This document shows, one piece after another, positions 1 through 64,000 of a DNA stretch of 64,000 nucleotides. Position numbers and translations under genes: made by a program. Source of the DNA: an uncultured Actinomycetota bacterium (GTDB taxonomy: Bacteria > Actinomycetota > Actinomycetes > Mycobacteriales > Mycobacteriaceae); the NCBI GenBank assembly GCA_963822655.1, contig CAWGIJ010000008.1:9337-73336 (forward strand), given 5' to 3'. The number at the start of each line of letters is the position of its first letter. Positions within the stretch are counted from its first letter, which is position 1. Below the pieces are notes generated by a model. It ran no database searches. It was given only the letters and a program-made list of their open reading frames with translations, and was not told where the DNA came from.

Positions 1-396
1 CGGTCCTGAGCGCGGCCGGCGTCACGGGCCGGGAATGCAACGTGCTGCATGCCGCGTCGGGGGCGATCCCGCGCGACTACATCGCCGCGCACCCGCGACT
101 ACGACGACGAGGAATGGCAGTCCCAGCGAACAACAGCTGGCGGCGCGCGGCCTGCTCGGCGACGACGGATCGCTGACCGCGGCCGGTCGGGAACTCAAGG
201 ACCACATCGAGATCGACCACCGACGCGCTGTCGCTGTCGGTGCTCGACGTGCTGAGCGACGACGAGGTGGAGACGCTGTTTCAGGCGCTTGACGCCGATC
301 ACCCGGGTCGTGGTCGGAGGCGGCGATGTTCCCGCGAAGACGCCGATGGCGCTGCGTCGCAACGAATTAGACGACAGCAGCGCGCATTTGGTTTAG
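1..396 (+). pseudogene. Fragmented conserved hypothetical protein (5' end outside window)
   Basis: A protein-like peptide can only be followed by hopping frames: VLSAAGVTGRECNVLHAASGAIPRDYIAAH -> RDYDDEEWQSQR -> EQQLAARGLLGDDGSLTAAGRELKDHIE -> LSLSVLDVLSDDEVETLFQAL -> LTPITRVVVGGGDVPAKTPMALRRNELDDSSAHLV, stop TAG 394-396. At least 4 frame changes in under 400 nt. Family not recognised. Confidence 0.4.
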
Positions 397-747
397 CGGG
401 CCAGCGGCTTGTAGAAGACGATCCCGTTGCCCTTGTTGTCGTAGACCACCGCACGGCGCTCGTGGGCGTCGTCGTAGGGGCCCTTCACGATGCCGCCGCC
501 GCTGTCCTCGACGGCCTTGGCCGCGGCGTCGACGTCATCGGTCTTGATGCCGACGACGACCTGCCCGGGAATGGGATGGTCGACCGCGGTCGCCAGCGCG
601 AGCGTGACCGGCCCGCCGTCGAGGGCGGCGAAGTGGGCGCCGTCGCGGAACTTCAGCGCACATGCCCAGGGTCTCGCTGTAGAACCGGATCGACTCGTCC
701 AGGTCGTCGGTCGACAGGATGACCATCTTGACTTCCTGCTCGCTCAT
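393..747 (-). pseudogene. Glyoxalase/VOC-family protein, one frameshift near 655-665
   Basis: ATG at 747 gives MSEQEVKMVILSTDDLDESIRFYSETLGM. The sequence then continues in another frame as ALKFRDGAHFAALDGGPVTLALATAVDHPIPGQVVVGIKTDDVDAAAKAVEDSGGGIVKGPYDDAHERRAVVYDNKGNGIVFYKPLAR, stop 393-395. Confidence 0.65.
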
Positions 748-802
748 TGGTCGATCACGTTGCCAGGCTAGCCAGCTTTGGCGCGTTGGCCGATACTCAA
801 AG

Positions 803-1201
803 ATGCTCGGTCACCTCGGAATCAATGTCCCCGACCTCGCGGCGGCGAAGCGCTACTACGACGCCCTGATGCCGCTGGTCGGCTTCGAGACCTTCTTCGC
901 CACCGACGACGAGTTCTCCTACAAGCCTGCCGACAACAAGCCGGGCACCTTCCTCTTCTTCTACCCGACCGCGATCGCCGGCCCGTACTCGCCGGAACAG
1001 ACCGGCCTGCAACACCTCGCGTTCATGGTTCGCCGCCGATCCGTCGTCGATCAGGTCCACGACCATGTGGTTGCCGCGGGCGGTAGCGTCATCCATGCGC
1101 CGCAACACTTTCCGCAGTACCCCGGTCACTACTACGCGACGTTCTGGCTCGATCCGTTCGGCATCAAGCTGGAGGCGGTATGTCACTACGACCGGGACTA
1201 G
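803..1201 (+). CDS. VOC (glyoxalase/bleomycin-resistance/dioxygenase) family protein
   Basis: Intact ORF starting at ATG 803: MLGHLGINVPDLAAAKRYYDALMPLVGFETFF...GLQHLAFMV...YYATFWLDPFGIKLEAVCH. This is the typical VOC-fold pattern. Confidence 0.8.
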   Translation: MLGHLGINVPDLAAAKRYYDALMPLVGFETFFATDDEFSYKPADNKPGTFLFFYPTAIAGPYSPEQTGLQHLAFMVRRRSVVDQVHDHVVAAGGSVIHAPQHFPQYPGHYYATFWLDPFGIKLEAVCHYDRD

Positions 1202-1774
1202 GCGCAGCCGTCGCCTGGACTGTCGGCGGGGTTGAGCTATCTGATCCTGGAAGCTGTTGCGGCTGCGGCTTTTCCGCACTACAGCTACGCGCGAAACTTC
1301 ATCAGCGATCTCGGTGTCCGCGGCATCCCCGCGGGCCTGGGTGATGAACACTGCGTTCTGCGTTCAGGGCACGCTGTTTTTCGTTGCCGCTGTGCTTGCC
1401 GTTCGCGCTTTCGAAACCCGCAGGGCGCGGCTGTTTCTCGGGCTTGCTGCCGCGAACATGGCCGGAAACCTGCTGATCGCGGTGTTCCACAGCGGGCCCT
1501 CCCCCACGGCATGGGTACATGCCACCGGCGCGGTGCTGGCGATCGTGGGAGGCAACGCGGCGATCCTTGCCGGATCGTCAGTGATCGGCGGATGGCATCG
1601 CGCGCGTGTCGGTGGCTCTGGGCGTGTTCGGCCTGCTCAGCTTCGTGTTTTTCGTGATCGCATTGAGAGAACGAGACGCCGCCCGCGGTGTGGGAGCGAT
1701 GCAGCGTCTACTCGATCACCGCGTGGGAGTTATTCACCGGCGTGTGGGTGCTCAGCCGGCCGCCCACTCCTTAG
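1180..1774 (+). pseudogene. DUF998-type integral membrane protein, at least 4 frameshifts
   Basis: GGAGG at 1171-1175 precedes ATG 1180 (MSLRPGLGAAVAWTVGGV). The hydrophobic protein then continues through frame changes: LSYLILEAVAAAAFPHYSYARNFISDLGV / SPRAWVMNTAFCVQGTLFFVAAVLAVRAFE...AILAGSSVIGGWHRA / VSVALGVFGLLSFVFFVIALRERD / YSITAWELFTGVWVLSRPPTP, stop 1772-1774. Confidence 0.55.
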
Positions 1775-2120
1775 CCTTATCGAGCTCGTCGAGCTTGAAG
1801 ACGGCGAGCTCACCGGGAATCAGCCACGCCAACGCATGCAGGGTAAGGGCAACCCACTGCTCATCGGACACCACCGCAATGCGTTTGAAGGCCGAATGAT
1901 GCGGCCAGACGGTGGTGAAGGCCAGCTTCAGATCCTCCAGCAGTCCGCCGGGCCCGAAGCCCTCGTAGTCAGGCGCGATGACTTCGACGATCCTGATCTC
2001 GTCGGTATTCATCATCTCCTCGATGGTGGGCTTGACCTCGCGGATCTCGTCGCCGCCCAGTCGGCCCGACACGCGAACGCCGGTCACTCCCTCGGGCATA
2101 TCCGGCAGTAGCTCGATCAT
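1752..2120 (-). CDS. STAS/SpoIIAA-like (DUF3478-type) small protein
   Basis: Intact ORF. ATG at 2120 is preceded by GGAAGGA: MIELLPDMPEGVTGVRVSGRLGGDEIREVKPTIEEMM...FKRIAVVSDEQWVALTLHALAWLIPGELAVFKLDELDKAKEWAAG. The 3' end overlaps the DUF998 remnant convergently. Confidence 0.65.
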   Translation of the reverse strand: MIELLPDMPEGVTGVRVSGRLGGDEIREVKPTIEEMMNTDEIRIVEVIAPDYEGFGPGGLLEDLKLAFTTVWPHHSAFKRIAVVSDEQWVALTLHALAWLIPGELAVFKLDELDKAKEWAAG

Positions 2121-2278
2121 GCTTTTCCTTCCTAAACCCCGTTCGCGATCATGCCCTAAGTCATGGACGAGCACACACTCTGCTCAATCCCGGTTCTAGT
2201 TACGCGATCTTCAGCGCTTCGACAGTAATCTTGTCCCCAAGACAGCGCCGCTTTTCGGCGGGACGATCCATCGGAGGA

Positions 2279-3036
2279 ATGATGACCACCGCGCCCAATC
2301 CCGTTTCCCCCCAACGCGAACCGGAATTACTGGGACAGACCGTCGTCCTGATCGGCGGCAGCGCGGGCATCGGGCTGGAGACAGCGCGACGTGCACGGTC
2401 CGAGGGAGCCAACGTCATCATCACCGGCCGCAATCGCGACCGGCTCACCCAGGCGGCGAGCGACGTTGGTGCGCAACGAACCGCGGCTTTCGACGCCACC
2501 GACGAGGCTTCCCTGGAGAGGTTCTTCCAGACCTGCCCACGCCGATCGACCACGTGATGGTCACGGCCGGCGGCCCGCGCTACGGCCCGCTGCTCGAGAT
2601 GGAGTCAGCCGAGGTGCGCGGCGTTCTCAGCGACCACGTGGTGCTGTATCTCGCGGTGGCGCGCGCCGCCGCAAACAACATGAAAGTCGGTGGCTCGCTG
2701 GTGTTCATGGGCGGCACCGGCGGCCGGCGCATCAGCAAAGACCTCGGAATTGTTTCGGCGGCCACTGCGGCCCTGCCGCCGTTCACGGCGGCGCTCGCAC
2801 TTGAGCTCGCGCCGATCCGGGTGAACCTCATTGCTGCCGGCTTCGTGGACACGCCGCTGTCGGCGTCGCTGCTGGGGGATCAACTCGAGCAACGCCGGAG
2901 CACGCTGCGGGCCACGCTGCCGATCGGTCGCGTCGTGGGTCCCGCCGATGTCGCGGCGCTCGCTGTACACCTCATGATCAACACCGCGCTCACCGGTGCG
3001 ACGTACGACATCGACGGCGGGCAGCAGTTCGTCTGA
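2279..3036 (+). pseudogene. Short-chain dehydrogenase/reductase (SDR), single frameshift near 2533
   Basis: GGAGGA precedes ATG 2279. Cofactor motif VVLIGGSAGIGLETARRA is present. The ORF stops after ...LERFFQT, and the protein resumes in another frame as LPTPIDHVMVTAGGPRYGPLLEM...LAPIRVNLIAAGFVDTP...TGATYDIDGGQQFV. Confidence 0.8.
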
Positions 3037-3335
3037 GACACGTTGCCAGCGGTGATCGTTGACCAGGATTTCGATCGATACCCGCTTTACTGTTGCTTTG
3101 CTGCGTAGGCGTAGGGTCACAGTACGGATCCACGGCAGACCAAGGTCGGACCGGAAGAGAAGATTCCTCCTCTCGGCTGTGGCGCTGAGCACGAGCACTA
3201 GGCACCCACGCGAAGTAAAGCCCATCAACTGGGCAAGCGCGGTGGGCTTGCGTCAGGCGAGGAACTCTCTCCTCACGCCGAGGCCACATTTCACTGCGCC
3301 ATCATGCAGCTTGGTAACCGAGTGGTCGATGCTTC

Positions 3336-3367
3336 GGACGGCGCTCCTTTCGTTAGGAGCGTCGTCC
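3336..3367 (+). terminator. Strong GC hairpin in a 400-nt non-coding stretch
   Basis: GGACGGCGCTCCT-ttcgtt-AGGAGCGTCGTCC forms a 13-bp stem with one G.U pair when read on the + strand. There is no U-tract and it lies 300 nt downstream of the SDR remnant, so its function is uncertain. Confidence 0.25.
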
Positions 3368-3450
3368 GACTCATATATGCCGAGCTCCCGAGGCCGTCCA
3401 ATCGATGAGAATCCGTGTCCGTTACGCGGCCGATGGTCAAGACTGGACTC

Positions 3451-4294
3451 ATGACAGATGCCGACGCGGACCGGGTCGCGGTGTACCTCGACTTCGACAA
3501 CATCGTGATCTCGCGCTACGACCAGGTCAACGGCCGCAGCTCGTTCCAGAAGGACAAGGCCAAAGGGCCTGGACAAGCACGCCGACCGGCTCGAGCGGGC
3601 CACCGTCGACGTCGGCGCCATCATCGACTTCGCGTCCTCGTTCGGCACGCTGGTACTCACCCGCGCCTACGCCGACTGGTCATCGGAGGTCAACAACACC
3701 TACCGCGAGCAATTGGTCGGCCGCGCAGTCGATTTGGTGCAGCTATTTCCGGCCGCGGCCTACGGCAAGAACGGCGCCGACATCCGGCTGGCCGTCGACG
3801 CGGTCGAGGACATGTTCCGGCTGCCCGATCTGACGCATGTGGTGATCGTGGCCGGCGACTCCGACTACATCGCGCTGGCGCAGCGCTGCAAACGGCTCGG
3901 GCGTTATGTGGTGGGGGTCGGGGTGGCCGGATCGTCGAGTAAGGCGCTGGCGGCGGCCTGCGACGACTTCGTCATCTACGACGCGCTGCCCGGGGTCGAG
4001 GTGCCCAAACCGGCGCCGAAGACCCGCTCGAAGCCCGCCGACGACGAGCCGCCGGCCCCCGACCAGCAGGCCGCGGCCACCGCTCTGCTGAGTCGCGCGT
4101 TACAGATCGGCACCGAAAAGGACGACGTCGACTGGCTGCACAACTCGGCGGTCAAGGCGCAGATGAAGCGGATGGACCCGTCGTTCAGCGAAAAGTCACT
4201 GGGTTTCAAGTCTTTCAGCGACTTCCTGCGATCCCGCTCGGACGTCGTCGAGCTCGACGAGAGTTCGACGACGCGGATGGTCCGGCTGCGCTGA
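3451..4294 (+). pseudogene. NYN (LabA-like) nuclease domain plus OST-HTH/LOTUS domain protein, frameshift near 3568
   Basis: MTDADADRVAVYLDFDNIVISRYDQVNGRSSFQKDKAKG, then a frame change into LDKHADRLERATVDVGAIIDFASSFGTLVLTRAYADW...NGADIRLAVDAVEDMF...HVVIVAGDSDYIALAQRCKRLGRYVVGVGV (NYN). The C-terminus LHNSAVKAQMKRMDPSFSEKSLGFKSFSDFLRS is OST-HTH-like. Confidence 0.7.
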
Positions 4295-4336
4295 ATCGCA
4301 GGGTTGAATCACGAAACCGCTGGGTAGCCGCGATAA

Positions 4337-4606
4337 ATGAAATCGAAATATGCCGCTCGACTGGCGGCTCTCGCCGCCGGCATCGGGCTCTCCGCTCTGC
4401 CACTGGGGGTTGCGATCGTGCACGCCGCCCCATCCGATCCTCCCCCGCCGTGTCTCAACTGCGAACCCGGACCAGGCGGTGGGCCGGCGCCGGGCCCGCA
4501 GATGCAGGGGCCGTCCATGAAAGGCCCGAACTTAGAGCCGCCGGGGACCACCGGTGTGCAGCCACCAACCGGCGGCGGCCCGAAGAGCGGGCGCACGGCC
4601 GGATAG
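4337..4606 (+). CDS. Small secreted Pro/Gly-rich protein
   Basis: Signal-peptide-like N-terminus MKSKYAARLAALAAGIGLSALPLGVAIVHA, followed by PPPPCLNCEPGPGGGPAPGPQ... low-complexity sequence. The ORF is intact. Confidence 0.5.
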   Translation: MKSKYAARLAALAAGIGLSALPLGVAIVHAAPSDPPPPCLNCEPGPGGGPAPGPQMQGPSMKGPNLEPPGTTGVQPPTGGGPKSGRTAG

Positions 4607-4622
4607 GTAGCGCGTATTCGGG

Positions 4623-5588
4623 TCAGCTCGTCGGAAGCGTGATCGCGTGGATGCGCAGCGCGGCCATCACGTCCGGCTCCGGCCAGCCCGTCACTCGGTA
4701 GCGCGGCGGAAAGTAGCCGGCCATGGGCTGGATGCCGGTCAGATCGACCACGACCGAGAACGGCACAGCGAAATGGCCGTCGTTGTTGATGAAGAAAAGG
4801 TAGTCGACCTCAGGTAGGTCGTAGATCACGCCCTCGCCCCAGATTGCCGCTGAGCCCATTCCGTGTCCGGTGTCGAGGACTTCGGTGGACGCAACGAAGG
4901 CCTCGATCAGCTCGTCTTCGTATAACTGTCTGAGGAATTCGGCCTGCTCGCTGTATTGTCGGACCGCCGCGCAGGTGCGGGCTTGAATTGCACGGCGCCG
5001 CAACGGATGTGGACCGGCCTTGTCGAAGGGCATGACCAGGCCGGCGCATACCGTGAAGCCCTCGGGTGAGACGTTGCGCTCAGATTCGAGGTACATCTTT
5101 TCTGCCGTGTCGTACAGGCCCGAGGCCTCGTGCGGATCGTCGTAGCCGATGATCAGGGTGTCTTCGTTGGGTATGAAGGCCAGCGGGCGTGGGCCGTCCG
5201 GCTGCGCGAACGAAGCCAGCCATCCCGGGGTCAAGATCGCCGACGCGATGTAGGAGCTCTGGCCTGCATCGAAGAAGACACCTCCGGAGCCCGGCTGGTT
5301 GGCGCTGAGCGGATGCATGCGGGCGACGTTTTCCCGACCAGCGGCGAAGATGTCGGTGTCGGTGACACCCCACATCGTGGTGTTGTCCACGGTGACGATG
5401 AGTCGCACGTCGGGCAGATCGATGGCGACCAGTTCGTGCAAGAAGTTGGTGGCCGGCAGGCGCCACGGGATCGCGTCGCCGGGCTTCAGCAGACTCGCGT
5501 AGGTGGCCGGCCGCAGAATCGACCGCAGCAACGGGCGCACTTCGTCCCAGGTCTGGGGCACATCCGGGCCCCCCTCGTTGGGGCTCAC
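4623..5588 (-). CDS. Conserved hypothetical protein (321 aa)
   Basis: Intact ORF with non-repetitive, protein-like composition. No family recognised by eye. Confidence 0.65.
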   Translation of the reverse strand: MSPNEGGPDVPQTWDEVRPLLRSILRPATYASLLKPGDAIPWRLPATNFLHELVAIDLPDVRLIVTVDNTTMWGVTDTDIFAAGRENVARMHPLSANQPGSGGVFFDAGQSSYIASAILTPGWLASFAQPDGPRPLAFIPNEDTLIIGYDDPHEASGLYDTAEKMYLESERNVSPEGFTVCAGLVMPFDKAGPHPLRRRAIQARTCAAVRQYSEQAEFLRQLYEDELIEAFVASTEVLDTGHGMGSAAIWGEGVIYDLPEVDYLFFINNDGHFAVPFSVVVDLTGIQPMAGYFPPRYRVTGWPEPDVMAALRIHAITLPTS

Positions 5589-5659
5589 CGATGCTCATGT
5601 CCGACAGCCTATGTGCAGCAAATCGAGCCGCAAGTCACCAATTTCGGGCCGAATACCCG

Positions 5660-6601
5660 CTACGCGCGCTGTGCGGAGATGAACCAGTGCGTCGGCGAGG
5701 CCTCTTCGAGGCCTTCGGCTGACGGCCGGCCGTAGCTGGCCATCAGCTCGTCGGACGGCGTCGCGGTCGCATCCCAGCCGTGGCGACGCAACCAATCGCC
5801 GATGTCTTCGCGTTCCTCGAAGTACCACAGCTCGTCGGTCTTGGGGACCTCGAGTTGCGAGCCTGCCTCTGCCATCAACTCCCGGACGCGATCCATCCGT
5901 TCACGCCGCACGTCTCGGAGCTCGGGGACGGCGAACTCAGGTCCCAGCCCCTCGACGGCGATCCGGCTGCCGGGTGCCGTGAGCTCTTGGATGCGCTCGA
6001 ACAGCAGGTCCTGCGCGGCGGCCGGCAGATACATCAGCAGGCCCTCGATCGACCAGACGCTCGGCTGTGACGGGTCAAAACCGGCCTGCTGCAACGCTGT
6101 TGGCCAGTCCTGTCGGAGGTCGACCTTCACCTCGACCCGGTTGGCCTTCGGCTCCGCGCCGTGTTCGTGCAACGTCTGCCGTTTGAAGTCCAGCACGCGG
6201 TCCTGGTCGAGCTCGTAGACCGTGGTGCCGTCGGGCCACGGCAGCCGCCACGACCGGGCGTCCAGGCCGGCGGCCAGGATCACCGCCTGCCGAACACCCG
6301 CGTTGGCGGCGTCGATGAACGCGGTGTCGAAAAACTTTGTCCGGGTGGCGAAGTAGCTCACCAGCGCCCGCATCCGCAGCGGCATGTCGGGTTCGGCCTC
6401 GACGACGGCGGCGGGCAGCTCGGGAGCGCCGTACCAGTCCCACACACCGTGGCCGACGCGGTCGAGGAACACCCGCGCGAACGGGTCGTTGATCAGCGGG
6501 TCGCTGCTTTCGGTGTCGGCTGCCCGCGCCGCCGCCACTCCCAGAGCCGTCGCTCCGACGCTCTCGGTGATTTCCCAGCTGTCGTCATCGGTTCTCGCCA
6601 C
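5660..6601 (-). CDS. Class I SAM-dependent (O-)methyltransferase, mycobacterial multi-paralog family
   Basis: [27 protein letters not shown]...[34 protein letters not shown]...[13 protein letters not shown] is the hallmark of the mycobacterial putative SAM-dependent methyltransferase family. A 313-aa paralog lies at 48821-49762. Confidence 0.9.
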
Positions 6602-6795
6602 GACCCGACCCTACGTGAGCCGGTGATGGTCGAGGCGGACGAATGATCGCGGGCTCCGGTTGATTGGCTTAGTCGGCGCTATTTTGCGAGAGCGCGAACG
6701 GTCAGGCAGCCACCAATTGCATACTGAGAGGCCGCTACCGCGGCGACCTGAGTGGCTTCGCCGGGTCTGGGACTTTCGGAGGGATTTCGCAAGCA

Positions 6796-8160
6796 GTGAA
6801 CGATCAACATACAACGTTGCCAAATCCCCATCTGAGCATTTTTCGCCCTTACAGCTTCAACCCCAAGCATGAAGACCAGCTCACGCGCGCCGCGCTGATA
6901 GTTATGAAGCTTGTGGGCCGAGCCCACGATGAATTTCTTGCGCTCGCTAACTGCAGCGCTTTATCGACGCTTCCATCGCCTCGTTACGATCTGCAAACTG
7001 AGGATCTGGTCCCGCCCAACGCCACCGGCACCGCAAGCACGATCAAGAAGCTGGTTAGCGTTTTCCTCACTCCTGACGAACAAGTCCAGGGCTTCGATCA
7101 AGTTGATTCCTCCGATAGGCGTGCTCGCTACGACGGCGTCACCCAGTACGGCTCAGAGCTACTCGTCGTGATTGAGAGCAAGCTCTTCTCGGGCGTGAGC
7201 CACTTCCAGGCACAGAACATCAATCTCAAGGGCGCAAAGTTCAAGAATCGCCGACCGATCTCAATAAGATGGCACGAACTCCTCAACCGCTGGTGGGATC
7301 TAAAGGACACAGCCGATCTGGATCCCGCCGAGTCAGAAATACTAGAAGACTTCTTCGACTACGCCGAGACTAATTTCGGCGACCTCCTTCCATTCACAGA
7401 CCTTGGTCGCTGCGGGGGCAATCGGACGCGGCGGCTGCGCCGGCTGCAGTCAATCTTGTTGGAAGCCACGGGAATTACACCAGAGATCCAAGCCGGCGGA
7501 ACCGACTCTCTGACGGGCCGCACGTACCAGGACGCAGTGAATGTCAAACTCCCCAGCACGGTTGTTACTGCAGCCGACCGCGTCGCAATGTGGATCGAAC
7601 AAGACAGCGTTTGCCTGGCAATGTGGCCATCCGAGCTCTCACAGCAATACCGCCATCTCTACCGCCACCCCAACCGGGTAGAAGCTCTTATCACCCTGGC
7701 TAACCGCCAGGGTTGGGAACTGAATGCGAATTTCCACATTGCCTATCGGTTCGCTCGGCCGTCTCAGCGCTGGTATCCGAAAGTCGCCCTTTCTGGCGCT
7801 CAATACGTTCGGCAGTGGGTCGATGACGTGGCAGGCCACGCAGGTGAGAGGACTCGAGAGACTCTGACTCAGAGTACTTTTCGGAGTTGGATGGTAAGGC
7901 GCGGCTACGCGACTAAGAAGGATATACCGAGCCTAGATGCCTGGTTGAAGACCCGGCCGGCAGGGATAAAGTTCCACATCCGTCCCAGCGTGCAAATCAT
8001 GCGGCGATGGAGACTCAAGTCCGCGATCGCAAAAGATCGAGATGGTCAGCTCGGGGCCCAGGTGAAGATAGCTATCAATCAGATGCTCAAGGCGCTGGAT
8101 GAGCCGGACCTTGACGCCGTATACGAAGGATGGCTTCAGTCCTTGCCATCACAAGCGTGA
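6796..8160 (+). CDS. Orphan hypothetical protein with PD-(D/E)xK nuclease-like motif
   Basis: Intact 454-aa ORF. GTG 6796 lies 12 nt after GGAGGG (6778-6783). The region is visibly more AT-rich than its flanks. The motif RYDGVTQYGSELLVVIESKLF fits D-x(n)-E-x-K, with an upstream HED. Residues from about 200 to 454 match no family I recognise. Confidence 0.7.
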   Translation: MNDQHTTLPNPHLSIFRPYSFNPKHEDQLTRAALIVMKLVGRAHDEFLALANCSALSTLPSPRYDLQTEDLVPPNATGTASTIKKLVSVFLTPDEQVQGFDQVDSSDRRARYDGVTQYGSELLVVIESKLFSGVSHFQAQNINLKGAKFKNRRPISIRWHELLNRWWDLKDTADLDPAESEILEDFFDYAETNFGDLLPFTDLGRCGGNRTRRLRRLQSILLEATGITPEIQAGGTDSLTGRTYQDAVNVKLPSTVVTAADRVAMWIEQDSVCLAMWPSELSQQYRHLYRHPNRVEALITLANRQGWELNANFHIAYRFARPSQRWYPKVALSGAQYVRQWVDDVAGHAGERTRETLTQSTFRSWMVRRGYATKKDIPSLDAWLKTRPAGIKFHIRPSVQIMRRWRLKSAIAKDRDGQLGAQVKIAINQMLKALDEPDLDAVYEGWLQSLPSQA

Positions 8161-8173
8161 GCCGGGGTCTTGA

Positions 8174-8929
8174 GTGAACGCGCGACGGGAAGCCAAAGTC
8201 TCTGTGGAAGCAAACCCTCCGCCAACACCGTCTCGACGGCCGCATATCAACCGGCTCGCGGTGTTCGCCGCGTTCCTGGTGGTGATGTTTTACCTGCTGG
8301 CGGTCAAGCACCTAGTGAATATCGAGGACGTGCGGCACTGGGTGAAGGCGACGGGCCCGCTGGCGCCGTTCACCTACATCGTGTTGTCGGCGGCACTTGG
8401 TGCGATCTTCGTGCCCGGCCCGATCCTGGCGGCGAGCAGCGGGCTGTTGTTCGGCCCGCTGCTGGGTGTGTTCGTGACGCTGGGCGCGACGGTGGGCACC
8501 GCGGTGGTGGCGGCCTTCCTGGGCCGTCGGGCCGGGCGCGACAGCGCGCGGGCGCTGTTGGGCGCCGATCGGGCGGACCGACTTGACGCGCTGATTCAGC
8601 GACGGGGTCTGTGGGCGGTGGTCGGTCAGCGCTTCGTCCCTGGCCTGTCCGACGCGCTGGCCTCGTATGCGTTCGGGGCTTTCGGGGTTCCGTTGTGGCA
8701 GATGGCCGTTGGGGCGTTTATCGGCTCGGTGCCGCGCGCGTTCGTCTACACCGCGTTGGGCGCCTCGATCGGCAACAAGTCGCCCGCGCTGGCCTACACG
8801 GCGATCGGCGTGTGGTGCGTGACTGCCGTGGCGGGGGCCTTCGCGGCGCGGCAGGGGTTTCGGAAGTGGCGCGGGAGTGACGGGCAGGACTCCGTTGAAG
8901 TCCCACCCGTCACACCGCCGAACCAGTAG
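8174..8929 (+). CDS. TVP38/TMEM64 (DedA-related) family membrane protein
   Basis: GTG start. Multi-TM protein with FVPGPILAASSGLLFGPLLGVFVTLGATVGTAVVAAFLGRRAGR and RFVPGLSDALASYAFGAFGV, typical of the family. Confidence 0.8.
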   Translation: MNARREAKVSVEANPPPTPSRRPHINRLAVFAAFLVVMFYLLAVKHLVNIEDVRHWVKATGPLAPFTYIVLSAALGAIFVPGPILAASSGLLFGPLLGVFVTLGATVGTAVVAAFLGRRAGRDSARALLGADRADRLDALIQRRGLWAVVGQRFVPGLSDALASYAFGAFGVPLWQMAVGAFIGSVPRAFVYTALGASIGNKSPALAYTAIGVWCVTAVAGAFAARQGFRKWRGSDGQDSVEVPPVTPPNQ

Positions 8930-8954
8930 GCGATCTGCCCGCCTCTGAGCGAAT

Positions 8955-9506
8955 TCAGGCCTGCTTGAGGGCCTCGATCGCCAGTGTGATCGTCACTTTG
9001 TCACCGACGATGGCGCCGCCGCCGTCGAGCAACTGCTCTCCGCCAACTCCGAAGTCTTTGCGGCTCAGGACAACCGAGGCGTCGAAGCCGGCGACTTCAC
9101 CGTGTCCCATGCCGGGGCTGACGCCGTTGAACGCCAGGGTCAGTGTGACCGGCTTGGTCACGCCCTTGAGGGTGAAGTCTCCGCTGACCACGTAGTCGTC
9201 GCCGTCGGCCCGCACGTCGGTGGAGACGAACGTCGCGGTCGGAAATTGATCGGCGTCGAAAAAGTCGGGGGCTTTGATGTGCGCGTCACGATGTTCGTTG
9301 CCGGTGTCGATGGAATTGATGTCGACCTCGGCGCTGACGGCTGGGGTGCCGTCGTCGCCGATCGTGATGGCACCGCTGAACTGGCCGAATCGGCCGTAGG
9401 TCTTGCCGACGACCAAATGGCGGACGGCGAAATTGACTGACGAGTGGACGGGGTCGATCGCCCATACCCCGGCAGTGAGCTTGTGGGTGTCAACGGCTGC
9501 GGTCAC
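8955..9506 (-). CDS. YceI family (polyisoprenoid-binding) protein
   Basis: WAIDPVHSSVNFAVRHLVVGKTYGRFGQFSGAI...DINSIDTGNEHRDAHIKAPDFFDADQFPTATF...GDFTLKGVTKPVTL. Intact. Confidence 0.9.
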   Translation of the reverse strand: MTAAVDTHKLTAGVWAIDPVHSSVNFAVRHLVVGKTYGRFGQFSGAITIGDDGTPAVSAEVDINSIDTGNEHRDAHIKAPDFFDADQFPTATFVSTDVRADGDDYVVSGDFTLKGVTKPVTLTLAFNGVSPGMGHGEVAGFDASVVLSRKDFGVGGEQLLDGGGAIVGDKVTITLAIEALKQA

Positions 9507-9568
9507 GGTGGGTCTCCTTGAGTTGAGGCTTGGTCACAACACCCAGGCTAACCGGACCGTGGTCCATA

Positions 9569-10054
9569 TTATTCCCTGGCCGCTTCGATAGCGTCGACGA
9601 TCGTCGCGGCTGCACGACCTAGCTGCTCGAGTTGCGCCGCACTCAAGGGCCGCACGACCAGCTGTTGCACGAATTCGGCGTGTCCGGGGGCGGCCTGGTG
9701 GATCTTCTTCTTGCCCGCGGCAGTGAGGACGACAGTGCTTGCACGCCGGTCGTTCTCGCAGGGCCGCTTGACGACCCATCCCCGCTTCTCCAGCCGGGAG
9801 ATCACATGCGACAGTCGGGACAGAGTTGCGTTCGCGCGGTACGCTAGATCGCTCATCTGCAGCGCTCCGCCCTGGGCCTCGGACAGGCTCGCGAGAACCA
9901 GATATTCGAACAACGACATTCCGGCGTTGCGCTGCAGGTCGCTTTCGAGCGCGCTGGGCAGCGTCATGAACAGCCCGACGACATGCCGCCAGGCCTGCTG
10001 CTGGTCGTCGTCGAGCCAGGGCTTCGAGGTCACAAGTCCCAGCTTAAGCCGCAT
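9569..10054 (-). CDS. MarR family transcriptional regulator
   Basis: Winged-helix core LFEYLVLASLSEAQGGALQMSDLAYRANATLSRLSHVISRLEKRGWVVKRPCENDRRASTVVLTAAGKK. ATG at 10054 is preferred over the TTG at 10069. Confidence 0.85.
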   Translation of the reverse strand: MRLKLGLVTSKPWLDDDQQQAWRHVVGLFMTLPSALESDLQRNAGMSLFEYLVLASLSEAQGGALQMSDLAYRANATLSRLSHVISRLEKRGWVVKRPCENDRRASTVVLTAAGKKKIHQAAPGHAEFVQQLVVRPLSAAQLEQLGRAAATIVDAIEAARE

Positions 10055-10101
10055 TGGTTGACGCTTCAAGTATCGCCGTCTAGCGTTGGTTGAAGCATCA
10101 A
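10054..10101. promoter_or_regulatory. Two 16-bp direct repeats, each containing a TTGA-N4-TCAA dyad (candidate MarR operators)
   Basis: TTGGTTGACGCTTCAA (10054-10069) and TTGGTTGAAGCATCAA (10086-10101), 32 bp apart, in the divergent marR/oxidoreductase intergenic region. Confidence 0.4.
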
Positions 10102-10119
10102 CTATTGAAGGGAGTTGTC

Positions 10120-10947
10120 ATGAAGTTCGGAATGATCGGAGCGGGACGGTTGTCTCATGCGATCGCGGGCCACGCCGCCAACGCCGGCTACGAAGTCGTC
10201 TTCAGCAACAGCCGCGGGCCCGAGACGCTCACCGATGTCGTGGACGCCTTCGGCCCGCAGGCGTCGGCCGGGACCGTCGCCGAAGCAGCCGCCGCCGATT
10301 TCGTCGTCCTGGCTCTCTCGTGGAAAGGGGTCGAGCAGGCAGTCCGTAGCCTTCCCGCCCGCAAGGGACGAATACTCATCGACGCCACCAACCAATGGAA
10401 GGCGGTGCCGCCGGACTTCGTCGTCGACGAGCTCGAGGTCGGCGGCAGCGAATGGATCGCCTCACTGATCCCCGACGCACACGTCATCAAAGCGTTCGAC
10501 AACCTGTACTCACCCAAACTTGCCGAAGACCCCGTCACCGACAGCGGCCGCCGGATCCTGTTCTATGCCGGCGACGACCAAGACGCTAAAGACCGGTTTC
10601 GCTCTGTCGTTGACGACTTCGGTTTCGCCCCAGTCGATCTCGGGCCCCTGCGGATGGGCCGCTTGATGCAGGTCGACGGCCCGCTGACCGGACTGCACGC
10701 CATCCGGGAGCCTGTCCCCCACCCGGTGCCGAAAACGACGGACAGCACGGTCGTACCCACCGGATTAGCGGGCACGTGGACCATCGACCCTGCGCATTCG
10801 TCGATCAGCTTCTCGGTGCGCCATCTCATGGTCAGCAGAGTGCGCGGAAGTTTCGGCACTTTCAGCGGTGACATCACGGTCTCTGCTGACGACACTGCTT
10901 CGGTGACGGCCGAGATCGCGGTGGGCTCGGTGCAATACCGGCGATGA
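10120..10947 (+). CDS. NAD(P)-binding oxidoreductase (F420-dependent NADP reductase-like) ORF running in frame into a YceI-like domain
   Basis: GGGAG precedes ATG 10120. Rossmann motif MKFGMIGAGRLSHAIAGHAANAGYEVVFSNSRG is present. No stop separates this domain from TGLAGTWTIDPAHSSISFSVRHLMVSRVRGSFGTFSG. This may be a true fusion or the result of a lost stop. Confidence 0.6.
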   Translation: MKFGMIGAGRLSHAIAGHAANAGYEVVFSNSRGPETLTDVVDAFGPQASAGTVAEAAAADFVVLALSWKGVEQAVRSLPARKGRILIDATNQWKAVPPDFVVDELEVGGSEWIASLIPDAHVIKAFDNLYSPKLAEDPVTDSGRRILFYAGDDQDAKDRFRSVVDDFGFAPVDLGPLRMGRLMQVDGPLTGLHAIREPVPHPVPKTTDSTVVPTGLAGTWTIDPAHSSISFSVRHLMVSRVRGSFGTFSGDITVSADDTASVTAEIAVGSVQYRR

Positions 10948-11286
10948 CGAACGCGACGCGCACCTGAAGTCAGCGCTTTCTTCGACGTCGAGCAGTACCC
11001 GATTGCCTCCTTCACGTCCACCGGCGTCCGTGCTGGGCGCAACGGCTACGTCCTCGAAGGCGACTTTGCGCTCAAAGGCATCAGCAAGCCGGTCAGCCTC
11101 GGGCTGGAATTCACCGGGATCAATCCTGGTATGGGACGCGGCCAGGTCGCCGGCTTTCAGGCATCAGTCGTGTTGAGCCGCGGCGATTTCGGCATCGACA
11201 TGAATATGCCGCTCGAGACGGGCGGTGTCGTCCTGGGCGACAAGGTGACCATCACGTTGGAGATCGAGGCGTTGAAGAACGCTTAG
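10759..11286 (+). pseudogene. Second YceI-like domain, two frameshifts (near 10925 and 10972)
   Basis: TWTIDPAHSSISFSVRHL...AEIAVGSV / NTGDDERDAHLKSA / FFDVEQYPIASFTSTGVRAGRNGYVLEGDFALKGISKPVSLGLEFTGINPGMGRGQVAGFQASVVLSRGDFGIDMNMPLETGGVVLGDKVTITLEIEALKNA, stop 11284-11286. Paralog of 8955-9506. Confidence 0.65.
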
Positions 11287-12641
11287 GTGGGGTCGAGCCG
11301 CAAGGCCTGGGCTGCCGCGGTGGCCACGTCGCCGCGCAGAGCGGAGATGGGTGCGCTGCCACGCTGATGAATCGCGTTCGTGAGGAGAATGACGTAGGTA
11401 TCTGAGCCCGGGTCCAACCAGAGCGAGGTGCCGGTGAAGCCGGTGGCGCCAAAGCTGCCAACCGGGAAGATCAGGCCGCGCGGCTTGGAGAACGCCGTGT
11501 CGATATCCCAGCCGAAGCCGAACAGCTCTTGTCCCTCGATGGCCGGATAGTGCGGAGCCAGCAGCGGATCCGTGGCGTTGGGCGTCGTTGCGGCGGCTTT
11601 GCGGAGGGCATCGTCGGCTGCCTCGATCTGCCCTGGCTGGTGGCCGGGCTGCTGCGGAGTCGTCATCACCGCCAGAGTCGCTGGTCGCAGCGGAAAACTG
11701 CTGGGGCGGTTGGCAAGCCGATCAAGCAGGGCCTGCGCAAAGAGGCCGACGTCGTGCGCCGTCGAGAACACACCGGCGTGCCCGGCCACTCCGCCCATCC
11801 GCCGCGCCGTCGGGTCGTGCACGGCGCCCCGAAGCAGATGACCGAAGTCGGGATTCTTGCCCGGGTCCGCACTGCTCTGGTCGTCAACGGCCGTGGGTGC
11901 GATGCGCGGCAACAGATTGGCCGGCGGCAGGTAGCGGGTTTCGGTCATCCCCAGTGGCGCAAAGATGTTCTGCTGGGCGTAGTCGTCTTCTGGTTCGCCA
12001 GTGAGCTTTTCGATCAATGCGCCGAGCGTGATGTAGTTGATGTCGGAATAGCGGAAAACCTCGCCGGGGGCCGACTGCAGCGGTGTGGTGAGCGCACGGC
12101 GAATGCCTTCGGCTTTATCCGGTTGGCTCAAGCCCCACGGGTCTGCGAGGTCGACGTCGATCGGTTCGCCGGAGGTGTGCGTCAGCAACATCCGAATGGT
12201 GACCCGTTGCCGCTCTGCGTCGTTGGCCGCGTTGAAGTCGGGCAGGTAGCTTTGCACGGGCTCGTCGAGCGCGACCTTGCCTTGTTCGTAGAGCTGCATG
12301 ACGGCAGTCGCGGTGGCGAGCGGCTTCGTCAACGACGCGATGTCGAAGATCGTGTCTTCGGTCATCGGCTCGGCAGGGGCGGGCGATCCGTCCAACCCCT
12401 GTTCGCCGGCGAGTTTGCGGGAGCCGTAGGCCTGATGGAACACGGTTTTGCCGCCGTGTCCGATCTCCACCACACCGCCGGGAAGCTTCTCGGCTGCGAT
12501 CGCATCGTTCATCAGCGTGGAGATTGGTCCGAATTCGGTTGCGGCAGGATGCGTTCCCCTCTCGTGGGTCACGACATACCTGGCCGAGGACGCCGCCATG
12601 AGCATCAGTACGGCGATCCCGACAGCGATGGTTGTCCGCAC
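11283..12641 (-). CDS. Serine hydrolase, beta-lactamase class C/esterase family
   Basis: GTG at 12641 gives VRTTIAVGIAVLMLMAASSA (signal/TM). S-x-x-K nucleophile motif FDIASLTKPLATATAVMQL is present. Intact to the stop at 11283. Confidence 0.85.
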   Translation of the reverse strand: MRTTIAVGIAVLMLMAASSARYVVTHERGTHPAATEFGPISTLMNDAIAAEKLPGGVVEIGHGGKTVFHQAYGSRKLAGEQGLDGSPAPAEPMTEDTIFDIASLTKPLATATAVMQLYEQGKVALDEPVQSYLPDFNAANDAERQRVTIRMLLTHTSGEPIDVDLADPWGLSQPDKAEGIRRALTTPLQSAPGEVFRYSDINYITLGALIEKLTGEPEDDYAQQNIFAPLGMTETRYLPPANLLPRIAPTAVDDQSSADPGKNPDFGHLLRGAVHDPTARRMGGVAGHAGVFSTAHDVGLFAQALLDRLANRPSSFPLRPATLAVMTTPQQPGHQPGQIEAADDALRKAAATTPNATDPLLAPHYPAIEGQELFGFGWDIDTAFSKPRGLIFPVGSFGATGFTGTSLWLDPGSDTYVILLTNAIHQRGSAPISALRGDVATAAAQALRLDPT

Positions 12642-12651
12642 AATGCCGGCT

Positions 12652-13971
12652 TCAGATAGCAGAGCCGGGAGCGGGCGGAAACGGAATCGGCGTGAGTGGG
12701 TTGCCGTCACGGATCGACGTACAGTTCTGCGGGGCCGCCAGGCCGGCGAAGCACTGCTTGATCCACGTGGTCGCGCTGTGCAGCCAGATGGGGACGCTCC
12801 AGATGTGGCTGAGGGCGGCGTACTCCTCGTAGTAGACGGTGAGACCTCGCGCGCAGTAGTCGCGCGCGAGCGTGCGCACATCTCCGGCGATCATCACGCC
12901 GTCGCCGGCGCCGATGCCCGCCTTGTTCCCCGGGGTGCCCTCCAGTTCACCGTTGGCGCCCTGACCGATGAACAGCGGGATCGTCGGCGTGCCACCGGTA
13001 CCCATGATCAGCTTGTTGGCGGAGCGGACGAAGAGCGCCAAATGCTCCGGAGTCGGGTAATCGGGGCTTACCAGATCGCTCCACTTCAGACCGGGGTACT
13101 GACCGAGCACGTTGACGATCGACGCGGTCTGCATTTCGCGGAAAATTCTCGCGCCGTTGGGGCTCAGGTACTGCGCCAGTTCGGTCTCGATCTCGAATGC
13201 GCGCGCGATGCCGACCAGCGCCATCGCCAGGACGCCGGCCCAGAAGCCGGTGCCCTCCACGTAAAGCAGGTTGTGCGCCGGGTCGACCAGCACGCCACCC
13301 ATCGCGGCGCCGATCAGGTGCTTGTTGGCGTCGGGTGCGTAGGTGGGGGCCAGCTCGGCGGCCCACTCGGTGGCGATCGCACCGCCGGAATATCCGAGCA
13401 TCGCCACCTGCGCGTCGTTCGGGACGGTCGACGAATTGAACGCGGCGCGAATCGAATCGAGCGTGTTCATGCCGTACTCGGGGCCCGCGGCGAAGTCGGC
13501 CCGCTGGCCTTCGGTGTCGGGCACGATGACCGTGTACCCTCGGCGAGGAACGGGCCGAAGACCGCCGCTTCGACGCTGGGGATGACGCCGCCGAGCCTGA
13601 GTCCACCCTAAATCGCATAGGACGGCTCGTCGTTGCGGTTGAGCGAGTCGTAGGCGGACTGATACGAGATCACCCTCGTCGCGTCGAACTGGAACGGAGG
13701 CTTGATGATCGAGGTGACGTTGACGCGTCGGTTTGCCGGTCTGGCTGGTCGACCGGTAGAGCAGCTGGGTGGTCTCGAGCAACGTCGGGAAGCCAAACAG
13801 GTGGTAATGAAAGCGGCGGGTGTTCAACACCGTTCCCGGTGTGATGCTATCTAGCGGCGTGGAGCCGGTGTAGGAGTAGAACGGATCATCTTGCGGCTGC
13901 GGCGATCCCACGGCAATGCCGGGTACGCCACTGCGGCCCGGATACCACGCCGGTAGCGATGGTGTGGTCAT
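12652..13971 (-). pseudogene. Secretory lipase (LIP family), frameshifts plus an in-frame TAG
   Basis: The C-terminal two-thirds are legible: TVIVPDTEGQRADFAAGPEYGMNTLDSIRAAF...VAMLGYSGGAIATEWAAELAPTYAPD. Upstream, the sequence leaves frame near 13740. The correct peptide NVTSIIKPPFQFDATRVISYQSAYDSLNRNDEPSYAI ends at TAG 13608-13610 and continues GGLRLGGVIPSVEAAVFGPFLAEG, with another shift near 13545. Confidence 0.7.
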
Positions 13972-15688
13972 GTCGTCCCCCAAGCGGTCGGTACAACATT
14001 GCGGCGCCACCGCGCCAGGCGGCTCGTCGGCACCTGAATCGCGGCCATGACCGCGCTCATCGGCGACGCCACCGACTTCGGCAGTGTCTTCGGCTTGGCG
14101 GCCGGCGGGCTATCGCCTTCCCACCACGTCGGCTGCAGCAGCGCCGTCGTCACCGGGATCGCCCTGTCGACGCTGTTGTGCCCCCATCGGCTCGCCCGAT
14201 CGATGGACGCGGCCGAGGGTGCCAGATTCACCGGCGACAGCGTCGGCCCGAATCGGACGAGATGGTCGGCATAGGGCAGGTTGCGTACCATCTGCAGCTG
14301 GATCGCCTGGGTGATCGGCACCAACCAGAGGTTGCGCGGATCCCATTGCGGGTGAAAGCAATCGAACGCCAGATAGCAGGCGTTACGGGTGCCGAGCCGG
14401 CCGTCGCGGACCCGCTTCCACGCCAGTTCGATCGGGACGTTGCTGGCCGTACCGCCGTCGACGAGGGCCGCGATGTCTTCCTCTTCGAAGAGGTCGTCGA
14501 GGAGGGGAATCATCCGCGGGTCGGTCGTTTCGTGGTGCAGCACACCGGGAATGGCCGCCGAGAACGATGCGGCATCGACGACGTCGAAGTCGCGGGCCGG
14601 GACGTCGGCGCCGATGATGATGGGTTTGACGACCCGTAAGTCGATGAAGGCGGCCACTTGCCACATCCGGGTACCGACCACCGGGCCGATGCCGATCGGG
14701 CGAAACGGAACCGATCGCATCTGCAGTGCCGCTAATGCCGGACGGCGGAACCGCGACGGCAGCGCCGTGTACGGCTGCCTGCGCACGCCGGCGACCACGA
14801 CGTCGAACGGAATCGCCAAGTCCGACATGCGCATTCGCTGGCCGTCTTCGCGGCTGAGCATGGCGTGGGCGAACTGGTCGAAGCGCAACGCGAACATGCC
14901 GGCCAGGCCGTGGCGGCGGCGCAGCCGTTCGGGCCCCAGGATGGCGCGGTAGGACACCGTTTTCGCCCAGGCGACGTACTCCTCGATCGGCACCGGCAAC
15001 TCGCGGCTCACCAGGCTGCCCAGGATCGACCCGATCGACGCGCCCATCATGTAGTCGGGCACCTGGCCGGCCTCCAGCAGCCGCTGCATGCCGCCGATGT
15101 AGACGAAACCCGCACCACCGCCGCCGCCGAGGACCGTGACGAGCTTCTTGTACCCGACTTCGGCATCCAATTCGGCTGCGGAGAAGTCGTTTCCGTGCCG
15201 TTCGATGAGCACTTGCCGTTGATCGTCCTGGTCGGCGGCCAAACCCGCCAACGCGTCGCGTGCCGTTTGCAGCGCCGTGATCGGGATCCGGCTCCTCGCG
15301 CAGCGGCCCGTAGAGCGCGTCGGCGACCCGGGATCGCCACGGTGCGATTTCGGCGCCGACCGAGACGTCGCCGCGCCCGCGGCTGCCGCCCGGGCCCGCG
15401 GCACCCGGTTCGAAGTCGGCGAGCCTGGCGAAGTTGAGGATGTAGCGCAGCTTGCGCAGCTCCTCGGCGCTCAAGACATCGGGCTCGGCGAGGTGATGGC
15501 GGATCAGCCGGTTTTCCATCCGCTGCAATAGCAGGGCCGGGCTCGGCCGACGGCAGATCATCGGCGTCGACGGATTCGGCGGCCTCGTCTTCGATCTCCT
15601 CGAGACGTTCGAGCCCGGTCTCGCGGCGGCCCAGGCGGCTGAGCAGCGCGTCGGCGAACGGGATCTGCATGAGGATCAACCTACTCAT
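13968..15688 (-). pseudogene. Patatin-like phospholipase, two N-terminal frameshifts
   Basis: MSRLILMQIPFADALLSRLGRRETGLERLEEIEDEAAESVDADD / ...LLLQRMENRLIRHHLAEPDVLSAEELRKLRYILNFARLADFEPG... / ...KKLVTVLGGGGGAGFVYIGGMQRLLEAGQVPDYMMGASIGSILG. The oxyanion GGG and G-x-S-x-G motifs are present. The stop overlaps the lipase ATG (ATGA at 13968-13971). Confidence 0.75.
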
Positions 15689-15753
15689 GCCGCCGAGCCG
15701 GGAGGTGCCGCGTCCGTCGCTCTACCAGTACCTTTGAAGCATGCTCGTTCGGC

Positions 15754-16618
15754 TTGCCGCGCTCGCTGGGCGTGCTGCTGGTGCTGTCGGGATGTTCCGG
15801 TGGGCATCACGGTGAAACACCGGTCCCTGGCGGCACCAGCGTGCACACCATGGCGTTCGGCGGGCTGGACCGCACCTACCGGGTCCACAAGCCGGCGGGC
15901 CTGGCGGCGGCGGCACCGCTGGTGGTGATGCTGCACGGGGCGACCGGCACCGGCGAGCAAGCCGAAAACTCCTATGGCTGGGATCAATTGGCCGATTCGG
16001 CGAAGTTCGTCGTCGCCTATCCCGACGGTATCGGGCGGAGCTGGAACGGGCACGGCTGCTGCGGCAAGGCTATGCGGGAGAACATCGACGACGTCGGCTT
16101 CATCACCGCGATGGTCGGGCAGATCAGCGCCGACCTGCCGATCGACAAGTCGCGGGTCTATGCCGCCGGGATCAGCAACGGCGGCATCATGAGCTACACG
16201 CTGGCCTGCAACACCGGCATCTTCGCGGCCATCGGCCCGGACTCGGCGACCATGCTCGACGCCTGCACCGCGCCGCACCCGACGTCGGTGATCCACATCC
16301 ACGGCACCGCCGACAAGCTGGTCCCCTACAACGGCGGGCAGGGTTGGAGCGCCGTCAACGGGCCATCGGTCCCCGACGTCAACGCGTTCTGGCGCAAGGC
16401 CGACCAGTGCGGCCCAGCCCGATGTCACGACCAACGCCCCGCTCACCACATCGACCGCCGCGTGCGCCGACAAGCGCAGCGTCGAACTGATCACCATCGA
16501 CGGCGGCAAACACCAGTGGCCCGGCGGCGACACGTTTCTGGAGAAGCGCGACCCGACGTCGCACGCGCTGAACGCCACCCAGACCATCTGGCTGTTCTTC
16601 GCGGCCCATCCTGCGTGA
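15754..16618 (+). pseudogene. LpqC-like esterase/PHB-depolymerase family lipoprotein, frameshift near 16410
   Basis: Lipobox LGVLLVLSGCSG. Motifs LVVMLHGATGTGEQ, VVAYPDGIGRSWNGHGCCG and VYAAGISNGGIMSY are present. After FWRKADQCG the protein continues in another frame (PDVTTNAPLTTSTAACADKRSVELITIDGGKHQWPGG...IWLFFAAHPA, stop 16616-16618). Confidence 0.7.
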
Positions 16619-16634
16619 GGTCGGATACTCGGGA

Positions 16635-17534
16635 TCATGTCTCACCGAGCGCGTCGCGCACGCGGCCCCGCGCCCGGTCGAGCCGGACGGCGGCCTCGGC
16701 CGCGTCGACGCCCGCGAGCAGCGCGACGATCGCGGTCTTGGCGTGACCGCCCGCGGCGGTGAGCGCGGCGGCCGCGGCCACTCCTCGTCGACGCCGGCCG
16801 CGTCGCGGACGATGCGCACCGCGCGGCGGCGCACCTTCGCGTTGGTCAGGCGCACGTCGACCATCCGCGGTCCGTAGGCCTTGCCGAGCGCGATCATCAC
16901 GCTCGTCGAGAGCGCGTTGAGCACGACTTTCTGCGCCGTCCCCGCGGTCAGCCGGGTGGAACCGGCGAGAACCTCAGGGCCCGTGAGCAATTCGATCACC
17001 AGGTCGGCAGACGCCTCGCTGCCCGCGTTGTTGACGATCGCGACGGTCAGCGCGCCCGCCGCGCGCGCGTGCTCGAGCGCCCCGAGCACGTACGGCGTGC
17101 GGCCCGACGCGGTGATCCCGACGAGCGCGTCGGCGGCGGTCAGGTCGGCGAGATCGGCGGGGTCGAAGCGTCCTCCGCGCCCTCGATCGCCTCGGTCAAA
17201 GCCCTTGGCCCGCCGGCGATCACGCCGCGCACGAGGTCGGTTCCGAACGTGGGCCCGCACTCGGCCGCGTCGAGCACACCGAGCCGGCCGGGCGTTCCGG
17301 CACCGGCGTAAATCAGGCGGCCGCCGTGCTCGAGTCGCTCGACGATCGCCTCGGCCGCCGCGGCGATGCGCGGGACCGCCGCTGCCACCGCAGCCGTGCG
17401 CCTCGCCCTCGGCGGCGACGAGCAGCGCGACGACCTCACCGATCGGCCGCGCATCGAGGTCGTCCAGGTCTGGGCGCGCGCCCTCGGTGGCGAGCGCGTC
17501 GAGGCCTTGTGCGGCAACGGCTTTGGGCGTGCAC
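16635..17534 (-). pseudogene. murQ: N-acetylmuramic acid 6-phosphate etherase
   Basis: Fragments in three frames: [33 protein letters not shown] / [51 protein letters not shown] / LVGITASGRTPYVLGALEHARAAGALTVAIVNNAGS...LTGPEVLAGSTRLTAGTAQKVVLNALST...MVDVRLTNAKV / ...AIVALLAGVDAAEAAVRLDRARGRVRDALGET. The start coordinate is approximate. Confidence 0.7.
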
Positions 17535-17540
17535 GCGGAT

Positions 17541-18348
17541 CACGTGCGGCTGGTGGATCGCCCCCAGCCGCAGCGCGCCGTCGAGGGCGTCGCCGGCGGC
17601 CGGGACGAGGTCGAGCTGCTCGCGTAACGCCCGAAACCGCCAGGCCACCGACGATCGCCACCGGGCCATTCCCGACCGCGCGGGCGGTCGCGGCGAGCGC
17701 GTCGGCGGCGGCGTCGACGATCGCCAGCGCCACGGCGTCGTCCTGCGCGGCGAGCACGTCGGGCGCGAATGATGCGAGGGCGGCGGCATCGTTGAACTGC
17801 GCGGGCCACGTCAGCGGTGCGCCGAAGCGGGCGCGGGCGGTGTCGAACAGCGTGGTGGACGGGCCGCGGCCGTCGTGGGCGCGCAGTGCCGCGCGCAGCC
17901 CGGCGGCGCCGATCCACGCGCCGCCGCCCTCGTCGCCCAGCCACGGGCCCCATCCGTCGGCGGTCCGCAGTGCGCCGTCCGCGTCGATCGCTAGCGCCAC
18001 GACGCCGGTTCCCACGATCAGCACGATGCCCGGCTGCCCATTCAGCGCGCCCGCATGCGCGATCACGGCGTCGCTGGTCACCGTGACGCGCTCTGCGCGC
18101 AACGAGGCCAGTAGCGCGTGGCCCAACGCGCGGGCCGCGTCCGGCGCGGCGAATGCTCCTGCGGCGCCGACGATCACCTCATCGAACGGGCCGAGTTCCC
18201 GCGCGACAGCCACGATCGCCGCCTCCGCGGCCCGCACGCCGCCAGGGGTCGCGAGCCCGGGCGCGCCCACGCCTTCGGCCCTACGGCCGGCTGCTGCGGC
18301 CCGGCAGGACGTCTTGCCGAGGTCGACGGCGAGGATCATCGGAGTCAT
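17541..18348 (-). pseudogene. BadF/BadG/BcrA/BcrD-type ATPase (N-acetylglucosamine kinase-like)
   Basis: [18 protein letters not shown]...[16 protein letters not shown]...[25 protein letters not shown]..., then a frame change near 17640 into [31 protein letters not shown]. No stop precedes murQ, so the 3' boundary is uncertain. Confidence 0.6.
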
Positions 18349-18503
18349 CCTTCCACGAGGTCCCGCGGCTAAAGTCACATCTGCCACACGGACCTCTCGA
18401 AGAGGAGGCATTCCTTGTGCCCACCTCATAGCGACAACGTGCGGCGGTTGCGGCGGGGCCGATCAGTTGTCGCTACGAGGCGGGCATATCCGCGGCGGTT
18501 GAC

Positions 18504-19424
18504 CTACCGCCGCGGTTGGTCGAGGTAGCGGCGCGCGCCCCAGTAGTCGGCATCCAGTCGAACCGGGGTGATGCGCACGGGTTCCGACTTGTCGTATGCC
18601 TCGATCATGTCGCCGTTCCCGTAGTACATGGCCACGTGGTACATGTCGTCGGGATTGACCGGGTCGCTGCCGCCGTGCGAGTAGAAGAGCAGATCGCCGG
18701 GTTGCAACGCGGATTTGCCGACCGGGCGAGCCCGGCTATCTGCGGCTTGCGGACCGGCGTCGCGCGGCAGGGTGATGCCGTGCACCTGGTAGACGGTGGC
18801 GGTGAAGCCGGAGCAGTCGATGCCGAACCCGGCGTCGCCGCCCCACACGTAGGGGACGCCCACGAACGTGGCGGCGTAGCGGACCAGGTCGGCTCCGGTG
18901 GGATGCGGTATGTCCGTGAACTGTTCGTAGACCGACACCTTCCGGGCGTCGAGCCACCTCGAGCCGCGATCGGGGGCGAATACCTGGACGGCCTTGTCAT
19001 TGCGGTTCAGGACGGGAAGCCTGGTATTAGCGCTGATCTCGAGATCGCGATCGGAGAGCGCGGGTTCGCGGTACAGCCAAGTGGTGACGCCGCGATCGGC
19101 CAGCGCGAATGGAGCGTGCTCCTTCAGTGCGGTGTAACTCGGGTCAATGGTCAACTGCGCCTTGGGAATCCAGCCGGGATAGCCCTGAGAGTCCTTCGGT
19201 GTGGACTGGTCAGGAACCCGTACCTCGTCCCAGTCACCTTGCTCGCGGACCACGACAACGCGATCACCGTACAGGACCTGCGTCTGGTCGAGGCTGTCCC
19301 CGGTGAGCGCTTCCTGCTGGTCCTGCGTCATGTCGGACAGCCAGCCCCGTATGTCGACCGGATTGGTCAGGGCGCGACGGTCGACCGGGCGCGGGCTCTG
19401 CGGCGTGGTCCACACCGTGGCCAC
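18504..19424 (-). CDS. NlpC/P60 (C40) cell-wall endopeptidase with SH3-like N-domain
   Basis: FVGVPYVWGGDAGFGIDCSGFTATVYQVHGITLPRDAGPQ...GDLLFYSH...YHVAMYYGNGDMIEA contains the Cys-His catalytic core. A signal-like peptide MTGAATRTALAGVLSIGLIAAS (ATG 19546) lies upstream in a different frame. The export signal may therefore have been lost by a frameshift near 19440-19490. Confidence 0.75.
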   Translation of the reverse strand: MATVWTTPQSPRPVDRRALTNPVDIRGWLSDMTQDQQEALTGDSLDQTQVLYGDRVVVVREQGDWDEVRVPDQSTPKDSQGYPGWIPKAQLTIDPSYTALKEHAPFALADRGVTTWLYREPALSDRDLEISANTRLPVLNRNDKAVQVFAPDRGSRWLDARKVSVYEQFTDIPHPTGADLVRYAATFVGVPYVWGGDAGFGIDCSGFTATVYQVHGITLPRDAGPQAADSRARPVGKSALQPGDLLFYSHGGSDPVNPDDMYHVAMYYGNGDMIEAYDKSEPVRITPVRLDADYWGARRYLDQPRR

Positions 19425-19638
19425 CGAAACGGAGACATAAGCGCTGTGCGCCCCCGGCGACGCGGAGAGGTCGCAGGTTGGGACGCTGCAATCAGTCCGA
19501 TGGACAACACGCCGGCAAGCGCAGTTCGGGTCGCGGCGCCGGTCATGTCCGTCGACGTTATCGGAGTCGCACCGCGGTGCCTGGTTGGCGTCGCGCCGCC
19601 CACACTCCCACCCCGCACCATCATGCGAAGTGCCCGCC

Positions 19639-19963
19639 TCAGAGCGAATTGCGGTGACGGTGATCGCTGATCACGGGCGGATTCGCAGCAGAACGCGACT
19701 GGGCGCTACCGGTGTAGCTCGGCGTAGTCGATACCTGGTCGACTTCGTCGATCGCTAGTTGAACCATCTCGATCGCCTGTTCGCGGTGGCCACCCGAATC
19801 GCCGGGGTCGGCGTTCTGCAAGTCAGAGCAGGCTTTGGTTCAGGTGGTCTCTCGCGCTGACCATGTGTGGCTGGATGGCGTAGGCCGCCCCTGCACCGAG
19901 GATGCTGAAGCCGGCTGCCGTGATCACGCCGGCAACCGCCAGCCGGAATTTAGAGATCTGCAC
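19639..19963 (-). pseudogene. Small secreted protein, one frameshift
   Basis: AAGGGGA precedes GTG 19963: VQISKFRLAVAGVITAAGFSILGAGAAYAIQPHMVSARDHLNQ, then a stop. Sequence continues in another frame as ACSDLQNADPGDSGGHREQAIEMVQLAIDEVDQ... Family not recognised with certainty. Confidence 0.35.
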
Positions 19964-19999
19964 GATAGTCCCCTTCGTCGTGGATACGGACAGGCTCGA

Positions 20000-29350: not shown

Positions 29351-32300
29351 ATGATGGCACTCCACGTCCACCGTGCCGAGCGCACCGACCTGCTCGCCGA
29401 CGGGCTGGGCGCCTGCTGGCCAAGCCGCTGCCGACCCGTTCGCGGAGGAGCTGGTCCTGGTGCCGGCGCGCGGCGTCGAGCGCTGGCTGAGCCAGCGGCT
29501 GTCGCACGTCCTGGGCGCCGGCGGCAGCGGCGACGGCGTCTGCGCGGGAGTCGCGTTCCGCAGCCCGGGCTCGCTGATCGCGGAGATCACCGGCACCGCC
29601 GACGACGACCCGTGGTCGCCGGACGCCATGGCGTGGCCGCTGCTCGAGGTGATCGACGCGTCGCTCGACGAGCCGTGGTGCCGCACCTTGGCCACGCACC
29701 TCGGCCACTTCGACGCCGGCGAGGAGGCCGAACTGCGCCGGGGCCGGCGCTACGCCGTGGCGCGGCGCCTGGCCGGGCTGTTCGCGTCCTACGCCCGGCA
29801 ACGCCCGCAGCTGCTCGTCGACTGGCTCGACGGCAACCACCGGGGCCTCGACGCCGACCTGCACTGGCAGCCCGAGCTGTGGCGCGCGCTCGTCGACGCG
29901 CATGCACGCCGACCCCCCGCACATCCGGCAGCAGAAGACCGTTGCGCGGCTGCAGGAAGGGCCGACCGACCTGCCCGCAGCGGCTGTCGCTGTTCGGGCA
30001 CACCCGGCTGGCCTGCACCGAGATCGAGCTGCTGCAGGCGCTGGCCACCCACCACGACCTGCATCTGTGGCTGCCCCACCCCAGCGACGACGCTGTGGCA
30101 CGAGCTCGGCCGGCCAGCACGGCGCCGTCCCCCGTCGCGACGACACCAGCCACCGCGAGGTGGACCATCCGCTGCTGGCCACGCTCGGGCGCGACCTGCG
30201 CGAACTGCAGCGCAGCCTGCCGCCGGATCTGCAGACCGACGAATACCTGCGCGACGCGAGGACCGCGCGACACGCTGCTCGGCTGGCTGCAGTCCGACAT
30301 CGCCGCCAATGCCGTTCGGCCGCAGGGCCGTACGCTCGCGCCGGATGACCGCTCGGTTCAGGTGCACGGCTGCCACGGCCCGGCCCGCCAGGTCGACGTG
30401 CTGCGCGAGGTGCTGCTCGGCCTGCTCGCCGACGACCCGACGCTGGAGCCGCGCGACATCCTGGTGATGTGCCCGGACATCGAGACCTACGCGCCGCTGA
30501 TCGACGCCGACTTCGGGCTCGGCGACGTGGTGCACGGCGCGCACCCGGCCCACCGGCTGCGGGTGCAGCTCGCCGACCGCTCGCTGGTCCAGACCAACCC
30601 GCTGCTCGGCGTCGCCTCGCAGCTGCTGGCGCTGGCCGGCAGCCGGGTGACCGCCAGCGAGGTGCTCAACCTCGCCGCAGGCCGCGCCGGTGCGCGCCCG
30701 CTTCGGCTTCACCGACGACGACCTGGAGACGATCACCCGCTGGGTCCGGCAGGCCAACATCCGCTGGGGCTTCGACCAGGAACACCGGCAGCCGTATCGG
30801 CGTCGACTTCGTCCACAACACCTGGCGTTTCGGCATCGACCGGGTCCTGGCCGGCGTCGCGATGTCCGACGACGCGCACGCCTGGATCGGCTCCACGCTG
30901 CCGCTCGACGACGTCGGCAGCAACCGCGTCGAGCTGGCCGGCCAGCTCGCCGAGTTCGTCGACCGGCTGCAGCGGGCCGTCGACTCGCTGACCGGCGCCC
31001 AGCCGTTGAGCGACTGGCTGCAGCGCGCTGACCGACGGCATCGCCGCGCTGACCCGGATCAGCGACGCCGACGCCTGGCAGACCAGCCAGATGGAGCGCG
31101 AGTTCGCAGAGTGCTCGCGAGCAGGCCGGCTCTCGCGCCGACACGTCGCTGCGGCTGCCCGACATCCGGGCGCTGCTCGACCGGCACCTCGCCGGCCGGC
31201 CGACCCGGGCCAACTTCCGCACCGGCACGCTGACGGTGTGCACGATGGTGCCGATGCGGTCGGTGCCGCACCGGGTGGTGTGCCTGGTCGGCCTCGACGA
31301 CGGCGTGTTCCCGCGGCTGGGCGTCGTCGACGGCGACGACGCGCTGGCCCGCGACCCGATGACCGGCGAGCGCGACATCCGCTCCGAGGACCGGCAACTG
31401 CTGCTCGACGCGATCGGGGCGGCCACCGAGAAGCTGGTCATCACCTACACCGGCGCCAACGCAATACTCCGGTCAGCCCCGCCCGCCCGCGGTGCCGCTG
31501 GCCGAACTGCTCGACGCCCTCGACGCCACCACGCCGGAGAAGCGTCCGCGACCGGATCGTCGTCGAACATCCGTTGCAGCCGTTCGACATTCGCAACGTC
31601 ATGCCCGGCGAGCTGGTGCCCGACGTGCCGTTCACCTTCGACCCGACCGTCGCTGCGGGCGGCGAGGGCCAGCACCGGCGAGCGCTCGCGCGCAGCCGAA
31701 GTTCATCTCCGGCCCGCTGCCGGCGCCACGCCGCCGAGGACGTCGTCCTCGCCGACCTGATCGGGTTCTTCAAGGACCCGGTCAAGGGCTTCTTCCGGGC
31801 GCTGGACTACACGCTGCCGTGGGACGTCGACGGCGTCGACGACGCGATGCCCGTCGACATCGACGCCCTCGAGCAGTGGTCGGTCGGCGACCGGATGCTC
31901 GGCGACATGCTGCGCGGCATGACCGCCGACGAAGCGCGCCAGGCCGAGTGGCGCCGCGGCACGCTGCCGCCGGGGCAGCTGGGCTGGCGCAAGGCCACCG
32001 AGATCCGCGACCAGGCCAACGCTGCTGGCGCCGACGGCGCAGCAGTACCGCAAACGCCGAGCCGGAGGCCTACGACGTCGACATCGACCTCGGCGGCGGG
32101 CGGCGCCTGACGGGCACGGTGGCGCCGGTGTTCGGCGACCGCCTGGTGTCGGTCACCTACTCCAAGCTGGACGGCAAGCATCTGCTCGCGTCGTGGATTC
32201 CGTTGCTGGCGTTGTTCGCTCGTCATCCCGGCACCGACTGGTCGGCGGTGTGCATCGGGCGGCCGAAGCGAGGCACGCACGCCGCGGGTGGAGGCGCTCG

Positions 32301-32656
32301 GCCGCCCGGACGGTGACGCCGTCGAGGTGCTGCGCGAGCTGGTGGCGATCTACGACGCGGGCCGCCGCGAGCCGCTGCCGCTGCCGATCAAGACGTCCTA
32401 CGCCTGGGCGGTGCGCGCGCTACGAGGGCGACGACCCGGAGCAGGAGGCCGCCGAGTTCCGGTGGAAGGCGGGCATGTATCCCGGCGAGGACAAGCACCG
32501 GCGCACGTGCGGGCCTGGGGCGACAACGCGCGGCTGTCCGATCTGATGCAGCCGCTGCGGCCGGGCGAGGAGTTCGACGGCGAAGACAACCGGCTCGGCG
32601 CCTACGCCGCGCGGCTCTGGCTGCCGATGCTGCGCGCCGAGAGGATCGCCGCCTGA
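29351..32656 (+). pseudogene. recC: Exodeoxyribonuclease V gamma subunit, heavily frameshifted
   Basis: ALHVHRAERTDLLADGLG, FAEELVLVPARGVERWLSQRLSHVLG, FGHTRLACTEIELLQALATHHDLHLWLPHPS, VQVHGCHGPARQVDVLREVLLGLLADDPTLEPRDILVMCPDIETYAPLI, TVCTMVPMRSVPHRVVCLVGLDDGVFPR and LGAYAARLWLPMLRAERIAA are all present but spread over all three frames. I follow roughly 15-20 frame changes. Confidence 0.9.
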
Positions 32657-35600
32657 TGGACCGTTTCGACCTGCTCGGCCCGCTGCCCGACCGAACGCTC
32701 CACCACCGTGCTGGAGGCCAGCGCGGGCACGGGCAAGACGTTCGCGCTGGCCGGCCTGGTGACGCGCTACGTCGCCGAGGGCGTGGCGACGCTGGACCAG
32801 ATGCTGCTCATCACGTTCGGCCGGGCGGCCAGCCAGGAGCTGCGCGAGCGGGTGCGCCGCCAGATCGCCGACGCGGTAGCCGCTTTCGACGATCCCGTCG
32901 CGCGTCGGCGACAACCAGCTGGTGCAGTGCCTGCTCGACGGGCCCGACGACGAGCGCGCGACCGCGCGAGCAGCGGCTGCGCGACGCGCTGGCGGGCTTC
33001 GACGCGGCGACGATCGCCACCACGCACCAGTTCTGCCAGCTGGTGCTGAAGTCGCTCGGCGTGGCCGGCGACACCGACGTCCCGCGTCACCCTGGTGGAG
33101 AGCCTCGACGATCTGACCACCGAGATCGTCGACGACCTCTACCTCGGCCCACTTCGGCCAGCAGCGCGACGATCCGGTGCTGCAGCTACGGCCGCCGCGC
33201 TCAAGCTGGCGCGCGAGGTGGTCGGCAACCCGGCCGCCGAGCTGCGGCCCCGCGACGCCGCAACCCGACTCGACGGCCGCGGTCCGCGTCGACTTCGCGA
33301 AAGACGTTCTGGCCGAACTGGAAACCCGCAAGCGACGGCTCGGCGTCCTCGGCTACGACGACCTGCTGACGCCGGCTGGCCGACGCGCTGGACGCCGACG
33401 ACTCCCCCGCGCGGCAACGGATGCACCAGCGCTGGCCGATCGTCATGGTCGACGAGTTCCAGGACACCGACCCCGTGCAGTGGCAGGTGATCGACCGCGC
33501 GTTCAGCGGCCGCTCGACGGTGATCCTGATCGGCGATCCCGAAGCAGGCGATCTACGCCTTCCGCGGCGGCGACATCGTCACCTACCTGGAGGCGGCCGA
33601 AGACCGCCGGCGAGCAAGAAGACGCTCGGCACCAACTGGCGCAGCGACAGCGCGCTGCGTCGACCGGCTGCAGGGCGTGCTGCGCGGCGCTCAACTCGGC
33701 GACCCGACGATCGTCGTGCACGACGTCGAGGCGCCATCACCGAGGCCACCGGCTGGCGGGCGCCCCGCACAACGAGCCGTTCCGGCTGCGGGTCGTGCAG
33801 CGAGAGACGTTGGGCCGCAGAGGAATTCAGAACGTGCCCATCGGCACGATCTGCGCGAGCACATCGGCGCCGACCTCGCCGCCGACATCCGCGCACTGCT
33901 GGCCAGCGGTGCGACGTTCGACGGCGAGCCGCTGCGGGCCCGCGACATCGCGGTGATCGTGGAGACGGCACCGCGACGCCGACGTGTGCTTCCAGGCGCT
34001 GTGCGATGCGGGCATCCCGGTCGGTGTACACCGGCGACTCCGACGTGTTCGCCTCCGAGGCGGCCGGCGACTGGCTGTGCCTGCTGGAGGCGTTCGACCA
34101 GCCGCACCGCGCCGGGGATGGTCCGCGCGGCCGCGGCGACGATGTTCTTCGGCGAGACCGCCGAGACACTTGGTCGCCGGCGGCGACGCGCTGACCGATC
34201 GGATCGCCGAGACGTTGCGGGAGTGGGCCGCGTCACGCCCGGGAACGCGGCGTCGCCGCGATCTTCGAGGCCGCGCAGCTGCGCGGGATGGGCGACCGCG
34301 TGCTGTCGTGGCGACGACGGCGAGCGGCACATGACCGACCTGGCGCACATGACCCAGCTGCTGCAGGACGTCGCGCACCGCGAGCGACTGGGCCTGCCCG
34401 CGCTGCGCGACTGGCTGCGCAAGCAACGCGACGACCGCAGCGGTGCCACCGAACGCAACCGCCGGCTGGACAGCGACGCCGCGGCGGTGCAGATCATGAC
34501 GGTGTAGGTGAGCAAGGGCCTGCAGTACCCGATCGTCTACCTGCCGTTCGCGTTCAACCGCAACGTGCAGGAGCACGACCTGGTGCTGTTCCACGACGGA
34601 CGGCGTGCGCTGCCTGTACGTCGGCGGCAAGGACGGCCCGGCTATCGCGCAGGCCAAACAGCAGGGCCGCGAGGAGGACGCCGGCGACGACAGCCGACTG
34701 ACCTACGTCGCGATGACGCGCGCGCAGTCGCAGGTGGTGGCGTGGTGGGCGCCGGCCCGCGACGAGCCCAACGGCGGCCTGTCGCGGCTGCTGCGCGGCC
34801 GTCGGCCCGGCGAGCCACAGGTGCCCGAACGGTGCGCTCCCGCCGAAGATCACCGACGACGACGCGCTGGCCCGGCTGCAGGAGTGGGAGGCCGCCGGCG
34901 GGCCGGTGATCGAGAAGTCGGTGGTGGCCGCGGCGCCGCCGGTGCCTGCCGAGCCGGCGCCGACGGACCTGGACGTCCGGCACTTCCACCGCGGCATCGA
35001 CACCACGTGGCGGCGCACGTCGTACTCGGGCCTGATCCGGGTCGCCGAGACGGTCGGCGTCGAGCAGCGAGCCGGAGGTCGTCGAGCTGGACGACGAGGT
35101 CGGCGACATCCCGCTGACCGAGAGCGCATCCGGGCCCGCACGTGCCGTCGCCGATGGCCGACGTTGCCGAAGGGCGCGACGTTCGGCACGCTGGTGCACG
35201 CGGTGCTGGAGACCGCCGATCCGTTCGCCGCGGATCTGGCTGCCGAGCTGGAGGCTCACGCAGCCGCGAGCTGATCTGGTGGTCGGTGGACGTGCCGGCC
35301 GCCGACCTGGCGGCGGCGCTGGTGCCGATGCACGACACGCCGCTCGGTCCGCTCGCGGGCGGCCTGACGTTGCGCCAGATCGGCCTGCGAGACCGGTTGC
35401 GGGAGTTGGACTTCGAGATCCCGCTGGCCGGTGGCGACGTGCGCGGCGCCGCGCCGAATGTGTCGGTGCGCCGACGTCGGCGAGTTGTTGCGCGCAGTAC
35501 CTGTCCGCCGATGATCCGCTGGCGCCCTATGCCGATCGGCTGACGTCGGCCGCGCTGGGCAACCAGTCGCTGCGCGGGTACCTGACCGGCTCGATCGACG

Positions 35601-35960
35601 CCGTGCTGCGTCCTGCCCGATCAGCGCTACGTGGTGGTCGACTACAAGACGAACTGGCTCGGCGACAACGCCGCCGATTACGGCGCCCGCGCGGATGGCC
35701 GAGGCGATGCTGCACTCCGACTATCCGCTGCAGGCGCTGCTGTACACCGTTGTGCTGCATCGCTTTCTGCGGTGGCGGCTGCCGGGCTACGACCCGGCCG
35801 CCATCTCGGCGGGGTGCTGTATCTGTTCGTGCGCGGCATGTGCGGCGCGGAGACCCCGGTGATCGACGGGCAGCCGGCGGCGTGTTCGGCTGGCAGCCGC
35901 CCGCCGGACTGGTGCGTCGCGCTGTCGGATCTTCTCGACGAGGGAAGGCTGGCGGCGTGA
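32656..35960 (+). pseudogene. recB: Exodeoxyribonuclease V beta subunit, heavily frameshifted
   Basis: The ATG overlaps the recC stop (TGATG). LEASAGTGKTFALAGLVTRYV (Walker A), VMVDEFQDTDPVQWQVI, VILIGDP, SKGLQYPIVYLPFAF, LTYVAMTRAQSQVVAWW and the nuclease core GYLTGSIDAVL...VVVDYKTNWLG are each in different ORF-track fragments. Confidence 0.9.
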
Positions 35961-35971
35961 CTCGTTGACTG

Positions 35972-37707
35972 ATGTCGAGCTGGCCGGTCGGCGCGTCCGG
36001 CCTGTTGCAGGCGTTCAACGAGGCCGCGGTGCTCGATGTTGCGGACGTGCGCGTCGCGCAACGGCTCTGCTCCTCGGCAAGGAGTCCGACGAACGCGTGG
36101 CGCTGGCGGTCGCGCTGGTGGTGCGCGGGCTGCGCGGCGGGTCGGTCTGCATGGAGCTCGCGACCATCGCAGCCGACATCGGCGTCGACGACCTGCCGTG
36201 GCCGGCGTCTGACGGCTGGCTGGCGGCGGTGCGGGCCAGCCCGCTGCTCGGCCAGGTGCTACGTCTTTGCGACGAGCGATCTGCTCTACCTGGACCGGTA
36301 TTGGCGCGAGGAGCAGCAGGTCTGCGACGACCTGCTGGCGTTGCAGGTGTCCAAGCCGGTCGGCGATGTGCGCCGACATCGAGCGACTTTTCCCGGCCGG
36401 CTTCGAAGAGCAGCGCGAGGCCGCGGAAATTGCTCTGGCGCAACGGTCACGGTACTGACCGGCGGCCCGGGAACCGGCAAGACCACGACGGTCGCGCGGC
36501 TGCTGGCGCTGCTCGCCGGGCAGGCTGGTGCGTCCCGGCTGCGGATCGCGCTGGCGGCGCCGACCGGCAAGGCGGCCGCGCGGCTGCAGGAGGCCGTGCA
36601 GCTCGAGATGGCGACAAGCTGGACGCCGCCGATCAGGCGCGGCTCGGCGAGCTGCAGGCGACGACGCTGCATCGGCTGCTGGGCAGCAGGCCGGACACCT
36701 CGTCGCGGTTCCGGCACCACCGCGGCAACCGGTTGCCGCACGACGTCATCGTCGTCGACGAGACGTCGATGGTGTCGCTGACCATGATGGCCCGGCTGCT
36801 GGAGGCGGTGCGCCCGAGTCGCGCCTGATCCTGGTCGGCGATCCCGACCAGCTGGCGTCGGTGGAAGCCGGCGCGGTGCTGGCCGACCTGGTCGACGGCA
36901 TCTCGGCGCGCAGCGACATGCGGGTGGCGGCGCTGAAGACGTCGCACCGGTTCGGCGAGTCGATCGGCGCGCTGGCGTCGGCGATCCGCGACGGTGACGC
37001 CGACCGCGCGCTGGAGGTGCTGCGCGCCGGCGGTGAGCACATCGAGTGGATCGAAACCGACGACCCGTCTGCTGCGTTGCGTAAAGTGCTTGCTGCCGCA
37101 TGCGCTTGCGGCTGCGTGAGGCGGCGCATGCTCGGCGACGCGACGACGTGCGCTGGCGACGCTCGATGAGCACCGGCTGCTGTGTGCGCACCGACGCGGG
37201 CCGTACGGGGTGCAGCACTGGAATCGGCAGGTCGAGCGATGGCTCTCCGAGTCGACGGGCGAGCCGACCTGGTCGGAGTGGTATCCCGGGCGGCCGCTGC
37301 TGGTGACCGCCAACGACTACGGGCTCGGTCTGTACAACGGCGACACCGGCGTGGTCGATCAACCGGCCAGACGGGCTGCGCGCCGTCATCGCAGCCGCCG
37401 GCGGACCGCGGGAGTTCGCGACCAGCCGGCTGTCCGACGTCGAGACGATGCACGCGATGACGATCCACAAGAGCCAGGGCTCGCAGGCCGCCGAGGTGAC
37501 CGTGCTGATGCCGCCGAGGATTCGCGGCTGCTGACGCGGGAGTTGTTCTATACCGCGGTGACTCGAGCCAAGGCCAAGGTGCGCGTCGTGGGTACGGCGG
37601 ATTCCGTAGGGGCCGCAATCGAGCGGCAGGCGATTCGGGCATCGGGTCTAACAGAGAGGCTGCGTTCTTCTGCGGCAGGTCCTGGGTGGTCGGAGGCGGA
37701 TCGATGA
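35972..37707 (+). pseudogene. recD: Exodeoxyribonuclease V alpha subunit, heavily frameshifted
   Basis: [101 protein letters not shown] and LFYTAVTRAKAKV are split over many frame changes. Confidence 0.9.
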
Positions 37708-37909
37708 ATACGTCTGGATGCCGCCGTCAAAATCCGTTGGTCATGGGTTCGCGGAGGCCTTTAGCGACGTCCCCCGGCGGGAAACCTCCGGGCACTTGGC
37801 AGACCTTTGCGGCGGTCACCACAGTTGGCACAGGGCTTCACCCGCCTTGTAGGGGCCCCAACCCTGCTGGGCCCAATAAACTTGTTTGCCCGGGACGTCA
37901 GCGGAATTC

Positions 37910-38330
37910 TCAGTGGTCGTGCTCGAACAGGCTTCCGTCTGGCGCGTAGGTCTCGCACGACACCGAGGCGTGGAAACCTAGCGGTACGACGAGGTAATCA
38001 CCTCCGTTTGGAGGCACATTGACAAAGCTGCCCGGACAGCTCTCAGTACTGGTTGAGTACCAATCCGGAATTCAGTGCAGGCGCCGTCGCTGTTGGAAAC
38101 TTCGAACCTGCCACCTCCGACCGTATCGTGATCTCCAGCTGCATCCGGGGGGCAGCGCGATAGATTGCACCGTGGCCATCAGCATGAAATAGGCGCTCAA
38201 TCTGCGGATCAGACTTGCGCTGTGGCGAGTCACTGATTTGCGCGTAAACCCCACAATCAGCATCTTTGTAGCGACCAACTTGTCGTACGCTGGCCCGCGT
38301 CGCGACCCCGAACTCAGCTAAAGGCAGTAC
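37910..38330 (-). pseudogene. Possible decayed ORF of unknown function
   Basis: ...GVATRASVRQVGRYKDADCGVYAQISDSPQRKSDPQIERLFHADGHGAIYRAAPRMQLEITIRSEVAGSKFPTATAPALNSGLVLN, then a 1-nt frame change into STESCPGSFVNVPPNGGDYLVVPLGFHASVSCETYAPDGSLFEHDH, stop 37910-37912. No clear start and no family. Weak call. Confidence 0.25.
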
Positions 38331-38347
38331 TCCTGCTCCACGGAAGG

Positions 38348-38644
38348 TTAAGGGGATTTGACGCTTGGCCGTCCACCGATACCCTGCCGTTTGTACGACT
38401 CCCACTGGGCCACGCCGCCATGCCCGGAACAAGTTCCGCTGTGGTGACGGCTGTGCGAGTAGCTCCCGTCGCGGCACTGAGCTGACGAACCGCCTGAGCT
38501 AGTATCGGGCTTTTCAACGCAGCCCGGCTGCTCCTCGTCATATCCAGGCGGGCACTGCATAGCTGTCGGGCGCACGACAGGCCCGTCTGATGTCGGCGAA
38601 ACCGCCCAGATCAAAATCGGAAGCCCCGACCAACGCTGCACCAA
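38348..38644 (-). CDS. DUF3761-like Cys-rich small protein
   Basis: CRDGSYSHSRHHSGTCSGHGGVAQW matches the DUF3761 signature. The N-terminus and signal peptide are unclear, so it may itself be damaged. Confidence 0.5.
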   Translation of the reverse strand: MVQRWSGLPILIWAVSPTSDGPVVRPTAMQCPPGYDEEQPGCVEKPDTSSGGSSAQCRDGSYSHSRHHSGTCSGHGGVAQWESYKRQGIGGRPSVKSP

Positions 38645-38935
38645 ACACGCTTTCCTCCCCAGGTGATGTTCGCGATGGAGAAGCTGAGCGTGGCTTCAAG
38701 ACGCGCAGCAGCGTTCCCAAACTTTGGCTCGGTTTTCATCCGAACGGATGACCAAATCTGCCTTAGCGAGCCGCCCAGATTCAGCGCCAACGACCGACAG
38801 CGGTTTCTGGACGCCGAGACCTGGCAGACCAAGGCTGATGGCTGGTGGGTGTCAATGAAGCGAACCGCTTTGGTCGCAATATCTAGCGCTCGCGAGACAT
38901 CGAGCCGCCCACCCCAACCTTCAGTTGGCTGCAAT

Positions 38936-39385
38936 TCACAGTGGGGGCGGTTCAGGCGCCCGGGGAGCCGGTGCAGGGTCAGGCATGTGCCCTGGCTCGT
39001 CGGGGAGCACGGTGTCCTGGCGCACGACGTAAGATTCGTTGTCCGAGTCCTGCTCGGGGATGTTGCCGCCTGGGTAGTAGGTGCAGTTGGAGTAGTACTC
39101 ACCGCCGGAGCAGCTACTACTCGGATATGCGTAATGAGCCGGAACCCCGATGACACGCGTCCGCATCCAGGAGCCGTCCGGTCGGATTGGCCCGTCGCAG
39201 ATAAGTCGCTGCTTGCTGCCCAGGAAACCCCACGGCGCCAGGTTGCAGTTGACAGGAACAGGGTTGGGGTTGGCCATTGAGGGGGGCGCGAAGTCGGCCG
39301 TTAGCGTAACGAGCGCCGCTGCACATAGCAGGACTGTAAGAGCCGAATCCTCGGTCGGGTCATGATTTTTCCTTGGCTGTGGCAT
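38936..39385 (-). CDS. Secreted Cys-rich protein with a C-D-G-P motif (resembles mycobacterial CDGP-domain proteins)
   Basis: MPQPRKNHDPTEDSALTVLLCAAALVTLTADFAPPSMA (signal-like), then ...NCNLAPWGFLGSKQRLICDGPIRPDGSWMRTRVIG...SSSCSGGEYYSNCTYYPGG. Pro-rich tail. Confidence 0.5.
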   Translation of the reverse strand: MPQPRKNHDPTEDSALTVLLCAAALVTLTADFAPPSMANPNPVPVNCNLAPWGFLGSKQRLICDGPIRPDGSWMRTRVIGVPAHYAYPSSSCSGGEYYSNCTYYPGGNIPEQDSDNESYVVRQDTVLPDEPGHMPDPAPAPRAPEPPPL

Positions 39386-40059
39386 GAATAGAGCAGCTAA
39401 AAAATAAGGCGGCGGGGGGCCTTTCATCTATCAATCGTGAATCTAGAAAACAGAGGGGCTAATGGGGCGCCCGTGGCAACGATGGCCGCAACAATGTCGA
39501 CGTGCCACTCCCCAGGCCCACGCATTTCGACCCGGTCAGTACGGGCAGGTCACAGCTGCCGCGGGCAAACCGTTATGGCCGGGTTTAACGGCACTTGGTA
39601 AAGCTGGGCGGCACAGACCATTGAGTCACTAGGTGTTGGTGCGGCTACGCGCCGGGGTGGCTTCCAGAACACGACGCGTCAAACTGCCGCTTTAGAAAAT
39701 TACGAAAAAGACCGGGGACCAAGATAATTGGAGGAGCCGGTCGAGGCTCCGCTAGTCAAATCTTTCGCGATTCTGGCTGAAACTCCGATTATTCAGCGAC
39801 CCAGCGGCCGCCACGGCGTTGGGCGGCCTGGGTTGCCCCCGCCACGCCGTACGCGTCGCGTCGAACGGGTAGACGATTACACGGTGTCGCGGCTGTATTG
39901 GCGCGGCACCCGTGGGACCCGCGGCTTGACAGTTACCACTGAACGCAAGAACCCGTCCGGTCAACTTGGGAGGACGGTTTCATACTTGAGCGAACTCGCA
40001 AATGAGCAAATTGGCTGGAAACGCACGAGCCATTAGCGTAAATCTTTTATCGTCAGGGG

Positions 40060-41038
40060 ATGTGGAGCAAGGCTCGGCGAGTTGCCGCAGTGGCTTTGAC
40101 TTTTATTACACTAGCGCCAGCGAGTAGTGCCTGCGGTGGCTTTATTAACTCCCTACCTACCAGGACGGTCACGGCAACTGCAGCACCCACCACGACACCC
40201 ACCCCGTCAACGCAGGCCGCGATCCGCGCGTGGCACAACGCAGCCATTGCCGCTGCAAGAGATACACGAAGCAGCGGACAAGATCGTCAAGGCAGCGGAG
40301 GCTGTCGACCTCGTCGCCATGGGCATTGCCTGTCAGGAACAACACGACGCCGTCGATCAGGTTCAGGAGCACATGCCAAGCCCCGACCCAGATTTAACCG
40401 CCCAACTCCAGAAAGCTCTCAGCGACTATTCCACGGCCGCAGCGATCTGCACGACGGCGGTTGAAAACCGGAATCTCGATGACTTTGGACAAGCGACCAC
40501 CTTTGTCCGAGAGGCGAACACACACATGGACCAGGCCGCAAACATCTTAGCTAGCGATCTCGGTGAACCATCGAATTCGGCAGCGCCGCCTACTTTTTCA
40601 TCTCCGAGTGTTAGCGCGACAGCGGTAGATCCCGAGCAGGCCAGCATGCAACAGCTGCGGCAGCTCGCGAGTTCAGACCGTTCTTTCGTCCAAGCCAGTC
40701 TTGCCGATTGGTGGATCCCTCAACTCAGCTCGAAGCGTTCCTCGGAACCCTGGACTGTCGACCCAGAAAACGCTGTAATTTATGACCCTGGAAGGATCTT
40801 GCAGGAACATCAGCAGCTCCGTCAGAAATACCCCGGGATAGTACGTCTGCTGTGGTCGGGCGACTGGTCCACATTCTCCGCGTCGCCAAACTTCTGGGTC
40901 ACCGTTGTAGCGGAAACCTTTCCCGAGTCGGCCGGCGCCCTCGAGTGGTGCAGAAGCCAAGGTCTCGACTCCGATCATTGCGCCGCAAAGATCGTCAGCA
41001 CGACGCACCCTGTCGAGGGAAGTACCGACTACAACTGA
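40060..41038 (+). pseudogene. Lipoprotein with conserved actinobacterial C-terminal domain, frameshift near 40255
   Basis: AGGGGA precedes ATG 40060. MWSKARRVAAVALTFITLAPASSACGG is lipobox-like. ...AAIRAWHNAAIAA, then a frame change into QEIHEAADKIVKAAEAVDLVAMGIACQ... The C-terminus is DWWIPQLSSKR...LLWSGDWSTFSASPNFWVTVVAETF...ALEWCRSQGLDSDHCAAKIVSTTHPVEGST. Confidence 0.6.
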
Positions 41039-41494
41039 GAAGGAGAGAAGACCGAGGGTTTTGGTGCGTGGAGCTTTCGCGGTCACGCAGCCGTGGCCTT
41101 GGGCGCGGCGTGGCCGGCACCACGGGGTTGACGCGAATATGCAGTGCCCCAAGGATTTCCACAAAGCCGCGTCCTGCGATTTGCATCCCCTGGCCGGCGT
41201 GCAGGCCACTCAGCGCTTGGTACCGCTGCTGGGTGTGCAGATGGTTTCAGGTTCAGTGAGGACCCAACCGGTGGTCACAGCTGCCACGCGCGGGGTGGCG
41301 CCAAAATGGTCGACCAGGCTCCCCCGTCAGCAACACTGATCGCTTCGCGGTGGGAGTGACGCGATCATCAGAAGACATCTGTCCAAGCTAAGCCCTGCTC
41401 ATGACACGCTTGGCGCAGCCAGAGCTCGATAGCGACACGCAAGCCGCGTCCGGGTCGGCCGCAACGCCTGTAGCGCACCCACCGAGTTGACACA

Positions 41495-44400
41495 ATGTCC
41501 GGTATGGAACGTGGGATCTACGAGATTCTTCTAACGGATGCATTACGAACTGAAGTGAGCTCCCTCGAAGAACATCTGACGAAAGACACCCGACCGCTGC
41601 ATACCGCCGAGGCTGCAGACCGAATCGCATTGCACCTAAGCCGATATCTTCAGCAGGCTCTGGAGTCGGTCAGCGATAGTGAGCGCGTTCGAGTTGGCAT
41701 CGAGCTGGCACGCGATTTGATCGCCCGAATCGCCGAGGTCTCCAAATCGGACCACTCCGAATCGCCGTCCGAGCCTGGCGAGGTCCTACACGCTATCGTC
41801 GAACGGCTGCCGGACGGGAGGCCAGGGCGGATCGCCGAACCCCTGATACCTCTGCTCGATACCACCCTGCTCACCAACGCACCCGGCGATCCCAGTCTGC
41901 TTCGCCAGCTAGATACAGAGATCGAGTCGGCGGACGCAATCGACGTTGTCATGGCGTTCATTCGACGCAGCGGCATAAACCCGCTTCTGTCATCGCTTCG
42001 CCGCCACTGTGAAAGCGGCAAGCCACTTCGAGTCCTCACAACCATCTATACGGGCTCCACAGAGAGACAAGCCCTCGAACAGCTGAAAGGCATTGGCGCC
42101 CAAATCCGCGTCTCATACGATGTCGGCACGACCCGTCTTCACGCCAAGTCGTGGGTCTTCCATCGACGCTCCGGTTTCTCGACGGCCTACGTAGGCTCGT
42201 CAAATCTCACCCACACCGCCCAGCTCACAGGCCTTGAGTGGAATATTCGTGCTTCTTCGGCGCGCAATCACGACATCCTCGCAAAGTTTGAGGCAGTCTT
42301 TGAAAGTTATTGGCAGAGCGCCGACTTCGTCGAGTTCGACTCCGCGCAATTTGATGCCGAAAGTCGAGCGGGCCGGACGCACTGACCACGGCCCTACCGT
42401 GATACTCAGCCCCATCGAGCTTCGTCTAGAGCCGTTCCAAGAGCGTCTCCTGGAGCAGATCTCACTTTCACGCGTTCGCGGTCACCACAAAAACTTGCTC
42501 GTCGCCGCCACTGGCACCGGCAAGACCGTGATGGCTGCCGTCGACTATGCCCGCCTCCGCGACCAACTGTCGCGATCCCGGCTGCTTTTCGTTGCTCATC
42601 GTAACGAGATACTCGACCAAAGCCTCGCCACATTCCGATATGCATTGCGCAGCGCTTCCTTTGGCGAGAAATGGGTCAGCGGCTCGCGGCCCGAACGATT
42701 TCGACCACGTGTTCGCGTCCATCCAAAGCCTCAACGCCACGAAGCCTGCGAGCACCTTGCGCCTGATCACTTCGACGTCGTCATTGTTGACGAGTTCCAC
42801 CACGCGGCGGCACCCTCCTACCGCAAGCTGCTCGACCACGTGCAACCGCGTGAACTACTCGGTCTAACCGCTACGCCGGAACGGAGCGACGATCTTTCGA
42901 TCCTGCATTGGTTCGACGATCGGATCGCCGCGGAGCTCAGATTGTGGGACGCAATCGATCAGCAGCGACTTTGCCCGTTCATGTACTTCGGAATTCACGA
43001 CGGTCTCGACTTGACCGATATACCGTGGCGCCGCGGTCGGGGCTACGACATCGAGGCCCTGAGCAATCTGTACACGAGCACCGATGCGTGGGCTCGTACC
43101 GTGCTGCAAGAAGTGATCCGACTTGCCGACGACACCAACTCGATGCGGGCCCTTGGTTTCTGCGTCGGCATCGAGCACGCCCAGTTCATGGCAGCACACT
43201 TCAATAGGCACGGTATTTCTGCCGTAGCTATTTGGGGTAACAGCTCGCGAGACGACCGCGTCGCAGCGCTGCGTGACCTTGCGGACGGGAAGGTGAAAGT
43301 CGTGTTCTCAGTGGACCTCTTCAACGAGGGAGTCGACGTTCCAAACGTCGACACATTGCTTATGCTGCGGCCGACTGAAAGCCCGACGCTGTTTCTGCAA
43401 CAGCTCGGGCGCGGACTGCGCCGATCCAAGGAAAAGAATTTCTGCACAGTGTTGGATTTTGTCGGCACCCACCGCCGGGAATTTCGCTTCGACCGCAGAT
43501 ACCGGGCGCTCCTCGGCGGCGACTCGTAGAGATCTCGAAAGGGCCGTGCAGCAGGGCTTTCCATTTTTGCCCGCAGGGTGCTACATGAATCTGGATCGGA
43601 AGGCGACCGAAATCGTGTTACGTAGCATTCGTGACGCGATCCCGTCACGATGGCCGGCCCGGGTAGCAGAGCTGCGCGCCGTCTACAACGAGTATCCCGA
43701 TGTCTCCCTTCCCAAGTACTTAGAGGAATCCGGACTGGATTTGCCCGACGTGTACGACGGGACCCGCGGATGGTCGGATTTGTGCGAAGCAGCGGGCATG
43801 CCAGTCGCGCCGGCTGGACCGAACGAGACCCCGCTGCGCAGAGCAGTTGGCCGTTTGCTTCACATTGATGATGATGAACGCATTGATGTGTATCGCCGGC
43901 TTTTCGAGGTGCCAACTCCTGTGGATGTGTCGACGCTGTCCGAGCGCGATCGGCGTCTGGTGCGAATGCTGGTAGCCAGTCTGGGAGACCAAGTTCTGAC
44001 CAAAGAACAATCGCTCCAGGCAGCCGTCGACCTGGTGTGGTCACATCCACAAGTTCGTGCTGAATTTGCCCAACTACTCGTCGAACTCGACGAGCAGAGT
44101 CGACCACCTGCATGGGAATCTCGAAAGATCATCCCGATGTGCCACTTCAGGTCCATGCCCGCTACTCGCGCATCGAAATCCTCGCAGCCTTCGGTATCGG
44201 AGACGGGGCGAAGGTAGTCGAGTGGCGTGAGGGGGTATACGACGCCAAAAGCGCGGGCGCCGACATCCTGGCGTTCACGCTCGACAAGAGCACCGGGAAA
44301 TTCTCACCGACCACCCGCTACCGCGATTACGCCATAAGCCCATCGCTGATCCACTGGGAAAGCCAGTCAGGGTCCGCGCCGATAGCCCAACCGGTCTTCG

Positions 44401-44595
44401 TTACCGCAACCACAGATCACTGGCCGCACAATTATGTTGTTCACGCGTCTACGCGCCGATGATCGGGCCTTCTGGTTTCTCGGTCCAGCTACGTATCGCG
44501 GTCACACGGGTGAAAAGCCAATGGGTATTACGTGGGAACTGCACACCCCATTACCAGGCGATCTATATCAGTCTTTCGCCGCCGCAATTGCGTAA
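41495..44595 (+). pseudogene. PLD-family nuclease / SF2 (DExH, ResIII-type) helicase / DUF3427 fusion protein, at least 7 frame changes
   Basis: PLD HKD motif TRLHAKSWVFHRRSGFSTAYVGSSNLT. Stop at 42383-42385, then helicase motifs LLVAATGTGKT, VVIVDEFHH, LGLTATPER and QQLGRGLRR, with an excursion into another frame (NDFDHVFASIQSLNATKPA). Further shifts occur near 43525, 44110, 44375 and 44420. The DUF3427-like end is HARYSRIEILAAFG...LIHWESQS / VRADSPTGLRYRNH / GRTIMLFTRLRADDRAFWFLGPATYRGHTGEKPMGITWELHTPLPGDLYQSFAAAIA, stop 44593-44595. Confidence 0.8.
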
Positions 44596-44604
44596 CAGCG
44601 CCCC

Positions 44605-47248
44605 TCACCCGCCCACCACCCCACCCTCCCCAGCCGCAACCAGCAGCATGAACGTCCGCTCCCCTTTGCCGGCTTTGGTCGTCAACTCCAGCGGGTAATA
44701 CCCATCCCGCACCGACTCCGCCACCTTGACCGTCACCGTCGACGTCCCAGCCCCGTCGTCACCGAACTTCCCCGACACCGACTCCACGGAAATCCCTGCC
44801 TCATAAGACTTTCCGGAGATCTCATAGTCGCCAGGCCCGTCGACCATCCGCTGCACGTTGACCGTCACCTCGGTGTCCGTCCCGGCGTCCATCGCGACAA
44901 CCGACGGCGACACGTTGACCGTCACCGGCACACTGCCCGCACCGAACGACGGCGGCGCCGAATCAGCAGCGGTCCCCCACGACTTGTTGGGTTTCGATGA
45001 CAGCGAGAACGCCAGCTCGCCGCCACCCGCAAGGAGCGACTCCGGTAGATACGTCTTGTTCGGTCGACTTGCCGTCGATGTGCAACCCAGCGATGTACTG
45101 CAACCGGTGATGCCCGGACGCACCCGGCGCGGAAATGTGGATGAATTTGTCTGCGGGCAAAGCGATGTCGACCTTGTCGAACAGCGGCGCGTTCACCGTG
45201 AGAATCGACGTACCCGGGGTACTCGGGTACAGCCCCAAAGAAGACCAGACATACCACGCCGACATCGCCCCCAGGTCGTCGTTGCCCGGCTCGCCATCGG
45301 GCGTGGGACTGAATAGCGTGCCGCGTATCCGGTCGACCAATTCCTGTGTCTTCCAAGGTTGCCCGAGGTAGTTGTACAGCCACGGCACCGAGAAGTTCGG
45401 CTCGTTGCCCGCCCACAGATACGGGTCCACCGGACCGACATTCAGCTGCGTCGTGAACTTGTCGAGCCGCTCGGACACCGCATCGCGGCCACCCAGCGCG
45501 GTCACCAGGCCGGCGATGTTCTGCGGCACGTACCAGACGTACTGCTCGGCGTTGCCCTCGTCGAACCCGACCTGACTGAAGCAGTCCTTCCCGGGCGGCC
45601 GCACCGCCGGACCCTCGGGGAAGAAGCCCAGCGAGTTGCGCGGCTGGATGGAATGCGTCGTCGGGTTGAACAGGTTCTGCCAGTACTGCGCCCGGTCCTG
45701 AAAGTCGCGCGCGGTATCGGAATCGCCGAGATCGGAAGCGAATTGGGAGATCGCGAAGTCGTCGACCGACCACTCCAGCGAGATCGACGCCGCCGGGAAC
45801 GAGCCGTGGCAGGACGACGACGGCAACGGCAGGTAGCCGCGCTTGAGATACGTCTCGACGGCCGGCCGTTCCACGTAGCCGTTGCGGCCGACCCCGCCCT
45901 CGGTCGCGGCGTCGAGCATGAAGTGCAGCGCCCGCTGAGTGTCAAAGTCCTTGGCGCCGAACGCATAGAAGTTGGCGATCAACGGCACCACGCTGTCGCC
46001 GGTCATCTCCGCGGTCGCGGTATTCGCTAGCGCCCACCGCGGGAATGACCCGCTCTGCTCGGCGTCGTTCACCAGGGACTGCGCCATGTCGCTGGCTTCG
46101 TTCGGGAAAATCATCGCCTGCAGCGCCGCCACCCCGCGATAGGTGTCCCAGTCGGAGTAATTGGCGTACTGCGTGTGGTTCGGCGCCACAGTGTGGATTT
46201 CGCGATCGAACCCGATGTAACGCCCGTCCATGTCGTTGAATGTGTTGGGGTTCAACAGCGAATGGTAGAGCGCTGAATAGAAGGTGACGATGTCGTCTTC
46301 GGTATAGCCGGCGACCCTGATCCGCGATAGCGCGTCATTCCACTGCTTCGATGCCGCCGCACGGATGTCCTCGAAGCTCGCAGCCGCCTCGTCGAGATTC
46401 TTCTGTGCACCGTCAATGTCCACGTAGGACAACGCCGTTCGCACCTCCAGATCCGAGCCGGCGTCGAACTCGACGTATCCCCCGCTGGAACCCTGGTAGC
46501 TCGAGTAGGCGCTGCGGCCGTTGGGGAAGACCGAGAAGCCGTCCCAGGTGCCGAATGCCGTGAACGGCTTGCTGAACTTCATCGCGAAGTAGACCGTGTA
46601 GACGTTGTTCTTGCCGCAGAACCCGCCGCTGGTCGCCGAGCCGGTGATCGTGGTGTTGTCGTCGCTGATTTTGATCTTCGCGGCCGAGGTTCCGCCCAAC
46701 GACCCGCCGGGCCGGATGAAGAACCGCGCCGCGCGATCGTTCGGGTAGTGGAAGCGGCCCACGCCGGTGCGGTTGGTGGCCGTGAGTTCGGCCGTCACAC
46801 CCGCCGACGGCAGTCGCACTGTGTAGTAGCCGGGCACGCCCTTCTCGTCTCGGTCGTGCGCGATTTCCTCCGAGGCGTTCCACGGCTCGTCGCCGACCGA
46901 GCTCGTCGTCGGCAGCATCGAGATATCACCGAACGCCGGGCACCCCACCGAGGCGTGGGTCATGCTGAACCCGGTGGATCGCCCGTTGGAGTGGCTGTAG
47001 CCCGCATAGTTGCCGACGGTGTCCGGCGAGTACTGCACCATCCCGAACGGCACCGAGGGCCCGGGGAAGTTGTTGATCTCGCCGACCGTCTTGCCGCCGT
47101 TGCCGGTCCCGATCAGGGTGTCGACGTGCTCGAGCGGATTCGCCACCATCGGGGGCGGCTCATAGGACGTCGGCGTGGCGCTGACCAGCATCGCGCTGAC
47201 CAGCACAGCCGCTGCGATGAACGCCACGGCACCCCGACGTGACCGCAT
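44605..47248 (-). pseudogene. Glycoside hydrolase family 92 (alpha-mannosidase-like), secreted, one frameshift near 45060
   Basis: Signal [25 protein letters not shown] 761-aa body typical of GH92 follows (...[36 protein letters not shown]...[16 protein letters not shown]...). After ...[12 protein letters not shown] the frame changes into [30 protein letters not shown]..., plus an extra beta-rich C-domain ending at 44605. Confidence 0.8.
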
Positions 47249-47347
47249 ATCCGAATTCTGCTCCTCAGCTGGTACTTCGTGTGGGAGGCGGATCGGAGAG
47301 TTGTGGACGGCCGCGCAGCGCCCCCACCGGCATGGAAGTATCCCCGT

Positions 47348-48808
47348 ATGCGATCAACCGTCAAACGGGTCGTCGTGTTCCTGACCGCGCTGATGATGAT
47401 CACGTCGTGCGGCGGCAACGACCAACCTGCTGAGGCGCCGAAAACGACTGGGGTGCCGGGCTTGTCGCAGTCCGAGGCGACCGATATCGGTACCGAGGCC
47501 TACGCCTACGCCTATCCGCTCGTCACGATGGAATACACGCGCCGCGCCTTCACCAATGTCCCTGCGCCCCAGGACACCAAGGCCCCGATGGGCCAATTCG
47601 CCCGCCTGCGCACCTTCCCCAACGCCGCCGACCACGCCGCGACCGCGCCGAATGCCGACACGCTCTACACCCAGGCCTGGTTCGACGTGTCGAAAGAGCC
47701 GTGGGTCGTCACCGTCCCGGACATGGGCGACCGCTACTTCCTGCTGCCGATGATGGACGCGTGGACCAACGTCTTCGCGTCGCCGGGCACCCGCAACGGC
47801 GGCGGCAAGCCGCGGACGTTCGCGATCACCGGCCCCGGCTGGCACGGCACCCTGCCTCCCGATGTGCTGAACTACCAGGCGCCGACGGCATTGGTGTGGC
47901 TGCTGGGCCGCATCTACTGCTCGGGCACCCCGGAGGACTACGACGCGGTGCACAAGCTGCAGGACGGGATCACCGCCTTTCCGCTGTCGTCGTTCGGCAA
48001 GCCTTATCTGCCACCGCCGTTGGCTCCGATCACCGCGTCCATCGACATGGTGACGTCGGCACGCAAACAGGTGAATTCCCTTGGTGCGCCGGAGTATTTC
48101 AAGCTGTTCGCCCGGTTGCTCAAAACCAACCCGCCGAGTGCCGCCGATGCGCCGATGGTCGCCAAGCTAGCCCGGATCGGCATCGTTCCAGGGCAGGACT
48201 TCGACCCGTCGACGTTGCCGGCCGCGGCGAACACCGGACTGGCGATGGCACCAAAACTGGGTCAGGACAACATCAATAGCTGGCGCGAAGACGGCGTGGT
48301 CGCCGGCGATTTCGTCTACAAGAACGGGTGGCACTACACCATCAAGGCCGGCAAATACGGGACCAACTACCGGCAACGGGCATTCGTCACCGAGGTCGGC
48401 GTCGGGGCCAACCTGCCCGAGGACGCCGTCTACCCAACGTCAGACGGCGCCGAGGTGAAGCAGAAGTACAGCGGCGCAACGAAATACACCATGCACTTCG
48501 ACAAGGGGCAGATGCCGCCGGCGAAGGGATTCTGGTCGCTGACGATGTACAACAGCGACTACTTCTTCGTCGACAACCCGCTGAACCGCTACACCCTGAG
48601 CCCGCGGGACAAGTTCATCGAAAACCCCGACGGCTCTGTGGACATCTACATCCAGCCCGATTCCCCCGGCCCGGACAAGGATGCCAATTGGCTGCCCGCG
48701 CCCAAGGATGGCTTCTCGCTGATGATGCGGCTCTACTGGCCCAACGAGAAGAAGCCGTCGATTCTGGACGGGACGTGGCACATCCCGCCGGTCAAGCCCC
48801 AGCCCTAA
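47348..48808 (+). CDS. DUF1254/DUF1214 two-domain lipoprotein
   Basis: [23 protein letters not shown] (lipobox). [15 protein letters not shown]...[43 protein letters not shown] (DUF1254-like). ...[21 protein letters not shown]...ANWLPAP...[10 protein letters not shown] (DUF1214-like). Intact. Confidence 0.8.
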
Positions 48809-48820
48809 CCGATGTGAGCC

Positions 48821-49762
48821 CTAAGCCTTTCGGGCGAAGACGAATTCGTTGCCCGGCACCAGGTCCTTGACTTTGGGGTCGGGGCCGCGGCCGAAGCCTT
48901 CCATCAGTTCGGCGGCCGGTGTCACCGTCACCTCGAAGCCGTGGCGGGCAAACCACTCGCCGACCGGCTCGCGCTCCTCGAAGTACCACAGCTCGTCGGT
49001 CCGCGGGACCTCGCGATCCGGCTGAGTCTTGGCCAGCACGTCGCGCACCCGATCCATCCGTTGGCGCCGCTTGGCCCGTAGCTCCTCGTCGAGGAACGTC
49101 GGCCCCAGCGCTTCGACCGCAACCCGGCTGCCGGGAGCGGAGAGTTCGGTGATGCGTTCGAACAGCAGTTCCTGCGCCGCGTTCGGCAGGTAGGGCATCA
49201 GGCCCTCGGCGGACCACACGCTCGGCTGCGACGGGTCAAAACCGGCCTCCTGCAATGCCTTCGGCCAGTCGTGCCTTAAGTCGACAGCAACCTCGATCCG
49301 GTTGGCGGCGGGCTTGGCGCCGTGCTCGGTGAGCGTCGAGAGCTTGAAATCCAGTACCCGGTCCTGGTCGAGTTCGTAGACCGTCACGCCGTCCGGCCAC
49401 GGCAGCCGCCACGACCGTGAGTCGAGACCCGCCGCCAGAATCACGGCCTGCGTGATGCCGTCGTTGGCGGCGGTGGTGAAGAACGAGTCGAAGAACTTGG
49501 TGCGCGACGCCATGTAGTCGACCATCGCGTCCATCTGCAGCGGCAGGTCGGGCTCGGCCTCGAGCACCTCTTGCGGCAGGTCTGGACCCGAGTGCCAGCT
49601 CCACACGCCGTCGCCGGCGGCGTCGAGGAACACCCGCGCGAACGGGTCTTGGATCAGCGGGTTGTCGCGCTCGGTTTCCGCCGCGCGGGCCGACGCCACG
49701 CCCAGCGCCGTCGCCCCAACGCTTTCGGTGATTTCCCAGGAGTCGTTGTCAGTTCTCGCCAT
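48821..49762 (-). CDS. Class I SAM-dependent (O-)methyltransferase, paralog of 5660-6601
   Basis: ATG 49762: [27 protein letters not shown]...[34 protein letters not shown]. 313 aa, roughly two-thirds identical by eye to the other copy. Confidence 0.9.
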
Positions 49763-49843
49763 GCCTCGAAAGTACGTGAGGTGGCTTGGCGTCGGCTGTG
49801 CGTCCGGTTGCCGGAGGGGTGAACGCCGAGTGATATCGCATGT

Positions 49844-49962
49844 GGTCACGTTTTCGAATTCGGTCACATGGTCGCTCTCTGATACCCACGTGACACCTGT
49901 GACTCGGCACAGCGTCTGTCCAGTTACAAAGGCCCGGCAATCCGGCTATCGGCTGAGGTCAC
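49844..49962. promoter_or_regulatory. Cluster of five GTCAC/GTGAC pentamers in a divergent intergenic region
   Basis: GGTCAC at 49844-49849, 49862-49867 and 49957-49962. GTGAC at 49890-49894 and 49899-49903. A random 120-bp stretch would be expected to hold about 0.2 copies on both strands, assuming equal base use. Confidence 0.3.
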
Positions 49963-50016
49963 CGGTTATGTTGTCGGCGGAACTCGGACACACGCAGGCC
50001 GGAGGTTGCTTGGAGC

Positions 50017-52392
50017 ATGCTCATTGATGGTCGCGAAGTCAGGGTTTCGGGCAGCCTGCTGCAACCCCTGACTCGGCGCACCAACGACATGCTGCGAGTC
50101 GCCTTGTCCGGGGCGCTGCTGGCGGTCGTGATCACCAGCTCGCTGATCACCCGCACGCGGTGGGACGGGCTGGAGATGTCCATCTCGCGCATCGTCGGGG
50201 TGCTGACACCCACGCAGTCCGACGTGGTCTACATGGTCTACGGCCTCGCGGTCCTGGCGTTGCCGTTCATGATCCTGTTCGGCCTGGTCATCGCCCGGCA
50301 GTGGCGACTGCTGATCCCCTACGCGGCGGCCGCGTTGCTGTCGATTCTCTCGCTGTCGATCACCGGCACCGGCATCGCCGCCCCGCAGTGGCACTTCGAC
50401 TTCAACGACCGCCTGCGCACCGTGCTGTCGCAGTTCCTCGACGACCCGCGCTGGATCGCCATGCTCGCGGCGGTGCTCACCGTGTCCGGTCCGTGGCTGC
50501 CGGCGCGGTGGCGGCACTGGTGGTGGGGCCTGCTGCTGGCCTTCATCCCGATCCACCTGGTGGTCAGCGCGATCGTGCCGGCCCGCTCGCTGCTGGGTAT
50601 TGCGGTCGGCTGGTTCGTCGGCGCGCTGGTGATCCTGGTCAGCGGCACGCCCGCACTCGAGGTACCGCTCGACGACGCGGTCCGCATGATGGCCAAACGC
50701 GGCTTCGCGGTGACGGGCCTGCGGGTGGTCCGGCCGGCCGGGTCGGGTCCGCTGATCCTGGCGGCGGTCACCGAGGAGTCTGACGAGAACGCCGTCGTCG
50801 AGATGTACGGGCCGCACCAACGCAGCGGCGGTGCGCTGCGGCAGGCCTGGCGAATAGCGCGACTGCGCGACAGCGAGACCGCTCCGCTGCAGGCCTCGAT
50901 GCGTCGTGCCGTCGAGCATCGGGCCCTGATGGCGATCGCGATCGGCGACCTGGGCATCGCGAACACGGCGACGATCGCCGTCGGCGTCCTCGACCGTGGC
51001 TGGACGATCTACGCGCACAAGCGAATTCGCGGTGAGCCGTTGAAGGCCTGCTACAAGTCGACACCGGTGGCCGAGGTATGGGAGTCGCTGCACAAGCTGC
51101 AGGAGCACCAGATCTCGCACGGCGACCTGCGTGACAAGGAAATCACCGTCAGCAACGGCGCCGTGTTCTTCGGTGGATTCGTCAGCGCCGAATACGGCGC
51201 CACCGACAACCAACTGCAGTCCGACATCGCGCAGCTCCTGCTCACCACGTCGGCGCTCTACGGCGCGGACGAGGCCGTCGCCGCGGCCATCGAGGTGCTC
51301 GGCCGCGACACCGTGCTGACCGCATCGCGCAGGCTCACCAAAGCCGCTGTGCCGAAGCATGTTCGCGACTCCGTTACCGACGCCAAAGGCGTCATGGCCC
51401 GCAGTCGCGCGGCGGTCATGCGCCAAACCGGCACGGAGAAGATCCAGACCGAATCGATCACCCGATTCAGCCGCAGCCAGCTGATCCAGCTGATCCTGCT
51501 CGGCGCGCTGGTGTACGTCGCCTATCCGTTCATCAGCACCGTGCCGACGTTCTTCAATGCGCTGGCGAGGGCGAACTGGTGGTGGGCGCTGCTGGGCCTG
51601 GCCATCTCGGCGTCGACGTATGTCGGCGCCGCTGCGGCGCTGTGGGCCAGCGCTGACAAGACGGTGAACTTCTGGCGGCTCTCGATTGCACAGGTAGCCA
51701 ACACTTTTGCCGCGACCACCACCCCGGCCGGCGTCGGCGGGCTCGCGTTGAGTACCCGGATTCTGCAGAAGAGTGGGCTGAGCACGACGCGGGCCACGAC
51801 CGCGGTCGCGCTGCAGCAGTCGATGCAGGTGATCATGCACATCCTGCTGCTGATCTTCTTCAGTACCGCCGCAGGCGCGGGGACCGATCTTGCGCACTTC
51901 GTGCCGAAGTCGACGATGCTCTACCTGATTGGCGGTGTGGCGCTGGGGATTATCGGCATCGCCTTGCTGGTGCCCAACCTGCGACGCTGGCTGTCGACCT
52001 CGGTGACGCCCAAGCTCAAGGAGGTCCTCGGCGACATCGTCGAGGTCGCGCGCGAGCCCCGGCGGATGGCGCTGATCGTTTTGGGTTGCACCGGAACGAC
52101 TCTCGGCGCGGCGTTGGCGCTGTGGGTCAGCGTGGAGGCTTTCGGCGGCAACGCGACGTTCGTCAGCGTCACCGTGGTGACGATGGTCGGCGGGACGTTG
52201 GCGTCTGCCGCGCCCACCCCGGGCGGCGTCGGCGCCGTTGAAGCGGCGCTCATCGGTGGGCTCGCCGCGTTCGGCCTGCCGGCCGCCGTCAGCGTGCCGT
52301 CGGTGCTGCTGTATCGGGTGCTGACCTGCTGGATACCGGTGTTCGTCGGGTGGCCGGTGATGCAGTGGCTGACCCGCAACGACATGGTCTAG
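50017..52392 (+). CDS. Large membrane protein: N-terminal TM block, kinase-like central domain, C-terminal MprF/UPF0104 flippase-like TM domain
   Basis: Intact 791 aa. The centre has ...LHKLQEHQISHGDLRDKEITVSNGAVFFGGFVSAEYGATD (HGD catalytic-loop-like). The C-terminus has FAATTTPAGVGGLALSTRIL and GGTLASAAPTPGGVGAVEAALIGGL, typical of lysylphosphatidylglycerol-synthase TM-region proteins. Confidence 0.8.
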   Translation: MLIDGREVRVSGSLLQPLTRRTNDMLRVALSGALLAVVITSSLITRTRWDGLEMSISRIVGVLTPTQSDVVYMVYGLAVLALPFMILFGLVIARQWRLLIPYAAAALLSILSLSITGTGIAAPQWHFDFNDRLRTVLSQFLDDPRWIAMLAAVLTVSGPWLPARWRHWWWGLLLAFIPIHLVVSAIVPARSLLGIAVGWFVGALVILVSGTPALEVPLDDAVRMMAKRGFAVTGLRVVRPAGSGPLILAAVTEESDENAVVEMYGPHQRSGGALRQAWRIARLRDSETAPLQASMRRAVEHRALMAIAIGDLGIANTATIAVGVLDRGWTIYAHKRIRGEPLKACYKSTPVAEVWESLHKLQEHQISHGDLRDKEITVSNGAVFFGGFVSAEYGATDNQLQSDIAQLLLTTSALYGADEAVAAAIEVLGRDTVLTASRRLTKAAVPKHVRDSVTDAKGVMARSRAAVMRQTGTEKIQTESITRFSRSQLIQLILLGALVYVAYPFISTVPTFFNALARANWWWALLGLAISASTYVGAAAALWASADKTVNFWRLSIAQVANTFAATTTPAGVGGLALSTRILQKSGLSTTRATTAVALQQSMQVIMHILLLIFFSTAAGAGTDLAHFVPKSTMLYLIGGVALGIIGIALLVPNLRRWLSTSVTPKLKEVLGDIVEVAREPRRMALIVLGCTGTTLGAALALWVSVEAFGGNATFVSVTVVTMVGGTLASAAPTPGGVGAVEAALIGGLAAFGLPAAVSVPSVLLYRVLTCWIPVFVGWPVMQWLTRNDMV

Positions 52393-52871
52393 CGACCCGC
52401 GAAGTCGCCCACGGCGATCAGCGTGTTGCCAGTCCAGGCGGTTGCGAAGCCGACCGCAGTGAGAGCGCAGTCCAGGACGACCGCTCGGTGTGGAGAACTG
52501 TGCATCCACATGTCGAGCGCGGCGCTCGCGTTCGCGTGGGATCCGCTGCCCCAGTAAATGATCTCGCTGATTTCGCCGGGCCTGACGTAGCCCGCATCGA
52601 GCACCCGCGCCCGCGGCGACGAACCGTCCGAACCAATGTGGCCGCCCTCGACGCCGTTGATCACCAAGTCGTCGGCATGCCGCTGAGCCGCTGCTGTCAA
52701 ACGCGGGTCGTCACCGATCGTCCCGCATGCCTGACGGAGGTCGCTGACGCCGCTATAGATCGCGGCGCTGACATCCTCTGCGTGCGCAGCAAAACCAGCA
52801 ACGGTGCCGACAAGCATCTCGAACACGGTGCACACCGACAAGACAGCGGTGATCTTGCGTTTCATCGCCAT
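52389..52871 (-). CDS. CAP/SCP (PR-1-like) domain secreted protein
   Basis: MAMKRKITAVLSVCTVFEMLVGTVAGFAAHA (signal). ...RLTAAAQRHADDLVINGVEGGHIGSDGSSPRARV...IIYWGSGSHANASAALDMWMHSSPHRAVVLD. Intact. Confidence 0.75.
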   Translation of the reverse strand: MAMKRKITAVLSVCTVFEMLVGTVAGFAAHAEDVSAAIYSGVSDLRQACGTIGDDPRLTAAAQRHADDLVINGVEGGHIGSDGSSPRARVLDAGYVRPGEISEIIYWGSGSHANASAALDMWMHSSPHRAVVLDCALTAVGFATAWTGNTLIAVGDFAGR

Positions 52872-53155
52872 GGTACCCCCCACCACGCACGGCTATGCTG
52901 TTGTAGCAAACAAATGGTATCCGCTTCCGAAGGTGAACGGGCCAGAACGGCCGATCCCGATCTCCCCGGTGTCGTTGCTCACACGATGAGGGAATATCCG
53001 CCGCGTGAGATAGGCTGATCCCAACGTTGGCGTTTCGACTAGCTGACAACGTCGTGGACTGCTCCGACAATCCAATTCTTGGCTTTCTTACGGCGATCGA
53101 TTTTGCCCACCGGCAATCTCGCCACACCCTGATGCCTGAAAGGCACCACACCACA

Positions 53156-54454
53156 ATGACTTCGTCCTTCGCTGAGCTCGGCGTGCCCGAGCGACTGATC
53201 AGCAACCTGTCCGCGCGCGGAATCACCGCGCCTTTCCCAATCCAGGTCAGCACCCTGCCCGAAACCCTGGCCGGCCGCGACGTGCTCGGCCGCGGCAAGA
53301 CCGGCAGCGGTAAGACGCTGGCCTTCTCAATTCCGTTGGTAGCCCGGCTCGCAACCGCCAAGCGGCGGCCCAAGCACCCGACCGGTCTCGTGTTGGCTCC
53401 CACCCGCGAGCTGGTCACTCAGATCACCGCGGCACTGGAGCCGCTCGCGGCCAGCTACGGCCTGAAGGTCACCACGATCTTCGGTGGTGTCTCGCAGACC
53501 CGTCAGCAGTCCGCGCTCAACGCCGGTGTCGACATCGTCGTCGCCTGCCCGGGCCGGCTGGAAGACCTGATGCGCCAACGGCTCATCAGCCTCGACTCCG
53601 TCGACATCACCGTCCTCGACGAGGCCGACCACATGGCCGACCTCGGCTTCCTGCCCGGTGTTACGCGCATCCTGGCCGCGACGCCGCCCACCGGTCAGCG
53701 ACTGTTGTTCTCCGCGACCCTGGACAATGGCGTCGACAAGCTGGTCAAGCGCTTCCTGCACAACCACGTCATGCACTCCGTCGACGAGGTCAACTCGCCG
53801 GTAGCGGAGATGACCCACCACGTGTTCCATGTCGAAAGCGCCGGCGCCAAGAAGGAATTGGTGCATCGGCTGGCATCGGGCACCGGTCGTCGAATCCTGT
53901 TCATGCGCACCAAGCATCAGGCCAAGAAGCTGGCTCGCCAGCTCACCGATGCCGGCGTGCCCTCAGTTGACCTGCACGGCAACCTTTCTCAGCCCGCTCG
54001 TGACCGCAACCTGGCCGCGTTCTCGTCCGGCGAAGCCCGCGTGCTGGTGGCCACCGACATCGCCGCTCGCGGTGTGCACGTCGATGACGTGCAGCTGGTC
54101 GTCCACGTCGACCCGCCCTCCGAGCACAAGGCCTACCTGCACCGCTCCGGCCGTACCGCCCGCGCCGGCAGCTCCGGCGACGTCGTCACGGTTGTGCTGC
54201 CCAACGAACGCCGCGACACCTCGGCGTTGATGAAACGGGCCGGCATCGCTGCGCGTCCGCAGCAGGTGACCGCGACATCCGAGCCGGTCGCGCAACTGGT
54301 CGGCGAAATCGCGCCCTACCAGGCGCCGGCGCCGAAGCCAGCCGTCGCACCGCCCAACCGGGCGCCGAATCGTCGTCCCAACCGGGGCGGCGAACGCGCC
54401 AAGGCGGCCGCGCGCAACGGCCAGCACAGCCGGAGGCCACGTCGCTCCGCCTAG
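53156..54454 (+). CDS. DEAD-box ATP-dependent RNA helicase
   Basis: FAELGVPERLISNLSARGITAPFPIQ (Q motif), GRGKTGSGKT, PTRELV, VLDEADHM, SAT, HRSGRTARAG, and a basic C-terminal tail. ATG 53156 is preferred over the upstream in-frame extension. Confidence 0.9.
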   Translation: MTSSFAELGVPERLISNLSARGITAPFPIQVSTLPETLAGRDVLGRGKTGSGKTLAFSIPLVARLATAKRRPKHPTGLVLAPTRELVTQITAALEPLAASYGLKVTTIFGGVSQTRQQSALNAGVDIVVACPGRLEDLMRQRLISLDSVDITVLDEADHMADLGFLPGVTRILAATPPTGQRLLFSATLDNGVDKLVKRFLHNHVMHSVDEVNSPVAEMTHHVFHVESAGAKKELVHRLASGTGRRILFMRTKHQAKKLARQLTDAGVPSVDLHGNLSQPARDRNLAAFSSGEARVLVATDIAARGVHVDDVQLVVHVDPPSEHKAYLHRSGRTARAGSSGDVVTVVLPNERRDTSALMKRAGIAARPQQVTATSEPVAQLVGEIAPYQAPAPKPAVAPPNRAPNRRPNRGGERAKAAARNGQHSRRPRRSA

Positions 54455-54503
54455 AGTTGTTTCGATTGTTTCAATTCGATGTGGGCGCTGGTAGCCTGGA
54501 CTC

Positions 54504-55010
54504 ATGTCCACTACCGTCGCCGAGCAGGTTGCCGAGCGTGCTCGCATCGAACCCGGCTTTGCCGAGGTTTTGGAAGCCGTTCTCAAGGCGCCGATAACGC
54601 CGCAGGGAACCCTGGAGCGGGTTGCCGCCCGCAGCCTGAACGAAGAGCGCCGCAGCGCGTTGGTGCGTGAGTTCGTCGAGGGCTCGTTGGCGACACCGAA
54701 GGTCCAGCAGCGACTCGCCATGCACTCACCGCAGGCCGTGCACCGGCTGCGCAGCCGGGGCAAGCTGCTGGGCTCGGCGGTCGGTAACCAAACCTATTTC
54801 CCGGCTTGGCAATTCGATGCGGACCGGGTGCGGACCGATCTGTCACGGATCCTCGAGTTGCTCTCGACGTTCACATCGGACCCGTTGGCCGCCGATCGGA
54901 TCATGCGGCTGAAGCACGACGAGTTAGGCGGCTCGTCGATCGCCGAGGCGCTACGCCAACCGAAGATCTCCGACGCCGCGTGGCGGATGCTCGCCGGCAT
55001 CGGTGCCTGA
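54504..55010 (+). CDS. Xre/MbcA/ParS-like antitoxin (DUF2384-type C-terminus)
   Basis: 168 aa. The C-terminal ...STFTSDPLAADRIMRLKHDELGGSSIAEALRQPKISDAAWRML resembles the toxin-binding domain of RES-partner antitoxins. It overlaps the RES gene by 8 nt. Confidence 0.7.
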   Translation: MSTTVAEQVAERARIEPGFAEVLEAVLKAPITPQGTLERVAARSLNEERRSALVREFVEGSLATPKVQQRLAMHSPQAVHRLRSRGKLLGSAVGNQTYFPAWQFDADRVRTDLSRILELLSTFTSDPLAADRIMRLKHDELGGSSIAEALRQPKISDAAWRMLAGIGA

Positions 55011-55626
55011 GCTCCCCGCCGGCTACCGCAAGCCGCTGCCCGACGCGCGTCCGGTTGGCCTGCGGCGGAGACGGGTGGACGCCGGAACCGAGCTGTGGCG
55101 GGTCGAGGCGGCGCCGCCGGAAGAGTGGACATGGGACGGCTTTCCGACCGCCCGCTACCGCTTCGACCCGGAATCGGGCACCTTTCGAACCCGTTACGCC
55201 GCAAGCGCTCTCGTCGGCGCATTCCGCGAGCGCTACCGCCCGACCGGGCTGATGATTCCCGCCGATCATGCCGAGCACCGGCTGGTGCGACTGGTCGCCG
55301 CCCGGCACCTGCGCGTGCTCGACTTACGCACCGACGCCAACCTCGACGTCCTGGGCGTCGACGACCAGATCAGCACCGGACAACACGACGACGTATGGGC
55401 GACGTGCCAACGCCTCGCGGATGCCGTCAAGCGATGGTGGCCTGCGAACGACGCGCTGGATGCGGTGGTCTATCGACCGCGCACCACGCCGGAGACGTCG
55501 ATCAACTATGCGTTCTTCGCGCTCGAGCCGTTCACCGTCGAGTCGTGGCCGCTGGCCGAGCGCGCCGATGTGCTGACCGACCTGGTTCTGCGGCACGGGT
55601 TCACCGTCGGCTGGGCGCTACCGTGA
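55003..55626 (+). CDS. RES-domain toxin (NAD+-degrading family)
   Basis: GTG start. ...ELWRVEA...ARYRFDPESGTFRTRYAASALVGAFRERY...DAVVYRPRTTPETSINYAFFA provides the R...E...S signature in order. Intact 207 aa. Confidence 0.8.
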   Translation: MPELPAGYRKPLPDARPVGLRRRRVDAGTELWRVEAAPPEEWTWDGFPTARYRFDPESGTFRTRYAASALVGAFRERYRPTGLMIPADHAEHRLVRLVAARHLRVLDLRTDANLDVLGVDDQISTGQHDDVWATCQRLADAVKRWWPANDALDAVVYRPRTTPETSINYAFFALEPFTVESWPLAERADVLTDLVLRHGFTVGWALP

Positions 55627-55630
55627 AGCC

Positions 55631-56107
55631 ATGACCAACCCGATCACCCAGTCGCATCCACCGAAGGCGTTCTTCCGCGTGGTCAACCCGGTTCTGGCGC
55701 GGCTACTGCGCACGCCGTTCGCGAGCGGCGCACGCAAGCAATTCATGGTCGTCGACTTCACGGGTCGCAAGAGTGGACGCCGGTATTCACTCGTGCTCAC
55801 AGCGCATCTGATAGACGGCGTCCTCTACGCGCTGTCCGGCGCGACGTGGAAGGCCAACTTCCGCGGCGGCGCTGCCGCGCGGGTGTTGCATGACGGTAAG
55901 ACCGTGGCCATGCACGGCGAGCTCATCACCGACACGGCGATGGTGGGCGGTCTGTATGCGCGCTGCGCCGAGTCCTACGGCGTCAAGAAGGCCGAACGCG
56001 TGATGGGCATCGGGTTCCGCGACCATCGCATGCCGACGCACGACGAGTTCGCCGAAGCTGTAAGGGAATTGGGCCTGCGGGCGATTCGGTTTACGCCCGC
56101 CGCGTGA
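55631..56107 (+). CDS. Deazaflavin(F420H2)-dependent nitroreductase/quinone reductase family (DUF385-like) protein
   Basis: ...RVVNPVLARLLRTPFASG...MVVDFTGRKSGRRYSLVLTAHLIDGVLYALSG.ATWKANF... resembles the family core (TGRKSG). Intact. Confidence 0.55.
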   Translation: MTNPITQSHPPKAFFRVVNPVLARLLRTPFASGARKQFMVVDFTGRKSGRRYSLVLTAHLIDGVLYALSGATWKANFRGGAAARVLHDGKTVAMHGELITDTAMVGGLYARCAESYGVKKAERVMGIGFRDHRMPTHDEFAEAVRELGLRAIRFTPAA

Positions 56108-56116
56108 CTGCCGCCG

Positions 56117-57373
56117 CTATTCGACGCCGATGGCCAGCACGGCAACGTCATCGTCAGGCCGCAGTTTCGGAATCAAGGTAGTGATCTCGTCGACCAAACT
56201 CGGAAAGCCGAGCCCGGCACGCTCGGCTACGAAGGCGGCCAAACTGACCTCGTCGAACGGTGGATTGGCGTGTCGCGCCTCGATGAGCCCGTCGGTGTAA
56301 ACCAACAGGGTCTGACCTGGGCGCAGATGCGCACTGCACTTGCCGAATATGGCATCGGACCTCGCACCGACGAGCATTCCTTTGGGCGAACGGACGTGTT
56401 CGACTTGGCCGGTGTCGGGGCCCAGCTGGAGCGCAGGTGGATGGCCGCCAGTAGCGACGGTGACGTCGAAGCCGGCACCCTCGGCGTGCGGCTCCAGGAT
56501 TCCGAGCATCACCGTGCAGAACCGACGTGGCCTCAGCTCGCGCAGCAACACCGAGTTGAGTTCGGCGAGCGAGCGGACGGGATCGCGATAATGCAGCGCC
56601 GTTGAACGCAGGGTGTACCGAATCAGCGACGTCGCCACCGCAGCCTCGACACCGTGGCCTTCGACATCGCCGACGAAAAACGCCCATCGGTCGTCAGCGA
56701 GGGCGAAGACGTCGTAAAAATCGCCGCCGACTCGACGAGGGGACGCTGGGTGGTAGTACGCGGCCAGCGAGAGACCCGGAATCTTTGGTAGCACCGGCGG
56801 CAGCAAGGTCTTCTGCAGAACTGATGCGTACTCCTCGACCTCGTCGCGCTCCTGCTCGGCGCTGTCGCGATCGCGTTGCGCATCGTCGCGATCCAGCCGG
56901 GCGTCGTTGCGGTCGCGCCGGGCGTCGTCCCGGGCCAACTGGGCAGAATCCCGGTCCAGCCGCGCGTCGTCGCGCGCATATTCGGCCGCGCCACGGAGCC
57001 GCTGTTCCGTCCGGAGAGCCTCGAGTGAGGACAGCCGCAACTCCAACTGCTCCATCACGATCGCGGCCAGATCCTCGAGCATGGCGAGCTGTTCGGCGGA
57101 CGCGGAGCGCGCCTCGGTGTCCATCACGGCCACCGTTCCGAGCCGGTACCCATCGACGGTGACAATCGGCGCCGCGGCATAGAACCGAATCCTGTGTTCG
57201 CGCACGAACCCGTTGGCTGCGGCGCGCGGATCGTTGAGCGTGTCCTCCACGACGTACGGGGTGTCACCCTCGATCGCGGCCACGCACAACCCGTCGTCCC
57301 GCGCGACCTGACGGCCGGCTTCGATCCCGTGCACCGCCATCAACCAGATGCGGTCGCGATCGACGATCGACAC
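56117..57373 (-). CDS. GAF domain - heptad-repeat linker - PP2C/SpoIIE phosphatase
   Basis: GAF: VSIVDRDRIWLMAVHGIE...YVVEDTLNDPRAAANGFVREHRIRFYAAAPI. PP2C: LAAYYHPASPRRVGGDFYDVF...WAFFVGDVEGHGVEAAV...TLLVYTDGLIEAR...DDDVAVLAIG. In-frame upstream sequence DTDAARLQAVERYRLLDPQPDQVLARIPGLAARLFAAPIAT has no start codon. An ATG at 57498 is in another frame, so a 5' frameshift near 57487-57492 is likely. Confidence 0.8.
   Translation of the reverse strand: MSIVDRDRIWLMAVHGIEAGRQVARDDGLCVAAIEGDTPYVVEDTLNDPRAAANGFVREHRIRFYAAAPIVTVDGYRLGTVAVMDTEARSASAEQLAMLEDLAAIVMEQLELRLSSLEALRTEQRLRGAAEYARDDARLDRDSAQLARDDARRDRNDARLDRDDAQRDRDSAEQERDEVEEYASVLQKTLLPPVLPKIPGLSLAAYYHPASPRRVGGDFYDVFALADDRWAFFVGDVEGHGVEAAVATSLIRYTLRSTALHYRDPVRSLAELNSVLLRELRPRRFCTVMLGILEPHAEGAGFDVTVATGGHPPALQLGPDTGQVEHVRSPKGMLVGARSDAIFGKCSAHLRPGQTLLVYTDGLIEARHANPPFDEVSLAAFVAERAGLGFPSLVDEITTLIPKLRPDDDVAVLAIGVE
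56846..56971 (-). repeat. Six tandem 21-nt (heptad) repeats inside the phosphatase gene
   Basis: DDARLDR DSAQLAR DDARRDR NDARLDR DDAQRDR DSAEQER, six consecutive 7-aa units read directly from the DNA. Confidence 0.75.
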
Positions 57374-57649
57374 GGTCGCTATCGGTGCCGCGAAGAGTCG
57401 GGCAGCAAGGCCGGGGATTCGCGCCAGTACCTGGTCGGGCTGTGGGTCGAGCAGGCGATAACGCTCGACCGCTTGCAGGCGCGCCGCATCGGTGTCATCA
57501 CGTGAAGAGAAATTATCGGAAATGGTGCGCTACATCCTGCGCTAGATCAACGGGGCATGAGTCGGCCGGCCGACCGGCCTACCAAAGACTACGGCTAAAT
57601 CTTCGCTGCCTGTGCTCATACCGTACAACCTGCGCGGATCGGCCGTTAC

Positions 57650-58708
57650 TCATGTGGCAGATGCGCCGTCGGCGGCGTATGTCTCGGTGACGGCCGGTTC
57701 GTTGTCGGTCGCGGCCTGCACGGCGTCGGCGACAGCGGCGACGCGCTCGGACGGCACCAACGCGATGACGCAGCCGCCGAATCCCCCGCCGGTCATCCGA
57801 GCACCGAGGGCGCCGGCATCGACGGCGGTCTGCGCGATCAGGTCGATGTGCGGCGTGGTGATCGAGAAGTCGTCGCGCATCGACGCGTGTGACGCGGTGA
57901 AGATCCGCCCGGCCTCGGTGTAGTCCGAATTACCCAATGCGGCAACGAAATCCAATACCCGCTGGTTCTCGGTCAGCACGTGACGGGCGCGGCGGGCATC
58001 GACGGGGTCCGCTACGGCGTCGAGCACAGCGATGTCCTGGACTTCGCGCAGCGACGCCACGCCCATATCCGCCGCCGCCCGCTCACACGACAACCGCCGC
58101 GCGGCATACTCGCCCCCGACGTGGCCGTGCCGCTCGCGTGAGTCGATCAGCAGCAAGCCGACTCCTGACGCGGCCGGGTCGAAGCCGACCGGTGACACGG
58201 TCAAGTCGCGGAAGTCGATCAGCAGAGCGGTCGACTCGGCGCCGAACAGCGACGAGATCTGATCGAGCAAACCCGTTGGTGCGCCGACGTATTCGTTCTC
58301 GGCGCGCTGGGCCAGCCGCGCCTGGTCTAACAGGTCGATGCCGGGGCACAAGGCGCCGAGCACGGCACATTCCAGCGCCGCCGAAGACGACAACCCCGAC
58401 CCCATCGGGACCTCGCTGTTGATCGACATCGTCCCGCCCGGCACCGAATGCCCGGCGGACCGCAAAGACCAGACCACGCCGGCCACATACGCCGCCCACC
58501 CCTCGACCTCACCGGGCCTGGTGGTCAATGGAATTCGCACCGATCCGTCGGCAAGGTCGCTGGACACGGTCAGAGCGTCCGAGTCGGATGGTTCGAAAAC
58601 AACGGACGTGCGCTGTGGAAGCGCGATCGGCAGCGACCAGCCGAGGTTGTAGTCGGTGTGCTCGCCGATCAGGTTGACCCGACCAGGCGCCGAGTAGCGG
58701 ATCGTCAC
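57650..58708 (-). CDS. galK: Galactokinase
   Basis: [30 protein letters not shown] and ...[20 protein letters not shown] (GHMP kinase motif). Intact. The ATG overlaps the galT stop (ATGA). Confidence 0.92.
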
Positions 58709-59766
58709 GCCAGGTCTCGCAGGCGCGCGGCAACCGCCTCGGGCACCACGTCGGTGATGAACGCGTCCATCGCCGACTCCGACGCCGCCAGATACTTCAG
58801 AGCGGTCGCGCTGCGGCGGATCGACATCAACTCGACGTGGAAGTAGCCGTTGCGCAGCGCATCAGTGTCGTCGTATTGATGCAGCGCCGAAATGTAGGGT
58901 AGCGGGCCGGAATACATCCGGTCGAAGCGACGCAACACATCGAGGTAGATCGCGGCGAAGTCGTCCAGCTCGGCATCGGTGAGGCCAATGAGGTTGTGCA
59001 CGAACCGGTTCGGATAGATGTGTACCTCGACCGGCCAGCGAGCCGCGAACGGGACGAAGGCGGTGAACATGTCCGTGCGCGCGACGAGCCGGCTGCCATC
59101 GGCTAGCTCGGCGGCCACCAGATCGGCAAACAGGTTGCCGCCCTTGTACACCGCGGCTTGCGACATCATCGCCGCGGTCCGCGGTGTGAGATACGAGTAG
59201 CCGTAGATCTGGCCGTGCGGGTGCGCCAGCGTGACACCGATTTCCTCGCCTCGGTTCTCGAAGCAGAACACCTGCTGCACGCCCGGCGCGGCGAGCAGCG
59301 CCGCGGTCCGGTCCCGCCACGCGTCGACCACCAACCGGGCATGCGGCAACGGCAGCTCGGCGAACGACCCGGCGTGATCGCTGGAGAAGCAGATCACCTC
59401 GCACCGCCCGACGCCGGGCAGCGGCGTAGACCCCTCCGGCACCGAGGCGAACGACCCCGCGCCGGACAACGACGGGAAGCGGTTCTCGAACACGACCACG
59501 TCGTAGTCGGGCGCGGGCACCTCGCTCGTAGTCCCCGTCGGACCCGGGCACAGCGGACACTGATCGGGCGGCGGCTTGTAGGTGCGGTCTTGCCGGCGCG
59601 CGGCGATGACCACCCACTGCCCGGTGGCCCGATCGAAGCGCAGTTGCGACTGCCCGGGCTCGAACGGCGGCAACGGCCTGAGGTCGGGCACCGGCGCCGG
59701 GGTATGCCCCGGGAGTGAGAAGAACAACAGCTCGCGGCCATCGGCCAGCGTCACCTCCGTGCTCAT
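58705..59766 (-). CDS. galT: Galactose-1-phosphate uridylyltransferase
   Basis: ATG 59766. ...CPLCPG..., [34 protein letters not shown] (HPH active site). Intact 353 aa. The 771-aa ORF-track entry is this gene plus a spurious upstream extension. Confidence 0.92.
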
Positions 59767-59799
59767 CGGGTCCCATCTTGGTCGCTGTGCCAGAGTCGA

Positions 59800-61962
59800 G
59801 TGCAAGAGACACGCAAGAAAGGCTGGCGACGGGTGTTCGGTGACGCAACCGCGCGGTACGAGCGGGCGCGCAACTGGACGATCGGGTCGGATCCCGGCCT
59901 GCTGCGGCTGCGGATGGCCGCCCGGACGACGGGTGCGCTGGCGACGGCGCTCATCGTCCTGTTCGCGTTGACCAAGGCCACCGGGCAGCCGATGACGGTG
60001 GCGCTGCTCGGAGCGTTGATCACGATGGTGTCGGCGCGCTCGGTGAACGAACCCGACCCGCATCAGCAGCGCATCACGATGGCGCTGCTGCCGCTGCCCA
60101 CGGCGGTGTCGATCACCGCGGCCGCGCTGGTCACGCCGTATCCCGTGATCGGCGACATCCTGTTCGTCGTGGTGGTGTTCATCGCCGTCTACGTGCGACG
60201 GTTCGGCCCGCGCGGGACGACGCTGGGCATGGTCACGTTCATGGCGTACTTCTTCTCGCTGTACCTGCGGGCGCAGTTCTCCGAGTTGCCATGGCTGATC
60301 GGCGCGACCGTGGTCGGCACGCTGTGCAGCTTCGTCTGGGCGACCTTCCTGATGCCGGACCGACCGGAAAGCGTTCTGCGCGCGAATATTCGGTCGCTGC
60401 GGGCACGGATGGCGATCGTCGTCGACACGACGGCCGACGTGGTGCGCGACCGCCAGGTGGACGAACGGCGGCAACGGCGACTGCGCATCCGGACCGTCCG
60501 GCTCAATGAGACCGCGCTGACCGTCCAGGCCCAGATCGAAGACCAGGTCAACCCCGGCGCACTGTGGCCGGGCGTCAGCGGCGAGGACCTCGCGATGTGG
60601 CTGTTCGACGCCGAACTGACCGTCGAACGGCTCGCGACGGCCGGCGCCCGGGCGGCCTCGGCCGACATTTCCGACGCCGCCCGCATCGAAGTGGCCGACG
60701 CGGTCGCGATGCTGTCGCGTGCGATTCGGTTGCCGCACAGCCACCGCCTCCGCGCGACGGTGGATCGGGCGCAAGAACTGCTGGAGCACAGCGACGAATT
60801 GCCCGTGCGCCGGCTGGCCCTGGCCGTCGTCGACACGGCCAAGGCGACCGCCGAGGTCCGCGCCCGAATCGAACGCGTCGAGGAAGCAGCACAGGCGCCC
60901 GCCGACAACCCGGCGCCGCCGGCGCAGAGCGGCATGCTGCCGTCGACTCGGCAGGCGATTCAGGTGGCGGTCGCTGCGGCGCTGGCGATCATCGTCGGCG
61001 AGACGCTGTCGCCGTCGCACTGGTATTGGGCGGCGATCGCCGCGTTCGTCATCTTCGCCGGTACCAACTCGTGGGCCGAGACGCTCGACAAGGGTTGGCA
61101 GCGGCTACTCGGCACGGTGCTCGGTGTTCCCAGCGGGGTGCTGGTCGCAACCCTGGTGTCCGGCAACAAGATTGCCTCGCTGGTGATGATCTTCGTCTGT
61201 CTGTTCTGCGCCTTCTATTTCATGAAAGTCACCTACAGCCTGATGACGTTCTGGATCAGCACGATGCTCGCGTTGATGTACGGCCTGCTCGGCGAATTCA
61301 CGTTCGGCCTGCTGCTGTTGCGCATCGAGGAGACGGCGATCGGCGCGGTCATCGGGATCGCCGCGGCGATGCTGGTGCTGCCGATCAACACCCGGACGAA
61401 CATCCGCCGCGACGCGCACACGTTCTTTCTCACGCTGTCCGACCTGGTCGAAGATTCGGTCGCCAGCCTGCTCGACGGCCAACCGGCGACGCCCCTGACC
61501 GAGACGGCCCGTCAGCTCGGCCGTGACCTGTCGCAGTTCCGCACCACGGCCAAGCCGCTGAGCGCCGGGATCGCCGGCCTGGGCGGGCGCCGCACCATGC
61601 GGCACGGCCTGCGGATGCTCAACGCCTGCGACCGCTATGCCCGAATCCTGGCCCGCAGCAGCGAAACCCGGATCGAGACGTCGTCAGAGCTGGCCGACTC
61701 GATCCGGTCGACCGCGACGCAGATCCGCCGCAATATCGAGGTGCTGATCACCGCGCTGGAATTCGACCAGCCCGCAACGGTTTTCCCGTCCACGGACTTC
61801 ATAGACACCGCCGAGTCGATCGCCCGCCAGCACGACAACCAGCCGGGAAGACAACGGCTATTGTCCGCGCTGCACTCGCTACGTCAGATCGACCGCGTCG
61901 TCATCAACTCCGCGATCGACCTCGGCGCGAGCAGCGGGGTGTTGATACCCAATCCCGCTTAG
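59800..61962 (+). CDS. FUSC-family (fusaric-acid-resistance-like/aromatic acid exporter) integral membrane protein
   Basis: Two hydrophobic blocks (LIVLFALTKATGQPMTVALLGALITMVSA... and AVAAALAIIVGETLSPSHWYWAAIAAFVIFAGTNSWAETLDKGWQRLLGTVLG) are separated by a long helical cytoplasmic region. Intact 720 aa. The start could be a few codons downstream. Confidence 0.8.
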   Translation: MQETRKKGWRRVFGDATARYERARNWTIGSDPGLLRLRMAARTTGALATALIVLFALTKATGQPMTVALLGALITMVSARSVNEPDPHQQRITMALLPLPTAVSITAAALVTPYPVIGDILFVVVVFIAVYVRRFGPRGTTLGMVTFMAYFFSLYLRAQFSELPWLIGATVVGTLCSFVWATFLMPDRPESVLRANIRSLRARMAIVVDTTADVVRDRQVDERRQRRLRIRTVRLNETALTVQAQIEDQVNPGALWPGVSGEDLAMWLFDAELTVERLATAGARAASADISDAARIEVADAVAMLSRAIRLPHSHRLRATVDRAQELLEHSDELPVRRLALAVVDTAKATAEVRARIERVEEAAQAPADNPAPPAQSGMLPSTRQAIQVAVAAALAIIVGETLSPSHWYWAAIAAFVIFAGTNSWAETLDKGWQRLLGTVLGVPSGVLVATLVSGNKIASLVMIFVCLFCAFYFMKVTYSLMTFWISTMLALMYGLLGEFTFGLLLLRIEETAIGAVIGIAAAMLVLPINTRTNIRRDAHTFFLTLSDLVEDSVASLLDGQPATPLTETARQLGRDLSQFRTTAKPLSAGIAGLGGRRTMRHGLRMLNACDRYARILARSSETRIETSSELADSIRSTATQIRRNIEVLITALEFDQPATVFPSTDFIDTAESIARQHDNQPGRQRLLSALHSLRQIDRVVINSAIDLGASSGVLIPNPA

Positions 61963-62825
61963 CCTTGGCGGGCAAGGAAATCCAGTACCGCGTCGGCGAA
62001 GAGATCGTTGCGATCGCCGGCGACCATGTGACCCGCGCCCTGCACGTCGACGAACTCGACCTGTGGGAAGCGCGCGAGGAACTCGTCGGCGCGGTCCTGA
62101 CTGACCAGGTCGCTGACCTGACCGCGCACCAGCAGCATCGGTACCCCGCCCGCCAGGATCTCCTCGACCGCCGCGTTCATCCGGCCGACGTCGGTCAACT
62201 CGTGCGGCGGCAGAGAAGCATTCTCGCTGATGAACTTTGGATCCCAGTGCCAATACCAGCGGTCGCCGCGACGGCGCAGATTGGTGCGCAGGCCATTGAG
62301 GTCCGACGGCCGCGGCCGGTGCGGGTTGTATTCGGCGATCATGTCGGCGACCTCGTCGAGCGAGGAAAAGCCGGACTGCATCCGGCCGGCCATGAACTCG
62401 TGAATCCGGTTCGCGCCGGACTGGTCCATGTTCGGCACGATGTCGACCAGGACCACCGCTCGGGCAATACCCGGCGAAATCTCGCCCGCCAGAAGCATTG
62501 TCGTGAAGCCACCGAGCGACGCGCCGACCAGTACCGGCCGCGGTGGCAGCTGACGCAGCACCTCCTGTACGTCACCGGCGAAACTGGCCAACCGGTAGTC
62601 ACCCTCTTCCGACCAATCCGACTCGCCATGGCCGCGGAAGTCGACAGTGACTGCCTGCCAACCGCGTTCGGCCACCGCGGCCGCCGCCTTGCCCCACGAC
62701 CTGCGGGTCTGCCCACCGCCGTGCAGGAAAACCACGGCCTGCGTGTCCGGGTCGCCGAGCCGGTCGGCGACGATGCGGGTGCCGCCGACGCCGGTCGTCG
62801 TGAAGGTCTCAGGCGTGATGGTCAC
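61959..62825 (-). CDS. Alpha/beta hydrolase
   Basis: AVVFLHGGGQTRRSW, VTVDFRGHGESDW, VLVGASLGGF (G-x-S-x-G), ...GAGHMVAGD. Intact. Confidence 0.85.
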   Translation of the reverse strand: MTITPETFTTTGVGGTRIVADRLGDPDTQAVVFLHGGGQTRRSWGKAAAAVAERGWQAVTVDFRGHGESDWSEEGDYRLASFAGDVQEVLRQLPPRPVLVGASLGGFTTMLLAGEISPGIARAVVLVDIVPNMDQSGANRIHEFMAGRMQSGFSSLDEVADMIAEYNPHRPRPSDLNGLRTNLRRRGDRWYWHWDPKFISENASLPPHELTDVGRMNAAVEEILAGGVPMLLVRGQVSDLVSQDRADEFLARFPQVEFVDVQGAGHMVAGDRNDLFADAVLDFLARQG

Positions 62826-63546
62826 TGCGGGCCTCCCCCTGGAGCTGCTTACCCAACGCCCGAATCTCGGCGCGCAACTCCTCGACGTGGGCGACCGTCA
62901 CCGCCTGGATGGCAGTCTCTTCTTCGGCGACGCGCTCAATGATCCACGATGCGAGGGCGGCGGTGACGACACCGACCAGGCTGATGCCGCCGATCATCAG
63001 TAGCACAGCAATCACCCGACCGGTGTTGGTAATCGGATAGACGTCGCCGTAACCCACGGTCGTTACCGTGGTGATCGACCACCACAGTGCCTTGCCAAAC
63101 GAGTTGATGGTGGCGCCGTGCAGGTCTCGTTCTTTGTCGAAAACGGCGAGCGATCCCGTGTAGATCAACAGCAGCACACCGGAGACGGTGTACACGACGA
63201 TCTTCCCTCGAAACGCGTCGCCGATTGCCTTCTGCAGCAACTCGATCAGAATGAGCAGCCGCACCAGTCGAAGCGGCCGCAGCAGTGGCAGCGTCACGAT
63301 CGCGAAATCGATCAGGTGCCGCACGAACCAGTGCCAGCGGTGCGGCGCGAGGTACAGCCGCGCAACGTAATCCAGCATGAACACGCCCCAGATGAACCAG
63401 TCGATCATCCAGAACACGTGCGCTTCGTGCGCGGGGCGCGGGGCAAGCACCTGTACCGAGAACAGCACCAGAAACGCGACGGCGGCTGCGGCGAGTGGCC
63501 ACTCGGTATATCGCTCGAACCGCTGCAGGTTAGCTTCGCTACGCAT
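62809..63546 (-). CDS. Voltage-gated-type potassium channel
   Basis: ATG 63546. S4-like LRPLRLVRLLILIELL and selectivity filter TTVGYGD. The 3' end overlaps the hydrolase start by 17 nt. Confidence 0.85.
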   Translation of the reverse strand: MRSEANLQRFERYTEWPLAAAAVAFLVLFSVQVLAPRPAHEAHVFWMIDWFIWGVFMLDYVARLYLAPHRWHWFVRHLIDFAIVTLPLLRPLRLVRLLILIELLQKAIGDAFRGKIVVYTVSGVLLLIYTGSLAVFDKERDLHGATINSFGKALWWSITTVTTVGYGDVYPITNTGRVIAVLLMIGGISLVGVVTAALASWIIERVAEEETAIQAVTVAHVEELRAEIRALGKQLQGEARSDHHA

Positions 63547-63596
63547 CCCGCCAGTCTCGCGGTCGCGCTGGGCTTTTGTCCGGGAGATGTGGAAAA

Positions 63597-64000
63597 TCAG
63601 CGGGTGATCTTGTCGAGCGGGTTGGACCGCTCCAGCATGCCGAAGGCTTCTTCGCCGTCCCAGCGATAGCGCACGCCGGCCTGCTGTAACGCCGGAAAGC
63701 TCGGCATCTCCTGCTTGAGCGCCTGGCTCGAGAACATCTTGTCGTCGTGGTAGACGTCGTGGGTGGACAGGACCGTGGTGCCCTCGATATGCACTGTCCC
63801 GCTGGGCGTTTCCAGGGTCAGCGCGACATCCTCGCCGTTCGGCTTCAGCGCGGTCAGCCATGGCGCCTCGACGACACGGGCCGGAATCAAGCCGTCGCCG
63901 TCAAAGATGTAGCCCTCGTTAAAGGTCGGCTCGCCATCGGGCCGGGGCGGGTAGGCGATGTAGCCGAAGGCGCGGCCGCTGGGGAACAGCGCCGATTGCC
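63597..64000 (-). CDS. Hypothetical protein, 5' end outside window
   Basis: The open frame continues to the window edge (...FGYIAYPPRPDGEPTFNEGYIFDGDGLIPARVVEAPWLTALKPNGEDVALTLETPSGTVHIEGTTV...). No family recognised. Confidence 0.5.
   Translation of the reverse strand, partial: QSALFPSGRAFGYIAYPPRPDGEPTFNEGYIFDGDGLIPARVVEAPWLTALKPNGEDVALTLETPSGTVHIEGTTVLSTHDVYHDDKMFSSQALKQEMPSFPALQQAGVRYRWDGEEAFGMLERSNPLDKITR

What the first reader, a model, noticed from the sequence alone, without database searches (positions are those of the whole stretch)
41495..44595. Decayed single-polypeptide PLD nuclease / SF2 helicase / DUF3427 gene: a defence-like nuclease-helicase not assigned to a named system
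When the frames are stitched together, the locus encodes a protein of about 1030 aa. It has an N-terminal HKD phospholipase-D-family nuclease module (HAKSWVF...GSSNLT) and a central ResIII/DExH helicase (ATGTGKT, DEFHH, TATPER, QQLGRGLRR). The C-terminal domain is DUF3427-like (IHWESQS...LFTRLR...FWFLGPATY...EKPMGITWELHTPLP). Nuclease-plus-helicase fusions are a recurrent architecture of anti-phage systems, but I cannot place this exact combination in a named system. The gene has at least 7 frame changes, so it is dead like recBCD next door. It lies at the end of the AT-richer island, convergent with GH92. The co-located loss of two nuclease-helicase machines is notable.
Basis: partly seen in the sequence, partly recalled or inferred. 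Interest (0 to 1): 0.65.

Follow-up and report, generated by a model that had tools for sequence, protein, structure and literature searches.

The report
Dead SauUSI-type methyl-DNA restriction gene
This is the frameshift-riddled remnant of a well-known kind of bacterial defence enzyme, a SauUSI-family type IV restriction endonuclease that cuts foreign DNA carrying methylated cytosine, so it is an ordinary pseudogene of a family that is already named and characterised.

Summary
Window 41495-44595 (+) is one gene of about 1029 codons. At least eight window-specific 1-2 bp indels break it. The domain order is PLD nuclease, SF2 helicase-like ATPase, helical coupler, DUF3427.

The claim that it belongs to no named system does not hold. 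The read-through protein matches PADLOC's 'Type IV methyl-directed restriction enzyme' model end to end (E=5e-251). Its best solved relative by sequence, profile and fold is 7CLG, the crystal structure of SauUSI from S. aureus. SauUSI has this same three-part architecture, and its DUF3427 is an SRA-like reader of 5mC/5hmC. The catalytic HxK...GSSN motif, the helicase motifs and the residues aligned to SauUSI Asp-858 and Trp-868 are all still readable.

The closest relatives, two soil Mycobacterium MAGs, carry intact 1031-1032 aa copies under purifying selection. The window copy shows almost no substitution decay, so it died recently.

The recBCD operon upstream is also a pseudogene array, much more decayed and so probably older. 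Its adjacency to this gene is inherited synteny, not a linked loss.

Homologues have no conserved partner gene and no recurrent methyltransferase nearby. That fits a solitary type IV enzyme.

Verdict: an already known system, as a dead copy. Low interest.

The parts
41495..44595 (+). Whole pseudogene: SauUSI-family type IV restriction endonuclease. Read-through product is 1029 aa. Stop codon at 44593-44595.
   Evidence: PADLOC mREase_IV PDLC03659 E=5e-251; PDB 7clg_A E=7e-77.
41495..42385 (+). The only long intact piece, a 296-aa ORF. It holds the N-terminal extension and the complete PLD nuclease domain, and ends 9 out-of-frame codons after the first frameshift.
   Evidence: AF2 model pLDDT 86.9. 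Foldseek top hits are the SauUSI nuclease domain (rmsd 2.6-2.8 A over about 170 columns), then Zucchini, Nuc, NucT, BfiI, PLD3.
41495..41872 (+). N-terminal extension of about 125 aa. SauUSI lacks it and no Pfam family matches. It is conserved in the long-form subfamily.
   Evidence: Pfam finds none. The PADLOC and 7CLG alignments begin at residues 114-127. Full-length homologues in other phyla align from residue 4-7.
41924..42313 (+). PLD-family (HKD) nuclease domain. HxK is at 42140-42160 (HAKSWVF) and GSSN at 42194-42211.
   Evidence: Pfam PLDc_2. H216, K218, G234-S-S-N237, E248, W249 and N250 are invariant in 46 sequences, including the window copy.
42420..43424 (+). SF2 helicase-like ATPase (ResIII + Helicase_C). 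Motif I ATGTGKT is at 42507-42527, motif II DEFHH at 42789-42803, motif III TATPER at 42867-42884, motif VI QQLGRGLRR at 43398-43424.
   Evidence: Pfam. Alignment to SauUSI residues 225-565. Coordinates.
43485..44040 (+). Alpha-helical coupler region between the ATPase and the target-recognition domain (approximate limits).
   Evidence: The 45-homologue profile aligns collinearly to SauUSI 226-920, including the coupler at 618-805. The AF2 model of homologue P0010 is all-helical here.
44041..44577 (+). DUF3427, the SRA-like target-recognition domain. TTRYRDYAIS is at 44310-44339 and contains the Asp aligned to SauUSI Asp-858. IHWESQS is at 44349-44369 and contains the Trp aligned to SauUSI Trp-868.
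   Evidence: Pfam DUF3427 E=3e-15. Alignment to the SauUSI TRD. Roles of the SauUSI residues are from PMC7913695. D597 and W607 are invariant in 45 homologues.
42366..42367 (+). Frameshift 1: +1 insertion, frame 2 -> 0.
42698..42698 (+). Frameshift 2: +1 insertion (A), frame 0 -> 1.
42741..42748 (+). Frameshift 3: +2 in total, either one 2-nt insertion or two 1-nt insertions. Frame 1 -> 0. Together with frameshift 2 it garbles about 15 codons between helicase motifs Ia and II.
43521..43521 (+). Frameshift 4: +1 insertion (G), frame 0 -> 1.
44094..44094 (+). Frameshift 5: +1 insertion, frame 1 -> 2.
44123..44128 (+). Frameshift 6: +1 insertion (exact base ambiguous), frame 2 -> 0.
44368..44369 (+). 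Frameshift 7: 1-nt deletion, frame 0 -> 2, directly after the conserved HWESQS.
44417..44420 (+). Frameshift 8: 1-nt deletion, frame 2 -> 1.

Best explanation
The locus is a recently inactivated gene for a solitary, single-polypeptide, ATP-dependent type IV (modification-dependent) restriction endonuclease of the SauUSI family.

Mechanism inferred from SauUSI, not shown here. In the intact ancestor the protein would dimerise through its N-terminal PLD domains, which together form one HxK active site. The C-terminal DUF3427/SRA-like domain would flip a modified cytosine (5mC or 5hmC) out of incoming DNA. That recognition would switch on the SF2 motor, which translocates or loops DNA and brings the nuclease to cut and then shred the modified foreign DNA. 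No methyltransferase partner is needed because the host genome is unmodified at the target.

Shown here. In this genome the gene carries at least eight 1-2 bp indels, the first after codon 287. No full-length enzyme can be made. At most a 296-aa fragment holding only the N-terminal extension and the PLD domain could be translated. Loss was recent, because substitution-level decay is essentially absent. It occurred in a chromosomal stretch where recBCD had already decayed.

Inferred. The low GC3 marks the gene as an old horizontal acquisition, later inherited vertically within this Mycobacterium clade.
For: Architecture and lesions.

Family assignment:
- PADLOC mREase_IV PDLC03659 E=5e-251, residues 114-1028 against profile positions 15-942 of 945. 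The second mREase_IV model gives E=5e-72.
- Single-sequence search of PDB: 7clg_A E=7e-77.
- A profile of 45 homologues against PDB: 7clg_A E=1e-87, collinear with SauUSI 226-920, which covers ATPase, coupler and TRD.
- The AF2 model of homologue P0010 (pLDDT 82.8) has Foldseek top hits 7clg_A/B, 'ATP-dependent restriction endonuclease SauUSI', E=5e-28 over 705 columns.
- The AF2 model of the window's own PLD ORF has the SauUSI nuclease domain as top hit, rmsd 2.6-2.8 A.

Residues: HxK/GSSN and all helicase motifs are present. The equivalents of SauUSI Asp-858 (base-specific contact) and Trp-868 (stacking) are invariant in the family and retained in the window.

Literature for architecture and mechanism: PMC3141236, PMC7913695, PMC6765204, bioRxiv 10.1101/2025.10.16.682607.

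Solitary gene: the +/-3 neighbours in 25 homologue loci show no conserved partner and no recurrent DNA methyltransferase. They do include scattered Wadjet, Dpd, DISARM-like, Lamassu, HNH, toxin-antitoxin and integrase genes.

Recent loss:
- The closest relatives L001 and L002 have intact 1031 and 1032 aa ORFs.
- dN/dS for window against L001 is 0.106, against 0.117 for the intact pair L001-L002.
- Only 1 of 147 family-invariant residues is changed, V->I. Intact members change 0-7 in a leave-one-out test.

Foreign composition: GC3 is 66%, against 86% in neighbouring genes.
Against: No experiment exists for any actinobacterial or long-form member. Modification dependence and target are extrapolated from SauUSI, which shares only about 22-30% identity overall and much less in the TRD. 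The single-sequence TRD match scored only 7 bits.

The long form has an extra N-terminal region of about 125 aa of unknown role.

Pseudogene status rests on indels alone. There are no stops and no substitution decay, and no reads were available to verify the assembly.

The catalytic acidic residue of SauUSI's H(x)K(x)4E is His in this clade (HAKSWVFH). This holds in intact homologues too, so it is a clade feature and not decay.
Confidence: 0.88

Rival explanations
1. The frameshifts are sequencing or assembly errors, and the gene is really intact and functional in this organism.
For: All lesions are 1-2 bp indels. There is no in-frame stop, 146 of 147 invariant residues are intact and dN/dS is 0.106. 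Insertions outnumber deletions, as also in recBCD (55 against 18), and the inserted bases are mostly not in homopolymers. That is atypical for natural bacterial indel spectra. No read data could be found to check.
Against: The indel density is about 2.7 per kb here and about 8.7 per kb in recBCD. It is zero in the adjacent intact 2.3-kb GH92 and in the intact genes from 47 to 64 kb. Uniform error at that rate would leave GH92 intact with a probability of about 0.002 (own estimate, exp(-6.2)). recBCD also has in-frame stops and low protein identity, so this region really is decaying.
Confidence: 0.07
2. It is, or was, a new defence nuclease-helicase that belongs to no named system.
For: Public records annotate full-length homologues only as 'DEAD/DEAH box helicase' or 'DUF3427 domain-containing protein'. 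NCBIfam has no equivalog above its cut-off. The long form has an extra N-terminal region.
Against: There is full-length, collinear homology to SauUSI by sequence, profile and fold, and to PADLOC's type IV model. The literature explicitly defines PLD + helicase + DUF3427 as SauUSI-like and widespread.
Confidence: 0.03
3. The family in Actinobacteria works in DNA repair or recombination as a RadD-like or RecBCD-associated helicase-nuclease. Its position next to recBCD would then be functional.
For: The helicase core resembles RadD (PDB 6jde E=1e-18; NCBIfam RadD E=7e-30 but far below its cut-off). recBCD is the immediate upstream neighbour here and in L002.
Against: The RadD similarity is confined to the SF2 core. 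Of the 56 loci aligned to the window by DNA, only L002 matched the recBCD stretch; a protein-level search for recBCD in the other loci was not run. L001 has no recBCD beside its copy. The gene has foreign GC3. DUF3427 is a modified-base reader.
Confidence: 0.03
4. The surviving 296-aa ORF (41495-42385), which holds the N-terminal extension and the PLD domain, is still expressed and keeps a function as a stand-alone PLD nuclease.
For: The ORF is intact with its original ATG. All PLD invariants are present. The model is confident and matches dimeric PLD nucleases such as Nuc, NucT and Zucchini.
Against: No expression data exist. No relative encodes such a stand-alone form, because the homologues are full length. 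The piece is simply everything upstream of the first frameshift. Without the TRD and the motor, an unregulated nuclease would more likely be silent or deleterious.
Confidence: 0.05

Closest known systems
SauUSI (Staphylococcus aureus; PDB 7CLG), type IV ATP-dependent modification-dependent restriction endonuclease
   Same: It is a single polypeptide with the same domain order: PLD nuclease (HxK...GSxN), SF2 helicase-like ATPase with all motifs, helical coupler, C-terminal DUF3427/SRA-like TRD. The alignment is collinear over SauUSI residues 33-920. It is the top fold match for both halves. The equivalents of Asp-858 and Trp-868 are conserved. There is no cognate methyltransferase nearby.
   Different: Identity is only about 22-30%. 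This copy has an extra N-terminal region of about 125 aa. The acidic residue of H(x)K(x)4E is His. The TRD is strongly diverged, so the S5mCNGS specificity cannot be assumed. It is of actinobacterial, not staphylococcal, origin. Here it is a pseudogene.
PADLOC mREase_IV model PDLC03659 ('Type IV methyl-directed restriction enzyme')
   Same: The match runs end to end at 833 bits (residues 114-1028 against profile positions 15-942 of 945). This subfamily is therefore already catalogued as type IV in a standard defence-finder database.
   Different: The model does not cover the N-terminal extension. The members behind the model are, as far as the held literature shows, predicted rather than assayed.
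CglI / NgoAVII ATP-dependent restriction systems
   Same: They also combine a PLD nuclease with an SF2 helicase-like ATPase (PMC7913695). There is a weak Pfam RE_NgoFVII hit on the PLD domain.
   Different: In those systems the nuclease (with a B3 TRD) and the helicase are separate subunits (R2H2), and they accompany a methyltransferase. Here everything is in one chain, the TRD is a DUF3427, and there is no methyltransferase.
DUF3427-PD-(D/E)XK fusions (McaZI, YenY4I groups; PMC6765204)
   Same: They share the DUF3427 modified-cytosine sensing module and a defence role (restriction of the 5hmC phage T4gt).
   Different: They have a different nuclease (PD-(D/E)XK) and no ATPase motor, and they often sit next to methyltransferases.

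Membership tests
SauUSI-family type IV restriction endonuclease | N-terminal PLD-family nuclease domain with the HxK catalytic motif and GSxN | tested here: met
   Pfam PLDc_2. H216-A-K218 and G234-S-S-N237 are invariant across 46 sequences, including the window. The fold matches the SauUSI nuclease domain at rmsd 2.6-2.8 A. The acidic residue after HxK(x)4 is His in this clade.
SauUSI-family type IV restriction endonuclease | Central SF2 helicase-like ATPase in the same polypeptide | tested here: met
   ResIII E=2e-35 and Helicase_C E=3e-14. Motifs I, II, III and VI are present. Aligned to SauUSI 225-565.
SauUSI-family type IV restriction endonuclease | Helical coupler plus C-terminal DUF3427 / SRA-like target-recognition domain with a flipped-base pocket | tested here: met
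   Pfam DUF3427 E=3e-15. The profile aligns through SauUSI residue 920. The equivalents of Asp-858 and Trp-868 are invariant. The whole-length fold match to 7CLG covers 705 columns. The SRA fold of the TRD alone was not searched separately.
SauUSI-family type IV restriction endonuclease | No cognate methyltransferase (solitary gene) | tested here: met
   Among 148 neighbour ORFs from 25 homologue loci, no DNA methyltransferase family recurs in the families listed (only the top 25 families are shown). No C5-methyltransferase motif IV occurs in any frame of the window. The neighbours in the window are GH92 and unassigned ORFs.
SauUSI-family type IV restriction endonuclease | ATP-dependent cleavage of 5mC/5hmC-modified DNA but not of unmodified DNA | not testable with these tools
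   This needs biochemistry or restriction assays on an intact orthologue. No paper on a mycobacterial member is in the held library.
SauUSI-family type IV restriction endonuclease | Intact reading frame, that is, a functional member | tested here: not met
   There are eight frameshifting indels. The locus is a pseudogene of the family, not a working member.
CglI/NgoAVII-type PLD + helicase restriction system | Separate R (PLD + B3 TRD) and H (helicase) subunits with an accompanying methyltransferase | tested here: not met
   Intact homologues have a single ORF of 1026-1032 aa. The TRD is a DUF3427, not a B3 domain. No methyltransferase is adjacent.
RadD / type I HsdR helicases | Family-level score and domain composition | tested here: not met
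   NCBIfam RadD scores 104 bits against a cut-off of 720. EcoAI HsdR scores 108 bits against a cut-off of 550. The similarity is limited to the SF2 core.

The most novel reading that the evidence does not exclude
The 'long-form' subfamily to which this relic belongs has an uncharacterised N-terminal region of about 125 aa, His in place of the PLD acidic residue, and a TRD only remotely like SauUSI's. It is found from Actinobacteria to Bacteroidota and Gammaproteobacteria. It may read a different DNA modification or sequence context than S5mCNGS. Its decay here, by an unusually insertion-biased and indel-rich process shared with recBCD, may reflect a peculiar mutational regime in this reduced Mycobacterium rather than ordinary drift.
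Probability: 0.2. Interest if true: 0.35.

Novelty: already known. Interest (0 to 1): 0.12.

Why it matters
It matters little beyond annotation. The locus should be labelled 'type IV restriction endonuclease, SauUSI family, pseudogene' rather than 'helicase' or 'novel defence gene'.

For this organism, it adds one more lost barrier to foreign DNA, alongside the lost RecBCD. That is typical of a lineage under relaxed selection and genome decay.

One practical point follows. Intact orthologues in environmental and clinical mycobacteria (M. rhodesiae, M. elephantis, M. iranicum, M. asiaticum) are plausible barriers to transformation with Dcm-methylated E. coli plasmid DNA. This has not been tested.

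Tried and rejected
1. Organism identification failed. The exact GH92 protein is not on record. No sequencing run holds more than 10% of the locus k-mers. The best genome-collection relatives are only 80-83% identical at DNA level. The organism is called only 'a Mycobacterium', from its relatives and from the gal/recBCD gene order.

2. A GC3 frame plot meant to count pseudogenes across the window was too noisy to use.

3. An apparent clustering of the indels at 'CGA' trinucleotides was dropped as coincidence. About 3-4 of the 7 insertions lie at CGA, against 11% background coverage. In the 45 single-base insertions in recBCD the figure was 5 of 45, against 14% background.

4. tblastx of the low-GC stretch 37.7-41.5 kb against all fetched loci found nothing meaningful. 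Pfam on its ORFs found nothing. The window has no tRNA.

5. A search for a C5-methyltransferase in the window, which could explain selection against a 5mC-dependent nuclease, found no motif IV match. The rest of the genome could not be examined.

6. Membership of PbeA, HsdR, RadD and BrxH was considered because of PADLOC and NCBIfam hits. It was rejected because the matches are partial, restricted to the core, or below cut-off.
Full report
OBSERVATION

Five successive ORF pieces on the + strand, in frames 2, 0, 1, 0 and 1, span 41495-44595. Pfam assigns PLDc_2 to the first piece and ResIII + Helicase_C to the second. It assigns nothing to the third, and two halves of DUF3427 to the last two.

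A frameshift-aware protein-to-DNA alignment was made with two intact homologues (L011, Mycolicibacterium rhodesiae; L007). It runs from ATG 41495 to 44592, with the stop at 44593-44595. It needs eight frame changes and crosses no in-frame stop. The read-through product is 1029 aa.

A nucleotide alignment with five intact orthologues shows that each frame change is an indel private to the window:
- +1 near 42367
- +1 at 42698
- +2 near 42744 (possibly two +1 events)
- +1 at 43521
- +1 at 44094
- +1 near 44124
- -1 at 44368
- -1 at 44417

The intact pair L001 and L002 differ by one 3-nt indel only. All quoted motifs were located.

GH92 at 44963-47248 (-) is intact and convergent with the gene. 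The gene is 58.8% GC and the 3.7 kb upstream of it is 60.1% GC, against 66.0% for the window.

WHAT IT IS

The read-through protein matches PADLOC's mREase_IV model PDLC03659, 'Type IV methyl-directed restriction enzyme'. The E-value is 5e-251, covering residues 114-1028 against profile positions 15-942 of 945. A second mREase_IV model, 953 positions long, gives E=5e-72.

Against all PDB sequences the best hit is 7clg_A (953 aa), at E=7e-77, aligned over PLD and ATPase. The next hits, RadD and an HsdR fragment, match only the SF2 core at about 1e-18.

A profile of 45 homologues improves the 7clg_A match to E=1e-87. The alignment is one collinear stretch over 7CLG residues 226-920, which covers ATPase, coupler and target-recognition domain.

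An AlphaFold2 model of the close homologue P0010 (686 aa, pLDDT 82.8) has 7clg_A and 7clg_B as its top Foldseek hits. Their title is 'Crystal structure of the ATP-dependent restriction endonuclease SauUSI', with E=5e-28 over 705 columns.

A model of the window's own intact N-terminal ORF (pLDDT 86.9) also hits the SauUSI nuclease domain first, at rmsd 2.6-2.8 A. The PLD nucleases Zucchini, Nuc, NucT, BfiI and PLD3 follow.

The literature defines SauUSI by exactly this architecture: an N-terminal PLD nuclease, a central SF2 ATPase and a C-terminal DUF3427 TRD. It has no companion methylase, cleaves S5mCNGS or 5hmC DNA, and has 'over 150' homologues with the same organisation (PMC3141236; PMC6765204). 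The crystal structure shows that the DUF3427 TRD is an SRA fold joined to the ATPase by a helical coupler, and that the dimer forms through the PLD domains (PMC7913695).

In the SauUSI model, Asp-858 makes the base-specific contact with the flipped cytosine and Trp-868 stacks on it. In the profile alignment these residues fall on the D of the family's RYRDYAIS and the W of HWESQS. Both are invariant in 45 homologues and are retained in the window.

The locus is therefore a member of a named, biochemically and structurally characterised family. It is a dead member.

MECHANISM

This part is inferred from SauUSI and was not tested for this clade. The steps are dimerisation through PLD, recognition of a flipped 5mC or 5hmC by the TRD, activation of ATP-driven translocation or looping by the SF2 motor, and cleavage followed by shredding of modified DNA (PMC7913695; bioRxiv 10.1101/2025.10.16.682607).

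In this genome none of that can happen. The first frameshift follows codon 287. Two more garble the helicase between motifs Ia and II. One lies at the ATPase/coupler junction, and four cut the TRD.

STATE AND AGE OF THE PSEUDOGENE

The nearest relatives are two soil Mycobacterium MAGs, L001 and L002, at 82% and 80% DNA identity. They carry intact ORFs of 1031 and 1032 aa.

dN/dS for the window against L001 is 0.106, indistinguishable from 0.117 for the intact pair L001-L002. The window copy is no more diverged from outgroups than L001 is.

Only 1 of 147 family-invariant residues differs in the read-through protein, a V->I change. Intact members show 0-7 such changes in a leave-one-out test.

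So the gene was under purifying selection until recently, and its decay so far consists of indels only.

Uniform sequencing error is unlikely. The 2.3-kb GH92 next door and the genes from 47 to 64 kb are intact. Those genes are DUF1254/DUF1214, an LCM methyltransferase, an LPG-synthase-like protein, a DEAD helicase, a SpoIIE phosphatase, galK and galT. No reads were available to verify the assembly, so I keep a 7% rival for artefact.

NEIGHBOURHOOD AND THE recBCD CLAIM

Fragments between 29.3 and 37.7 kb carry RecC, UvrD-helicase (RecB) and RecD domains.

Against L002's RecC, RecB and RecD the region splits into more than 20 HSPs in changing frames, with several in-frame stops and 46-60% identity in many pieces. 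At DNA level there are 68 indels of length not divisible by three over 7.8 kb. A few of these may belong to L002, whose own recB and recD are each split once.

recBCD is therefore dead, and about three times more indel-dense than the restriction gene. It also has stops, which the restriction gene lacks. I infer an earlier loss.

In L002, recBCD lies 1.4 kb upstream of an intact copy of the restriction gene. In L001, GH92 lies directly downstream of an intact copy. The arrangement recBCD - restriction gene - GH92 is therefore inherited. The 'co-located loss' is two separate decays in an old syntenic block, not a linked event.

From my own knowledge of M. tuberculosis gene order, galT-galK and recD-recB-recC (Rv0618-Rv0631c) are neighbours there too. 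The restriction gene would then sit in a variable stretch between core genes.

Its GC3 is 66%, against 86% in its neighbours. In many homologue loci the gene's GC is also lower than that of its flanks. Both point to horizontal origin.

CONTEXT OF INTACT HOMOLOGUES

Intact copies of 1026-1032 aa occur in M. rhodesiae, M. elephantis, M. iranicum, several Mycobacterium sp. and Acidimicrobiia/Microthrixaceae MAGs.

In 25 loci, the three genes on each side share no conserved partner and no recurrent methyltransferase. Scattered among them are JetA/JetC, DpdE, DrmD/SNF2, LmuB, mad3, HNH/DUF222, TacA/PIN and integrases. This is what is expected for a solitary type IV enzyme in variable, partly defence-rich regions.

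Full-length relatives that include the N-terminal extension, at 36-41% identity, lie on large replicons filed in the plasmid database, from Arthrobacter, Hymenobacter, Peptoclostridium and Pseudoalteromonas. They are annotated merely as 'DEAD/DEAH box helicase' or 'DUF3427 domain-containing protein'.

DIFFERENCES FROM SauUSI

- There is an extra N-terminal region of about 125 aa with no Pfam match.
- His replaces Glu after HxK(x)4, in intact homologues too.
- The TRD is very diverged. The single-sequence match scores only 7 bits and needs a profile to align. The recognised context need not be S5mCNGS.
- No paper in the held library deals with a mycobacterial member.

VERDICT

The system is already known. 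This copy is a recently dead SauUSI-family type IV restriction gene in a decaying stretch of a Mycobacterium chromosome. Interest is low (0.12).

The only mildly unusual aspects are the indel-only, insertion-biased decay it shares with recBCD, and the uncharacterised long-form N-terminal extension.

Noticed in passing
window 29345-37707 (+): The recC-recB-recD operon is a heavily decayed pseudogene array. Against L002 it has 68 indels of length not divisible by three over 7.8 kb, several in-frame stops, and 72.5% GC. In the window the indels are strongly insertion-biased (55 insertions against 18 deletions). The inserted bases are mostly C or G, and 35 of 45 single-base insertions are not in a homopolymer. 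This is the opposite of the usual bacterial deletional bias.
   Followed up: partly
window 41495-44595: The restriction pseudogene has 8-9 indels (7 insertions, 2 deletions) but essentially no substitution decay. Only 1 of 147 invariant residues is changed, there is no stop, and dN/dS is 0.106. The implied indel-to-substitution ratio is high, about 0.25 or more. Together with recBCD this hints at an indel-prone mutational regime or at localised assembly error. No reads were available to decide.
   Followed up: partly
window 37752-41494: This low-GC stretch (60%) between recD and the restriction gene has no counterpart in the relatives L001 and L002 (L002 has only 1.4 kb here). Its ORFs have no Pfam or PADLOC-relevant match, including the 303-aa ORF at 40127-41038. 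There is no tRNA in the window. Its origin is unknown.
   Followed up: partly
window 21900-29300: This stretch has almost no ORF longer than 300 aa and a weak codon-position GC signal, which suggests further decayed genes. An HD-domain ORF at 28575-29177 (-) and a class I methyltransferase at 21113-21895 (-) flank it.
   Followed up: no
window 41495-41872; homologues: The N-terminal extension of about 125 aa (beta-alpha-beta followed by two long helices in the AF2 model) precedes the PLD domain. SauUSI and the PADLOC model lack it, and it has no Pfam family. It is conserved in full-length relatives from Actinobacteria, Bacteroidota, Firmicutes and Gammaproteobacteria.
   Followed up: partly
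L028 5883-9017 and 9149-12202: One Acidimicrobiaceae MAG carries two SauUSI-like genes in tandem. One is the orthologue (66% identity). The other, directly upstream, is a distant PLD-helicase paralogue (36% identity).
   Followed up: no
L016, L036, L037, L044, L051, L053, L054 (homologue positions): In several long-read soil MAGs the homologue is also split into two or more ORFs. This is either independent pseudogenisation or indel errors in those assemblies. L002's recB and recD are each split once as well.
   Followed up: no
window 43043-44113 (-): A 356-aa ORF lies antisense to the coupler/TRD part of the pseudogene. It is most likely a spurious high-GC antisense ORF, and it has no independent support.
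   Followed up: no
window 47279-61020: Downstream genes are intact: DUF1254/DUF1214 protein, LCM-type O-methyltransferase, LPG-synthase-TM protein, DEAD-box helicase, GAF-SpoIIE phosphatase, galK and galT. The galT ORF (58705-61020, 771 aa) has an N-terminal region of about 450 aa beyond the GalT domains. That may come from an upstream start call or from a fusion.
   Followed up: no
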